This document shows, piece by piece, positions 1 through 64,000 of a DNA stretch of 64,000 nt. Position numbers and translations under genes: made by a program. Positions within the stretch are counted from its first letter, which is position 1. Each line of letters begins with the position of its first letter. The notes below the pieces were generated by a model that was not told the DNA's origin, made no database searches, and was given only the letters and a program-made list of their open reading frames with translations. This stretch comes from Eledone cirrhosa (lineage: Eukaryota): contig OZ024742.1 in NCBI GenBank assembly GCA_964016885.1, positions 279,310,001 to 279,374,000 on the forward strand, read 5' to 3'.

Positions 1-112
1 GCATACATATGTATATGCGTATAAATATCATAATGATTTTCTGCCCAGTGATTAAACATTTACCGTTTCGGTAAAATATGAGAAAATATATGATTGACTT
101 AGCTTGGTTCAA

Positions 113-115
113 ATC

Positions 116-157
<42 letters not shown>

Positions 158-171
158 TCTCTCTCTCTTTC

Positions 172-254
<83 letters not shown>
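113..254. repeat. (CT)n microsatellite
   Basis: Direct read; it explains the SLSL ORF at 104-313. Confidence 0.95.
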
Positions 255-256
<2 letters not shown>

Positions 257-269
257 AGTGTGATTGGCA

Positions 270-1420
270 AGTGGAAAACTGATCAGGAAAGTGTCTCTAT
301 GATGGCTTCATGAAACATGAAACCAAAATAGTTGTCGGGGGAAGTAGCGCATTGGCTGGCAAAAGGTACCATGTTTATAATAATAAAAGACCAAACTATG
401 AGAGATGATATTTCTAACTATAAACCTATGATATGTCTGTCATTGGTGTGGTAGTTCCTAACAAGCCCTATATCTGAAGAAATCTACCACGAATTCGGAA
501 GAAGAGAAAGGAAGCTGAAAAACCTCAAGTGGTACAAAATACCAGTTACTTATTAAGAAGAGGATAACAACCTGGACATGGCATGGGATGGATACATTAC
601 AAGAAGGCATTTTACATAGCTCCTTATTCTTGAATAACAAAGTGTCTCGAAATCTTCAAGGTGGCGGACAACATCACAATGCTATTAAAACCTGGGAGAC
701 ATAGATAACATCAGGGAGAGAATACTTGGGAAAAGTGAAAATCAAGAGAGGTATCTTTCAATGTGATAGGCTGTGTCCTTTAAAGTGATCTGAATTTGGA
801 AGGAGGTCATGGGACTGCTTAAAGAAAGGGGACCTTAAGTAAGCTACAGAGGAGGTGCTACTTGTTGCACAGAAGCAATCCCTCAGTAGAAAGGGGATGA
901 AACATATATTGAGAAGGATGAGGCTAGCCCACTCTGAAAGGTCTGTGGAGAGACAGAGGAAAATGTGGCTCACATCGTATCCGAGTGTAAATACCTAGCT
1001 CAGATTCATTATGATATCATAGGAAAATCGAACCACTGACATTCAGGCAAACTGAATTATTTACACATTCTGAGAGGTGGGATGAGCCAGAGTTCGTGAT
1101 AGAAAACGATCGGGTGAAACTGCTGTAGGATTTCAGGATACACACAAACAAAGAATTAGAACTCAATTGGCCCTGACCAGGTTGTTATGAACATGGTCTT
1201 GCTTGATTATAGATGTATCTTACCCCTTTGATGCAATAGTGCAAGGAGAAGCAAATTAACCGGTACCAGGATCAAAAGTGTGATCTGGAAAGGATTTGGG
1301 ATAGTCATGATATCAAAGTCGTCACTACCGTCATAGGAGCACTAGATAATATCTACAAACCTTTCTTTTCCATGGCTGGTTAACAAATATTACTCCGGCT
1401 TGCTCTTTATTAGGGCACAT
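270..1420 (+). pseudogene. Heavily decayed R4/Dong-like RT-RLE retrotransposon fragment
   Basis: Broken motifs colinear with the intact 47544-50936 ORF: KGT..KD..NYKP..CLS (~362-441), IKRGIFQ.D.L.P (~741-780), AQ.Q (~867), DFRI.T (~1130). Many stops and deletions. Confidence 0.8.
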
Positions 1421-1510
1421 TCTCCGGTAAATGATATCAATGAGATACTAAATTCATAGTAATAAGCAAGACACTGGGCACATATCAGAAACAATAGTGA
1501 AGGAAAAGGG

Positions 1511-1568
<58 letters not shown>
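1511..1568 (+). repeat. (TAA)n target array 5' of R4-like family 1 element
   Basis: Direct read. Confidence 0.95.
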
Positions 1569-1569
<1 letters not shown>

Positions 1570-4500
1570 GTAGATGTCTAATGATGAAATCTCATACCGG
1601 ATCGGCCGTCACCCGGGTAAAAAAAGGGCCGCGTCCTTCAGAGAGGAACCAGACTGGGGTCGAAAAATCAGCTAATGGTTCAAACCTTCCCATCACTTCG
1701 GAGCTGGAGACCTCCCATAACCGGAATACTCCTACTGTTGGCCCTCCATGCTCACCACCAAGAAATCCAAAGAAAAAGAGAGAAAAATGGTCAAGGGAAG
1801 ATAATAAAGAAGTCCTTGAGGCTTTCTACACTGCCATGTACTACCCATCAAATACATCGAATACAGAGCAAACATATATCAACTGGAAAAAGAAACATCC
1901 CGAAAACAGAGGCTATATTGACAGTAACAAACTAGCCAATATACGAAGAAATATTGTAAGAAAAAAGTTACTAACTGATATAGAAATTGATCAGATCAAA
2001 CTAGTAGCACAAAGTCAGCGAAGGGAAAATGAAGCATGTGTCAGTGAAAACGAGGTAAACTGTAACACTTCGAATCCCAGAGTTGGGGCGGAATCACTGG
2101 CAACAGAACAAATTAAAGAAAGGAGCGAAAAAGTGGGGGGAGTGCATGATCAGGATGAAACTCCAAATGAAAATAATGAGATCGTAAATGATAAAGAAAT
2201 GAATGAGAATGAACTTGCCAACTTGAAGGATGAAATTATGATCGAATGGATGAAAATGAAAGAATCTGACATGGGGGAACGAGACACCCTCCCTAAGATC
2301 CAGAACTCCAAACAGAACCAAAAGATAATACACAAGACTAACATAATTCTCAAAAACATTATCATCACAAACAAACTAAGCATTACTGACTTAAATCATC
2401 TCTATTATGCATCGGCTAAAGTCACCACTCACTTATGTGGAGTGAAGATGAAAAAACAAAGGAATTCCCACAAGAAATCTACTTGGCAAGATAACATCAA
2501 TCGCCAAATAAACCTTCTCCGATCTGACATAGAAATGTTAACAAACTATAAAGTAGGTGAACATGTTAAACAAACTAAACTTAGAAAATTGAAAAAAAAG
2601 TACAGTATAAGATCAACATGTGACACAGACATGCTGATAGAAACAATCAAGCAAAAAGTGTCGGCCAAAGCTGCTCGTATAAGGCGCTTTGAAAAACGAT
2701 CTAGATTCTATAAGGACAATAATAAGTTCAAAAACAACCAAAGAAACTTCTACAGAAAAATTGGTAAGTCAACAATAACTGCTAAATCAATACCACCCAA
2801 GGAGGAAGTGCAAGAATTCTGGGAAAAGATCTGGGCCGAAGAAAAAGTTCATAAAATACATGCCCCATGGATAGACAGACAAATGAAAGAAACAGCTCAC
2901 CTTGAAGAACAAACATGGGAAAATATAACAGTTGAACAGCTGCGTTTGGCTCTAAGAAAAACCAGCAAATGGAAATCCCCAGGAAAAGACAAAATACAAA
3001 ACTTTTGGATAAATGCCTTCACAGAGTCTCATGAGCTGTTAGCCCAACTTTACAATGAAATAGTTAAGGAGCCAGAAAAGATACCATCATGGCTAGTTAA
3101 CGGCATTACATTCCTGCTACCGAAGAATGATGAGACAAACAATCCCAAAAATTACAGACCGATAACCTGCTTGACCACAATGTATAAAATTTTAACATCA
3201 GTCCTAACTGAATACACATATGACCACCTGATAACAAATTACCTATTTCCCATTGAGCAGAAAGGGTGTAAACGAGGCTCATGTGGCTGTAAGGATCAGC
3301 TTCTGGTTAACAAAATGATACTGGAAGATTGTCATAATAGACACAAAAATCTATCGATTGCTTGGATAGATTATAAAAAAGCATTTGATAGTTTGCCACA
3401 CAGTTGGATTGAAAAATGTTTAGAGATTTTCAAAATATCCCCCGTTATCAGGAGGTTTTTGTCATTCAGTATGAGGACATGGAGAACGACACTCCTTTTG
3501 AATAGTGAAACAAAATCACTGGAAGCTGGAGAAGTTAACATTAATTGTGGAATTTTTCAGGGTGACTCTTTATCACCGCTTTTATTCTGCATCGCACTTA
3601 TACCATTAAGTAAAATGCTCAATGAAACAAAACATGGATATAGAGTCTATGACAAAACCATTAATCACCTGTTCTACATGGATGACCTGAAACTATTTGC
3701 AAAAAATGATGAACAATTGCAAGGGCTATTATCCACTGTGAAGCAGTTCAGTGATGACATTAAAATGGAGTTTGGACTGGATAAATGCGCCAAAGCAACG
3801 TTCACCAGAGGAAAGCTGCTGAAGAGTTCAGACATTAATCTTGATCGGAGGAACGTGATAAGAGAGCTTGATCAAGAACAAACTTACAAATATCTAGGTG
3901 TTTGTGAAGGAGACGGAATCAAGCACTCGACAATGAGGGAAAGGATAAGGAAGGAATGTTACCGCAGAGTCAGAGCCATCTTAAGAACGGAATTGAATGC
4001 AAGGAATAGGATCGATGCCATAAACACGCTTGCCATACCAGTAGTAACCTACAGTTACAATGTCATCAACTGGTCAAGCACAGAGATCCGTAGGCTCGAT
4101 ACAAAAATCCGAAAATTCTTAACCATGCACAGAATGCATCACCCTAAGGCAGACATAGATAGAATATATCTCCCTAGGAAAGAAGGAGGACGTGGGTTAA
4201 TCCAGTTAGACATTGCGTTGAAAACTGCAACAATTGGATTATCCACATATCTAAGGGAATCACATGATTGGATGATCAAACTCGTTTTGAAACACGAAAG
4301 CACCAAAAGATCATATTCCATTACAAAAGATGCACAAATATACAGTAATGGACTACAAATTTCAGAAGTCCCATTTACTGCTGAAATGGAAAACACAGAA
4401 AAAGCAAAGCAGGTAAAAGTAACTGCAAAGAAAGAACTGCTACAGAAACTGGCTAAGAAATGGCAAGAAAAGCCTCTGTATGGAAAATACCCAGAGCGAG

Positions 4501-5367
4501 CTAACAATCCTGATGTTGACAAAACTTTAACCCATCAGTGGTTGGCATCCTCTGGACTGAAATCGGAGACTGAAGGACTGATTATATCCGCACAAGATCA
4601 GTGTCTGCCAACAAAAAATTACCAAGCCAACATAATAAAAAATGGGTGCAGCCCATTATGCCGTGTATGCAAAAAACAACCAGAGACCATTGACCATATA
4701 ATTTCAATGTGCAGTCCTATAGCTCCAACCGAATACCTAAACAGGCATGACAGAGCTGCACAATACATACATTGGATAATGTGTAAGCATTTTGACCTGC
4801 CCCATCAAAAGAATTGGTGGGAGCATCAACCACCTCCCATACTTGAAAAAGATCACATCTCAATCTTGTGGAACTTTAGCATCCAAACAGACCGAAAAAT
4901 AGATGTAAATAGACCTGATATAATATTGAAGGACTTTCAAAGGAGGGTATGCCTGCTAATTGATATGTCTGTTCCAATAGACAAGAATGTATCTATAAAA
5001 ACATTTGAAAAATTGAGCAAGTATAAGGACCTGGAGATAGAAATTGGAAAAATGTGGAAATTGAGAACTAAAACAATACCAGTGGTTGTAGGCGCTCTGG
5101 GAATGATACCTAAGGGGTCTAACGACTACTTATCGCAAATCCCAGGAAACCCGCGTATAGGAGAAATACAAAATTTAGTACTAATGGGAACTGCCCATAT
5201 ACTAAGGAAGATCCTGTCAATATAAGTACATCACAAGTCTAAACACTAAGGATGCATGTGTGAATATGTGTGTTCTTTCTTGAACATGGCGGACCTTGTT
5301 GTCTCTTGAGGTCACTGGTTGTGACTTGGTGATAACTCGTATAAACATAAAGCAAGATAAATGCAAA
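1569..5367 (+). mobile_element. R4/Dong-clade RLE non-LTR retrotransposon, family 1, inserted in (TAA)n
   Basis: Single long ORF, ~140-nt 3' UTR with a GTCAC-TGGTT-GTGAC hairpin, and TAA repeats on both sides. Clade assigned from domain order and TAA targeting. Confidence 0.85.
1581..5225 (+). CDS. Intact 1214-aa reverse transcriptase / restriction-like endonuclease polyprotein
   Basis: N-terminal KWSREDN..LEAFY motif; RT motifs [38 protein letters not shown]; CCHC CRVC..ETIDHIISMC; RHD; RLE NRPDII..ID..P..K..KY. Confidence 0.95.
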   Translation: MMKSHTGSAVTRVKKGPRPSERNQTGVEKSANGSNLPITSELETSHNRNTPTVGPPCSPPRNPKKKREKWSREDNKEVLEAFYTAMYYPSNTSNTEQTYINWKKKHPENRGYIDSNKLANIRRNIVRKKLLTDIEIDQIKLVAQSQRRENEACVSENEVNCNTSNPRVGAESLATEQIKERSEKVGGVHDQDETPNENNEIVNDKEMNENELANLKDEIMIEWMKMKESDMGERDTLPKIQNSKQNQKIIHKTNIILKNIIITNKLSITDLNHLYYASAKVTTHLCGVKMKKQRNSHKKSTWQDNINRQINLLRSDIEMLTNYKVGEHVKQTKLRKLKKKYSIRSTCDTDMLIETIKQKVSAKAARIRRFEKRSRFYKDNNKFKNNQRNFYRKIGKSTITAKSIPPKEEVQEFWEKIWAEEKVHKIHAPWIDRQMKETAHLEEQTWENITVEQLRLALRKTSKWKSPGKDKIQNFWINAFTESHELLAQLYNEIVKEPEKIPSWLVNGITFLLPKNDETNNPKNYRPITCLTTMYKILTSVLTEYTYDHLITNYLFPIEQKGCKRGSCGCKDQLLVNKMILEDCHNRHKNLSIAWIDYKKAFDSLPHSWIEKCLEIFKISPVIRRFLSFSMRTWRTTLLLNSETKSLEAGEVNINCGIFQGDSLSPLLFCIALIPLSKMLNETKHGYRVYDKTINHLFYMDDLKLFAKNDEQLQGLLSTVKQFSDDIKMEFGLDKCAKATFTRGKLLKSSDINLDRRNVIRELDQEQTYKYLGVCEGDGIKHSTMRERIRKECYRRVRAILRTELNARNRIDAINTLAIPVVTYSYNVINWSSTEIRRLDTKIRKFLTMHRMHHPKADIDRIYLPRKEGGRGLIQLDIALKTATIGLSTYLRESHDWMIKLVLKHESTKRSYSITKDAQIYSNGLQISEVPFTAEMENTEKAKQVKVTAKKELLQKLAKKWQEKPLYGKYPERANNPDVDKTLTHQWLASSGLKSETEGLIISAQDQCLPTKNYQANIIKNGCSPLCRVCKKQPETIDHIISMCSPIAPTEYLNRHDRAAQYIHWIMCKHFDLPHQKNWWEHQPPPILEKDHISILWNFSIQTDRKIDVNRPDIILKDFQRRVCLLIDMSVPIDKNVSIKTFEKLSKYKDLEIEIGKMWKLRTKTIPVVVGALGMIPKGSNDYLSQIPGNPRIGEIQNLVLMGTAHILRKILSI

Positions 5368-5397
5368 TAATAATAATAATGATAATAATAATAATAA
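5368..5397 (+). repeat. (TAA)4 TGA (TAA)5 spacer shared tail-to-tail by R4-like and Tx1-like elements
   Basis: Direct read. Confidence 0.9.
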
Positions 5398-5874
5398 TGT
5401 TTTCTTTATTAACCACAAGGGTTTACATAAAGTAGACATTAAGGACAGTACAGGACAATACACGGCGGTACAAATGGTCATTTCTGCGTGTAAAAAACAA
5501 GAAACAGAGGATGTAATAATAGAACAATGAAACAATTCCCCAATAGGGGGGAGACTTCCGAGGGACATTCGTGGAGAAAGCCCATTAAAAAGCCACAGTG
5601 ACCCTGACCACCAGGGCAAGTGCCCTCTCCCAGTTTTCCACCTTTAATTTACAGACACATACTCAGAGTAGGCCCATTCACTAGAGCCATTCTTGCTGCT
5701 CTCACCCATCTTTCAACAAAATGCTGGGAAGAGAGCACTTCCCTTTCTACCCTGATTTTCCTTTTTAAATGAAATTTGAAAAAGTTAATCAGGGCATCAA
5801 CGAAGAGGTAAGTGCTCGTCTTCAGCCCTTTCAAACGTGTCCACCATACCTATATCTTTCGCCATGGCCACCAG
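5398..5874 (-). mobile_element. 5'-truncated Tx1-like element (ORF2 C-terminus + 3' UTR)
   Basis: Near-identical to 57715-58185. Translates as KGLKTSTYLFVDALINFFKFHLKRKIRVERE, with AATAAA before the TTA tail. Confidence 0.92.
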
Positions 5875-8197
5875 GCAGTGTTGATTGAGACAGTACAAAA
5901 GGAGATTAGTGATCCAGCACAGCAACAAACTGATTTGAGTATCACCGTTGAAACTCTTAAGGGGCAGGCCAAAAAACTAACCAACTGGAAATCACCAGGC
6001 CCGGATCGTGTGCAGGGGTATTGTATTAAGCATATAACATCCCTTCACCCGAAACTGACAACCATGTTCAATGATTGCTTGATGTCAGGTGAGGTACCAG
6101 ACTGGTTGACAAAAGGTACCACAGTTCTGGTAATGAAAGACCGAATCAAGGGTAATGATGTCACCAACTATAGACCTATCACATGTCTGTCCGTAATGTG
6201 GAAACTGTCGACAAGCATTATGTCTGAGGAAATCTACCATCACCTGCACACAAACAACTTGTTACCGGACGAACAGAAAGGATGCCGAAAGAAGTCCCGT
6301 GGTACAAAGGACCAGTTACTTATTGATAAGATGGTAATGAGGAATTGCAAAAGGAGACACACTGGTCTTGCTATGGGATGGATAGACTACAAATAGGCAT
6401 TTGATATGGTGCTTATTCTTGGATCAACAAAAGCCTAGAGATCTTCAAGGTGGCAGATAACGTCAGACAGTTGTTTGGCAAAAGTATGAAATACTGGAAA
6501 ACAGAGTTAACATCAGCTGGAGAATCCTTGGGAGGCGTGAAGATCAAGAGAGGTATCTTGCAGGGAGATAGTCTGTCCCCTCGTTTGTTTGTCCTTGCAC
6601 TAATGCCCCTGACCATTATACTGCGAAAAGTGACAGCAGGATACAAGTTTGGAAAGGGAGAGCTTACCATCAATCACCTCCTCTTCGACGATCTTAAGCT
6701 CTTCGGGAAGTGTGAGAAGGGGTTGAATGTGCTTGTTGACACTGTCCGTATTTTCAGCAATGATATATGTATGCAATTTGGTATTAGTAAGTGTGGAGTC
6801 CTTGTGATGAAGAGGGGTAAATTGAGTAGAAGCAACAGAATCCAGGTACCAACAGGTGAGATGATAAAGGAAATTGACACTGAAGAAGGATACAAGTATT
6901 TGGGTGTTCTGGAGGCTGATGACATCAAGAACAAAAAAATGAAGGAATTGATAAGATCTGAATACATTCGGAGAGTAAGGAGCGTATTAAAGTCACATCT
7001 GAAGAGTAGGAATGGCATAAGTGCAGTAAATCCCCGAGCTGTGTCTATTATTAGGTACAGCGCGGGAATTCTGAGATGGAATGTTGCTGAACAAAAAGAA
7101 ATGGATAGGAAGACTAGGAAGCTATTGACTATCTACAACATGTTCTACAAGAGGAGTGATGTCGATAGACTTTACTTAAGGAGATCTGAAGATGGAAGAG
7201 GTCTTATCAGCATAGCGGACTGTGTTCACATGGAGAAAAAGAACCTACACAAATACGTGACTGATAGTAAGGAGCCAATGCTCAGAAGTTTACTGAAGGA
7301 CAGGACAATTGACCAAGGGATGTCCAAGGAGGAAATAACAACAAGGAGAAAGAGCAGCCTTCATGAAAAATCCCTTCATATTACCTTCTTTGAGAAAACT
7401 GAATTCAAAGATCCACAGACATGGAACTAGTTGAAAAGAGGAGACCTGAAAAAGGATACAGAATGAATGCTAATGGCTGCGCAAGAGCAGGCCCTCAAAA
7501 CGAAGTGGTTGAAACACCATATTTACAAGGAGGAGGCTAGCCCACTGTGCAGGATCCTTGGAGAGAGAGAGGAGATTGTGGCTCACATTGTATCCGAGTG
7601 TAAACACCTAGCCCAGACTCACTATAAAGGCTGGAGACATGATGTGATGGGCAGGGTGATTCACTGGCACCTATGCAAAGTAAACAATTTACCACATTCT
7701 GGAAGTGGTATGAGCATAAGCCAGAGTCGGTGATAGAAAACGATCACGTGAAGGTGCTATGGGATTTTAGGATACAGACGGACAAGAAACTGGAACACAA
7801 TAGACCAGACCTGGTGGTTTTGGACAAGGAAAAAAGATCGTGCCTGATTGTGGATGTGGCCTGCCCATTCGACACGAGAGTGCAAGAGAAGGAGAGGGAG
7901 GAAATCAACCGATACCAGGACTTAAAATTGGAGGTAAAAAGGATTTGGAACTGCCATAAAGTCAAAGTGGTCCCGATTGTCATAGGCGCACTAGGGACTA
8001 TCTCAAAAAGTTTCCAGCGATGGTTAAAGAAAATTGGCCCCGCCCCGCTTTTTGGAACACTTCAAAAGGCATGCTGGCTGGGAACAGCAAGAACCCTCCG
8101 ATACGTCCTGAATATCTGAGGCTGCAGGTAGTGTCTTGATATTCATTTCATTCAAACTTTCCAGTTAACTAACATCAATGACTGAGACTCAAAGAAT
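5870..8197 (+). mobile_element. 5'-truncated, disrupted R4-like family 2 copy
   Basis: ORF pieces 5812-6396, 6450-7430, 7467-7733 and 7673-8119 match the 1130-aa ORF (RT, CCHC, RLE). Same 3' UTR end (GACTGAGACTCAAAGAA) followed by TAA repeats. Confidence 0.93.
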
Positions 8198-8240
8198 AAT
8201 AATAATAATAGAAGAAGAAGAAGAAGAAGAAGAAGAAGGA
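8198..8240 (+). repeat. (TAA)n/(GAA)n compound tail
   Basis: Direct read. Confidence 0.9.
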
Positions 8241-8414
8241 GGAAGGGGATTGGGTGTAAGATGGGTAGGAAGGGGAGAGGAGGTAGACAGAGGAGATGTC
8301 GTAGAGAAAAAGAAAAAGCAGAAGAAAAAGAAAGAGAAAGAAATTACATAGATATAGAAAGGTGAATCAAAGGAAGACAGGAAGACGTACTGCAGCCATG
8401 AGAGGTGATTGTGC

Positions 8415-8485
<71 letters not shown>
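8415..8485. repeat. (AGT)n microsatellite
   Basis: Direct read. Confidence 0.9.
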
Positions 8486-8962
8486 AGGCGGTATGGGGGG
8501 GGGGGGGTGACAGTGGTGTTGTTGGTTGGTAGTTTTGGCTGTGGTGTTGGTAGTGGTTTTGGTTGTAGGAGGAGAAGGAAATATATGTTACAATTGCGAT
8601 GCGTCAGCGACCTTCCCTGAAGTCACCGATATATGTTGTTAATACAGTAACAAAACTAACACGTCATCCATTATATTCCGGTCCTGGTGTCATCCGGCTG
8701 TTTAAGTCTCTTGATAATGAAGATATCAATAAAACCTATTTTGGAGAAAGCGTATATTTAATTCTTGCTATAACAATAGACATATTAATATACAGCATAT
8801 ATATGTATATATATATATATACGTACATACACACATGCATGCGTTCTTACATACATACATATAATACATAACACATGTAGAGTAAAAATCAATATATGTA
8901 TATTATATACGCCATATAATTATATATGATATAATATAATATAATATAATATAATATAATAT

Positions 8963-8997
<35 letters not shown>

Positions 8998-10257
8998 ATA
9001 GCAACTTATTGGACAACTAGAAGTGTTATGGTCTAACAAAATCCCTCAACTGCGGTCGTTATTTGTCAACCCCTTCTTCAGGTACTTATTTGCAATATGT
9101 CTGAATGAGCTTTTGCAAAACGTTTTACAGCATGTGTGAAAACTCTAGCGTAATAGTATTAGTTGAAGAGAACGTGTTTAAAGGTGTCGTGAAGATAACT
9201 CCGGGATTACTATTTGTCTGCCTCATATACTGGCAAAAGTTTGACATTTATGACCTAGAAAAATATAGTGTTGGAGAGAGGGAAAAATGGAAAGCGTCGT
9301 TTCTATTCATCAACATGAGAGAGGAGATCAGATATTATTTCTAGTTTGAGCGAAACTATGTTTATGTAAGATAATTTTTAAAATGGGTTTTGTATTTCTT
9401 GCTATGTTGACTGTTTACCTGGGGGTTGATGTTTTATACAAAATAGAAGCAGTTTCTGAGCTGAAGATCACTCTTTAAAACATCATACATTTTTAATTTT
9501 TTGCATTTTTACTTTTTTCTATCCGATAGTGTATGGACGGGTCTTTTCTACAAATTCTCCATTTTATTTTACGGGGAAAACCTCTCTTCTTCAATTCCCA
9601 CTCTTGTTTTGTAAGGGCTCTAGCCGTTTTCATTTTAGGATATCTGAAAGAAGAGACATGCAGGTAAATCTATTGCTTAAACATGACTTGTACAACAACT
9701 CTATAACTTTTTCCGCGAAGTGTGAACAAAATGTTCCAAAATGAAAACCACTCACACAGAAACAATTTCGCGATGAGTCCATCGTTGTTTTGAACTTAAT
9801 TATTCTCTCTGACAGAATGGGTTTGACGAAGTATTACAAGTAGAATCTATATTGTGTTATAACGTAAATGGATGATTGCAACTTTAATGTAAATCTCAAA
9901 TAGAAGTCCTATATGTTTCATGGCACTACATCGCTGATTATTTGAATTACAGTTCCAAATGATGGGTTTTCACACCTTCCATTTACCCAAGGTTTGTATT
10001 GATACGTATCTATGGTAAATCCGTTACCGAAGAAGCCGTGCAAGGATATCGAACACATAACTTTCTCTGTGCGAAGTGACATACTTTACCCTCAAACGCA
10101 AATAGATATATACGCATGTGCACGTATGAAACAATAATGTACACAAACTTTTCTCATTCATGTTTGTTTCCACAAACACACATATACTCACACATATTCT
10201 TATATATATATATATACCGAGAGGGAGAGATAAAGATATATATAGATATATATTTAA

Positions 10258-10935
<678 letters not shown>

Positions 10936-11269
10936 ACCATAGCGAAATGAGTTCATTTCCCTCAAAATTGAATATTTAACATGATTTTAAGAAATGTTTA
11001 TTTATATCTTTATATATTGTATATTCGTCTTAAACATTTTCTGTTTCTTTTTTATTTCTTTAAAGGTTGTTTCATTTATAGTTTCCTTACATTGCGGGCC
11101 TTGGATGCATTTGATCAAATCGACCGCTATTCTTTTTGTTTTTAATTCTTGTAATTATTTCATCGATCACATTTCGTCGTCGAACCGCTACGCTGAGACA
11201 CATACATAAAAACACACATACACACACACACGCCAACGCGCGTACACACACACACACACACGCACCACA

Positions 11270-11326
<57 letters not shown>

Positions 11327-11371
11327 AAGTTAAATAAAAAGTCAAATGATTAAAATTTAGCTTGGTTTATT

Positions 11372-11426
11372 ACTGCTATATATATTTCAGTGACAGCCTT
11401 CTTTGGCTGTGACCTCTTCAGGCAGT
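11372..11426 (-). ncRNA. Type I hammerhead ribozyme (family A)
   Basis: ACUGC-CUGAAGA-G GUCACAGCC..GGCUGUCAC U-GAAA-U AUAU A-UA-GCAGU. Confidence 0.8.
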
Positions 11427-12478
11427 TTGAATTAGTATGGCATAGAGATAGAATCGGACACAGCCATTATAATTTGGCCAACATCTATATAACACAAACA
11501 CTTTTTAATTTACTAGATTTCTGATTTTCAAGTTCCAATTTTAAATCTTGATTTCTCTTTATTAATTTGTTATTTGTTTTCTGCCCTCTTCACTGTATCA
11601 CCTTATATTTATTTTTAAGTTGAGATTGATTATGACACAAACACATTTAGTTTGATTATCTTATCTTAACATCTTGTTCTCATACCAATCTATCCAACAT
11701 ATTTCTGACCTTGAGATTGGTTATAGCACACCCACTCTTTATCCAACATTATTTTTCACTTCTCCATATTCATTTTCATTACTTTTTCATCAATTTTTCA
11801 TTTATTCTTTATTCTTTATTCTCTATTTATTTATTTATTTTCAAATTATACAAATTATATTAATTATTTTATATTATTTATTTATTTTCTGTTTTATTCA
11901 TTTATTGCCTTATATTTATTCATATAAATGGAAGAAACCCCCCCCACCACCACCAACACCACCACCACTATGAGAGATGGTGGCAGGAGGGATGAAGAAA
12001 AAACACACACTGGATACTTCTAAATTGTTAGCAGCAGCAAGATATAAGCTGACCACAACACCACCAAAATAATGGTAGAGGTCAAATGTACTTAACAATA
12101 GCAAACAAAAACACTACAGGGAGCCTGACCCCAGAAAGAATTCTATAGACTTCTGACTGAGGAATGCTCTCAGAACTGACCAATGGGAAGTTTGACACTT
12201 TTTTTGTTATTTGTTCCTTTAACACCTTGTCCCTTCTACCATTTTATAAAATTTTTAAGCTAACTCCAGCAATAACAACACTTAGAATGAGGAATGTTCT
12301 AATAACTGACCAATGAGAGGAGAAGAGGACCTTTGACACTGAAATTCGTTTGTTTGAATTCATATGATTCCAGTTCCTCAGTGAAATAACAACCCAACCA
12401 GGAACTGGGCCTATCAGAGTATTGACAATATTATACACCTCAACAACATATGTACTTGTCTATTCCACATTAATTCGG

Positions 12479-12533
12479 ACTGCCTGAAGAGGTCACAGCC
12501 AAAGATCGCTGTCACTGAAATATATATAGCAGT
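12479..12533 (+). ncRNA. Type I hammerhead ribozyme (family A)
   Basis: Stem I ACUGC/GCAGU, core CUGAAGA, stem II GUCACAGC/GCUGUCAC (1 mismatch), GAAA, palindromic stem III, AUA cleavage triplet. Confidence 0.8.
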
Positions 12534-12699
12534 AAACAACGAAGCTAAATTTTAATCATTTGACTTTTTATTTAACTTTATTTTACACTACTCCGGAGTA
12601 ACCAAACCAACCTGCGCACTTCGTCGAGTGCTCCAGCCTGCATTATGAGGTGTTGGTATACAACCAACATAAACTCAAAATCTATATATATATATATAT

Positions 12700-12825
12700 A
12701 ACGAAGTGTGGTAAGGAACTAGGTGGACCATAACGCATCAGACTACACAGTACTTAGGGCAGTAGAGTCCAAAAATAGCCGTCGAAACGGCTTGAGTTCT
12801 GCCGTCGGGTTCTTGAACATTTTCC

Positions 12826-12830
<5 letters not shown>
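12700..12830. mobile_element. Short PLE-type terminal fragment with internal inversion (family H)
   Basis: Homologous to 25371-25505 and 32594-32800, lies in (TA)n, and contains a hammerhead 3' half GAAAC-GGC..GCC-GUC. Confidence 0.55.
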
Positions 12831-12864
<34 letters not shown>

Positions 12865-13214
12865 ATTAATGGTAGGTAAGACGGGACTAATTCACCATAA
12901 TGTTTTTATTGCACTATATATATTTCTGTTACATGATTATTGATTATTTATGTGACTTCGTCTGAAGTGTACGCAAACATTGGTGCAGTTATGTGTGGTA
13001 TGTCGGTGGCCATATACTTCCATTCCATAGTGAAGTGGTTCGGCATATGTAAGTGTTTTCCGCTGTCGCATTGACTGGTGTTATATTTCATCGATACCAC
13101 AATAATGAAAGGAAAACTTCATTTCAGTTGGATTTGATCTCAATTTACCATCCTTATTTTATCAACCCGAAAAGTATTTCATTCTGAAAATTTGCCCTGG
13201 AAGAATTTGAACAC

Positions 13215-13478
13215 ATAGCTAATAATTGTTTCTACTTTTGACACAAGGCCAACAATTATCCAGTGTATTACTGGTACTTTATTGGTATAGCTAATAATTG
13301 TTTCTACTTTTGGCACAAGGCCAGCAATTAACCCAGTGTATTACTGGTACTTTATTTTATCGACCCCGAAAGGATGAAAGGCAAAGTTAACCTCGGCGGG
13401 ATTTGAACTCAGAATGGCAAGGACCGTAACTCTATGCGTCAAAGCATGGCGTCCGACCCTCTACTGGTACTGCCAATC
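13215..13478 (-). mobile_element. tRNA-derived SINE with Meta-like core; tail tandemly duplicated
   Basis: Minus strand has B box GAGTTCAAATCC, then GAGGTTAACTTTGCCTTTCATCCTTTCGGGGTCGATAAAATAAAGTACCAG. Segment 13215-13282 repeats 13287-13352. Confidence 0.75.
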
Positions 13479-13797
13479 AATAATAACACATGATTGTATA
13501 GTATTTTTCGACATTGAAGACTTGATAGGTCAAATCGACCTTGACAGTATTTTAACTCAGATTTTATATCCGAATCCTTGTCATTTACATGACACAATGT
13601 CAACCTTATGTTCTACACTCATTTGGTAAATTAATTTATTTTACTTCCATAAGAAAAAGAACATTGTCATTTTATCTCCTTTATAAATCTTTGAGACATT
13701 TGAAGAGTAAAAGCTGATGGATTGTTTTCTAATCCGATATTGGTACATGATTTGGAATATTAATAATGATTATAGTAGTAGTGGTGGTGGTGTCGGT

Positions 13798-13923
<126 letters not shown>

Positions 13924-14857
13924 AGATATTATTACTTCATGGTCCACTTCAGTGAAACTCCCACACTTCATTAAGTTTATGTTCGGGAGGCGGAGATAAA
14001 TATGATTGAGAGGTTGGAATATTATAAGCAAAAACAAGAAGCAAACATAGAATAGAATAAATTAAAATGAAATAATTACATCAAAATTAGTTATTGGTAT
14101 ATCTCAACCATAAACTAAAGTATTTAGCGTAATTGTTATATAAAGAAGGTTTAACTGGGCTAAAAACACCTAAACGTTTTACCCCTATTCCTCCGTCGTT
14201 CCACGTTTAACCGTAGCTCAACAGATTATATCTAGAATTCCATCCACCCTCCAGGTGATTCATGCGCTCGATGAGCGGAACGCTAGACTGAAATCTTTCG
14301 ATATATAGGGAATATGCTGACAGAGGTGACCACTCGTTTGGAAGGAGATGCAGTCACTAGTACTATAACAATCACTACCTGGCAGTGGAGAACCGTTGGA
14401 GAACCGCCTACTTGCAGAATACGTACTTAAAAGGATGTCTTGTTAACTTCGACAGTTGGGGGTAGTGACGTAGGACATGGATTGGCCCACACTTTCTCCA
14501 GGTGTCATACAGGGCTAGCTGGCGTAGAAAGAACATCAACATATTCTATCGTCTCCTGTATAACGAAATTGACGAAACGTTTTCAGGATGTTTTGAAAAT
14601 GTTGAAGAATTTTTTATGTAAATATATGTTTTCGCCTATATTGTGTTCCAGCAGAGAGCAGGGTAAGGGATCATTTCTTTCTAACAACCAGAGTCAGAAA
14701 CGATGATCACCGTCGAAATTTAGCCTCCCTTGCTTCTGATATAAACCTCAAGATGGAGCTACGTCATCAGTGACCAAAGTTCATAGCTGAAGGCTTTCAA
14801 ATATTTACTCAGAAACATTTCGTACATCGCTAGATATACAAAAATCTCATATATATA

Positions 14858-15080
14858 TATATTTATTAAAATAACAGATTAAAGTTTAAGCAAAGAATCG
14901 CTGCTTTCACCCTTAACGGGATCTTCTGAAACTCAGAGTTTCAGAAGGTCCCGTTAAGAGTGAAAGCAGCTATTCTTGCTTAAACTTTAATCTGTTATTT
15001 TAATAAATATTTGCTCTACGGTTCTTATATATTTTATATATATTTATCCTTATCGAGCGCTCTTTGGATTTTAGGCTTCA
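14858..15080 (+). mobile_element. Fold-back palindromic PLE-type terminal fragment
   Basis: ~75-bp near-perfect arms centred at 14935, plus a 70-nt tail. A second non-folded copy lies at 19280-19430 (minus). Confidence 0.55.
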
Positions 15081-15109
15081 AATTTATTATTATTAATCTC
15101 TCTCTCTCT

Positions 15110-15201
<92 letters not shown>

Positions 15202-15339
15202 AGTGTAATTTTCTACACAAAACGAATGTTATAGAGAAAATTGAGGTTGGTAATGGCACATGGAATATATAAGAGACAGAATACATTTTTGTGAAAAAAC
15301 ATATAATTTTATAAGGTAAGGAAATAATAAAGGGTATAA

Positions 15340-15387
15340 AAAATGACCGGTTTCGATGGGTCTGCAAAAGCCATCTTTTCAAATGTT
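15340..15387 (-). ncRNA. Hammerhead ribozyme, U3-A8 variant (family B, sense copy)
   Basis: UUGAAAA-GAUGG..CCAUC-GAAA-C CG G-UC; weak stem I AACAU/AUUUU. Confidence 0.7.
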
Positions 15388-15764
15388 GATTAATATTAAG
15401 AAAAATTAATAATACGAAGAGTTAAAATTTGAGATTTGAAAATTCAAGTATAAAATTCATTGGGGGATTTCATAGTAGTTTTCATCTTGGTAGTAACAAG
15501 TTGACTGCTGTGTGCCTTTCTGGTAGTGAATGAGAAGTTATTTGGGGGTATGGGTTATTTTGTAAAGGTCAGATTTAGCAATGGCCAGCTGGCCAGCTGC
15601 TGGCCAGCTGCTGGTCAGTGAGAGGGTGGAAGCAATATACATACATATATCTTCCTGTGGTTGGTAGGAGAGGGGAGCGTGATAGAAAGGGATTTAGTGC
15701 ACTTACACCTATATATACACACATACCTTCATCCACACATACATACATATACATATACATACAC

Positions 15765-15803
<39 letters not shown>

Positions 15804-16401
15804 CACACATACATACACACACACATACATATACATACACACATACACACACACACACATATATACACATACACACACATATATATATACACACACACAC
15901 ACACATATATATACATACACATACATCCAGATACACACATACATACACACACACACACACAATACACACATCCACATGCACACACATACACACACACATA
16001 TACACATACATACACCCACACACAGAGAAATGCCCTCCAAACATATATATATATACATACATACACATATATTTTTTCCATAATATAAGAAGTTAGGACA
16101 GTGAAATTTAAATAAAAGTCATTCTGATCACATTGAGTTCTTCATGTAGATTGGGCCCCGCAACCGACAGTGGTGAATTCTGTGTGCGCATATATATATA
16201 TATAGATATATGTGTGTGCACGTGCAGGGTTTATCATGGATGTGTTGGTCACACAAAGGCATGGTCTGTCAACGAATAAACCTGATTCTACAGAATTGGC
16301 CTCTGGTCTTTAATAGTAGTGATAATTATATACATGCACACATACAAACACATATATCTCTGTCATTCCGTGCGTATGTGTGTTTATATTTTATGACAAT
16401 T

Positions 16402-16869
16402 CTATTGGGGTGATAACCCGTTTAGTTTTGGTTTAAATTTGTTAAGGAATAGATTTTCTTTGTTTATTCTTTGTTGCTGTGTGAATGAATCTGAGCACTT
16501 GTAGAAGGGGAATATTTTAAAGTTGGGTAGTGTCATTCCTGCGCAGTTCGCAATATGGCTGCTCAAGGGGATTTTTCTTGTGTTAGCGTCCCGGATTTGT
16601 TGGCGGTGGATGGTCATTCTTTTGCGTAATGAGGTGCCCGTCTGTCCTATGTAGTTGTGTTTGCAGCCACCGCAAGTTATTGCGTAAATCAAGTTCTCCG
16701 AGTTGCAGGTGAAATTGTTTTTTACTGTAAATGTTTGGCCATCTTTGAATGTAAATGTTTGTCCTTCAGTGAGGTAGAGGCACGTTCCACAGTTTGTTCT
16801 ACCACATTTGGTAACTGTAGGGTTGAGGATTGGTTTGGGTATATTTGGTCCAGTGAGAATGCGTTTTAG
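16402..16869 (-). CDS. GIY-YIG endonuclease domain of a Penelope-like element (5'-truncated)
   Basis: CGRTNCGTC...FTCNSENLIYAITCGGCKHNYIGQTGTSLRKRMTIH...RINKE...KPKLN. The upstream part of the called ORF is microsatellite read-through. Confidence 0.9.
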   Translation of the reverse strand, partial: LKRILTGPNIPKPILNPTVTKCGRTNCGTCLYLTEGQTFTFKDGQTFTVKNNFTCNSENLIYAITCGGCKHNYIGQTGTSLRKRMTIHRQQIRDANTRKIPLSSHIANCAGMTLPNFKIFPFYKCSDSFTQQQRINKENLFLNKFKPKLNGLSPQ

Positions 16870-17035
16870 TGTGTATATATATGTGTATAGATATGTGTGT
16901 GTGTGTGTATATATATGTGTATATATATGTGTGTGTGTGTGTGTATATATATATGGGTGTGTATGTGTATATATGTGTGTGTGTGTGTGTGTGTATGTGT
17001 GTATGTATATGTATGTGTGTGTGTATGTATGTGTG

Positions 17036-17086
<51 letters not shown>

Positions 17087-17452
17087 GTGTGTGTATATGT
17101 ATATGTATGTATGTGTGGATGAAGGTATGTGTGTATATATAGGTGTAAGTGCACTAAATCCCTTTCTATCACGCTCCCCTCTCCTACCAACCACAGGAAG
17201 ATATATGTATGTATATTGCTTCCACCCCCTCATTGACAAGCAGCTGGCCAGCTAGCCATTGCTAAATCTGACCTTTATAAAATAACCCACAACCCCAAAT
17301 AACTTATCATTCACTATCAGAAAGGCACACAGCAGTCAACTTGCTGCTACCAAGATGAAAACTACTATGAAATCCCCCAATGAATTTTATACTTGAATTT
17401 TCAAATCTCAAATTTTAACTCTTCGTATTATTAATTTTTCTTAATATTAATC

Positions 17453-17500
17453 AACATTTGAAAAGATGGCTTTTGCAGACCCATCGAAACCGGTCATTTT
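17453..17500 (+). ncRNA. Hammerhead ribozyme, U3-A8 variant (family B, inverted copy)
   Basis: Same motif as 15340-15387. Confidence 0.7.
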
Positions 17501-18361
17501 TTATACCCTTTATTATTTCCTTACCTTATAAAATTATATGTTTTTTCACAAAAAAGTATTCTGTCTCTTATATATTCCATGTGCCATTACCAACCTCAAT
17601 TTTCTCTCTCTCTCTATATATATACATATATCATAGTTGAACATATGTAGGCGCATTATATTTTTCTGTAGTGGACCTATGCTTTTTCTGTATAATTTTA
17701 TCGTTTGCAATTTGACAAGATAGCCTGTTGGAATGGATATCAATTCTTTGTTGATATGGCCTAGCACGATGATAACAATTGCTGGCACTCTCTTTTTTTA
17801 TTTGCATTTCCAGAATATTTTTCTTTCTATTTTCTTTTATTTTTTCATTGAAATTTTCAGTCAGTTATACCTTTTGTGGTGTTTAAGTAGTTCTGCTATT
17901 TCCTCTACAGCAATTTTATAATTTCATTGTCAGCTGGACATGTCACGTATCGATCGGTATACAGACAGACAAGACAGGACATTGTCATCATGCTTAAAGA
18001 TTTTTAGTGACATTTAACAACGTCAATGTTATTGTTACTGTCATTAGCACAGGCAGCATCATCGACGAAGTCGTAGTTTTGTCGTTCTTCCTCTCATTAT
18101 CATCATCATAATGGCCGTCGTCATTATAATTATAATCATAATTATAATTATCATTATCATATCATTTATATTATCAATAGCACAATCTGTAGCATCATCG
18201 TCCTGGTTGTGTTAGCTGCCGTCATAGTCGTCTTTTTAAAATTTCTTCGAGGTTGATAAATAAATACTATAAATGTAACACTATCTCTCTATATACATTT
18301 CTCTCCCTCTAGCAGTATCTCTCTATCTCTCTTTCTGCACCCCACAGACTCTCTCTCTCAC

Positions 18362-18417
<56 letters not shown>

Positions 18418-18900
18418 ACACACACAGACACACACACACAGACACACACACACACACACACGCGCCCACGCACACACGCTTTTTGGAAGAGATGGACTAT
18501 CCTGATCCGTAGATAGATGCGTTGCAACAGATTTAAAATGACCATACCACATCGTGAGTCAGGACAGTGTCCCTCCAGCTCTATTATGAATTAACGGTAA
18601 CTTTTCTTGTATTTTACTTTTCTGCAGTGTAAGATGCGTTGGACCAAGGTTTAGTCCTGATTAATGTGTAGTTAAATGGAGGTGAGAATATGTCTCTCCC
18701 GTTGATGGGAGGTTGCAATCGAATCCTGTTGATACATAGTTCCAAATGGCTAAACACGAGCAACATGAAATGATATTGCTCAAGGACTCACCGTGCTCAC
18801 TGATACTACTAATGTGCATTGATAATAATTGGTTATTATAACTTATAATAAATATTAATTGTAACAATATTAATAAACAATATATTGATGGTTGTGGTGA

Positions 18901-18911
18901 TAGTAGTAGTC

Positions 18912-18987
<76 letters not shown>

Positions 18988-19000
18988 TGGTAGTAGTAGT
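18901..19000. repeat. (AGT)n tract, possibly the (ACT)n tail of a minus-strand LINE 3' end at 19001-19085
   Basis: The repeat is read directly; the tail interpretation is weak. Confidence 0.7.
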
Positions 19001-19189
19001 GCCTACGTATGTCTTGATGTCATCATTCTTTCCTTCATAATAAAGGGACTCCATGGCAGTTCTCACATGCTAAACATATCTGCCTATAAATACATATATA
19101 TTTACGTGTGTGTGTTTGTGTGTACCACCACCATCAATATATTGTTTATTAATATTGTTACAATTACACACACACACACACTCATACAG

Positions 19190-19267
<78 letters not shown>

Positions 19268-19279
19268 GTAATAATAATA

Positions 19280-19430
19280 AATATGAAGACTAAAATCCAA
19301 AGAGCGCTCGATAAGGATAAATATATATCAAATATATAAGAACCGTAGAGTAAATATTTATAAAAATAACAGATTAAAGTTTAAGCAAAGAATCGCTGCT
19401 TTCACCCTTAACGGGATCTTCTGAAGTCAA
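19280..19430 (-). mobile_element. Second copy of the 14936-15080 terminal fragment
   Basis: Reverse complement matches 14940-15080; flanked by (TA)n. Confidence 0.6.
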
Positions 19431-19494
<64 letters not shown>

Positions 19495-19611
19495 AATATG
19501 CAATGAAATGCAATGAAATATCTATGATCGTTGACAAATCACTGATGAGGGACTCATTTTATAACATGTTATCCATGTGCAACCTGCAGTATTCTTCTCC
19601 CCATTTTTTCA

Positions 19612-19642
<31 letters not shown>

Positions 19643-19718
19643 CTGTGGGTATGTATGTATGAATGTATATATATATATATATATATATATGCATATGTGT
19701 GTGTGTGAGGGAGAGAGG

Positions 19719-19800
<82 letters not shown>

Positions 19801-20121
19801 TGCCTGGGTTCAATCAGGGGTAACCACAGTAAGTAAGGTACTCAATACATTAGTAGTGTGTAAACATCATGATTAATACAGAAATGGCTTCTACGGGACT
19901 AGAACTGTTTCATTCAAAATGTATTAAATGCTTTCCATACGGGAAAATCCTCTCTGAATGGAAATGATACAACCTGAACATACAGAATCATAAGAGACAT
20001 CTTCTCAATCACACTTATTTCGCTTATATACGGCATTTTTTCAGCATACTATTTACACCATTCCTTCTTTTACTAGAACATCATTTTTTTTTCACGTTAT
20101 ATATGATAATAATAACTTAAT

Positions 20122-20340
20122 AACTGTTTCAACTTTAGGCACAAGGCCAGCATTTTTTTAAGGGATGGGGAAAGTCGATTAAATCGACCCCAGTGCATTA
20201 CTTGTGCTTTATTTTATCGACCCTGTAAGGATGAAAGGCAAAGTTAACCTTGGCAGGATTTGAATTCAGACCGTAAAGGAGCGTAACTCTATGCTGCAAA
20301 GCATGGCGTCCGACTCTGTATCGATATTGCCAATCCTCCA
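20122..20340 (-). mobile_element. tRNA-derived SINE, same family as 13290-13478
   Basis: Shared core TTTTATCGACCC..AAGGATGAAAGGCAAAGTTAACCT and the same tail. Confidence 0.75.
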
Positions 20341-20550
20341 CCCTGATGATGCACTTAATAACATAACAGAGTGTGGCCAAGGATGTAAGATACATATAAT
20401 CAAAATTGAATATGATTATTCAATTTCTGATTCAAATACGTTGTTTTTATACGTCCTCCTTCTCACTGATTTAAATTAAAATTCGAGGTACGCGAGCAAC
20501 TGAGATCCACTATAAAACCTGAATTTTGTTTTACATTAAGTCTAACTGAA

Positions 20551-20945
20551 GGCGCATGGCTTAGTGGTTAGAGCATTGCACTCGCAATCGGAATGTTATG
20601 AGTTTGATCCTCGGAGAGGGTGATGCGTTGTGTCCTTGAACAAGACATTTTATTTCACGTTGCTCCAGTTTACTCAGTTGTATAAATGAGTTGCGACATC
20701 ACTGGTGCCTAGCAGTATCGGCCATAGAGTTTCCTTTCGACATCATCGGTGGCGTGGAGAAGGGAGGCTGGTATGCATGGGCGACTGCTGGTCTTCCCCA
20801 AACAACCTTGCTCGGCCTTGCGCCTCTGAGGGAAACTTTCTAGGTGCAAATAAATGGTCATCCGTGACCGAAGTTGATCTAAAACGTCTAAGTAAGTTCT
20901 GAGGTCAAACCATGCCACAGGGGACTTTGTCATTCAACCTTTCAA
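20551..20945 (+). mobile_element. tRNA-derived SINE, second family
   Basis: A box TGGCTTAGTGG, B box GAGTTTGATCC, then the core-like GTTGTGTCCTTGAACAAGACATTTTATTTCAC. Confidence 0.65.
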
Positions 20946-21288
20946 GGGCAAATGAAATATATTTATCGTATTTTTTTTATATTCGGTTTGATTGTATACT
21001 TCTATAACGAGCACTCGTCCCAGAAAATATATAACAGTTTCCTACTTTAGGAATCTATATTATATTATATGTAAATTACAGCCATTGTGTTAGATCATTC
21101 GTCGTTCTTTATAGATACTCTCTTTCCTTCAGAATGTATTTATGTATAGTTGTTCGATCTACTTACCTTCTGCTATTCACCTATAAAAAGTCTGCTTGTG
21201 AGAGATATTTTGAGTTTTATGCCTATTTTAAGTTTTAATATACCAATAGTTCGTTTTATGATGGGTACAATCGAATGCACCATTGTCA

Positions 21289-21417
<129 letters not shown>

Positions 21418-22053
21418 CCTAGCCTTTCGTCTTGCTATGTTCGTTCAAATCTATACATTCTTTATATCGAGAATAAAAAAATTCTGCCTGGAAACAGTTG
21501 TAATTTCGAATTCGGTATTTTCGGTGTCTCTGCTTATTTCAGAAAATAAGTGAATTATTATATTGTTAAACCAGCCCGAGTTTATGAAAATATCATTATT
21601 TCACACTTGCTAGTTTGAATTCTATGCTGATTTACCGGTGAAAAGTGCTCGCAGAATCATATTTTATGGTTTTCTGATATTGTCCATACATGCAACGGTC
21701 AAGATCTGTCTCTTTTAGTATATAATTTTGTTATTAACGTTTTTGAAAGGCGCTGATGCAGATCTGTGATTATTACAATGAACAGTGATTCTTCTTTTAG
21801 ACAGTAAATATTTTAAACATCGACAGTTTGGCTCTTGTCATATAAAGAAGACATTACGTATGTCGCTACAAATTCATGACATAGTAGCCTCAGGTCTCAA
21901 ATCATACATTAGTGTCTTTATAATACAAAAATGGGGAAAGATATAAGGACACATCGGATAAAATAAATTATGGTTGAAAACACAGGATTGTCATAGCTAA
22001 AATAGCTTTACCCATAAGACTCTTCATTCAAGCTTCATCTAGATAGATTGAAG

Positions 22054-22146
<93 letters not shown>

Positions 22147-22630
22147 ATATGCATAGATCGAAGAATCTGTAACTGAATGAAGTGGTGTGAAGAGGTAAGG
22201 AATACTCTGTAGGAGGATAACATTAAAGCATAGAGATAATAACTAATAAGCGTAAAAAAGCAGGTGCCCCAAGAAATATCAATCCTTGAAGTGGACATAG
22301 AGGAAAACAACTTTTGGAGTATGTATTTATACGTACTAAAAGTTCTTTCGATTCATATTATTATACACAGCAATGTGAGAATATGATATAACATGAAGAG
22401 GAGACATGAAAGGAATATCAAAATAGAGTATTACATAATAAACGTGATGCTTGTGTAGGTTTTAATGCTTAACTGTGCAGATAAATGCGAAGAAAGTGAT
22501 ACATATATATTTAAACGGGCATGTAGAGAAACACACACATATATAGCAGGTGTATAATTCAAGTAGGTAGATGTTAGTTTGAACTATATACAACAGCATA
22601 GACTGCAAATATGTTACTTCAGATACTTCA

Positions 22631-22663
<33 letters not shown>

Positions 22664-22664
22664 T

Positions 22665-24430
22665 TAAGAGTTAAACAAGGTTCAATGAATACATCAAAGA
22701 ATGAGTTTTACAATAGATTGGAAGCACTCAAGAGAAAAATGTTTTTGAGTAGGTTTTGGGGGACTTAGAAAGTTGGATTTGCACTGTTTTTTTTATGTAT
22801 ATCTAGGTATAAATTTAACAAACCATAATAACAGACAAATATTGGTCTATCTCTCCACTGAACTGGAGGTAAATCTACAATTATAGCATTACTAACGATT
22901 ATTATAATTATTATTTTTTGTTAAATGTATACCGTTTCATTAATACCTATAATTATATCTATATATAGTTGTACAAATATCGTTATCTAGTGTAATAAAA
23001 TAATCGTAGTTACATTTCTAAATAATTTAGACACACAAATGACTTTATATTGTTATGAGTGTTTGGTATTCCCAGGCAGGTTGAACTTATATAATCATTT
23101 ACTTAATATAATATAATATAATATAATATAAAATAATATAATTTAATTTAACTTATTTTGTTTCATTCTATTTTAATTAAATTTAGATTACCTTCAGCTT
23201 TTTCAAATATTCAGCGCTTCTTTATATCACATTCGCTAAAATATTTTAGAGATATCTTTTCTATACTTTATTAAAACCTTATTGCAGTTATTTCTAATTT
23301 TGGGCATCTTCAAATTTCACAAATATTTCATTTACTTTTATTTGAATATTTATTTTGTATCTAGCCCCTATCACAAGGACTTATAGTTTTGACTTATATC
23401 TTTATAGTATATATTAACTAAATGAAAATAATTGATATAAATCAATAATTCTTTAACATTATTTTTAACTATGTATATCTTTGAGCAATATCTCCAGGAA
23501 ATTATTTACGTATTATTTATGTTGAAAGGTATCACCTCAACTATGAACAAATAATAAATTATAATCTTGGTAGTTTATGATCAATGCATATATATATATT
23601 TTAAAATTCTGACTACTTTAAGTTTAATTATGAGGCCGGTTGATACTTTAGGCACTCAAACTATTTAACATTAAATTCTTTAATAATTATAACTATAATT
23701 ATCTTATAAATTATATTATAGCAACTGTTGTCAATATTATGAGTAATTTTGGTAAAGATTACCTTCGTGAGGATATAGAACATTATATATATATTTTTTT
23801 CTTTTCTCGTGTTTCCTAAATCCTTTAAATTTGTTTTCATAAAATTTGAATTTTAGAAATTTAACATAATTATATTATAATATTAATACACATACCTATT
23901 AACTTTTAAAACCTAAAATATGATTCTTTACCCTGAAATAACATAAATTAAATAATTTGAAAATTAACCGCCAACTATATTATATAGAAATCTGTGTGTA
24001 TAGACACTTGAACATAAATTACTTCCTTTGTCTCTCTCTCTCTTTAATCATTTTTCATCTGTCTTCTCAAGCCACTTACTAAATATATAACATCAGCTGT
24101 TTCTTCCTCTATGCTTTCTTTTCCCTCCGCTTTCTCTAGTAGTTTTTAAAAATTAAAAATTCTATAACTGTTATATTGATGCCATGTATTTCTTAAAATC
24201 TATTACATACACCCTCCCTATTGTTTGTATTACGTTATCTCATCTTCTCAATATTAGAGTATAAATATTGAGTTTTGTCATAAGTTAATCACTACCTTGT
24301 CAGGGTATGTCATGTATCATTTTATTTTATCTGATGAGGAAGTACTGTTGAACTTAACTCAGTACCTCTGAAATATGCATAATACAATATAATTCATCAC
24401 AAGAATATCTATTTTGTTAATTTTTTGAAT

Positions 24431-24432
<2 letters not shown>
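22665..24432 (+). mobile_element. Probable very decayed Penelope-like element
   Basis: AT-rich block between (TA)n tracts, with a hammerhead at the right end and a PLE-type terminal hairpin (22725-22751, minus) at the left end. No readable ORF. Confidence 0.35.
24319..24393 (+). ncRNA. Type I hammerhead ribozyme (family C)
   Basis: AUUUUAUUUUAU-CUGAUGA-GGAAGUACUG..CAGUACCUCU-GAAA-U AUGC A-UA-AUACAAUAUAAU. Confidence 0.75.
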
Positions 24433-24524
<92 letters not shown>

Positions 24525-24526
<2 letters not shown>

Positions 24527-25325
24527 AAGGCGGGTAAAATTCCCGAGATCCATGGACGAGTTCGCTCCAGCGGTCTCTGTCCCTCATTATCGCTGCCATA
24601 TCCTGCATCTCCAACAGACCAGTGTCTGTCCTTAGGGCATCATCATATGTTAACCTTGGTCTTCCTCTTCTAGTGTGTCCATGTAGGGGCTCCCAAAGGA
24701 GCACTGAGTGCAATGTCAACTCTGGATGTCGGTGAGCATGTCCAGCCAACCTCAGTCTCCTCTGTGTCACTTTTGAGCTGACGTTTGGGATGCTCCCATA
24801 CAGCTCTGAGTTTTTCGTCCTTAGTGTATACTGATTAATGTTCAGAGCCATCCTCAGCATTCTCGTGTAGCACCCATCCACCATCTGAGTGAGAAACACC
24901 AGGACACTGGCTTTACTGTAGCACCGGCTCAGAGCAGGAGAGTTGGGGCGAAAAAGGTATCGGATGCTGAATTTGCCGACGACATAGTTTTGGTGACAAA
25001 TACAGTGAAGGAGGCAGAGGATTTGATGCGGGAGGTTGAGACTGTGTCGATGAATGTGGGGCTGAGAATGAATGAGACTAAAACAAAATATCTGGTAGAG
25101 AATGTTGAGAAGCCAGAGGGGATCACTAATGTAGGCGGGAAGCCGTTGGAATTGGTTGAGGACTTCCTGTATTTGGGAGCAAAGATTGGAAATACGGAAG
25201 ATGATGTGGTTGAGAGGAAGAGCAAGGCCTGGGCGGCGTGTCACGGCTTGAGATCGGTGTGGAAGTTGGACCTTCGTAGAGACCTGAAATTCCGCCTCTT
25301 CATTGCTGTAGTGGAGTCTGTGCTG

Positions 25326-25330
<5 letters not shown>
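24525..25330. mobile_element. RTE-group LINE fragment with 5' inversion, in (TA)n
   Basis: Minus 24525-24890 is the C-terminus (DGCYTRMLR..RLRLAGH..GRPRLTY..DRDRW). Plus 24891-25330 is the upstream RT (EFADDIVL..FLYLG..ESVLLY). Confidence 0.88.
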
Positions 25331-25370
<40 letters not shown>

Positions 25371-25371
<1 letters not shown>

Positions 25372-25505
25372 CAACGAGTAGGACCCCGACGGCTGAGCTC
25401 AGCCGTCAGGGTCCTAATCGTTCCTATTACCCACTCTACTACCCTAAGTATTGAGTACTTTGGTGCGTTATGGTCCATCTGGTTCCTTACCACATTTCCT
25501 TCGTT
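25371..25505 (+). mobile_element. Short PLE-type terminal fragment (family H) with fold-back
   Basis: Palindrome 25379-25417 plus a tail homologous to 32594-32700. Confidence 0.55.
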
Positions 25506-25865
25506 ATATATATATATATATATATATGGAAACAGGGAGAAAAAGACGATTATTAGGAAGAAAAAAAAGATTTTCCCTTTTTAATTCTTTGTCTCTTTTT
25601 TCTGGGTTAGAAAATGATTAAAACGAAATATTTTATTTTGTGTGAAGTGTTAAGGTATTAGTTGATTTATTTATTAATTAACAATGGCATTTATTTATTT
25701 ATTCATATATTTAATAATTTATGTATTTAATATATATATATAATGGAATTTCGTATTTCTGAAGAAATACGGTTTGTTTATAATAAATATTTAGAAAGCC
25801 GTATCTATGCAAGAACACCCGCGGCTATCACCACCTGGTGATGTCCAGCAGAGCCAAGGGAGACC

Positions 25866-25911
25866 ATCGTCGATTCGCATTTCGAACTGAATTGGTTCTC
25901 ATCAGGACGAT
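25866..25911 (-). ncRNA. Canonical minimal type I hammerhead ribozyme (family D)
   Basis: AUCGUC-CUGAUGA-GAAC CAAUUCA GUUC-GAAA-U GCGA A-UC-GACGAU: perfect 6-bp stem I and 4-bp stem II. Confidence 0.88.
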
Positions 25912-26250
25912 CCCTCCCGCTCTTACCATGGCTGGACTTTGGAAACAGGCGAGAATATATCATTTCCTCGTCTGTGTAAATGAGGCGTTTAATCTCATTT
26001 GCTTATGAAGCTGTATAAGATGGCTCAACTTATAATAGAATAGAATTAAAATTTAGCTTCAAATGCATGTGTGTGCATATTTGGTTGTGCATATGGTGGC
26101 GTATGTGTGAATCTATGTTTGTGTCTATGTATGCATGTAATCAAAGAAACGTATGTATGCATATAATCAAATTTTCGTCCGAGGATAGGAGGCATGAGGC
26201 TGCGATTTGTCAAACGTGAAGTAGCGGCTTCGTTATATATATTATATATA

Positions 26251-26319
<69 letters not shown>

Positions 26320-26328
26320 TCACACTTG

Positions 26329-26362
<34 letters not shown>

Positions 26363-26519
26363 GTTTGTGTGGGTGGGTCGATGTATATAAATGTATCATT
26401 TTCTCCCTCAGAGAACACTGCATTCAAACTCATCCATAAAATATATCGCCATGGTAACAATTAATATTATTCCGTTTCTTGGCTTATATCTTCCTCAATT
26501 TGTCGAATATGGCACACAC

Positions 26520-26724
26520 TGATGACGATGGTAATGCTGATAGTGGTGCTGATGATAATGGTGATTCTATGGTGATGGAGGTGGCGGTGGCGGTGGCGGT
26601 GGCGGTGCTGATGGTGGTGGCGGCGGTGTTCTTGATGGTGGTGGTGGTGGTGGTGAGGATGACTGTGGTTGTGGTGGTGGTATTGTTGACGATAGTTGCC
26701 GTCGTAGTGATGATGATGATGATA

Positions 26725-26791
<67 letters not shown>

Positions 26792-27025
26792 CGATGTGGT
26801 GGTGGTGGTACTGGTGGTGGTGGTGTTATGGAAGAGGAGTTTTGGAAATCGAACCATAAGGATACTAATGATGATACTGATAATGATGATAATAATTAGG
26901 AGGCTAAGGAGGGGGTGCAGTGAAGGAGGGGGTAGGAGGGAAGTGATACGAGGAAGAGGATGGTGTGAGGAGAATGATGAGGGTACTACAGATGCCGATG
27001 ATAATGTTGATGATGATGATGATAC

Positions 27026-27059
<34 letters not shown>

Positions 27060-27150
27060 ACTAATGATGATGATGATGCTAATTATGATAGAGATAAGAG
27101 TGATGATCGTGATGATTATGATGATAGGAATGATGATGGTTATGATAATT
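26520..27150. repeat. Compound (GAT)n/(GGT)n low-complexity tract
   Basis: Direct read. Confidence 0.9.
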
Positions 27151-27581
27151 GAGTCGGTGGAGGCTGCGGAAGTAGTGTTGATGTCGTCACGACATCAGTA
27201 TTTATTTATTCACCAGGCTATTGTCAACGATCTTCTGATATTAATGGTGGTGTGCTGGGGGATGTAGAAGCTGTGTGGTCACGTATTCATGTAGAATTGT
27301 GGGGTTTTGTGTGATGACGGCATGATAATATGGAGTAGTTTTGTGTGGTGTTGTTTTGTGGTGTTTGTGGGGTCCTATGTGTTGTGTGTTTATGTCTAAT
27401 GATGGTGCGTATTTATGTAGATTTATGTAGTGGTCTGTTGTGAAGCTCGAAGTGACCAGTGGTAGAGAGTTATATCTATTTCTGGCATTGATAGCTTTTC
27501 AGAATATCTGGGTCAATGAGAGGTAGTGGAGATGATGGTGAGGTTTTATATCCCTATACACTTCTTCTCAGAATTATTTAA

Positions 27582-27710
27582 GGTGACGAATGGTCAGAAA
27601 GGTTAGGGCGATGGGTTTTGGTCTTTTTCCCTACATTCTGAGTTGAAACGCCGTTGAGATTAATTTGACCTTTCTTCATTTCGGGGTTCATAAATAAAAT
27701 ACCACTTCAG
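27582..27710 (+). mobile_element. Decayed SINE of the Meta-like family
   Basis: CTGAGTTGAAAC..TTTGACCTTTC..TTTCGGGGTTCATAAATAAAATACCA resembles 38092-38160. Confidence 0.45.
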
Positions 27711-28933
27711 TGGTGTTGGAGTGGTGGAATTGTTAAAGAGACGCAGAGGATGCGTTGTTGAGCTCAAATCCCGCTTCATTCTTCCTTGGGTTACAACCGG
27801 CAGATAATAACAATAATGAAAAGAGCAACGGAATCATATTTTCCTTGGTTCAATCTGACGACTGGTTCCTTTCCTTTCTCTTTCCAGAAATATCAGTAAA
27901 ATTCATGTATTAGTCAATATTTTGTTTGTAAGTTCTACTTAGTTCTAAGGCTCTTCCCTGAGGCTGCATTTCTTAGGAGATATCTAAATGTCTAAATTCT
28001 TGCTGTTTAACTGATAGGGGCTAATCTGCCATGTCATACAACTACTTTTTTTGTGACAAGAGACGGAATTTGAACTTAACATTTAATGAGCTGAAACGTA
28101 TTCCACAGTTAGTTGAACCCTGACGGTTTCTCAAAAAATTCCGCCAATTCACTACCTGGAACTAGTACATGATAGTCCCTGAAATAAATGGAAGACAAAG
28201 TTGATACCTGTTCTCCAGTTTGTGGCTACCTCCGCCCTTAATCTTGGACGTTCTTAAAAATGATATGATCACTGCACACTTTATCCTAACTAAAAGATAT
28301 TCTTTTAATCGTGGCTTCAAGCTGAAACTGCCAACGTTTAGCACACACTTACATACATCGACATGCATATATACATATATATATATATGTGAGTGTGTGT
28401 GTTTTCAATTATATGCCTATGCCTATAATAGCAGTATCCGGAATGTTTCAACAGTCCTGGGTGTTATGCATCATCACATGACGAGAAAGAAAGATAAAAA
28501 GAGGGTGGTACCTACTTGAGAAAGACTAGCGTCAGGCCAAATGAAGCGTTTGCTTTCACTGCACTTTCCATACAAATTTTGAGTTTAAATTTCTAGTGGT
28601 TCAAGAAGATATTCACGATAAAATATAAAAATTATTTTGTCTTAGAAATTTATATTTAGCAAATTAATATAATATATTTTTTCTCTTGCAGTTATATTCA
28701 TTTTTATATACTTTTCGAGAAAATATATTTAAATAAATATATAATTGAATTATTATAATTGAATATTATAAATAAATACATTATTTGCATATTGCTTAAA
28801 ATCCTTTCACGTATTTCAAGTGGAGTATGTCAAATACATTCTCAGAGATTTTACTGAATTTTCTCATTTTCTCGTTATTTCGGGAAGATTGATGTATGTA
28901 CATACATATATATATAATGTGTGTGTGTATGTG

Positions 28934-29018
<85 letters not shown>

Positions 29019-29087
29019 AAAAAAGATGATATGGAAAATGCAACTGGAGTCATTTAAAGAAAAAAAAAATACATATATTTATTTGGT

Positions 29088-29128
29088 TCCTTTACCGGTT
29101 TCGCAGTTCTTCTGCTTTTCAAAAGTAG
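29088..29128 (-). ncRNA. Hammerhead ribozyme, U3-A8 variant (family E)
   Basis: UACUU-UUGAAAA-GCAG AAGAA CUGC-GAAA-C CG G-UA-AAGGA, in a ~170-bp island between (TA)n tracts. Confidence 0.7.
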
Positions 29129-29176
29129 AGTTGAGATGGAGGGTCTGTGGTTTTTCTCACATCTGACGTTTTTCTG

Positions 29177-29241
<65 letters not shown>

Positions 29242-29961
29242 GTATGTATGCGCGCGCGTGTGTGTGTGCGTGCGTGTCAGTCTGTCTTTTTCTATGCGCC
29301 TCTGTGTTTATTTGTGTGCTTTAACAGTGTTTTGCTTTAATATTTCAAAGCAGATATATAGTTATTTCATGGCAAGTATCTATGCTACTGTGCTGAATTC
29401 ATTGTAAAGACCCTGTGTTTAAAATGTTTAAACACATAGTATGTGACAAGACTGCTCATTTATTTCACAGGTACAACTTATTTTTTCAGCTGAGTAGACT
29501 GGAGCTCGATACAAATTGTTATGCTCCAGGACACAATCCACCCCAGGGAAACCGAAAACCGAACACTCTATCCAATAACATATGCGCGTCAGCAAATATA
29601 TATGTACAAACATGCAAGAAAAGTAGTTTTCATTTCTGTGAGGTTTAACATCTATTGAACGAGAAAGAATTCTAGTTGTGATCACTAAGCTATTTCCTGA
29701 AAAATAGATTATCTACTGTGCTCAGTTTCTTTTGGTGTCTTAATAGTTATATTTGAGACCAAACAAACTATTCAAAAACCCGTGTATCCGTAATTTCATA
29801 AACATTCCGCTGTAACTGGGTTCCAAAAGCTGCTTTTGAATTTTGACACATACCGAAAGGAGGAACAGCAATGTGAATATAAGTGTCTTTGTTTTGTCTG
29901 TTATAGATGGTTAAAATGGCAATTCAGGTAGACAACTGCCATAAAGATATGCGTCTGTGAA

Positions 29962-30052
<91 letters not shown>

Positions 30053-30084
30053 AGATCAAAAGATGGTTAAAGGAGTTCCATGTA

Positions 30085-30151
30085 TTTTATTATGCGCATT
30101 TCAAAAACAAACATCATCATGCAATAATATTTGTGTTTTCATCAGATAAAA
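30085..30151 (-). ncRNA. Type I hammerhead ribozyme (family F, sense copy)
   Basis: Reverse complement of 31443-31509. Confidence 0.8.
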
Positions 30152-31166
30152 CAGGAGAACATGATATGAAGGCTAAAAAAACACTTGTGGATAGTGCAGT
30201 TTTAAATCAACATATGAAAAGTGGTTTTAGATTGATGTGTGATATTGGGAAAAATATTTTATTTAGAGAGGGGGGGGGTGGAAAGGATGAAAAGGGAAGG
30301 AGATGAGAGGGAGAGATGGGTGATAGAGAGAAAGAGATAGTTTTTATAACTGAGAGGAGATATATTGTTTTACATAGAGAGGTTGAAAACCGTTGGAAGA
30401 TAATGTATGAATTAAAAATTTTGAAAATTAACGAAGGGAGGATATGTGCGAGGAAAAAATATTTTATTTAGGGAGGGGGGGTGGAAAGGATGAAAAAAGG
30501 AGGAGGAGATGAGAGTGAAGGTGGAGAGGGAGAGATGGGTGATAGAGAGAAAGAGATAGTTTTTATAACTGAGAAAAAGGTATATTGTTTTAACATAGAG
30601 TGGTTGGGAAGCGTTGGAAGATAATGTATAAATTAAAGGAATTTGAAAATTAACGAAGGGAATTTATGTATGAAGATAGAGAGAAAAAAAATAATAATTG
30701 TGGATGAATATTCTAACGTCAAAAAAAGAAATGTATGTATTGTGGCAATTTCAAAATTAACGAAGAGAAAAATTATTAAGGTTTGTGTGTAGAAGGATTT
30801 GAGAAAAAATAATGTGAAGTTTGTATATTGAAGGAATTGATAAAATATGCGAATAAAGAGTTAATATGTATTAATAATGAGTTCGTTGATGGGGAGAAAA
30901 AAATAATAAATTAAGGATGAAATTGAGATTAAGAAGATTTATGATAGAGAGAAAAAATAATAATGATTGCGGATGAATATTCTAACGTCAAAACAACAAA
31001 TGTATATGTTATGATTTTACAAGGTGAAGATAGAATGAGGGTAATGAGTAAACAAGTATTATAGAGTGTATAATGCCCTTTAAAGTAAGGTAGATGGGTA
31101 TATTTTAAAGAGGTGTATGTATATGTGCCTTTGAGAAAAGATTCTAAATTGATAAAGAATTGAATA

Positions 31167-31434
31167 TTAACTGTATACTTTGTGAAAAGTTCTATGGAAT
31201 TTATGCAGGCAGATAGAAAACAAATCTGTGCGTCTATTTATTATAGAATCTAGGTTAGAGATAATGGTAAATTTTTCATTTAGGCAGAGATTACAGATTT
31301 TAGATAGAGAGCTGTTCAAGTATGAGGATGCAGAAGAAATCTTCTTCCAAAAGATGGTATATTTAATGTTTTTGTCTTTTAAGGACCATATGAGTTCTGA
31401 GAGAGCAGTGTTGGTTCTTTTAAGTTTGTATTTG
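31167..31434 (-). CDS. C-terminal fragment of a PLE GIY-YIG region
   Basis: TALSELIWSLKDKNIKYTIFWK...CNLCLNEK..I...IINRR....CLH matches the Nematis-type PLE C-terminus as I recall it. Confidence 0.75.
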
Positions 31435-31442
31435 TTCTCCTG

Positions 31443-31509
31443 TTTTATCTGATGAAAACACAAATATTATTGCATGATGATGTTTGTTTTTGAAATGCGC
31501 ATAATAAAA
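31443..31509 (+). ncRNA. Type I hammerhead ribozyme (family F, inverted copy)
   Basis: UUUUAU-CUGAUGA-12-bp stem II-GAAA-U GCGC A-UA-AUAAAA. Confidence 0.82.
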
Positions 31510-32263
31510 TACATGGAACTCCTTTAACCATCTTTTGATCTTATATTATGCATACTCCAGTCCTACAAACTGTAGAGTGCTTCTTATCCGATATCTGCAT
31601 TGCTTTATTGTACTACAATAAAACTCACCTCCTACATTATATATATATATATATATATGTGTGTGTCTGTGTGTGTGTTTATTAAAGTAAATAAATTATG
31701 TCTGTCAAACATAAGTGCCATTAGGTTGTTTTCTATCTTAAACTATAAAGGCACATTTCGAATACTTGAGAACCTTGCACACACCATTCATTTTGTAGGG
31801 TGACATCAACTTACCAACGTTATCTTTCTCTCCATCTCCCTCCCCTTTCTCTCTCCCCCTCTCCCTTTCCCTCTCTCTCCCCTCTCTCTCCCCTCTCTCT
31901 CTCTCTCTAACTAGGTATCTCTCTTTCGTTCTCTGTCTGTCTCTCTCTCGTTCTCGCTCTCTCATTCACAAAAATACACACATGCATAATTAACACCTTC
32001 CTGGGGGGATATATTACCTGAAATATTACGATAAATTAAATTCTAACGTAATATTTTAATATGTTTGTTATTGTTGGTTTTGACATTTATTATTCTTATT
32101 GCTTTGCTATAGGCTTCTGTAACACACCGCTTAATACATTTCGTAATGCTTCAAGCGAACCACAACATTCTATACTTTTCTTTTATTCTCATCTCTCTCT
32201 CTCCCACTCTCATCTTCTCTTTCTCTCTCTGTCTCTCGCTCTCTCTCTATCTCTCTCTCATTC

Positions 32264-32310
<47 letters not shown>

Positions 32311-32331
32311 ATATATATTTATATATATATG

Positions 32332-32389
<58 letters not shown>

Positions 32390-32521
32390 GTATGAACCGA
32401 AGTTTAGCAGCCATAAACACATTCACACACAAACACAAATAAACACATACAAACACACACACACCACACACACACACGCACGCACACACACACAGACACA
32501 CATATATATATATATATGTGC

Positions 32522-32584
<63 letters not shown>

Positions 32585-32593
32585 CATATAAAT

Positions 32594-32800
32594 AACGAAG
32601 GAAATGTGGTAAGGAACCAGGTGGACCATAACGCACCAAAGTACTCAATACTTGAGGTAGTAGAGTGGGTAATAGGAACCAGTAAAACCCCGACAGCTGA
32701 GCTCAAGCCGTTTCGACGGCTAATTCTGGACTAGATTCGAGTCCAGAATTAGCCGTCGAAACGGCTTGAGCTCAGCTGTCGGGGTCTTACTGGTTCCTAT
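32594..32800 (-). mobile_element. PLE-type terminal fragment (family H) with ~60-bp fold-back arms
   Basis: Palindrome 32672-32800 with its loop near 32733-32739; lies in (TA)n. Confidence 0.6.
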
Positions 32801-33289
32801 ACATATAAATATATATATATAAGGGGAGGGGTATGTGTAATCTGAAAACATCCAAGTTCATACTAACTACCAATTATTTGTGGTGACGGAATTCAGTTCA
32901 ATAATGTATAGGAAACTCATAATCACAGAGACGCAAATTATGATATAATATAACAGGTTGTGTCTTTTGTTGATTTATTGATATGCTGAATGTCATAGTC
33001 ATACTGTTTGAATAATCAAACTGTTTTTGATGTAGATATGGTAATTAGTGCTCTAGTGTTGGCCAAACATTTCGTAAAGCACTGTAGATTATATGAATTA
33101 ATACATTTAGTAAAGAAAAACATGTAGGTTTACAGTGAAACAGACTTGTTTGTGAAATTTGGTAGATATAAACTGTGTAGAATCCTATGAGAGAGAAGAC
33201 TATTTAGTACCTGGATATTAGCCTTAATCTATATTACTATTTTGCAAAAATCTCTTTTGTAAATGGATTCAACTCCGCTACAAGATTAC

Positions 33290-36200
33290 AAATCAGGTCT
33301 GTGTTCTAATAATAAGTTGTTCCGTTCCTCCCACCAGTCTCAAAGATTTCGTTTGCATTTGGCAGACCTTTAACCATATATTAAATCTCCAATGGTAGTT
33401 TTTAAAGATTGGTTTCAATATGACCTCTCTCTCACTGATCGTTTCTATATTGGAACAAATAGTGCCAAAGAGTTTCTGGAAAGTTCCCACAAGAACATAG
33501 AAGTGAATCCCTATGATCTGTTCTTGATAGAATGTAGTTCAAAGCTATATCTATTTCGAAGCCAGCATAGTCTTATTTTATTTGCATTACTCAATGATAA
33601 AAAAAGTTTTGAATATTGTCAAATCTGCTTGAATAAGCGGGGATTGAAATTTCTGAGCTTATCTTGCTAAAATGTTTCCCAGCCTTGACTAATTATATTT
33701 TTGCTAGAGGATTTTACCCGCAAAAGATTTGAGATGTAGTCTATATTTATTATTTCCCTTTGTGTTAATTGGTTTGCTTTCCTATTTCCTCTAATATCTT
33801 ATTTCCTTATTAGTTTCTGAGAGTTAGTTACCTATTTTTAGCAGAGCAATTTCTCTAACCCAACCGCTTTTTCTTAATTGAAGCAGTTCTAGGTTCGATA
33901 GACTATGTGTAAATAGAAAGCCATTTTTCCATGTTAATTCCTTAGCCGAATCTATGGCTAATGTAATTCCCCACCATCCTGCATCAAATATATTGTAATC
34001 CCGTTGTAATCTAAAGTTCATATCTCTATAATTATTTTTGACAGAGCAAGTAACTCCACAACCCATGCCTTTGTCTGAATGCACCCCATCCGTGTAGACT
34101 CAGCTGTTAAAAGGGATTGATTGTGAAATAGAGTTATGGAGTTCTTTTGTTTCCTTGTTTGTGTTTTTAATCATTATTTTAAAGAATTTTAATTGTTCTA
34201 CCTATGGAGGAAGCAAAGAATCATGCTGTTGTCTTTTGTATTTACACTTAGCCGTTAGCAATTTGCGTTTCCTGGACTCTTCTATCAACAAGTGAATTGG
34301 GTTAACCATGCATTCTGAAAAATCACTTTATTGGAAGTAGATATTAGATATCCCAGTATAGTTTTATTATTCGGGTACGGAATCCATCAATAGTTTGAAT
34401 ATAGCTAGTACTTATGTGCCCCGAACTCCAGCTGCCATTCAACAGGAAAATGCTATAGAAGATAATATTTTGCCTATAGTATGTTGTACAATTTTTGAAA
34501 TATTGCTTAGTAAATTGGACGGTATGATCTAGTAGATGGGTAGTATCCATATTTGGCTTTGGTATTACTAACGTATGAGAAAATCTCCATATATATGAAT
34601 GGTGTTGGAATTTAATTATACTATTAAATAAGTTTAGCACTTTTTCATCTATTACATTCCATGTTTCATTGATGATTATACTGGATACACCATCGGGGTC
34701 TGTGGTTGCTTCCATCTTTAACTTATCCTTAATTGCTAGTCGTCCTTATTTAATGATAGGAATGAATTATCCGGTTGGAGTAAGAGGATTAGAAGATTTG
34801 TAATGTGTAGTTGATTCTGTAAATGAAGCGTTACCAAAACAAAAAACAAAACAAAAAGCAAACCATTCTGCAAATAGCAAAGAGAGCTTGGAAATGTTTG
34901 AGATTTGCTCACTATTGTGATAATGTATCAATAGCGCTTGATTTGTTTTTAGAGGTTTGGGTTTGATCACTGCGTGGTTTCAGCTCCATATATGGAGGCC
35001 AGGTCAGCTTTGCTATCCCAGAAATCAGTTTTGGCTTGTTTTATTTGCCTTTTACACTTTTTCTTTAGACTTTTATATGTTTCATAATTGGAATCTCTTG
35101 AATGGTATTTCCATTTTTTTAATGACTGGGTCATTTCACTTAGTTGTTTTAGTTCTTCACTCCACCATGCCTTATTGTAGATGTTATCCTTATTGCTGTT
35201 ATTTTATTTTAATTGAAATACGTTAAAGGTACTTTCTAAGTGGCTGTATCCTCTATTTTGTCGATAAATATTATAGAGTTATTTTTAGCTCTCCAGCTGA
35301 TTGGACATTGTAAAATGTGTTGTTGGGTGATAGATCTGCTTCTAAGTAATTAGAAAACTTAATCCAGTCAGTTATGTAAAATTGATATTTTCTTACTTTA
35401 GGCTTTATTTTGTGTGTTTGAGAATAGCTCAGGTTTTCGTTGGCTATAGGAATTGCAATATTAAAAGTGTTTACTTCCCAGGTTTCTATAAACGGATAGG
35501 CGGAGAGAGTAGATCACACATGGCCTATTGTTGAGGTTCAGTTGTTAAAGTGTCTGTAGGTAGTGGAGTCTGGTACTGTATGTAGAATAAGTTTATGCTT
35601 ATTCATAACCTCTCAGAAATATTCTTTCTTCTGTACTATCTTTCCTGATGCTAGTATTCTAGCATAAATTGTGTGCATTGAAGTGCCCTGAAATTAGCGC
35701 TTTGCTTTGTGGAAAAGATATAACTAGGAATTCTTCAATGTTTTATATTGTCTCTGTGCTTTTGGGAGAGTTATAAATATTTATAACACAATATCTATGG
35801 AATTACAATCCATTTCGATTATAGCTAATTTAGAGATTAGTCCTGATGTAGTCACTGTGAGGCACCTTGATGATCCATGATAGCATGTATTGGATATAAA
35901 AAAGAGAATTCTGTGAATTCCCTTTTGAACAGGTTTACGTCATATAGCAGGGGTTCAAAGAGGAATATGTCAAATGTTCAGCCATAAAGATTTAAATACA
36001 ATTCCATCAGTTCACGCTGTTTGTTTGAGTTGATGCTGCATATATTTTAATTTAGTTCATTATTATTATTATTATTGTATGTTTTAGAGTCAATGTTTGA
36101 AACCCCTTCTTTTGGTTATTTATTGGTACATTGCTGTTCAGACATTGGTTTTCTGGTGCTGTGGTCATGATTGTATTGCTCTTCGTTAAATAGTGTTTGT

Positions 36201-36520
36201 TATAGGTGCCAGTTAAATTGCACTTGTAACAATCTACCATAGTAATGTCATGTTTTACTGGACAGTTTCTGTAGTAGTGTGATGGGGATGAGCAGGGGCT
36301 GCACTTGTTAATAAACACCTTACACTCTACCTCCTTTAAAATCTCCATTGCGACCAGCGTACCCTTGATTGAGTTAAGAATCTTGGGATTGCCTGTCCAC
36401 CAGTCCAATTTAGATGTTGCCGTGGGTTAATTGTTTGTTAATTTTGTTTTTGTTTATGAGGAAGCTGAGTGACTGAGATTTACATCCTTTACTTTTTGTG
36501 GATAGGGAATGTTCATTTTA
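33290..36520 (-). pseudogene. Decayed I-group-like LINE (ORF1 zinc knuckles, APE, RT remnants, RNase H)
   Basis: CSPCSSPSHYYRNC and CYKC..H (36052-36408); INIYNSP (~35770) and G.FNAH (~35680); WRFSHTLVIPKPN (~34570); VYTDG..GMGCGV (~34050-34100). End points approximate. Confidence 0.7.
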
Positions 36521-36639
36521 TATTAATATTTCTTATTGAATCGGTTGAGCATACATGCACGCAAATCACATATTATTAGATTCGCTAGCAACCAGGAATA
36601 AATGACACATTGAACACTCATGCAGTAACATATATACAT

Positions 36640-36674
<35 letters not shown>

Positions 36675-36677
36675 GAT

Positions 36678-36711
<34 letters not shown>

Positions 36712-36791
36712 TGAGATGAGCAGAACAAGCAAACATTAAACAATCTTTTAAATAAATTAAAATACAATTTAAATATTCACCTGTCCAAAAT

Positions 36792-36870
36792 GCTATTACC
36801 GATTTTTTCGCTTAATAAGAGATTGGAAATCCAGAGAGTTACCAACGGAACGATCAGCTCTTCAGATAGT
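36792..36870 (-). ncRNA. Hammerhead motif (family G), stem III disrupted
   Basis: Copy of 37338-37416 with CC changed to AA after GAAA. Confidence 0.5.
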
Positions 36871-37337
36871 TATTTCCATTCTATAGGACGTAAAGTCTCA
36901 CAGTTTGTAAATATATCGCTTACTGCCCGATAGTATGAGGTCAAGCCGTTATTTTTATTCTCTAGACACAGGAAGAATATACATAAAATGAGATTAATAT
37001 CCCCACACGTACTAAGTATCTACTGAAATATATAGGGTGTCTATAATACATTTGTTGCTCAATGGTACTAATTTGAGATACCAGAACTATAACATTGAGT
37101 ACTTAATACCTGTGGGGATATTCTCATTTTATGTATATTCTCCCTGTGTGTAGAGAACAAAACGTTGTATCTTGCTGCTATTTTTAGTGGCGTGGCAAAC
37201 AACAAGTGTATACTATTTCCACTTTTACTAACGGCCTGTTTGTGTGGGGGTCACTTTAACGGCTTGACCTCATACTATCTGGCAGTAAGCGATATATTTA
37301 CAAACTGTGAGACTTTACGTCCTATAGAATGGAAATA

Positions 37338-37416
37338 GCTATCTGAAGAGCTGATCTTTCCGCTGGTAATTCTCTGAATTTCCAATCTCTTGTGAAGCGA
37401 AACCATCGGTAATAGC
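37338..37416 (+). ncRNA. Type I hammerhead ribozyme with a long stem II insert (family G)
   Basis: GCUAU-CUGAAGA-GCU(~43 nt)AGC-GAAA-CC AUC GG-UA-AUAGC. Confidence 0.8.
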
Positions 37417-37606
37417 ATTTTGGACAGGTGAATATTTAAATTGTATTTTAATTTATTGAAGAGTTTGTTTAATGTTTGCTTGTTCCGCTCATCTCAATTT
37501 TATAGTTCTGGTATCTCAAATTAGTACCATTGAACAACAAATATATTATAGACACCCTATATATTGCCGTAGGTACTTAGTACCTGTGGGGATATTAATC
37601 TCATTT

Positions 37607-37675
<69 letters not shown>

Positions 37676-38019
37676 GCATGTATGTATGTATATATGTATA
37701 CATATATATATAATAAAAGAATGAAGATCACCACGAATAAGCTATACACTAGGGTCTATTCCAAGCATTAACATATGTTTCATTGGCTAGTATGTGATAA
37801 GATACGACTTAATATCGCCATCGGCCAGGAAATTCGATTGTGATAATTTGCCTGGTTTGAGTAGTATTTAAAATCGAATTTCCCAATAAGATTGCAGATA
37901 GTGATTTTAAGATGCTTCCCATCACCTACTAGCCAAGGAAACCTGTGTTAATGCTTGGAATAAACCACACTGTATGGCTTATCCGTATTAATCTTCATCC
38001 TTTCATTATTAATATTCCA

Positions 38020-38275
38020 GGGCAGTGGTTTGGCAGTATCGGTAGAGCGTCAGACACCATGTTTTGCAGCATAGTTATGGCCCTTTGCGTTCTGAGTTCA
38101 AATCCGCCTAGGTTAACTTTGCCTTTCATCCTTACGAGGTTGATAAAATAAAGTACCAGTGGTGCACTGGGGTAATCGCTGGCCTTGTGCCAAACGTAGA
38201 AGCTTCCGAGGTTAACTTTGCATTTCATTCTTTAATTGCTGGCTTTGTGCCAAAAGTAGAAACAATTATTAATAT
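38020..38275 (+). mobile_element. tRNA-derived SINE with Meta-like core
   Basis: A box TGGCAGTATCGG, B box GAGTTCAAATCC, core GGTTAACTTTGCCTTTCATCC; partially duplicated 3' part. Confidence 0.78.
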
Positions 38276-38437
38276 TCCAGGAACTGCTTACCTATGAACT
38301 GTCGGAAATCGACAATCCGAACACCACAACTAAGTAAATATCTTGTTAAGTCAACCAACGTTGCGCGTTAAAATCCTTCACCGTACACATTACTCGTAAC
38401 CTCCCCTTGTGTTACCTTAAACGATGCCTCGTTTACT

Positions 38438-38471
<34 letters not shown>

Positions 38472-38474
38472 TAT

Positions 38475-38580
<106 letters not shown>

Positions 38581-41500
38581 TTCTTTGAGTCTCAGTCATT
38601 GATGTTAGTTAACTGGAAAGTTTTTTGAAATTAATATCAAGCAACTACCTACAGCCTCAGATATCCAGGACGTATCGGAGGGTTCTTGCTGTTCCCAGCA
38701 AGCATGCCTTTTGAAGCGTTCCAAAAAGCGTGGCGGGGCCAATTTTCTTTAACCATCCCTGGAAACTTTTTGAGATAGTATCTAGTACGCCTATGACAAT
38801 CGGGACCACTTTGACTTCATGGCAGTTCCAAATCCTTTTTACCTCCCACTTTAAGTCCTGGTATCGGTTAATTTTCTCCCTCTCCTTCTCTTGCACTCTC
38901 GTGTCGAATGGGCAGGCCACCTCCACAATCAGGCACGATCTTTTTTCCTTGTCCAAAACCACCAGGTCAGATCTATTGTGTTCCAGTTTCTTGTCCGTCT
39001 GTATCCTAAAATCCCACAGCACCTTCACCTGATCGTTTTCTATCACCGACTCTGGCTTATGCTCATACCACTTCTCAGAATGTAGTAAATTGTTTACTTT
39101 GCATAGGTGCCAGTGGATCACCCGGCCCATAACATCATGTTTCCAGGCCTTATAGTGAATCTGTGCTAGGTGTTTACACTCGGATACAATGTGAGCCACA
39201 TTCTCCTCTCTCCACAGATCCTGCACAGTGGGCTATCCTCCTCCTTGTAAATATGGTGTTTCAACCACTTCGATTTGAGGGCCTGCTCTTGCGCAGCCAT
39301 TAGCATTCCTTCTGTAGCCTTTTTAAGGTCTCCTCTTTTCAACCAGTTCCATGTCTGTGGATCTCTGAATTCAGTTTTCTCAAAGAAGGTACTATGAAGT
39401 GATTTTACATGAAGGCTGCTCTTTCTCCTTGTTGTTATTTCCTCCTTGGACATCCCCTGGTCTATTGTCCTCTCCTTCAGGACAATTCTGTGCATTGGCT
39501 CCCTACTATCAGTCACGTATTTGTGTAGGTTGTTTTTCTCCATCTGAACACAGTCCTCTATGCTGATAAGACCTCTTCCACCTTCAGAGCTCCTTAAGTA
39601 GAATCTATTGACATCACTCCTCTTGTGGAACATGCTGTATATAGTCAATAGCTTCCTAGTCTTCCTATTCAGTGTCAACAAGCACATCCAACACCTTCTC
39701 ACTCGTACCGAAGAGCTTAAGATCGTCCATGAAGAGGAGGTGATTGATGGTAAGCTCTCCCTTTCCCAACTTGTATCCTGCTGTCACTTTTCGCAGTATA
39801 ATGGTCAGGGGCATCAGGACAAGGACAAACAACAGAGGGAACAGTCTATCTCCCTGGAAGATACCCCTCTTGATCTTCACGCCTCCGAAGGATTCTCCAG
39901 CTGATGTTAACTCTGTTTTCCAGGACTTCCTACTTTTGCCCAACAACTATCTGATGTTATCTGCCACCTTGAAGATCTCTAGGCTTTTGTTGATCCAAGA
40001 ATAAGCACCATATCAAATGCCTTTTTGTAGTCTATCCATCCCATGGCAAGACCAGTGTGTCTCCTCTTGCAATTCCTCATTACCATATTATCAATAGGTA
40101 ACTGGTCCTTTGTACCACGGGACTTCTTTCGGCATCCTTTCTGTTCGTCCGGTAACAAGTTGTTTGTGTGCAGGTGATGTTAGATTTCCTCAGACATAAT
40201 GCTTGTCAACAGTTTTCACATTACGGACAGACATGTAATAGGTCTATAGTTGGTAACATCATTACCCTTGATTCGGTCTTTCATTACCAGAACTATGGTA
40301 CCTTTTGTCAACCACTCTGGTACCTCACCTGACATCAAGCAGTCATTGAACATGGTTGTTAGTTTCGGGTGGAGGGATGTTATATTTTTCATCCAATACC
40401 CCTGCACACCATCTGGGCCTGGTGATTTCCATTGGTTAGTTTTTTGGCCTGCCCCTTAAGAGTTTCAACTGTGATACTCAAATCAGTTTGTTGGTGTGCC
40501 TGTTCACTAATCTCCTTTTGTACTGACTCAATCCACACTGCCTGGTCATTATGTTTAACATCCTGCTCCCATATTCCTCTCCAGAATGTCTTAGTTTGTT
40601 CCGCCTCAGGGATCAAGTCGTTGCCTCTTTCTTTCCCTTCAAGTTGTCCAAACAGCATCTTCTGATTGTTGTCAAACATGCGGTTCTGTCTATAGTGACT
40701 GACTCTGCTCTCATATCGCCTATTTTTTGCACTCTTTGCTACAATGCGTTGCTTCAGTTCCTCTATGATAATATTTAGCTTTTTCCTCCTTGTTTTGTAC
40801 TTTATTTCCAGTCTATTTTTGGTGTCTATGTTTTTTAGTGTCCCATTCAGTAGGGACTCAAGCTTTCCAATGTAATTTCTCATTTCCCTGATTTGATCAT
40901 TCAGTCGTTTCTCCCACCGAGGTTCTGATCTTTCTTGTTTGTTGTTTCCTCTCGCTTTTATGCCAAGTAATTTCCTCACCGCATATGCTGTTGCTTTGAG
41001 GATATTGTGGCACTGGTGAAGATTCCTCGCCTCAAGGTATGGGATGACTTTGTTTACCTTAGCTGTTGTTTCTTTTAACTTTTTCCTGTCTACAAATCTT
41101 AGCTTCATAGGTTTCCCACTATCATTGTTCAATTCATCTACCACTAAATTTAGGATATAAACCAAATCTTGTCCTAGCCCGTCAGCATTCATCTCCTCAA
41201 TGGCCGTATCTTTGTTCCAGGTATTATTTATTTCAGCATTCAGATCATTATCTGCTTCTGATGGTTCCTCCGTTCTCTCAACCTCTTCACCTTCATTTCC
41301 CACTGGCTCGTTTGCCTGGCATACTCCACTCTCCATTTCCAAGCTAATCTCTCTGCTCAGTTCCTCCAGTTCCCGCTCGCTTATCCACCCATTAGTTCTT
41401 ATTACCCGAGCCTGCCCGGCCAATTTTTGTTCATCTAATTTAAATAGACCAATCTCGTTCCAGATGTTATGCATCCGTTTCCTATAGCCTTTCTCCTTGG

Positions 41501-42642
41501 GGTTACTCTTCGGGTAACATTGCATAACAGTTCTATTCAATTCTTTCGTCCAGTTGGTTCTGGTCCCTTTCCTTCTTCTTCTTCCTCCGACACCAGCAGT
41601 ATTTGGTTGACAGCCAGGTCCCTGCTGCTGAGCCAGGGAGCACGTTCTGGGTGAGAGTCTGTCACTTGACATTCCAGTCACCACTTCGCCGTTATTCGAA
41701 CTGTTTAGGTTCGACATTTAAACACTCTTATCGAGGATTGGTGAACTTATGGTTACATAACCACCGGTGATTTCATCACCCCCGGTGATTTTAGTGCGGA
41801 ACTATCACGCTGTAGACGAACATAAATAAACAAACAAACAAATACGTAAAAAAAAAAAAAAGAATAAGCAGAAATTTCATTGTAATGTAATGTTTGAATG
41901 TCTGACATAGTTTTTTTTTCCTTCTCTGTCTGTCTGTTTGTTTTTCTTTTGATTTTTCTTTTCTTTACGTTTTTCGTTGTTGCTGTGCTGTTCTGAGTTT
42001 GATTTTTTTATTTTTTATTTTTTGACCGGGTCATCAAATCAGTCTATTTATATCTTTTGATGCCTTCCTCTTTTAGTGAGGACACTACGATGCATGTCTT
42101 AGCAGGAGGTAGTGGGAGAGAATAGAGGCGGTAGTGATAATGAGGCAGTGGTGGTGGTGGTGGTGCTGTGCTAGTAGTACTTTGCAGGAGGTTGTGGGCG
42201 AGAATAGCGGCAGTAGCGATAATGAGGCAGTGGTGTTGGTGATGTGATCGTAGTACTGTAGTGATGGTGTTGAAGTTGAAGGAGAAATAGAAATTGAGGT
42301 AACTTGACTAGAGTTTTTGGCGTGATAGTGGTGATGGAGGTGGTGGTGGTGTTGGTGGTGTTGGTGGTGACATTATTTGCCTGCCTGTCCACTTAGCTAT
42401 TTAGCTATTTAGCCATTTTGCCATTTTCCTCTTTTTCGACTATAACATTTCTGATCCAAAAGTAAATATTAAATATTGGGGCCCTATGCCGGAAAGTGAT
42501 GCGTTATGGCTTGCTGCGCATTAAAAATGTAATCTTAGACTTCATTTGTAATTAGAATTATTCTATCACGTTGTTTTAAATAAATAAAAATCAAAAATTT
42601 ACGTGAGCGATTCCACAACGATATATATCCACCATGTGAGTT
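38581..42642 (-). mobile_element. R4-like family 2 copy B, near full length, disrupted
   Basis: ORF pieces 40389-41717, 40216-40407, 39665-39946, 39166-39702 and 38657-39226. ~360-bp deletion at ~39670; divergent ~0.9-kb 5' region. Confidence 0.92.
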
Positions 42643-42864
<222 letters not shown>

Positions 42865-45800
42865 TTCCTTGAATCTCAGTCATTGATATTGGTTAACTGG
42901 AAAGTCCGTTGGATTGAATATCAAGCCACTACCTGCAGCCTCAGATATTCAGGACGTATCGGAGGGTTCTTGCTGTTCCAAGCAAGCATGCCTTTTGAAG
43001 CGTTCCAAAAAGCGTGAAGGGGCCGATTTTCTTTAACCATCCCTGGAAACTTTTGGAGATAGTCCCCAGTGCGCCTATGACAATCGGGATCACTTTGACT
43101 TCATGGCAGTTCCAAATCCTTTTCACCTCCCACTTTAGGTCCTGGTATCGGTTATTTTTCTCCCTCTCCTTCTCTTGCACTCTCGTGTCGAACGGGCAGG
43201 CCACATCCACAATCAGACACGATCTTTTTTCTTTGTCCACAACCACCAGGTCAGGTCTATTGTGTTCCAGTTTCTTGTCCGTCTGTATCCTAAAGTCCCA
43301 CAGCACCTTCACCTGATCGTTCTCCATCACCGCCTCTGGCCTATGCTCATACCATTTCTCAGAATGTGGTAAATTGTTTACTTTGCACGGGTGCCAGTGG
43401 ATCACCCTGCCCATCACATCGTGTCTCCAGCCCTTATAGTGGGTCGGGGCTAGGTGTTTACACTCGGACACAATGTGAGCCACAGTCTCCTCTCTCTCTC
43501 TCCACAGATCCTGCACAGTGGGCTAGCCTCCTCCTTGTAAATATGGTGCTTCAACCACTTCGTTTTGAGGGCCTGCTCCTGCGCAGCCATTAGCATTCCT
43601 TCTGTAGCCTTTTTGAGGTCTCCTCTTCTCAACCAGTTCCATGTCTGTGGATCTCTAAATTCAGTTTTCTCAAAGAAGGTACTATGAAGGGGTTTTCCCT
43701 TAAGGCTGCTCTTCCTCCTTGATGTTATTTCCTCCTTGGACATCCCCTGGCCTACTGTCCCCTCCTTCAGTACAGTTCTGAGCATTGGCTCCTTACTATA
43801 GGTCACGTATTTGTATAGGTTGTTTTTCTCCATCTGAACACAGTCCTCTATGCTGATAAGACCTCTTCCACCCTCAGATCTCCTTAGGTAGAGTCTATCG
43901 ACATCACTCCTCTTGTGGAACATGTTGTAGATAGTCAATAGCTTCCTAGTCTTCCTATCCATTTCTTTTTGTTCAGCAACATTCCATCTCAGAATTCCCG
44001 CACTGTACCTAATAATAGACACAGCTCGGGAATTTACTGCGCTTATGGCATTTCTGCTGTTCAGATGTGACTTCAATACGCTCCTTACTCTCCGAATATA
44101 TTCAGTTCTTAACAATTCCTTCATTTTTTTGTTCTTTATGCCATCAGCCTCCAGAACGCCCAAATACTTGTATCCTTCCTCAGAGTCAATTTCCTTTATC
44201 ATCTCACCTGTTGGTATCTGGATCCCGTTACTTCTGCTCAACCTACCCCTCCTCATCACAATGACTCCACATTTACCAATACCAAACTGCATACATATAT
44301 CACTGCTGAAAATACGGACAGTGTCAACAAACACATCCAACTCCTTCTCACTTTTCCCGAAGAGCTTAAAATCGTCCATGAAGAGGAGGTGATTGATGGT
44401 AAGCTCTCCCCTTCCCAACTTGTATCCTGCTCTCACTTTTTGCAGCATAATGGTCAGGGGTATCAGGGCAAGGACAAACAACAGAGGGGACAGGCTATCT
44501 CCCTGGAAGATACCTCTCTTGATCTTCACGCTTCCCAAGGATACTCCAGTTGATGTCAACTCTGTCTCCCAGGACCCCATACTCCTGCCTAGCAACTGTC
44601 TGATGTTATCTGCCACCCTGAAGATCTCCAGGCTTTTGGTGATCCAAGAATGAGGCACCATGTCAAATGCCTTTCTGTAGTCTATCCATCCCATGGCAAG
44701 ATCAGTGTGTCTCCTCCTGCAATTCCCCATTACCATCTTATCAATAAGCAACTGGTCCTTTGTACCACGTGACTTCTTTCGGCATCCTTTCTGTTCGTCC
44801 GGTAACAAGTTGTTTGTGTGGAGGTGATGGTAGATTTGCTCAGACACAATGCTCGTCAACAGTTTCCACATTACGGACAGACATGTGATAGGTCTATAGT
44901 TGGTAACATCATTACCCTTGATTCGGTCTTTCATTATCAGAACTGTGGTACCTTTTGTCAACCACTCTGGCACCTCACCCGACACCAAGCAGTCATTGAA
45001 CATGGCTGTCAGCTTCGGGTGGAGGGATGTTAAATGTTTAATCCAATACCCCTGCACACCATCTGGGCCTGGTGATTTCCAGTTGGTTAGTTTTTTGGCC
45101 TGCCCCTTAAGAGTTTCAACTGTGATACTCAAATCAGTGTGTTGTTGTGCCTGCTCACCGATCTCACTCTGTACTGTCTCAATCCACCCTGCCTGGACAT
45201 TATGTCTAACATCCTGCTCCCATATTCCTCTCCAGAATGTTTTAGTTTGCTCCGCCCCAGGGATCAAGTCGTTGCCTCTTTCTTTCCCCTCAAGCTGTCC
45301 AAACATCATCTTCTGGTTGTTGTCGAACATGCGGTTCTGTTTATACTGACTGACTCTGTTCTCGTATCGCCTGATTTTTGCACTCTTTGCTACAATGCGT
45401 TGCTTCAGTTCCTCTATGATAATATTTAGCTTTTTCCTCCTAGTTTTGTATTTTATTTCCAGTCTATTTTTAGTGCCTATGTTTTTATGAGTGTCCCATT
45501 CAGTAGTGACTCAAGCTTTCCCATGTCATTTCTCATTTCCCCGATTTGCCCACTCAGTCGCTTCTTCCACCACGGCTCTGCTCTTTCTTGTCTGTTGTTT
45601 TCTCTCGCTTTTATACCAAGTAGTTTCCTCACCGTATTTGCTGTTGCTTTGAGGATGTTGTTGCACTGGTGAAGGCTCCTCGCCTCAAGGTATGGGATGA
45701 CTTTGTTTACCTTAGCTGTTGTTTCTTTTAACTTTTTCCTGTCTACAAATCTTAGGTTCATAGGTCTCCCACTATCATTGTTCAATTCATCTACCACTAA

Positions 45801-47434
45801 ATTTAGGATGTCAACCGAATCTTGTCCTAGCCCGTCAGCATCCATCTCCTCAGTGGCCGTATCTCTGTTCCAGGTATTATTTATCTCAGTATTCAGATCA
45901 TTGTCTGCTTCGGGTGGTTCCTCCGTTCTCAGGACCTCTTCACCTTCATTTCCCACTGGCTCGCTTGTCTGGCATACTACACCCGCCATCTCCAAGCCAT
46001 TCTCTCTGCTCAGTTCCTCCAGTTCCAGCTCGCTTATCCACCCATTAGTTCTTATTACCCGAGCCTGCCCGGCCCATTTTTGTTCATCTAATTTAAATAA
46101 ACCAATCTCGTTCCAGATGTTATGCACCCGTCTCCTGTAGCCCCTCTCCTTGGGGTTACTTTTCAGGTAACATTGCATAACAGTTCTATTCAATTCTTTC
46201 GTCCAGTTGGTTCTGACCCCTTTCCTTCTTCTCCTTCCTCCAACATCAGCAGTATTTGGTTGACAGTCAGGTTCCTGCTGCTGAGCCAGGGGGCACCTGT
46301 TGGGTGAGAGTCTGTCACATGACGTTCTAGTCTCCATTTCACCGTTATTCGAACTGTTTATGTTCGATATTTAAACACTCTTATCGAGGATTGGCGAATG
46401 TATGGTTACATAGCCATCTGTGGATCCGCCATTCCAATTGGCCCTTGTGTGGCATTATCACCTCGCTGTATACGAACACACATAAACAAACAAACACACA
46501 GGCAGAAAGGGCCCCAAAAATGAATAAGCATAAGTTTCATTGTAATGTAGTGTTCGAATGTCTGACTTAGTTTTTGTTTTTTAAGTTTTAGATTTTCCCT
46601 CCTCTTCTCTGTCCGTCCGCCTGCTTCTCTCTTCATTCTTATTTTCTTTACGTTTTTTTTTTTTTGGGGGGGGGGGGGGGGTGTTTTTGTTTTTGTTTTT
46701 GTTTTTCTCTGTTTGTTTTTCTCGTTTTTGCTGTTGTTGCTGTGCTGCTTTGGTTTTGTGGTTTGTTTTTTCTTTTTTCTTTTGAGTCTATCTATATATT
46801 TTGATGCCTTCCTCTTTTTTAGCAGTAGGGATTCTATAGTGTGGTGGTAGCAGCCAGCTGGGAGAAGTGGAAGACTGGCGGCGGTAGCGATACTGAGACA
46901 GTGGTGGTGGTGTTGTCGATACCGAGGCAGTGGTGGCGGTGATGTGACCGTATTACTGGAGTGATGGTGCTGTAGCGGTGGTAGCAGTGAAGGAGTGAAG
47001 GGTTGGTGGCGGCGGAGATGGGATAATGGTGGTAATGATGGCCGTAGTGAGCGGTGGTGGTGAAAATGCCGTTATCTGGCTGTTGTGTTTAGTGTACACA
47101 GGTGATGGGGTGGGTTGTGTATCTAGTTTCTGGTGTTGGTGAGTTTGGCTGTTCTATATAGTGTAGACAGAGGAGAGGAGGGGGGGGGGGTTCTTCTTCC
47201 ATTTATAGCCATTTTCTTTTTTGGATATACAGTGTACAATACAAAGTTGAATATTTGAATATTTGAGCCTTATAACAATATATTTTGGGTCCGAAATTTT
47301 TGGGGCTCAAGCCGGGTGCTTTACGTAGCATTTGTACTAAGAGTTGTTATTTCACAAATGATTTAAATATGTTAAAAATTCAAAACTTACGGGAGCGATT
47401 TCATGACCTCCGCCACCTCGTGCGTCTTCTTCCC
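42865..47434 (-). mobile_element. R4-like family 2 copy C, full length, two frameshifts
   Basis: Nearly identical to copy D, with 2-nt insertions at ~45488 and in the (CT)n at ~43495. Confidence 0.95.
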
Positions 47435-47467
47435 TTATTATTATTATTATTATTATTATTATTGTTA

Positions 47468-50400
47468 TTCCTTGAATCTCAGTCATTGATGTTGGTTAAC
47501 TGGAAAGTCCGGTGGATTGAATATCAAGCCACTACCTGCAGCCTCAGATATTCAGGACGTATCGGAGGGTTCTTGCTGTTCCAAGCAAGCATGCCTTTTG
47601 AAGCGTTCCAAAAAGCGTGAAGGGGCCGATTTTCTTTAACCATCCCTGGAAACTTTTGGAGATAGTCCCCAGTGCGCCTATGACAATCGGGATCACTTTG
47701 ACTTCATGGCAGTTCCAAATCCTTTTCACCTCCCACTTTAGGTCCTGGTATCGGTTAATTTTCTCCCTCTCCTTCTCTTGCACTCTCGTGTCGAACGGGC
47801 AGGCCACATCCACAATCAGGCACGATCTTTTTTCTTTGTCCACAACCACCAGGTCAGGTCTATTGTGTTCCAGCTTTTTGTCCGTCTGTATCCTAAAATC
47901 CCACAGCACCTTCACCTGATCGTTCTCCATCACCGCCTCTGGCCTATGCTCATACCATTTCTCAGAATGTGGTAGATTGTTTACTTTGCACAGGTGCCAG
48001 TGGATCACCCTGCCCATCACATCGTGTCTCCAGCCCTTATAGTGGGTCTGGGCTAGGTGTTTACACTCGGACACAATGTGAGCCACAGTCTCCTCTCTCT
48101 CTCCACAGATCCTGCACAGTGGGCTGGCCTCCTCCTTGTAGATATGGTGCTTCAACCACTTCGTTTTGAGGGCCTGCTCCTGCGCAGCCATTAGCATTCC
48201 TTCTGTAGCCTTTTTGAGGTCTCCTCTTCTCAACCAGTTCCATGTCTGTGGATCTCTAAATTCAGTTTTCTCAAAGAAGGTACTATGAAGGGGTTTTCCC
48301 TTAAGGCTGCTCTTCCTCCTTGATGTTATTTCCTCCCTGGACATCCCCTGGCCTACTGTCCCCTCCTTCAGTACAGCTCTGAGCATTGGCTCCTTACTAT
48401 AGGTCACGTATTTGTATAGGTTGTTTTTCTCCATCTGAACACAGTCCTCTATGCTGATAAGACCTCTTCCACCCTCAGATCTCCTTAGGTAGAGTCTATC
48501 GACATCACTCCTCTTGTGGAACATGTTGTAGATAGTCAATAGCTTCCTAGTCTTCTTATCCATTTCTTTCTGTTCAGCAACATTCCATCTCAGAATTCCC
48601 GCACTGTACCTAATAATAGACACAGCTCGGGAATTTACTGCGCTTATGGCATTTCTGCTGTTCAGATGTGACTTCAATACGCTCCTTACTCTCCGAATGT
48701 ATTCAGTTCTTAACAATTCCCTCATTTTTTTGTTCTTTATGCCATCAGCCTCCAGAACGCCCAAATACTTGTATCCTTCCTCAGAGTCAATTTCCTTTAT
48801 CATCTCACCTGTTGGTATCTGGATCCCGTTACTTCTGCTCAACCTACCCCTCTTCATCACAATGACTCCACATTTACCAATACCAAACTTCATACATATA
48901 TCACTGCTGAAAATACGGACAGTGTCAACAAGCACATCCAACTCCTTCTCACTTTTCCCGAAGAGCTTAAGATCGTCCATGAAGAGGAGGTGATTGATGG
49001 TAAGCTCTCCCCTTCCCAACTTGTATCCTGCTCTCACTTTTCGCAGCATAATGGTCAAGGGCATCAGGGCAAGGACAAACAACAGAGGGGACAGGCTATC
49101 TCCCTGGAAGATACCTCTCTTGATCTTCACGCTTCCCAAGGATACTCCAGTTGATGTCAACTCTGTCTCCCAGGACCCCATACTCCTGCCTAGCAACTGT
49201 CTGATGTTATCCGCCACCCTGAAGATCTCCAGGCTTTTGGTGATCCAGGAATGAGGCACCATGTCAAATGCCTTTCTGTAGTCTATCCATCCCATGGCAA
49301 GATCAGTGTGTCTCCTCCTGCAATTCCCCATTACCATCTTATCAATAAGCAACTGGTCCTTTGTACCACGTGACTTCTTTCGGCATCCTTTCTGTTCGTC
49401 CGGTAACAAGTTGTTTGTGTGTATGTGATGGTAGATTTCCTCAGACACAATGCTCGTCAACAGTTTCCACATTACGGGCAGACATGTGATAGGTCTATAG
49501 TTGGTAGCATCATTACCCTTGATTCGATCTTTCATTATCAGAACTGTGGTACCTTTTGTCAACCACTCTGGCACCTCACCCGACACCAAGCAGTCATTGA
49601 ACATGGCCGTCAACTTCGGGTGGAGGGATGTTAGATGTTTAATCCAATACCCCTGCACACCATCTGGGCCTGGCGATTTCCAGTTGGTTAGTTTTTTGGC
49701 TTGTCCCTTAAGAGTTTCAACTGTGATACTCAAATCAGTCTGTTGCTGTGCCTGCTCACCGATCTCCCTCTGTACTGTCTCAATCCACCCTGCCTGGGCA
49801 TTGTGTCTAACATCCTGCTCCCATATTCCTCTCCAGAATGTTTTAGTTTGCTCCGCCCCAGGGATCAAGTCGTTGCCTCTTTCTTTCCCCTCAAGCTGTC
49901 CAAACAGCATCTTCTGGTTGTTGTCGAACATGCGGTTCTGTTTATACTGACTGACTCTGTTCTCGTATCGCCTGATTTTTGCACTCTTTGCTACAATGCG
50001 TTGCTTCAATTCCTCTATGATAATATTTAGCTTTTTACTCCTAGTTTTGTATTTTATTTCCAGTCTATTTTTAGTGCCTATGTTTTTTAGTGTCCCATTC
50101 AGTAGTGACTCAAGCTTTCCTATGTCATTTCTCATTTCCCCGATTTGCCCACTCAGTCGCTTCTTCCACCACGGCTCTGCTCTTTCTTGTCTGTTGTTTC
50201 CTCTCGCTTTTATACCAAGAAGTTTCCTCACCGTATTTGCTGTTGCTCTGAGGATATTGTTGCACTGGTGAAGGCTCCTCGCCTCAAGGTATGGGATGAC
50301 TTTGTTTACCTTAGCTGTTGTTTCTTTTAACTTTTTCCTGTCTACAAATCTTAGGTTCATAGGTCTCCCAATATCATTGTTCAATTCATCTACCACTAAA

Positions 50401-52005
50401 TTTAGGATGTCAACCGAATCTTGTCCTAGCCCGTCAGCATTCATCTCCTCAGTGGCCGTATCTCTGTTCCAGGTATTATTTATCTCAGTACTCAGATCAT
50501 TGTCTGCTTCGGGTGGTTCCTCCGTTCTCAGGACCTCCTCACCTTCATTTCCCACCGGCTCGCTTGTCTGGCATACTACACCCGCCATCTCCAAGCCATT
50601 CTCTCTGCTCAGTTCCTCCAGTTCCAGCTCGCTTATCCACCCATTAGTTCTTATTACCCGAGCCTGCCCGGCCAATTTTTGTTCATCTAATTTAAATAAA
50701 CCAATCTCGTTCCAGATGTTATGCATCCGTCTCCTGTAGCCCCTCTCCTTGGGGTTACTTTTCAGGTAGCATTGCATAACAGTTATATTCAATTCTTTCG
50801 TCCAGTTGGTTCTGGCCCCTTTCCTTCTTCTCCTTCCTCCAACATCAGCAGTATTTGGTTGACAGTCAGGTTCCTGCTGCTGAGCCAGGGGGCACCTGTT
50901 GGGTGAGAGTCTGTCACATGACGTTCTAGTCTCCATTTCACCGTTATTCGAACTGTTTATGTTCGATATTTAAACACTCTTATCGAGGATTGGCGAATGT
51001 ATGTTTACATAGCCATCTGTGGGTCCGCCATCCCACTTGGCCCTTGTGTGGCATTATCACCATGCTGTATACGAACACACATAAACAAACAAACACACAG
51101 GCAGAAAGGGCCCCAGAAATGAATAAGCATAAGTTTCATTGTAATGTAGTGTTCGAATGTCTGACTTAGTTTTAGTTTTTTAAGTTTTACTTTTTCCCCC
51201 CTCTTCTCTGTCCGTCCGCCTGCTTCTCTCTTCATTCTTATTTTCTTTACGTTTTTGGGGTCTCTTTTTTTTTTTGTTTTTCTTTTTCTCTGTTTGTTTT
51301 TCTCGTTTTTTGCTGTTGTTGCTGTGCTGCTTTGGTTTTGTTGTTTGTTTTTTCTTTTTTCTTTTGGGTCTATCTATATATTTTGATGCCTTCCTCTTTG
51401 TTAGTAGTAGGAATTCTATAATGTGGAAGTAGAAGCCAGCAGGGAAGTGGGAGACTGGCGGCGTTAGCGATACTGAGACAGTGGTGGTGGTGATGTCGAT
51501 ACCGAGGCAGTGGTGGCGGTGATGTGACCGTATTACTGTAGTGATGGTGCTGTAGCGGAGTCAAGGGGTGGTGGCGGCGTTGCTGGGATAGTGGTGGTAA
51601 TGATGGCCGTAGTGAGCGGTGGCGGTGAAGGTGAAAATGTGTCGTTATCTGACTGTTGTGTTTAGTATACACAGATGATGGGGTGGGTGGTGTATCTAGT
51701 TTCTGGTGTTGGTGAGTTTAGCTGTCCTATATAGTGTAGCCAGAGGAGAGGAGGGGAGGGGTTCTTCTTCCATTTATAGCCTTTTTTTTTTTTGGATATA
51801 CAGTGTACAATACAAAGTTGAATATTTGAATATTTGAGCCTTATAACAATATATTTTGGGTCCGAATTTTTGGGGGCTCTAGCCGGGTGCTTTACGTAGC
51901 ATTTGTGCTAAGAGTTGTTATTTCACAAATGGTTTAAATATGTTAAAAATTCAAAACTTACGGGAGCGATTTCATGACCTCCGTCACCTCGTGCGTCTTC
52001 TTCCC
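47468..52005 (-). mobile_element. R4-like family 2 copy D, full length, intact
   Basis: ~1.07-kb 5' region, intact ORF, 76-nt 3' UTR, TAA arrays on both sides. Same 5' terminus as copy C. Confidence 0.95.
47544..50936 (-). CDS. Intact 1130-aa RT / RLE polyprotein
   Basis: RTNWTKELN N-terminal motif; KSPGPDG, NYRPITCL, IDYRKAFD, GIFQGDSLSP, FMDDLK; CRICGEREETVAHIVSEC; RHD; NRPDLVV..VDVACP..EKINRY. Confidence 0.95.
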   Translation of the reverse strand: METRTSCDRLSPNRCPLAQQQEPDCQPNTADVGGRRRRKGARTNWTKELNITVMQCYLKSNPKERGYRRRMHNIWNEIGLFKLDEQKLAGQARVIRTNGWISELELEELSRENGLEMAGVVCQTSEPVGNEGEEVLRTEEPPEADNDLSTEINNTWNRDTATEEMNADGLGQDSVDILNLVVDELNNDIGRPMNLRFVDRKKLKETTAKVNKVIPYLEARSLHQCNNILRATANTVRKLLGIKARGNNRQERAEPWWKKRLSGQIGEMRNDIGKLESLLNGTLKNIGTKNRLEIKYKTRSKKLNIIIEELKQRIVAKSAKIRRYENRVSQYKQNRMFDNNQKMLFGQLEGKERGNDLIPGAEQTKTFWRGIWEQDVRHNAQAGWIETVQREIGEQAQQQTDLSITVETLKGQAKKLTNWKSPGPDGVQGYWIKHLTSLHPKLTAMFNDCLVSGEVPEWLTKGTTVLIMKDRIKGNDATNYRPITCLPVMWKLLTSIVSEEIYHHIHTNNLLPDEQKGCRKKSRGTKDQLLIDKMVMGNCRRRHTDLAMGWIDYRKAFDMVPHSWITKSLEIFRVADNIRQLLGRSMGSWETELTSTGVSLGSVKIKRGIFQGDSLSPLLFVLALMPLTIMLRKVRAGYKLGRGELTINHLLFMDDLKLFGKSEKELDVLVDTVRIFSSDICMKFGIGKCGVIVMKRGRLSRSNGIQIPTGEMIKEIDSEEGYKYLGVLEADGIKNKKMRELLRTEYIRRVRSVLKSHLNSRNAISAVNSRAVSIIRYSAGILRWNVAEQKEMDKKTRKLLTIYNMFHKRSDVDRLYLRRSEGGRGLISIEDCVQMEKNNLYKYVTYSKEPMLRAVLKEGTVGQGMSREEITSRRKSSLKGKPLHSTFFEKTEFRDPQTWNWLRRGDLKKATEGMLMAAQEQALKTKWLKHHIYKEEASPLCRICGEREETVAHIVSECKHLAQTHYKGWRHDVMGRVIHWHLCKVNNLPHSEKWYEHRPEAVMENDQVKVLWDFRIQTDKKLEHNRPDLVVVDKEKRSCLIVDVACPFDTRVQEKEREKINRYQDLKWEVKRIWNCHEVKVIPIVIGALGTISKSFQGWLKKIGPFTLFGTLQKACLLGTARTLRYVLNI

Positions 52006-52091
<86 letters not shown>
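52006..52091. repeat. (TTA)n array at the polarity switch point
   Basis: Direct read. Confidence 0.95.
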
Positions 52092-52283
52092 TTTACTGGG
52101 CTTTCTCCACAAATGTCCCTCCGAAGTCTCCCCCCTATTGGGGAATTTTTCATTGTTATTTTTTGTTACATCCTCTGTTTTTGTTTTTTACACGCAGAAG
52201 TGCCCATTTGTACCGTCCTGCATTGTCCTGCACTGTCCTTAATGTCTACTTTATGTAAACCCTTGTGGTTAATAAAGAAATCA
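52092..52283 (+). mobile_element. Tx1-like 3' UTR-only insertion
   Basis: Matches ~57998-58185; AATAAA then a TTA tail. Confidence 0.9.
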
Positions 52284-52537
52284 TTATTATTATTATTATC
52301 ATTATTATTATTATTATTATTATTATTGGCGACCTACGTAGTAAATCGTATCATCGTGAGCTCCGCAAATGTTTGTTATTTCCGTTTGTTAAAAATTGCC
52401 AGTTATGGAAAAATTTGATTGTTAACCATATATAAGCGCACATACATTGTTTTCCGAAAAGGACACCCAAAAAGATTGGGGCCTTGTGCCCAAAATTTAA
52501 ACTTTTATTATTATCAAAAAAATTTCTTTGAAAAAAA

Positions 52538-54488
52538 ATGGCTAATTCACCTCTGCACCAAGCAGCTGAAAGCCTTCCTCACAAATTAACACCTCACACC
52601 GACACCACCATCGTTGCCAACACTACAAAAAATATAAGCACTAGCAATATTTTAAATTTGTCTCAGGCAGACATTCATTTCCCGCCATTACCAATGACTG
52701 CAAGTGTTAAAGCCTCCACCACCACCGCGACAACAGAAACAAAAGAAGAAAAAAATTAATTAACTCGTGATGTCGAAATGAAATCAAGCAAAATGGACTC
52801 TTCCTCACCAAAGACGACTGACGTCACCACCACCACAACTGAAACTAAAATTAATATTAACACAAATAACGATAGCAACAACAACAACAATGACATTATA
52901 AACCCCCCCCCCCTCATTTTCGCCAGAGTAGCAAAACAGTTCGAAGCATTTACGGTAACTGAAGAGGATTTAGAAAATGCCAAATTAAATGGTAAAGAAA
53001 GATGGGTACAGGGTCAGCCTCACCCCCCCCCCCAACTAATAAAAGGGAGCATCGGCGCCTATGCACCGTGTCGTATCGAACAATAAATGTAAAATCGCGC
53101 CGAGTGGAACGGGCATCCGAGTCCCAAATTCTAAAAGCTTTGGGACATGTGTGGGCAAGAAAAACCCACATCAGACGTGGGCAAAAGTATGGAACCGTGG
53201 ACGTGTTCTTTGAAACACCAGAGGAGGCTAGAGAACACTCCATGGCCCCATTAAGAAGTGACGACTTCACACTCGTCCCAAGCTATTGTGGCCAGAGACT
53301 CGTAAAGATCAGGGTGACACACGTTCCACCGGCCATCGAAATTCCCTGGCTAATAGCGGCCGTCCTCGCCGGCATCGAAGCCAACACGAAAATAATAGCA
53401 ATAGCAAAAGAAAAGCAGGAGAACTGGTCCGGATCTGGGATGGAGCTCCTGATCCAAGCGGACCAAAAAGCATTGGGGAGATCCCAGAGGTAATAGACCT
53501 CACAGACGGCAGCCATCTCACGGTAATTGTCGAGGGCAGAAGACCTAGGTGTGTCGTTTGTGGTGAAGTAACCCACCTAAGGGCTTTCTGCCCTCAGGCT
53601 AAAAGGTTGAGGCCACCTCTCCTACCCAACCAAGTGACACAACCATCAACACCACCAGTAGCAGAGATGGCAGCAACAACTGTAGCAGCAACAACAGAAG
53701 CAACTATAACAGCAACAACCCCAGCAACAGTAGCAAAACCAACACCACCACCACCACCAGCAAAACCACAACCACCACCACCCAACACTTCAGAACTAGC
53801 ACCAGCGCCAACACCATCCACCACGCCACAACCAAAACTAACGCCTGTTGAGGATTTTCCACTCCCCGGCCTATCACAACTGGAGACAGATTGTGACGAC
53901 GAGGAGTGGGAAACGATATCCGGAAAAAAAAAAGAAACCAAAAAAGAAAAAAATTCTCTTCCTTCCCCCTCCAAAAACAAAATACAGAGGGAAACAAATA
54001 AATTAAGAAACAAAAAAGTTAGGACAGATATGCCACCATCCACACCAGCATCACCAACCCCATCAACCCAAACACCAACACCATCATCACCAACCCCAAC
54101 ACCACCATCACCCACACCACAAAAGTCACCAAAATGCGAAAAAGAAACAAAACCACAACAAACGCAAACAAAACAAAACAAGCAAAACGATACACACTAC
54201 ACAGCATTAAATTTGAACAAAAAGCAATTATTACACTACATCCAACACAACACCAGCATCACAGAAAAAGACTACACAACAACCCCAAAATTCACACCAC
54301 CTCCACACATACAAATCACTCGCATCACACAGAAAGCGTACATGACACTAAAACAAAAATTCCCCAAAGACATCGGAGACTTCCGACAAGCACTCTCCAG
54401 GAGGATTTATAAGGACATCCTTCCTGAGGAGGCCACAAGCAGTGAAAAGGATGGAAAAACCGTCCTTCCCCTACGAGAAGTAAGGTAA
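52538..54488 (+). pseudogene. Tx1-like ORF1 (RRM-like region, CCHC knuckle, P/T-rich linker), frameshifted
   Basis: Four pieces joined at homopolymer runs; YGTVDVFF, VEGRRPRCVVCGEVTHLRAFCP. Confidence 0.8.
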
Positions 54489-54522
54489 GTGGTCTTTCCC
54501 ATCTTTTCCACTCCTTTTCAAC

Positions 54523-57500
54523 ATGACCTCACTCAGAATAGGCAGCATAAATGCGCGTGGCTTGGGGTCGTCATGGAAGCAGGGCCACCTGCTCAACGAC
54601 CTCAGGTCACTAAACATAGATGTAGTGGCCATCAGCGAGACCAGAATCTCTGAAGCACAGGCTTTCGCACCGATCTTCGGCGGCTACGATGTGTACGCAT
54701 CTCCCAGCCGTCCGGGATCGGGGGGAGGAGTTGCTGTGCTTTTTCGGAGAGGTTTGGATCTTGCCATACGGGCCATCTTCCTGGACCCAGAAGGTAAGTT
54801 GGTGGTGCTGGACGTGACCAGCGGAGACGGGCAAGCTTTCAGGTTAGTGGCCGTCTATGCCCCGACAGGAGCAGGGCGGCCTGATTTCTTCCGGCGTCTG
54901 GAGACCTTTCTTGGAACGTCTCGCTCTTTAGTGTTAGTGGGCGACTGAAACGGGATCTTAGATGCACGCTGGGATTGTGTGGGATTAGTGGATAGGGAAG
55001 GAGGGTGCATGAGTCTCACCAACCTGCTCAGACGTTTTGAACTGTCTGACAGGTACCGAATGGATTTCCGAAATGTACCAATGTGGACTTGGACAAATCG
55101 CTTAGGGTCATCCAGATCATATCTAGATAGAGTATTTTGTAGGGAAATAGATAGTTCTAGCATAGGCTGTCCACAATTCAAGATAGTCAGCTACACGGAC
55201 CACAAATTCGTGATCTGTGTGCTTGACTTAGATAGGCTTCATAGACAAGGACCCGGATACTGGAAGCTAAACGCGTCCTTACCAGCGCGCAAGGCCTATA
55301 GAGACCGGATTAGCGAACTAGTTAAGCGGGCGTTGACGGAGGCCATCGTCAACAACAAGTGGTGGTTTGCTCTGAAAAGAGCAATTAGAATAGAGTCCAT
55401 TAGGTTTAGTAAGACTTTAGCAATAGAGAAAAATAGAGCAGAAGGAGAATTAGTTAGAAAATTAGATGAGGCGCTTAGCAAAGGCATCGCGACCGACGTA
55501 CTTGCGGCGAAATTGGCCCTTGACCAATTCTTCAATGCAAAGCACGAAGGCTGCGTTGTCAGAGCTAGGGTGCGTGCTCTCAGACACGAGGGGGCGAAAG
55601 CCGTTCAATGGGCCCGAATGGCGGAGGCGCGTGGTGGCAACAAAGCCACGGTCCGGTCTTTGGTGGACCACGAGGGGCGCATGCTACTCGATCCCGGGCA
55701 AATGTGTGAAGCTTTTCAGCGACACTTCGCTCAACTGTTCCGGGGCAGTGGCGGGACGAATCGAGGGATGGACTTTAGTGTCTACCTCGACGGACTGCCG
55801 CGGCTTTCGGCCACTGAGGCGGAGTGTTGCGAAAAGCCGATAACAACCGCTGAAGTACGGGATGCAATGACTAGTTGCACAAGGGGTAAATCGCCTGGTT
55901 TGAATGGTCTGCCCTATGAACTTTACGTACAAATGCCAAACTTGTTCGGAGGCCTCTTGGCGGACGTCTACTACAACTGGCAACAGAACGGGAGAATTCC
56001 CAGCTCTGTGAGCCGAGGAGCGGTGGCGCTGCTGAGAAAGGATACGAACAAGGGGGATAACATAGATAATTTTAGCCCCATAACTCTGCTAAACACAGAG
56101 TTCAAGATTTTGGCCAAGGTGCTAGCAAAGAGGTTGGCGCTTGTCGTTGGTGGTCTGGTGGGAGAGGCACAGACATGCGCCATTCCCGACAGATCCATCC
56201 ACGACAACCTCCACCTCATGCGATACATCGTAGAGAGGGTAGCTAGGAACCTGTCACGGGTGGGTCTTTGATCAATTTAGATCAGTCGAAAGCATTCGAT
56301 AGGGTCGACCATCGTTACCTAGAGGCAGTCCTGAGGGCGGCTGGCTTTGGGCCCGTCTTCAGAGGCTGGATCGCTGCCATGCACAGCAACATCTGCTCTG
56401 TAGTGAGAGTGAACGGTCACCTTTCGGAACCGTTCAACATCATGCGCTCGGTCCGCCAAGGATGTCCCCTCTCGTCCCTATTGTACGTATTGTCTCTCGA
56501 GCCATTACTGCACAAACTGGAGACGTTGAGGTGGATCCCGCGCGAACTAGGATGCTGAATATCCATGTCAGCATATGCCGACGATGTCACCGTAGTGGTG
56601 TCGAACGCCAAACACATCGAGGCGATCGGCACTACACTAAGAGAATACGAAGCGGTGACAGGAGCAATGATCAACCAGGAAAAGTCAGTGGGCCTGCAAC
56701 TCGGCACCTGGAGAGGCAAGTCCATACCGTCCAGCAGCGTCGTCGGGCGCTGGACAGACGGACCGGATAAGTTACTAGGGGTCTGGTTCTGTCCAGACCT
56801 CGAGACGGACAAAAACTGGGACGAGGTGACGAGCAGGGTGGCTTCTCTCACCCAGAAATGGGCCGAGAGGAAGCTATCCCTGAAAGGTCGAACGGAGGTG
56901 GCGAATGCGTACATCGCATCCGTCATCTACTACCGCCTGACCGTCGTACCTTGTCCTAAGCCCCGCCTGACTGCGCTGGAGCGTTTGCTCTTTCGCTTCT
57001 TGTGGAAGGGACGCGCTCCGATGGTCAGGCGGTCCAACTGCTGTCAACACCCGCTACGTGGAGGGCTGGGCATGCCGTGGCTGATGATGCGCAGACACGC
57101 GCTCAGGCTACGACATCTCCACCTCTTCCTCGGCGGTGATCAGGTGTGGTCGCCGTTTGCTAGACACGTTTTCCCCAGCTCGTCTCCTTGACGGAGCTGC
57201 AGTCCTGGGTCAAGCGAAGACCGAGAGGGAGCGCTTGGAGACTGGAATGTCTTCAGGCGCTCACAGCCCTCGACCAATCGGGCAATGTGATCGGTGGAAA
57301 CTCCACCTTGGCGTTCTATAGGGGATTAGTGGAGGGGAAGAGCGACGACGTACTTGGAGAAACTCTCGGCGTCGACGAAAATCAACTAGCCAATCTCTTC
57401 GGAAGGACTTTCGGGCCGGGGCCTATGGACAACTTCCAGAAATCCCTGGCCTGGCAATGCTACCGAGGAGCTTTGCCAGTTCGGGATAAACTCTACAGGC

Positions 57501-57940
57501 ATGGAGGTGCCGTCAGCCGGGCATGTCCGAGATGCGCGCAGGGCGACGAAACCGTCCTGCACGCACTCGTCCAGTGTCCGAGCATTGCTGACTTGTGGGT
57601 TTATGTCGAACACCTGCTGTCACGTGTAGGACGGATCCAGCTATCAGCTGAGTCCATCGTGAGGATTGCCCCGCCCCCTTCCTTTAGCCGGGAAGGGTAG
57701 GCAGTTTTTATCTGTCTGGTGGCCATGGCGAAAGAGATAGTATGGTGGACACGTTTGAAAGGGCTGAAGACGAGTACTTACCTCTTCGGTGATGCCCTGA
57801 TTAACTTTTTCAAATTTCATTTGAAAAGGAAAATCAGGGTAGAGAGGGAAGTGCTCTCTTCCCAGCATTTTGTTGAAAGATGGGTGAGAGAAGCAAGTAT
57901 GGCCCGAATGAATGGGCCTTCTCTGAGTATGTGTCTGTAA
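54523..57940 (+). pseudogene. Tx1-like ORF2 (APE + RT + C-terminal zinc finger), with stops and frameshifts
   Basis: SINARGL, SET, VYAP, VGD(W)N, LDR, TDH, GYWKLN, KSPG, LDQSKAFDRVDH, VRQGCPLS, AYADD, CPRC..ETVLHALVQC. Confidence 0.92.
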
Positions 57941-58417
57941 ATTAAAGGTGGAAAACTGGGAGAGGGCACTTGCCCTGGTGGTCAGGGCCACTGTGGTCTT
58001 TTAATGGGCTTTCTCCACAAATGTCCCTCGGAAGTCTTCCCCCTATTGGGGAATTTTTCTTTGTTATTTTATTTCAACCTCTGTTTTTTCTACACGCAGA
58101 AATGCCCATTTGTACCGTCCTGTATTGTCCTGTACTGTCCTTAATGTCTACTTTATGTAAACCCTTGTGGTTAATAAAGAAAACATTATTATTATTATTA
58201 TTATTGGCGACCTACGTAGTAAATCGTATCATCGTGAGCTCCGCAAAGTTTGTTATTTTCAGTTGTTTAAAATTGCCATTCATGGAAATTTTTTATTGTT
58301 AACTGTATATAAGTGCACATACATTGTTATCTGAAAATGACACCCCAAAAGATTGGGGCCTTGAGCCCAAAATTTAAACTTTTATAATTATGAAACAAAA
58401 TTTTTCTTTGAAAAATC

Positions 58418-60326
58418 ATGGATGACTCAGAGTCACTCCTTCCTCACAAACCAACACATTCCACCGGCACCACTATTGTAAATATTACTACGTTTGCCAA
58501 CACTAAAAATATAAGCAGTAGCAATATTTTAAATTTGTCTCATGCCCGCCATTACCAATGACTGCAGGTGTTAAAGCCGCCACCACCACCACCACCGCGA
58601 CAACAGAAACAAAAGAAAAAAATAAATTAACTCGTGATATCGAAATGAATTCAACCAAAATGATCTCTTCCTCACCGAACACCACTGACGCCACCACCAC
58701 CACCACAACTGAAACTAAAATTAATAATAACAAAAATAACGATAACAACAACAGCAACAATGACATTAAAAAACCACCCTGAATTTTGCCAGAGTAGCAA
58801 AACAGCGCGAAGCATTTCAGGTAACACAGGAGGAATTAGAGGAAGCCAAAAAAATGGTAAAGAAATATGGGTACAGGGTCAGCCTCACCCCCCACCCCCA
58901 CCTAATAAAATGTAGCATCGGCGCCTATGCACCGTGTCTTATCGAACAATTAATATATAATCGCGCCAAATGGAACGGGCATCCGAGTTCCAAATCCAAA
59001 AAGCTTTGGGACATGTGTGGACAAAAAAAACCCACATCATACGTGGGCAGAAATATGGAACCGTCGACGTGTTCTTTGAAACACCACAGGAGGCTAGAGA
59101 ACACTCCATGGCCCCATTAAGAAGTGGCGACTTCACACTCGTCTCAAGCTATTGTAGCCAGAGACTCGTAAAGATCAGGTCACCCACGTTCCACCTGCCA
59201 TCAAAATTCCCTGGCTAATAGCTGCCGTCCTCGCCGGCATCGAAGCCAACACCAAGATAATCGAAATAGCGAAAGAAAAGCAGGAGAACTGGTCCGGATC
59301 TGGGATGGAGCTCCTGATCCAAGCGGACCAAAAAAGCATTGAGGAGATCCCAGAGGTAATAGACCTCACTGACGGCAGCCACCTCACCGTTATTGTCGAG
59401 AGCAGAAGGCCTAGGTGTGTCGTTTGTGGTGAAGGAACCCACCTAAGGGCTTTCTGCCCTCAGGCTAAAAGGTTGAGGCCACCTCTCCTACCCACACCAG
59501 TGACTCAACCATCAACACCACCAGCAGCAGAGATGGCAGCAACAACTGTAGCAGCAACAACAGAAGCAACTGTAACAGCATCAAGCCCAGCAACAGTAGC
59601 AAAACCAACACCACCACCACCCAACGCGCCAGAACTAGCACCAGCGCCTACATCATCCACCATGCTACAACTAAAACCAACGCCTGTGGAGGATTTTCTA
59701 CACCCTGGCCTATCACAACTGGAGACAGATTGTGACGACGAGGAGTGGGAAACGATATCAGGAAAAAAGAAAAAAGAAACCAAAAAAGAAAAAATGCTCT
59801 TCCCTCCCCCTCCAAAAACAAAATACAGAGGAAAAAAAAATAAACTATCAAACAAAAACGTTAGGACAGATATGCCACCATCCACACCAGCATCACCAAC
59901 CCCATCACCACAAACACCAACACCATCACCATCATTAACCACAACACCACCATCACCACAAAAGTCACCAAAAAGCGAAACAGAAACAAAGCCACAACAA
60001 ACGCAAACAAAACAAAACAACCAAAACGATACACACTACACAGCATTAAATTTGAACAACAATCAATTATTACACTACATCCAAGACAACACCAGCATCA
60101 CAAAAAAGACTACACAACAACCCAAAAGTTCACACCACCTCCACACATACATATCACTCGCATCACACAGAAAACGTACACGACACTAAAACAAAAATTC
60201 CCCCAAAACATCGGAGACTTCCGACAAACACTCTCCAGGAGGATTTATAAGGACATCCTTCCTGAGGAAGCCACAAGCAGTGAAAAGGATGGACAAACCA
60301 TCCTTCCTCTACGAGAAGTAAGGTAA
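58418..60326 (+). pseudogene. Tx1-like ORF1, copy 2, frameshifted
   Basis: Pieces 58558-58782, 58970-59218 and 59305-60189 match copy 1. Confidence 0.78.
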
Positions 60327-60360
60327 GTGGTCTTCCCCATCTTTTCCACTCCATTTCAAC

Positions 60361-63300
60361 ATGACCTCACTCAGAATAGGCAGCATAAATGCGCGTGGCT
60401 TGGGGTCGTCATGGAAGCAGGGCCACCTGCTCAACGACCTCAGGTCACTAAACATAGATGTAGTGGCCATCAGCGAGACCAGAATCCCTGAAGCACGGGC
60501 CTTCGCACCGATCTTCGGCGGCTACGATGTGTACGCATCTCCCAGCCGTCCGGGATCGGGGGCAGGTGTTGCTGTGCTTTTTCTGAGAGGTTTGGATCTC
60601 GCCATACGGGCCATCTTCCTGGACCCAGAAGGTAAGTTGGTGGTGCTAGACGTGACCAGCGGAGACGGGCAAGCTCTCAGGCTATTGGCCGTCTATGCCC
60701 CGAGAGGAGCAGGGCGGCCTGATTTCTTCCGGCGTCTGGAGACCTTTCTTGGAACGTCCCGCTCTTTAGTGTTAGTGGGCGACTGGAACGGGATCTTAGA
60801 TGCACGCTAGGACTGTGTGGTATCAGCGGATAGGGGAGGAGGGTACAAGAGCCTCACCAACCTGTTCCGGCGTTTTGAACTGTCTGACAGATACCGATTG
60901 GATTTCCCGAATGTGCCAATGTGGACTTGGACAAATCGCATAGGGTCATCCAGATCATATCTAGATAGAGTATTTTGTAGGGAAATAGATAGGTCTAGCA
61001 TAGGCTGTCCACAATTCAAGATCGTCAGCTACACAGACGACAAATTCGTGATCTGTGTGCTTGACTTAGATAGGCTTCATAGACGAGGACCCGGCTACTG
61101 GAAGCTAAACGCGTCCTTACCAGCGCGCAACCCCTACAGAGACTGGATTAGCGAACTAGTTAAACGGGCGTTGACGGGGGCCATCGTCAACAAGAATGGT
61201 GGTTTACTCTGAAAAGAGCAATTAGAATAGAATCCATTAGGTTTAGTAAGGCGTTAGCAATAGAGAAAAATAGAGTAGAGGAAGAATTAGTTAGAAATTT
61301 AAAACGAGGAGCTTAGCAAAGGCATCGCGACCGACGTACTTGCGGCCAAATTGGGCCTTGACCAATTCTTCAATGCAAAGCACGAAGGCTGCGTTGTCAG
61401 AGCTAGAGTGCGTGCTCTCAGACACGAGGGGATGAAAGCCGTTCAATGGGCCCGAGTGGCGGAGGCGCGTCGTGGCAACAAAGCCATGATCCGGTATTTG
61501 GTGGACCACGACGGGCGCATGTTACTCAATCCCGGGCAAATGTGTGAAGCTTTTCAGCGACATTTCGCACAGCTGTTCGGGGTAGCGGCGGGCCGGATCG
61601 AGGGATGGACTTTAGTGTCTACTTCGACGGACTGTCGCAGCTCTCGGACACTTAGGCGGAGTGTGGCGAAAAGCAGATAACAGCCGCTGAAGTACGGGAG
61701 GCAATGACTGGCTGCACAAGGGATACATCGCCTGGTTTGGATGGTCTGCCCTATAAACTTTACGTACAGATGTCAGACTTGTTCGGAGGCCTCTTGGCGG
61801 ACGTCTACTGCAACTGGCAACAGAACGGGAGAATTCACAGCTCTGTGAGCCGAGGAGCTGTGGCACTGCTGAGAAAGAATCCGAACAAGGGGGATAACAT
61901 AGATAATTTCCGACCCATAACTCTGCTAAACACAGAGTTCAAGATTTTGGCCAAGGTACGAGCAAAGAGGTTGGCGCTTGTCGTTGGTGGTCTGGTGGGA
62001 GAGGCGCAGACGTGCGCCATTTCTGACAGATCTATCCACGACAACCTCCATCTCATGCGATACATCGTAGAGAGGGTAGCTAGGGAACCTGGCACGAGTG
62101 GGTACTTGATCAATTTAGATCAGTCGAAAGCATTCGATAGGGTCGACCATCGTTACCTAGCGGCAGTCCTGAGGGCGGCTGGCTTTGGGCCCGTCTTCAG
62201 AGGCTGGATCGCTGCCATGCACAGCGACATCTGCTCTGTGGTGAGGGTGAACGGTCACCTTTCGGAACCGTTCAACATCATGCGCTCGGTCCGCCAAGGA
62301 TGTCCCCTCTCGTCCCTCTTGTACGTATTGACTCTCGAGCCATTACAGCACAAACTGGAGACGTTGAGGGGGGTCCCGCGCGAACTCGGATGCGGAAGAT
62401 CCATGTCAGCATATGCCGACAATGTCACCGTAGTGGTGTCGAACGACAAACAGATCGAGGCGATCTGTACTACACTAAGAGAATACGAAGTGGTGACAGG
62501 AGCAATGATCAACCAGGAAAAGTCAGTGGGCCTGCAGCTCGGCACCAGGAGAGGCAGGTCCATGCCGTCCAACAGCGTCGTCGGACGCTGGACGGACGGA
62601 CCGGTTAAATTGCTAGGGGTCTGGTTCGGCCCGGACCTCCAGACGGACAAAAGCTGGGACGAGGTGACGAGCAGGGTGGCTTCTCTACCCAGAAATGGGC
62701 GGAGCGGAAGCTATCCCTGAAAGGTCGAGCGGAGGTGGCTAACGCGTACATCGCGTCTGTCATCTGTCATCTGCTACCGCCTGACCGTCGTACCTTGTCC
62801 TAAGCCCCGCCTGACTGCTCTGGAGCGTTTGCCCTTTCGCTTTTTGTGGAAGGGACGCGCTCCGATGGTCAGGCAGTCCATCTGTTGTCAACACCCGCTA
62901 CGTGGAGGGCTGGGCATGCCGTGGCTGCTGATGCGCAGACACGCGCTCAGGCTACGACATCTCCACCTCTTCCTCGACGGTGATCAGGTGTGGTCGCCGT
63001 TTGCTAGACACGTATTTCCCCAGCTCGTTTCCTTGACGGAGCTGCAGTCCTGGGTCAAGCAAAGACCGAGAGGGAGCGCATGGAGACTGAAATATCTTCA
63101 GGCGCTTACAGCCCTCGACCAATCGGGCAATGTGATAGCTGGAAACGCCACCTCGGCGTTCTATAGAGGATTAGTGGAGGGGAAGAGCGACGACGTACTT
63201 GGGGAAAGTCTAGGCGTCGACAAAAATCAACTAGCCACTCTCTTCGGAAGAACTTTCGGGCCCGGGCCTATGGACAACTTCCAGAAATCTCTGGCCTGGC

Positions 63301-63785
63301 AGTGCTACCGAGGAGCCTTGCCAGTTCCAGATAAACTCTACAGGCATGGAGGTGCCATCAGCCGGGCATATTCCGAGATGCGCGCAGGGCGACGAACCGT
63401 CCTGCACACACTCGTCCAGTGTCCGAAAATTGCTGACTTGTGGTTTTATGTCGAACACCTGCTGTCACGTGTAGGACGGATCCGGCTATCATCTGAGTCC
63501 ATCGTGAGGATTTCCCCGCCCTCTTCCTTTGGCCGGGAAGGGCAGGCAGTTTTTATCTGTCTGGTGGCCATGGCGAAAGAGATAGTATGGTGGACGCGTT
63601 TGAAAGGGCTGAAGACGAGCACTTACCTCTTAGGTGATGCCCTGATTAACTTTTTAAAATTTCATTTGAAAAGGAAAATCAGAGTAGAGAGGGAAGTGCT
63701 CTCTTCCCAGCATTTTGTTCAAAGATGGGTGAGAGAAGCAAGAATGGCCCGAGTGAATGGGCCTACTCTGAGTATGTATCTGTAA
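60361..63785 (+). pseudogene. Tx1-like ORF2, copy 2, disrupted
   Basis: Same motifs as copy 1; catalytic YADD changed to YADN; several stops and frameshifts. Confidence 0.9.
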
Positions 63786-64000
63786 ATTAAAGATGAAAAA
63801 CTGGGAGAGGGCACTTGCCTTGGTGGTCAGGGTCACTGTGGCCTTTAATGGGCTTTCTCCACAAATGTCCCTCCGAGGTCTCCCGCCTATTGGGGAATTT
63901 TTCATTGCTATTTTTTTTGTTACATCCTCTGTTTTTGTTTTTTACACGCAGAAATGCCCATTTGTACCGTCCTGTATTGTCCTGCACTGTCCTTAATGTC

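Follow-up and report, generated by a model that had tools for sequence, protein, structure and literature searches.

The window analyzed here, a stretch of 64,000 nucleotides from Eledone cirrhosa (contig OZ024742.1), carries two kinds of non-LTR retrotransposon, which are listed with the neighboring features in Table 1. The elements and coordinates of the original prediction proved correct: R4-like family-2 copies start at 52005, 47434, and 42642 on the minus strand, and Tx1/L1-type copies start at 52328 and 58206 on the plus strand; we name each copy by its start. All three family-2 copies bear a leader of 0.92–1.06 kb. R4 family 1 was said to have no leader, which was seen in a single copy (1569) that could be 5'-truncated. 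The two kinds of element use the same microsatellite on opposite strands, R4 ending in (AAT)n and Tx1 in (ATT)n.

Table 1 Features of the R4-like and Tx1/L1-type elements and their surroundings (positions within the window)
Feature	Coordinates	Strand	Remarks
R4-like copy 42642, whole leader (family 2)	41718–42642	-	925 nt; TAA right before ATG at 41717
R4-like copy 42642, head (~220 nt)	42420–42642	-	colinear with Tx1-type 5' UTR
R4-like copy 42642, extreme 5' block	42614–42642	-	compared with both Tx1 heads; one 1-nt gap
R4-like copy 42642, second block	42460–42490	-	at +153; matched to Tx1 block at +153
R4-like copy 42642, body	38581–41717	-	frameshifts and ~350-nt internal deletion
R4-like copy 47434, leader	46371–47434	-	1064 nt; ATA where ATG expected
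R4-like copy 47434, body	42867–46370	-	frameshifted
R4-like copy 52005, leader	50970–52005	-	1036 nt; ATA where ATG expected
R4-like copy 52005, ORF	47544–50969	-	1141 codons uninterrupted; RT and C-terminal zinc finger/RLE-type
Candidate retained intron, copy 52005	51065–51961	-	GTAAGT ... AG-free T-rich tract, TACAG; predicted only
Candidate intron equivalent, copy 47434	46466–47390	-	predicted only
Candidate intron equivalent, copy 42642	41810–42602	-	predicted only
Spacer between head-to-head R4 and Tx1 copies	52006–52327		(TTA)n, 190-nt Tx1 3' stub (52092–52282), (ATT)n
Tx1/L1-type copy 1, 5' UTR	52328–52537	+	ATG at 52538
SINE-tail-like 31-mer in Tx1 UTR	52480–52510	+	second instance 58357–58387
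Tx1-type ORF1 (copy 52328)	52538–54488	+	frameshifted
Tx1-type ORF2 and 3' UTR	54524–58184	+	APE and RT, broken; 3' UTR ends in (ATT)n
Tx1/L1-type copy 2, 5' UTR	58206–58417	+	
tRNA-type SINE copy	20112–20345	-	tail matches Tx1 UTR block
Further tRNA-type SINE copy	13290–13489	-	
Further tRNA-type SINE copy	13218–13288	-	
Further tRNA-type SINE copy	38018–38273	+	

The architecture of copy 52005 is that of the R4/Dong group, with a single ORF containing RT, a C-terminal CCHC finger, and a PD..D-type endonuclease, and no APE. RVT_1 and a weak zf-RVT were matched, the best solved relatives were R2 proteins (residues 415–1102, E 2e-30), and the ORF contains what we take, reading the sequence, to be the RLE motifs. 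Dong/R4 elements target (TAA)n; likewise, read in sense, every family-2 3' end continues into (AAT)n, a TAA-type tail and insertion, so that architecture and microsatellite flanks are the same as in that group. The Tx1-type copies have the L1/Tx1 organization: an ORF2 with an N-terminal APE (Exo_endo_phos, E 2e-8) and RT, whose best PDB match is L1 ORF2p and whose relatives have PF03372 and PF00078, and a separate ORF1 with a CCHC knuckle, present in both copies. ORF1 (148 relatives; zf-CCHC passed by two of nine scanned) runs from a disordered N terminus through a conserved core with the knuckle and a P/T- and K-rich linker to a conserved C-terminal block. The Tx1 label, as opposed to the L1 clade, is that of the original prediction and is compatible with (ATT)n targeting; Kibi/Koshi-type Tx1 elements, which target microsatellites (PMC4494074), share this architecture and these flanks. 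An NCBIfam search matched none of five proteins, and both clade names denote architecture and microsatellite flanks rather than a place in an RT tree.

The head of copy 42642 resembles both Tx1 heads. It ranked first of 4222 non-Tx1 225-nt windows against each of them in global and local alignment, and none of 3000 dinucleotide shuffles scored as high (z 6.0 and 5.6). Within the extreme 5' block, chosen after viewing the alignment, 28 aligned bases are identical at 17 positions and differ by transitions at 11, with 0 transversions; the first 60 nt hold 39 matches, 13 transitions, and 2 transversions, a transition fraction reached by 0 of 150 local shuffles. In this block, copy 42642 is nearer to Tx1 (17/11/0) than to its R4 sibling 47434 (14/5/6). 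With 5/-4 scoring and 30-nt local shuffles, all four 250-nt tests returned the minimum p (1 of 301). The Tx1 head has a 27-nt purine/pyrimidine pattern that recurs without mismatch at one non-Tx1 site in the window, 42641, which is R4 +2. A sliding control of 68 queries yielded 10 zero-mismatch matches, 2 in register at copy 42642 and 8 scattered, and we roughly estimate the chance of such in-register landing at p<=0.002. A second block is 20/31 identical to its Tx1 counterpart in the register +153/+152/+153. Against 500 shuffles, the head block was equaled by 4 and 5 and the pre-ATG block by none, twice, whereas the middle block was not significant (44 and 137 as high). Reverse-complement, reversed, and 3' UTR controls for the head match were all null.

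The similarity amounts to ~65% identity in sequence of 68% A+T. With bias correction, nhmmer carried the Tx1 profile to copy 42642 weakly (E=3 over 230 nt, E=0.011 over 450 nt) and the R4 profile to Tx1 at a weak E=0.74; a blastn self-comparison did not report the head match, and strict 2/-3 scoring over 250 nt gave z 0.85 and 1.59. Only in copy 42642 does the colinear resemblance between base 1 and the ATG exceed matched nulls.

The original prediction had quoted copies 47434 and 52005, not 42642, and for these two the alignment with shuffled controls is far less distinct. They gave z 2.7–3.1 (7–25 of 3000 shuffles as high) and ranks 4–66 of 4222, and 0 of 16 tests with 5/-4 scoring passed p<0.05 against 30-nt local shuffles; an unrelated control, copy 42642 against the family-1 5' end, came close at z 2.46. 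Direct head significance is thus confined to one of three R4 copies. Copies 47434 and 52005 are clearly homologous to the leader of 42642 (profile E<=3e-59), which supports their inclusion in the putative shared ancestry by this route and not through a significant direct match. The individual motifs fared unevenly. A GAC-to-GCTC spacing of 30 nt (52005, 47434) against 29 nt in both Tx1 copies stands, although this GAC is missing from copy 42642, and the quoted Tx1 5' string is a composite of two copies. The pair CCCAAAAA..CCCAAAAT occurs in two of three R4 copies (spacing 14–15) and one of two Tx1 copies (spacing 23) and is absent from the rest. AAAATGGCTA lies at +224 in 42642 and +220 in 47434, but copy 52005 has AAAAAGGCTA, without ATG; one Tx1 copy has it at +208 (ATG at +211) and the other lacks it. 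The CAC/ACC-rich and A-rich tracts are present in the R4 leaders but are compositional. What persists of the proposed capture of a Tx1-type 5' UTR is therefore support, via 42642 and not the quoted copies, for shared ancestry of the first ~210–220 nt.

The original prediction went further and took the captured piece to include ORF1, with the P/T- and K-rich tracts as its decayed remains, for example of the disordered N terminus of a related Tx1 ORF1. We consider this distinctly unlikely. The ATG context at the end of the shared block is retained in two of three copies, the low-complexity stretch behind it (~600 nt) is similar in length to the disordered N terminus of ORF1, and two segments of copy 42642 (+376–525 and +231–620) matched the linker of Tx1 52328 above all 100 triplet shuffles (z 4.6 and 3.8). 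Against Tx1 58206, however, the same segments gave z 2.3 and -0.6 and mapped elsewhere, so this low-complexity match is unreplicated. Profiles of three ORF1 blocks, built on 46 relatives for the conserved core, 6 for the C-terminal block, and 13 for the N-terminal block, recovered the Tx1 frames (E 1e-7 to 1e-33) but matched 0 of the 18 frames of the leaders, the best E being 1.0, 1.2, and 0.33, respectively; no trace of the N-terminal, core/zinc-knuckle, or C-terminal block was seen in the R4 leaders. Past the ATG, no colinear signal appeared: 22 of 24 ATG-anchored DNA tests had at least 12 of 300 shuffles as high (best two, 2 and 3). Protein frame pairs above z 2.5 numbered 3 of 54, all poly-Pro/Lys; the CAC/ACC density is equaled at 26401–26900; and indels between leaders are out of frame. 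The ~600 nt past the ATG are fast-evolving and of low complexity, and ORF1 homology is undetectable there. A profile of whole ORF1 relatives (139 sequences) gave a weak signal lacking any frame preference in the + frames of the three leaders (E 6e-5 to 0.05 in eight of nine), which we attribute to composition. By blastp, none of 120 R4 relatives had an N-terminal extension matching the leaders.

A tRNA-type SINE of the window has a tail that the 31-mer of the Tx1 UTR resembles (E 7e-4 and 0.038, the next best being 2.3). Identity to this tail falls from Tx1 (22–26/31) to R4 42642 (17–18/31) to R4 47434 and 52005 (12/31). This decay from SINE to Tx1 to R4, together with the fact that the ATT-type tail lies in Tx1 sense and not in R4 sense, suggests transfer from Tx1-type to R4, a polarity argument based on 31 nt. 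Three other origins were rejected. A whole head derived from a decayed SINE gave a null result, the SINE head and body reaching z -0.05, -0.10, and -0.97 once the tail was removed; the Tx1 5' UTR as an old Tx1 3' UTR was null; and for a leader made of Tx1 5' UTR plus 3' UTR, the last 260 nt exceeded z 0.7 in 0 of 15 comparisons with five 3' UTRs (local shuffles).

The first ~210–220 bases of the R4-like leader and the Tx1-type 5' UTR likely descend from one ancestral module. We somewhat favor an old cross-clade capture, in which an R4 ancestor would have taken a ~210-nt putative internal promoter from an older Tx1-type family. A promoter is suggested because the 5' position of the module is fixed. 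The start register is common to R4 and Tx1. In copy 52005 the R4 ORF behind this type of leader is intact. Transfer could have involved non-homologous recombination or a jump of the reverse transcriptase between templates, or else R4 may have inserted, in sense, within an AAY-rich tract of a Tx1 ORF1; we propose these routes because plain read-through between neighbors would give the wrong strand.

Against common descent, the AT-rich heads might have short core-promoter motifs of the host in common, or the 42642 match might be a compositional accident. The weak profile E-values, the two copies near the unrelated-control level, and the null middle block fit this reading, and a motif under purine/pyrimidine constraint could likewise produce a pattern of transitions alone. 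We nevertheless regard convergence or chance as unlikely, as it has to contend with the exact register of two blocks separated by 150 nt, a head block found nowhere else in the window, and the top rank and shuffle results of copy 42642. The length so covered, across five copies, appears to favor descent over convergence. Common ancestry with another donor, either a third source (another LINE, a SINE-containing locus, or a host promoter) or transfer from R4 to Tx1, is in our judgment quite improbable. The Tx1 UTR does look composite owing to its SINE-tail-like 31-mer, R4 elements with long 5' UTRs have been described (R4-1_ADi, 652 nt, PMC5786205), and L1-type elements often swap 5' UTRs (PMC3600994). 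Yet with the tail removed neither head aligns to the SINE head and body, the R4 heads taken whole have no SINE match, and the tail block is better preserved in Tx1 than in R4.

Cross-clade 5' modules have precedents. R4-1_ADi, a coral R4 element (Kojima 2018, PMC5786205), carries an RTE/Ceph-like segment within its 5' UTR and is likewise a member of the R4 clade whose long 5' UTR shares sequence with a distant APE-type LINE clade; there, however, the shared piece is 45 nt and internal (135–179), whereas here it is the extreme 5' ~210 nt and the partner is L1/Tx1-type, in the same microsatellite. The LP domain common to Nimb-17_LMi, I-3_DR, RTE-9_CPB, and mollusc LP-SINEs (Matetovici et al. 2016, PMC4758252) is similarly an extreme 5' module across LINE clades, a presumed promoter for which template switching was proposed, but it is ~70 bp, well conserved, and confined to APE-type clades, whereas the present module has ~210 nt at ~65% identity and links an RLE with an APE element. 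Judged by eye, the LP head differs in sequence from the heads here. In the R2/R1 hybrid SIDEs of Drosophila (Eickbush and Eickbush 2012, PMC3414825), for which non-homologous recombination or a template jump was proposed, one clade's 5' end also sits on another that shares its target locus, across RLE/APE. Those are non-autonomous, with an RLE head (ribozyme) on an APE tail in one orientation; here the RLE ORF is intact, the proposed transfer runs the other way, and the two elements occupy opposite strands. Mammalian L1 5' UTR replacement (PMC3600994), the 77-nt ingi/L1Tc head, and crocodilian Tx1 with snRNA heads (PMC4758252, PMC4494074) illustrate that LINEs gain new 5' ends repeatedly, the sources being the same clade or small RNAs rather than an exchange of L1/Tx1 with R4.

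The sharing of 5' ends across clades has already been published. For the R4–Tx1 pair, no report was found in a search of mostly open literature, outside Repbase and Dfam, which is weak evidence of novelty. To our knowledge, the mechanism by which microsatellite-dwelling RLE elements are transcribed is less clear. RLE elements in transcribed targets (rDNA) can use host read-through and a ribozyme (PMC5786205). If the capture is true, a promoter borrowed from a co-targeting L1/Tx1 element would be one answer for microsatellites, 5'-module exchange would reach an autonomous element across the deepest non-LTR split, and repeat annotation could assign such heads to the wrong family.

An HDV-like 5' ribozyme is reported for some R4 elements (PMC5786205). 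An Rfam search of 38000–64000 found no ribozyme at E<=5, no Rfam families or tRNA genes were found, and a crude HDV-like descriptor yielded nothing in copy 42642 and no candidate common to all three copies. A conserved 5' hairpin was discarded (folding z about 0, consensus energy -0.9), as was a named 9-pair helix, which did not exceed shuffles (91/500 for covariation).

The conserved last ~230 nt of the leader likely serve translation start or splicing. Most of the leader may be an intron, with a ~44-nt first exon joined to an acceptor ~95–115 nt before the ORF and unspliced RNA as the transposition template; we hold this reading, which is compatible with the others, to be tentative and rather unlikely. 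The donor scores are modest (4.3–6.8 bits by a generic matrix; ~9% of GT sites score >=5), higher-scoring donors lie close by, the segment is retained in all three genomic copies, and Tx1 shows GCAAA at the donor position. Nevertheless, all three copies have GTAAGT/GTAAAT at +45/+45/+41 and an AG-free T-rich tract of 92–96 nt ending in TACAG, AG gaps of at least 88 making up 60 of 7043 in unmasked DNA. A combined scheme, in which R4 runs on the Tx1 promoter, the ORF1 N terminus has become an intron spliced for translation and kept in the transposed RNA, and the module passed in relay from SINE to Tx1 to R4, seems very improbable. In favor of the intron by itself, the distal leader is the best conserved part (79–86% vs 61–76% elsewhere), and predicted splicing would lower the number of upstream ATGs from 12–15 to 4–6.

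The window consists of AT-rich eukaryotic DNA with abundant (AT)n, (AG)n, and (AAT)n repeats, and a retrotransposon cluster spans 38581-64000. Here an R4 array and a Tx1 array, whose copies are named by their 5' ends, stand head to head, 322 nt apart. Copy 52005 of the R4 family retains an uninterrupted open frame of 1141 codons with a reverse transcriptase (RT), the best relatives of which with a solved structure are R2 proteins; the plus-strand family carries an APE, an RT, and a separate ORF1 with a knuckle, and L1 ORF2p is its best solved relative. The finer labels R4/Dong and Tx1 are putative and fit the architecture and targets of these elements. Dong-R4 and L1-Tx1 are both reported among the recently active elements of octopus-like genomes (PMC13282606, PMC8967140), with which the repeat mix of the window would be compatible. 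The sense-strand 3' ends are (AAT)n in the R4 family and (ATT)n in the Tx1 family, so that the two target opposite strands within one microsatellite. All results are drawn from three R4 and two Tx1 copies in one window.

Retrotransposon families and SINE copies in the window
Feature	Position	Strand
RLE-type family (R4), three tandem copies	5' ends 42642, 47434, 52005	-
APE-type family (Tx1), two tandem copies	5' ends 52328, 58206	+
tRNA-type SINE	20112-20345	-
tRNA-type SINE	13290-13489	-
tRNA-type SINE	13218-13288	-
tRNA-type SINE	38018-38273	+

A second R4-like family (1569-5366, plus strand) has an uninterrupted frame of 1218 codons with 36% identity to the array family; its single copy, possibly truncated, has only about 12 nt ahead of the first ATG. 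Another R4-like copy survives as decayed pieces at 333-1391 (plus strand), with about 67-70% identity to the array family, and a 5'-truncated Tx1 3' stub of 190 nt (52092-52282, plus strand) lies between the R4 and Tx1 heads.

The original prediction held that the leader preceding the R4 ORF is a captured Tx1-type 5' UTR followed by a decayed ORF1. The observation was confirmed in part, and its interpretation gained support in part. Its motif claims were roughly right but uneven among copies, and the head alignment clearly exceeded shuffled controls for copy 42642, less so for the two copies it had quoted. Globally as well as locally, bases 1-225 of copy 42642 aligned better with both Tx1 heads than any other of the 4222 windows tiled across the two strands. 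Dinucleotide shuffling never gave as high a score in 3000 trials (z = 6.0 and 5.6), and the match also held against 30-nt local shuffles. Copies 47434 and 52005 reached z = 2.7-3.1, near the level of an unrelated control (42642 against the 5' end of the second R4-like family, z = 2.46), and did not pass the 30-nt local-shuffle test with 5/-4 scoring. Since the three leaders are plainly homologous, these two copies join the case through copy 42642.

Under a scoring scheme that treats all mismatches alike, copy 42642 and Tx1 show 39 matches, 13 transitions, and 2 transversions over their initial 60 nt; none of 150 local shuffles attained this transition fraction. Within its first 28 columns, the alignment has 17 identities, 11 transitions, and no transversions, and when the Tx1 head is reduced to purines and pyrimidines, with one gap, its sole perfect non-Tx1 match in the window is at base +2 of copy 42642. 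Because this block was selected after the alignment had been viewed, 68 queries were slid along the UTR as a control, giving 10 perfect matches, two in register (42642/42639) and eight scattered; from this rate we estimate the in-register match at roughly p ≤ 0.002. A second block, ahead of the ATG, starts at +153 in R4 and at +153 and +152 in Tx1 and is significant alone (0/500 twice); the stretch between the blocks is non-significant (44/500 and 137/500). Bias-corrected profile searches were weak for the head (E = 0.011 to 3), blastn missed the similarity, and strict scoring over 250 nt was null. Overall, the shared head of about 210 nt is probably real, descent is more likely than chance to explain it, and we consider common ancestry of the two heads quite likely.

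The pre-ATG block shared by R4 and Tx1 also resembles the 3' tail of a tRNA-type SINE (20159-20087), the top outside match of the Tx1 head profile (E = 4e-4). Motifs like the A and B boxes can be read by eye in the SINE copies. When four SINE tails are combined into a profile, its best matches after the SINE copies are the two Tx1 UTR blocks (E = 7e-4 and 0.038; next 2.3); the remainder of the head shows no SINE likeness. In ungapped comparison with three SINE tails, the identical positions out of 31 number 24-26 and 22-24 for the Tx1 UTR blocks, 20-21 for the Tx1 3' end, 17-18 for R4 copy 42642, and 12 for copies 47434 and 52005. This fall from Tx1 to R4, thin at 31 nt, suggests that Tx1 is nearer to the source, and the likeness of the tail to the Tx1 UTR block and, less so, to the Tx1 3' end means that a Tx1-type family may be the partner of the SINE.

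The predicted decayed ORF1 was not recovered. In all, 148 relatives of the ORF1 core were collected, and profiles were built for an N-terminal block (13 sequences), the core with knuckle (46), and a C-terminal block (6); each recovers the Tx1 frames, and none matches any of the 18 leader frames (best E = 0.33, 1.0, and 1.2, respectively). A profile of 139 whole relatives gave weak scores in the plus frames of all leaders with no frame preference, reflecting composition. ATG-anchored DNA comparison gave no consistent signal over 24 tests (best 2/300 and 3/300, others at least 12/300). In favor of an ORF1 remnant, positions +231-620 of copy 42642 exceed triplet shuffles against the P/T-K linker of Tx1 copy 52328 (0/100), but 70 of 100 shuffles score as high against copy 58206, and equal CAC/ACC density occurs at 26401-26900, outside the R4 and Tx1 elements. 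Indels between leaders break the frame, and sequence change in the leaders outpaces that in the ORF (61-76% identity over the first 600 nt versus about 90%). Although unproven and, in our judgment, unlikely, a decayed ORF1 keeps some probability, as a disordered ORF1 N terminus could erode past recognition.

Beyond the established features, namely the shared head, the fixed start register, and opposite-strand targeting, the best explanation, to which we give slightly better than even chances, is that an R4 ancestor acquired its head from an older Tx1-type family. Neighbor read-through would yield the wrong strand, so other routes are likely. The head could have passed by a template jump of the RLE reverse transcriptase, as shown for R2 in vivo (PMC3414825) and in vitro (PMC8857657), by non-homologous recombination, or by in-sense insertion into an AAY-rich tract like those of Tx1 ORF1 (52865 and 58735). 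The two families do become joined: at 5399-8196, a Tx1-type 3' part (minus strand) and a 5'-truncated R4 body of the array family (plus strand) meet head to head with 7-8 nt of microhomology at 5871-5878, the junction expected if a deletion had removed the sequence between two such neighbors as 52005 and 52328.

Cross-clade 5' modules are already published. Examples are a head of about 70 bp that mollusc LP-SINEs have in common with Nimb and RTE families (PMC4758252), an RTE-like piece within the 652-nt UTR of coral R4-1_ADi (PMC5786205), and R2/R1 hybrids (PMC3414825); in addition, mouse L1 has replaced its UTR repeatedly (PMC3600994), and there are Tx1 elements with snRNA heads (PMC4494074). 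No R4-Tx1 shared head was found in the literature searched, with Repbase, Dfam, and most subscription papers outside its scope.

The distal 230 nt or so of the leader are better conserved and contain an AG-free T-rich tract of 92-96 nt ending in TACAG. Together with GTAAGT/GTAAAT at +41/+45, whose donor scores are modest, this tract indicates that a leader segment could be a predicted retained intron. Searches turned up neither a ribozyme nor a conserved hairpin. The leaders end in TAA immediately ahead of the ORF start (50969, 46370, and 41717), which is ATG in copy 42642; the two younger copies have ATA instead, and in the intact one of these the first in-frame ATG lies 11 codons further on. 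Two R4 copies begin with GGGAAGAAG (51997-52005 and 47426-47434), similar to a (GAA)n run that flanks the third (42643-42755) and follows the tail of another copy (8210-8238); this start may be captured target sequence.

Elsewhere, frames at 16402-16800 (minus strand) and 24525-25580, broken by (AT)n runs, resemble by eye, respectively, the end of a GIY-YIG (Penelope-type) sequence and a fragment of an RTE-type RT. Two inverted repeats, 30045-30161/31433-31549 (117 nt, 100% identity) and 36710-37099/37257-37615 (242 + 123 nt, 94% identity), are possibly DNA-transposon ends.
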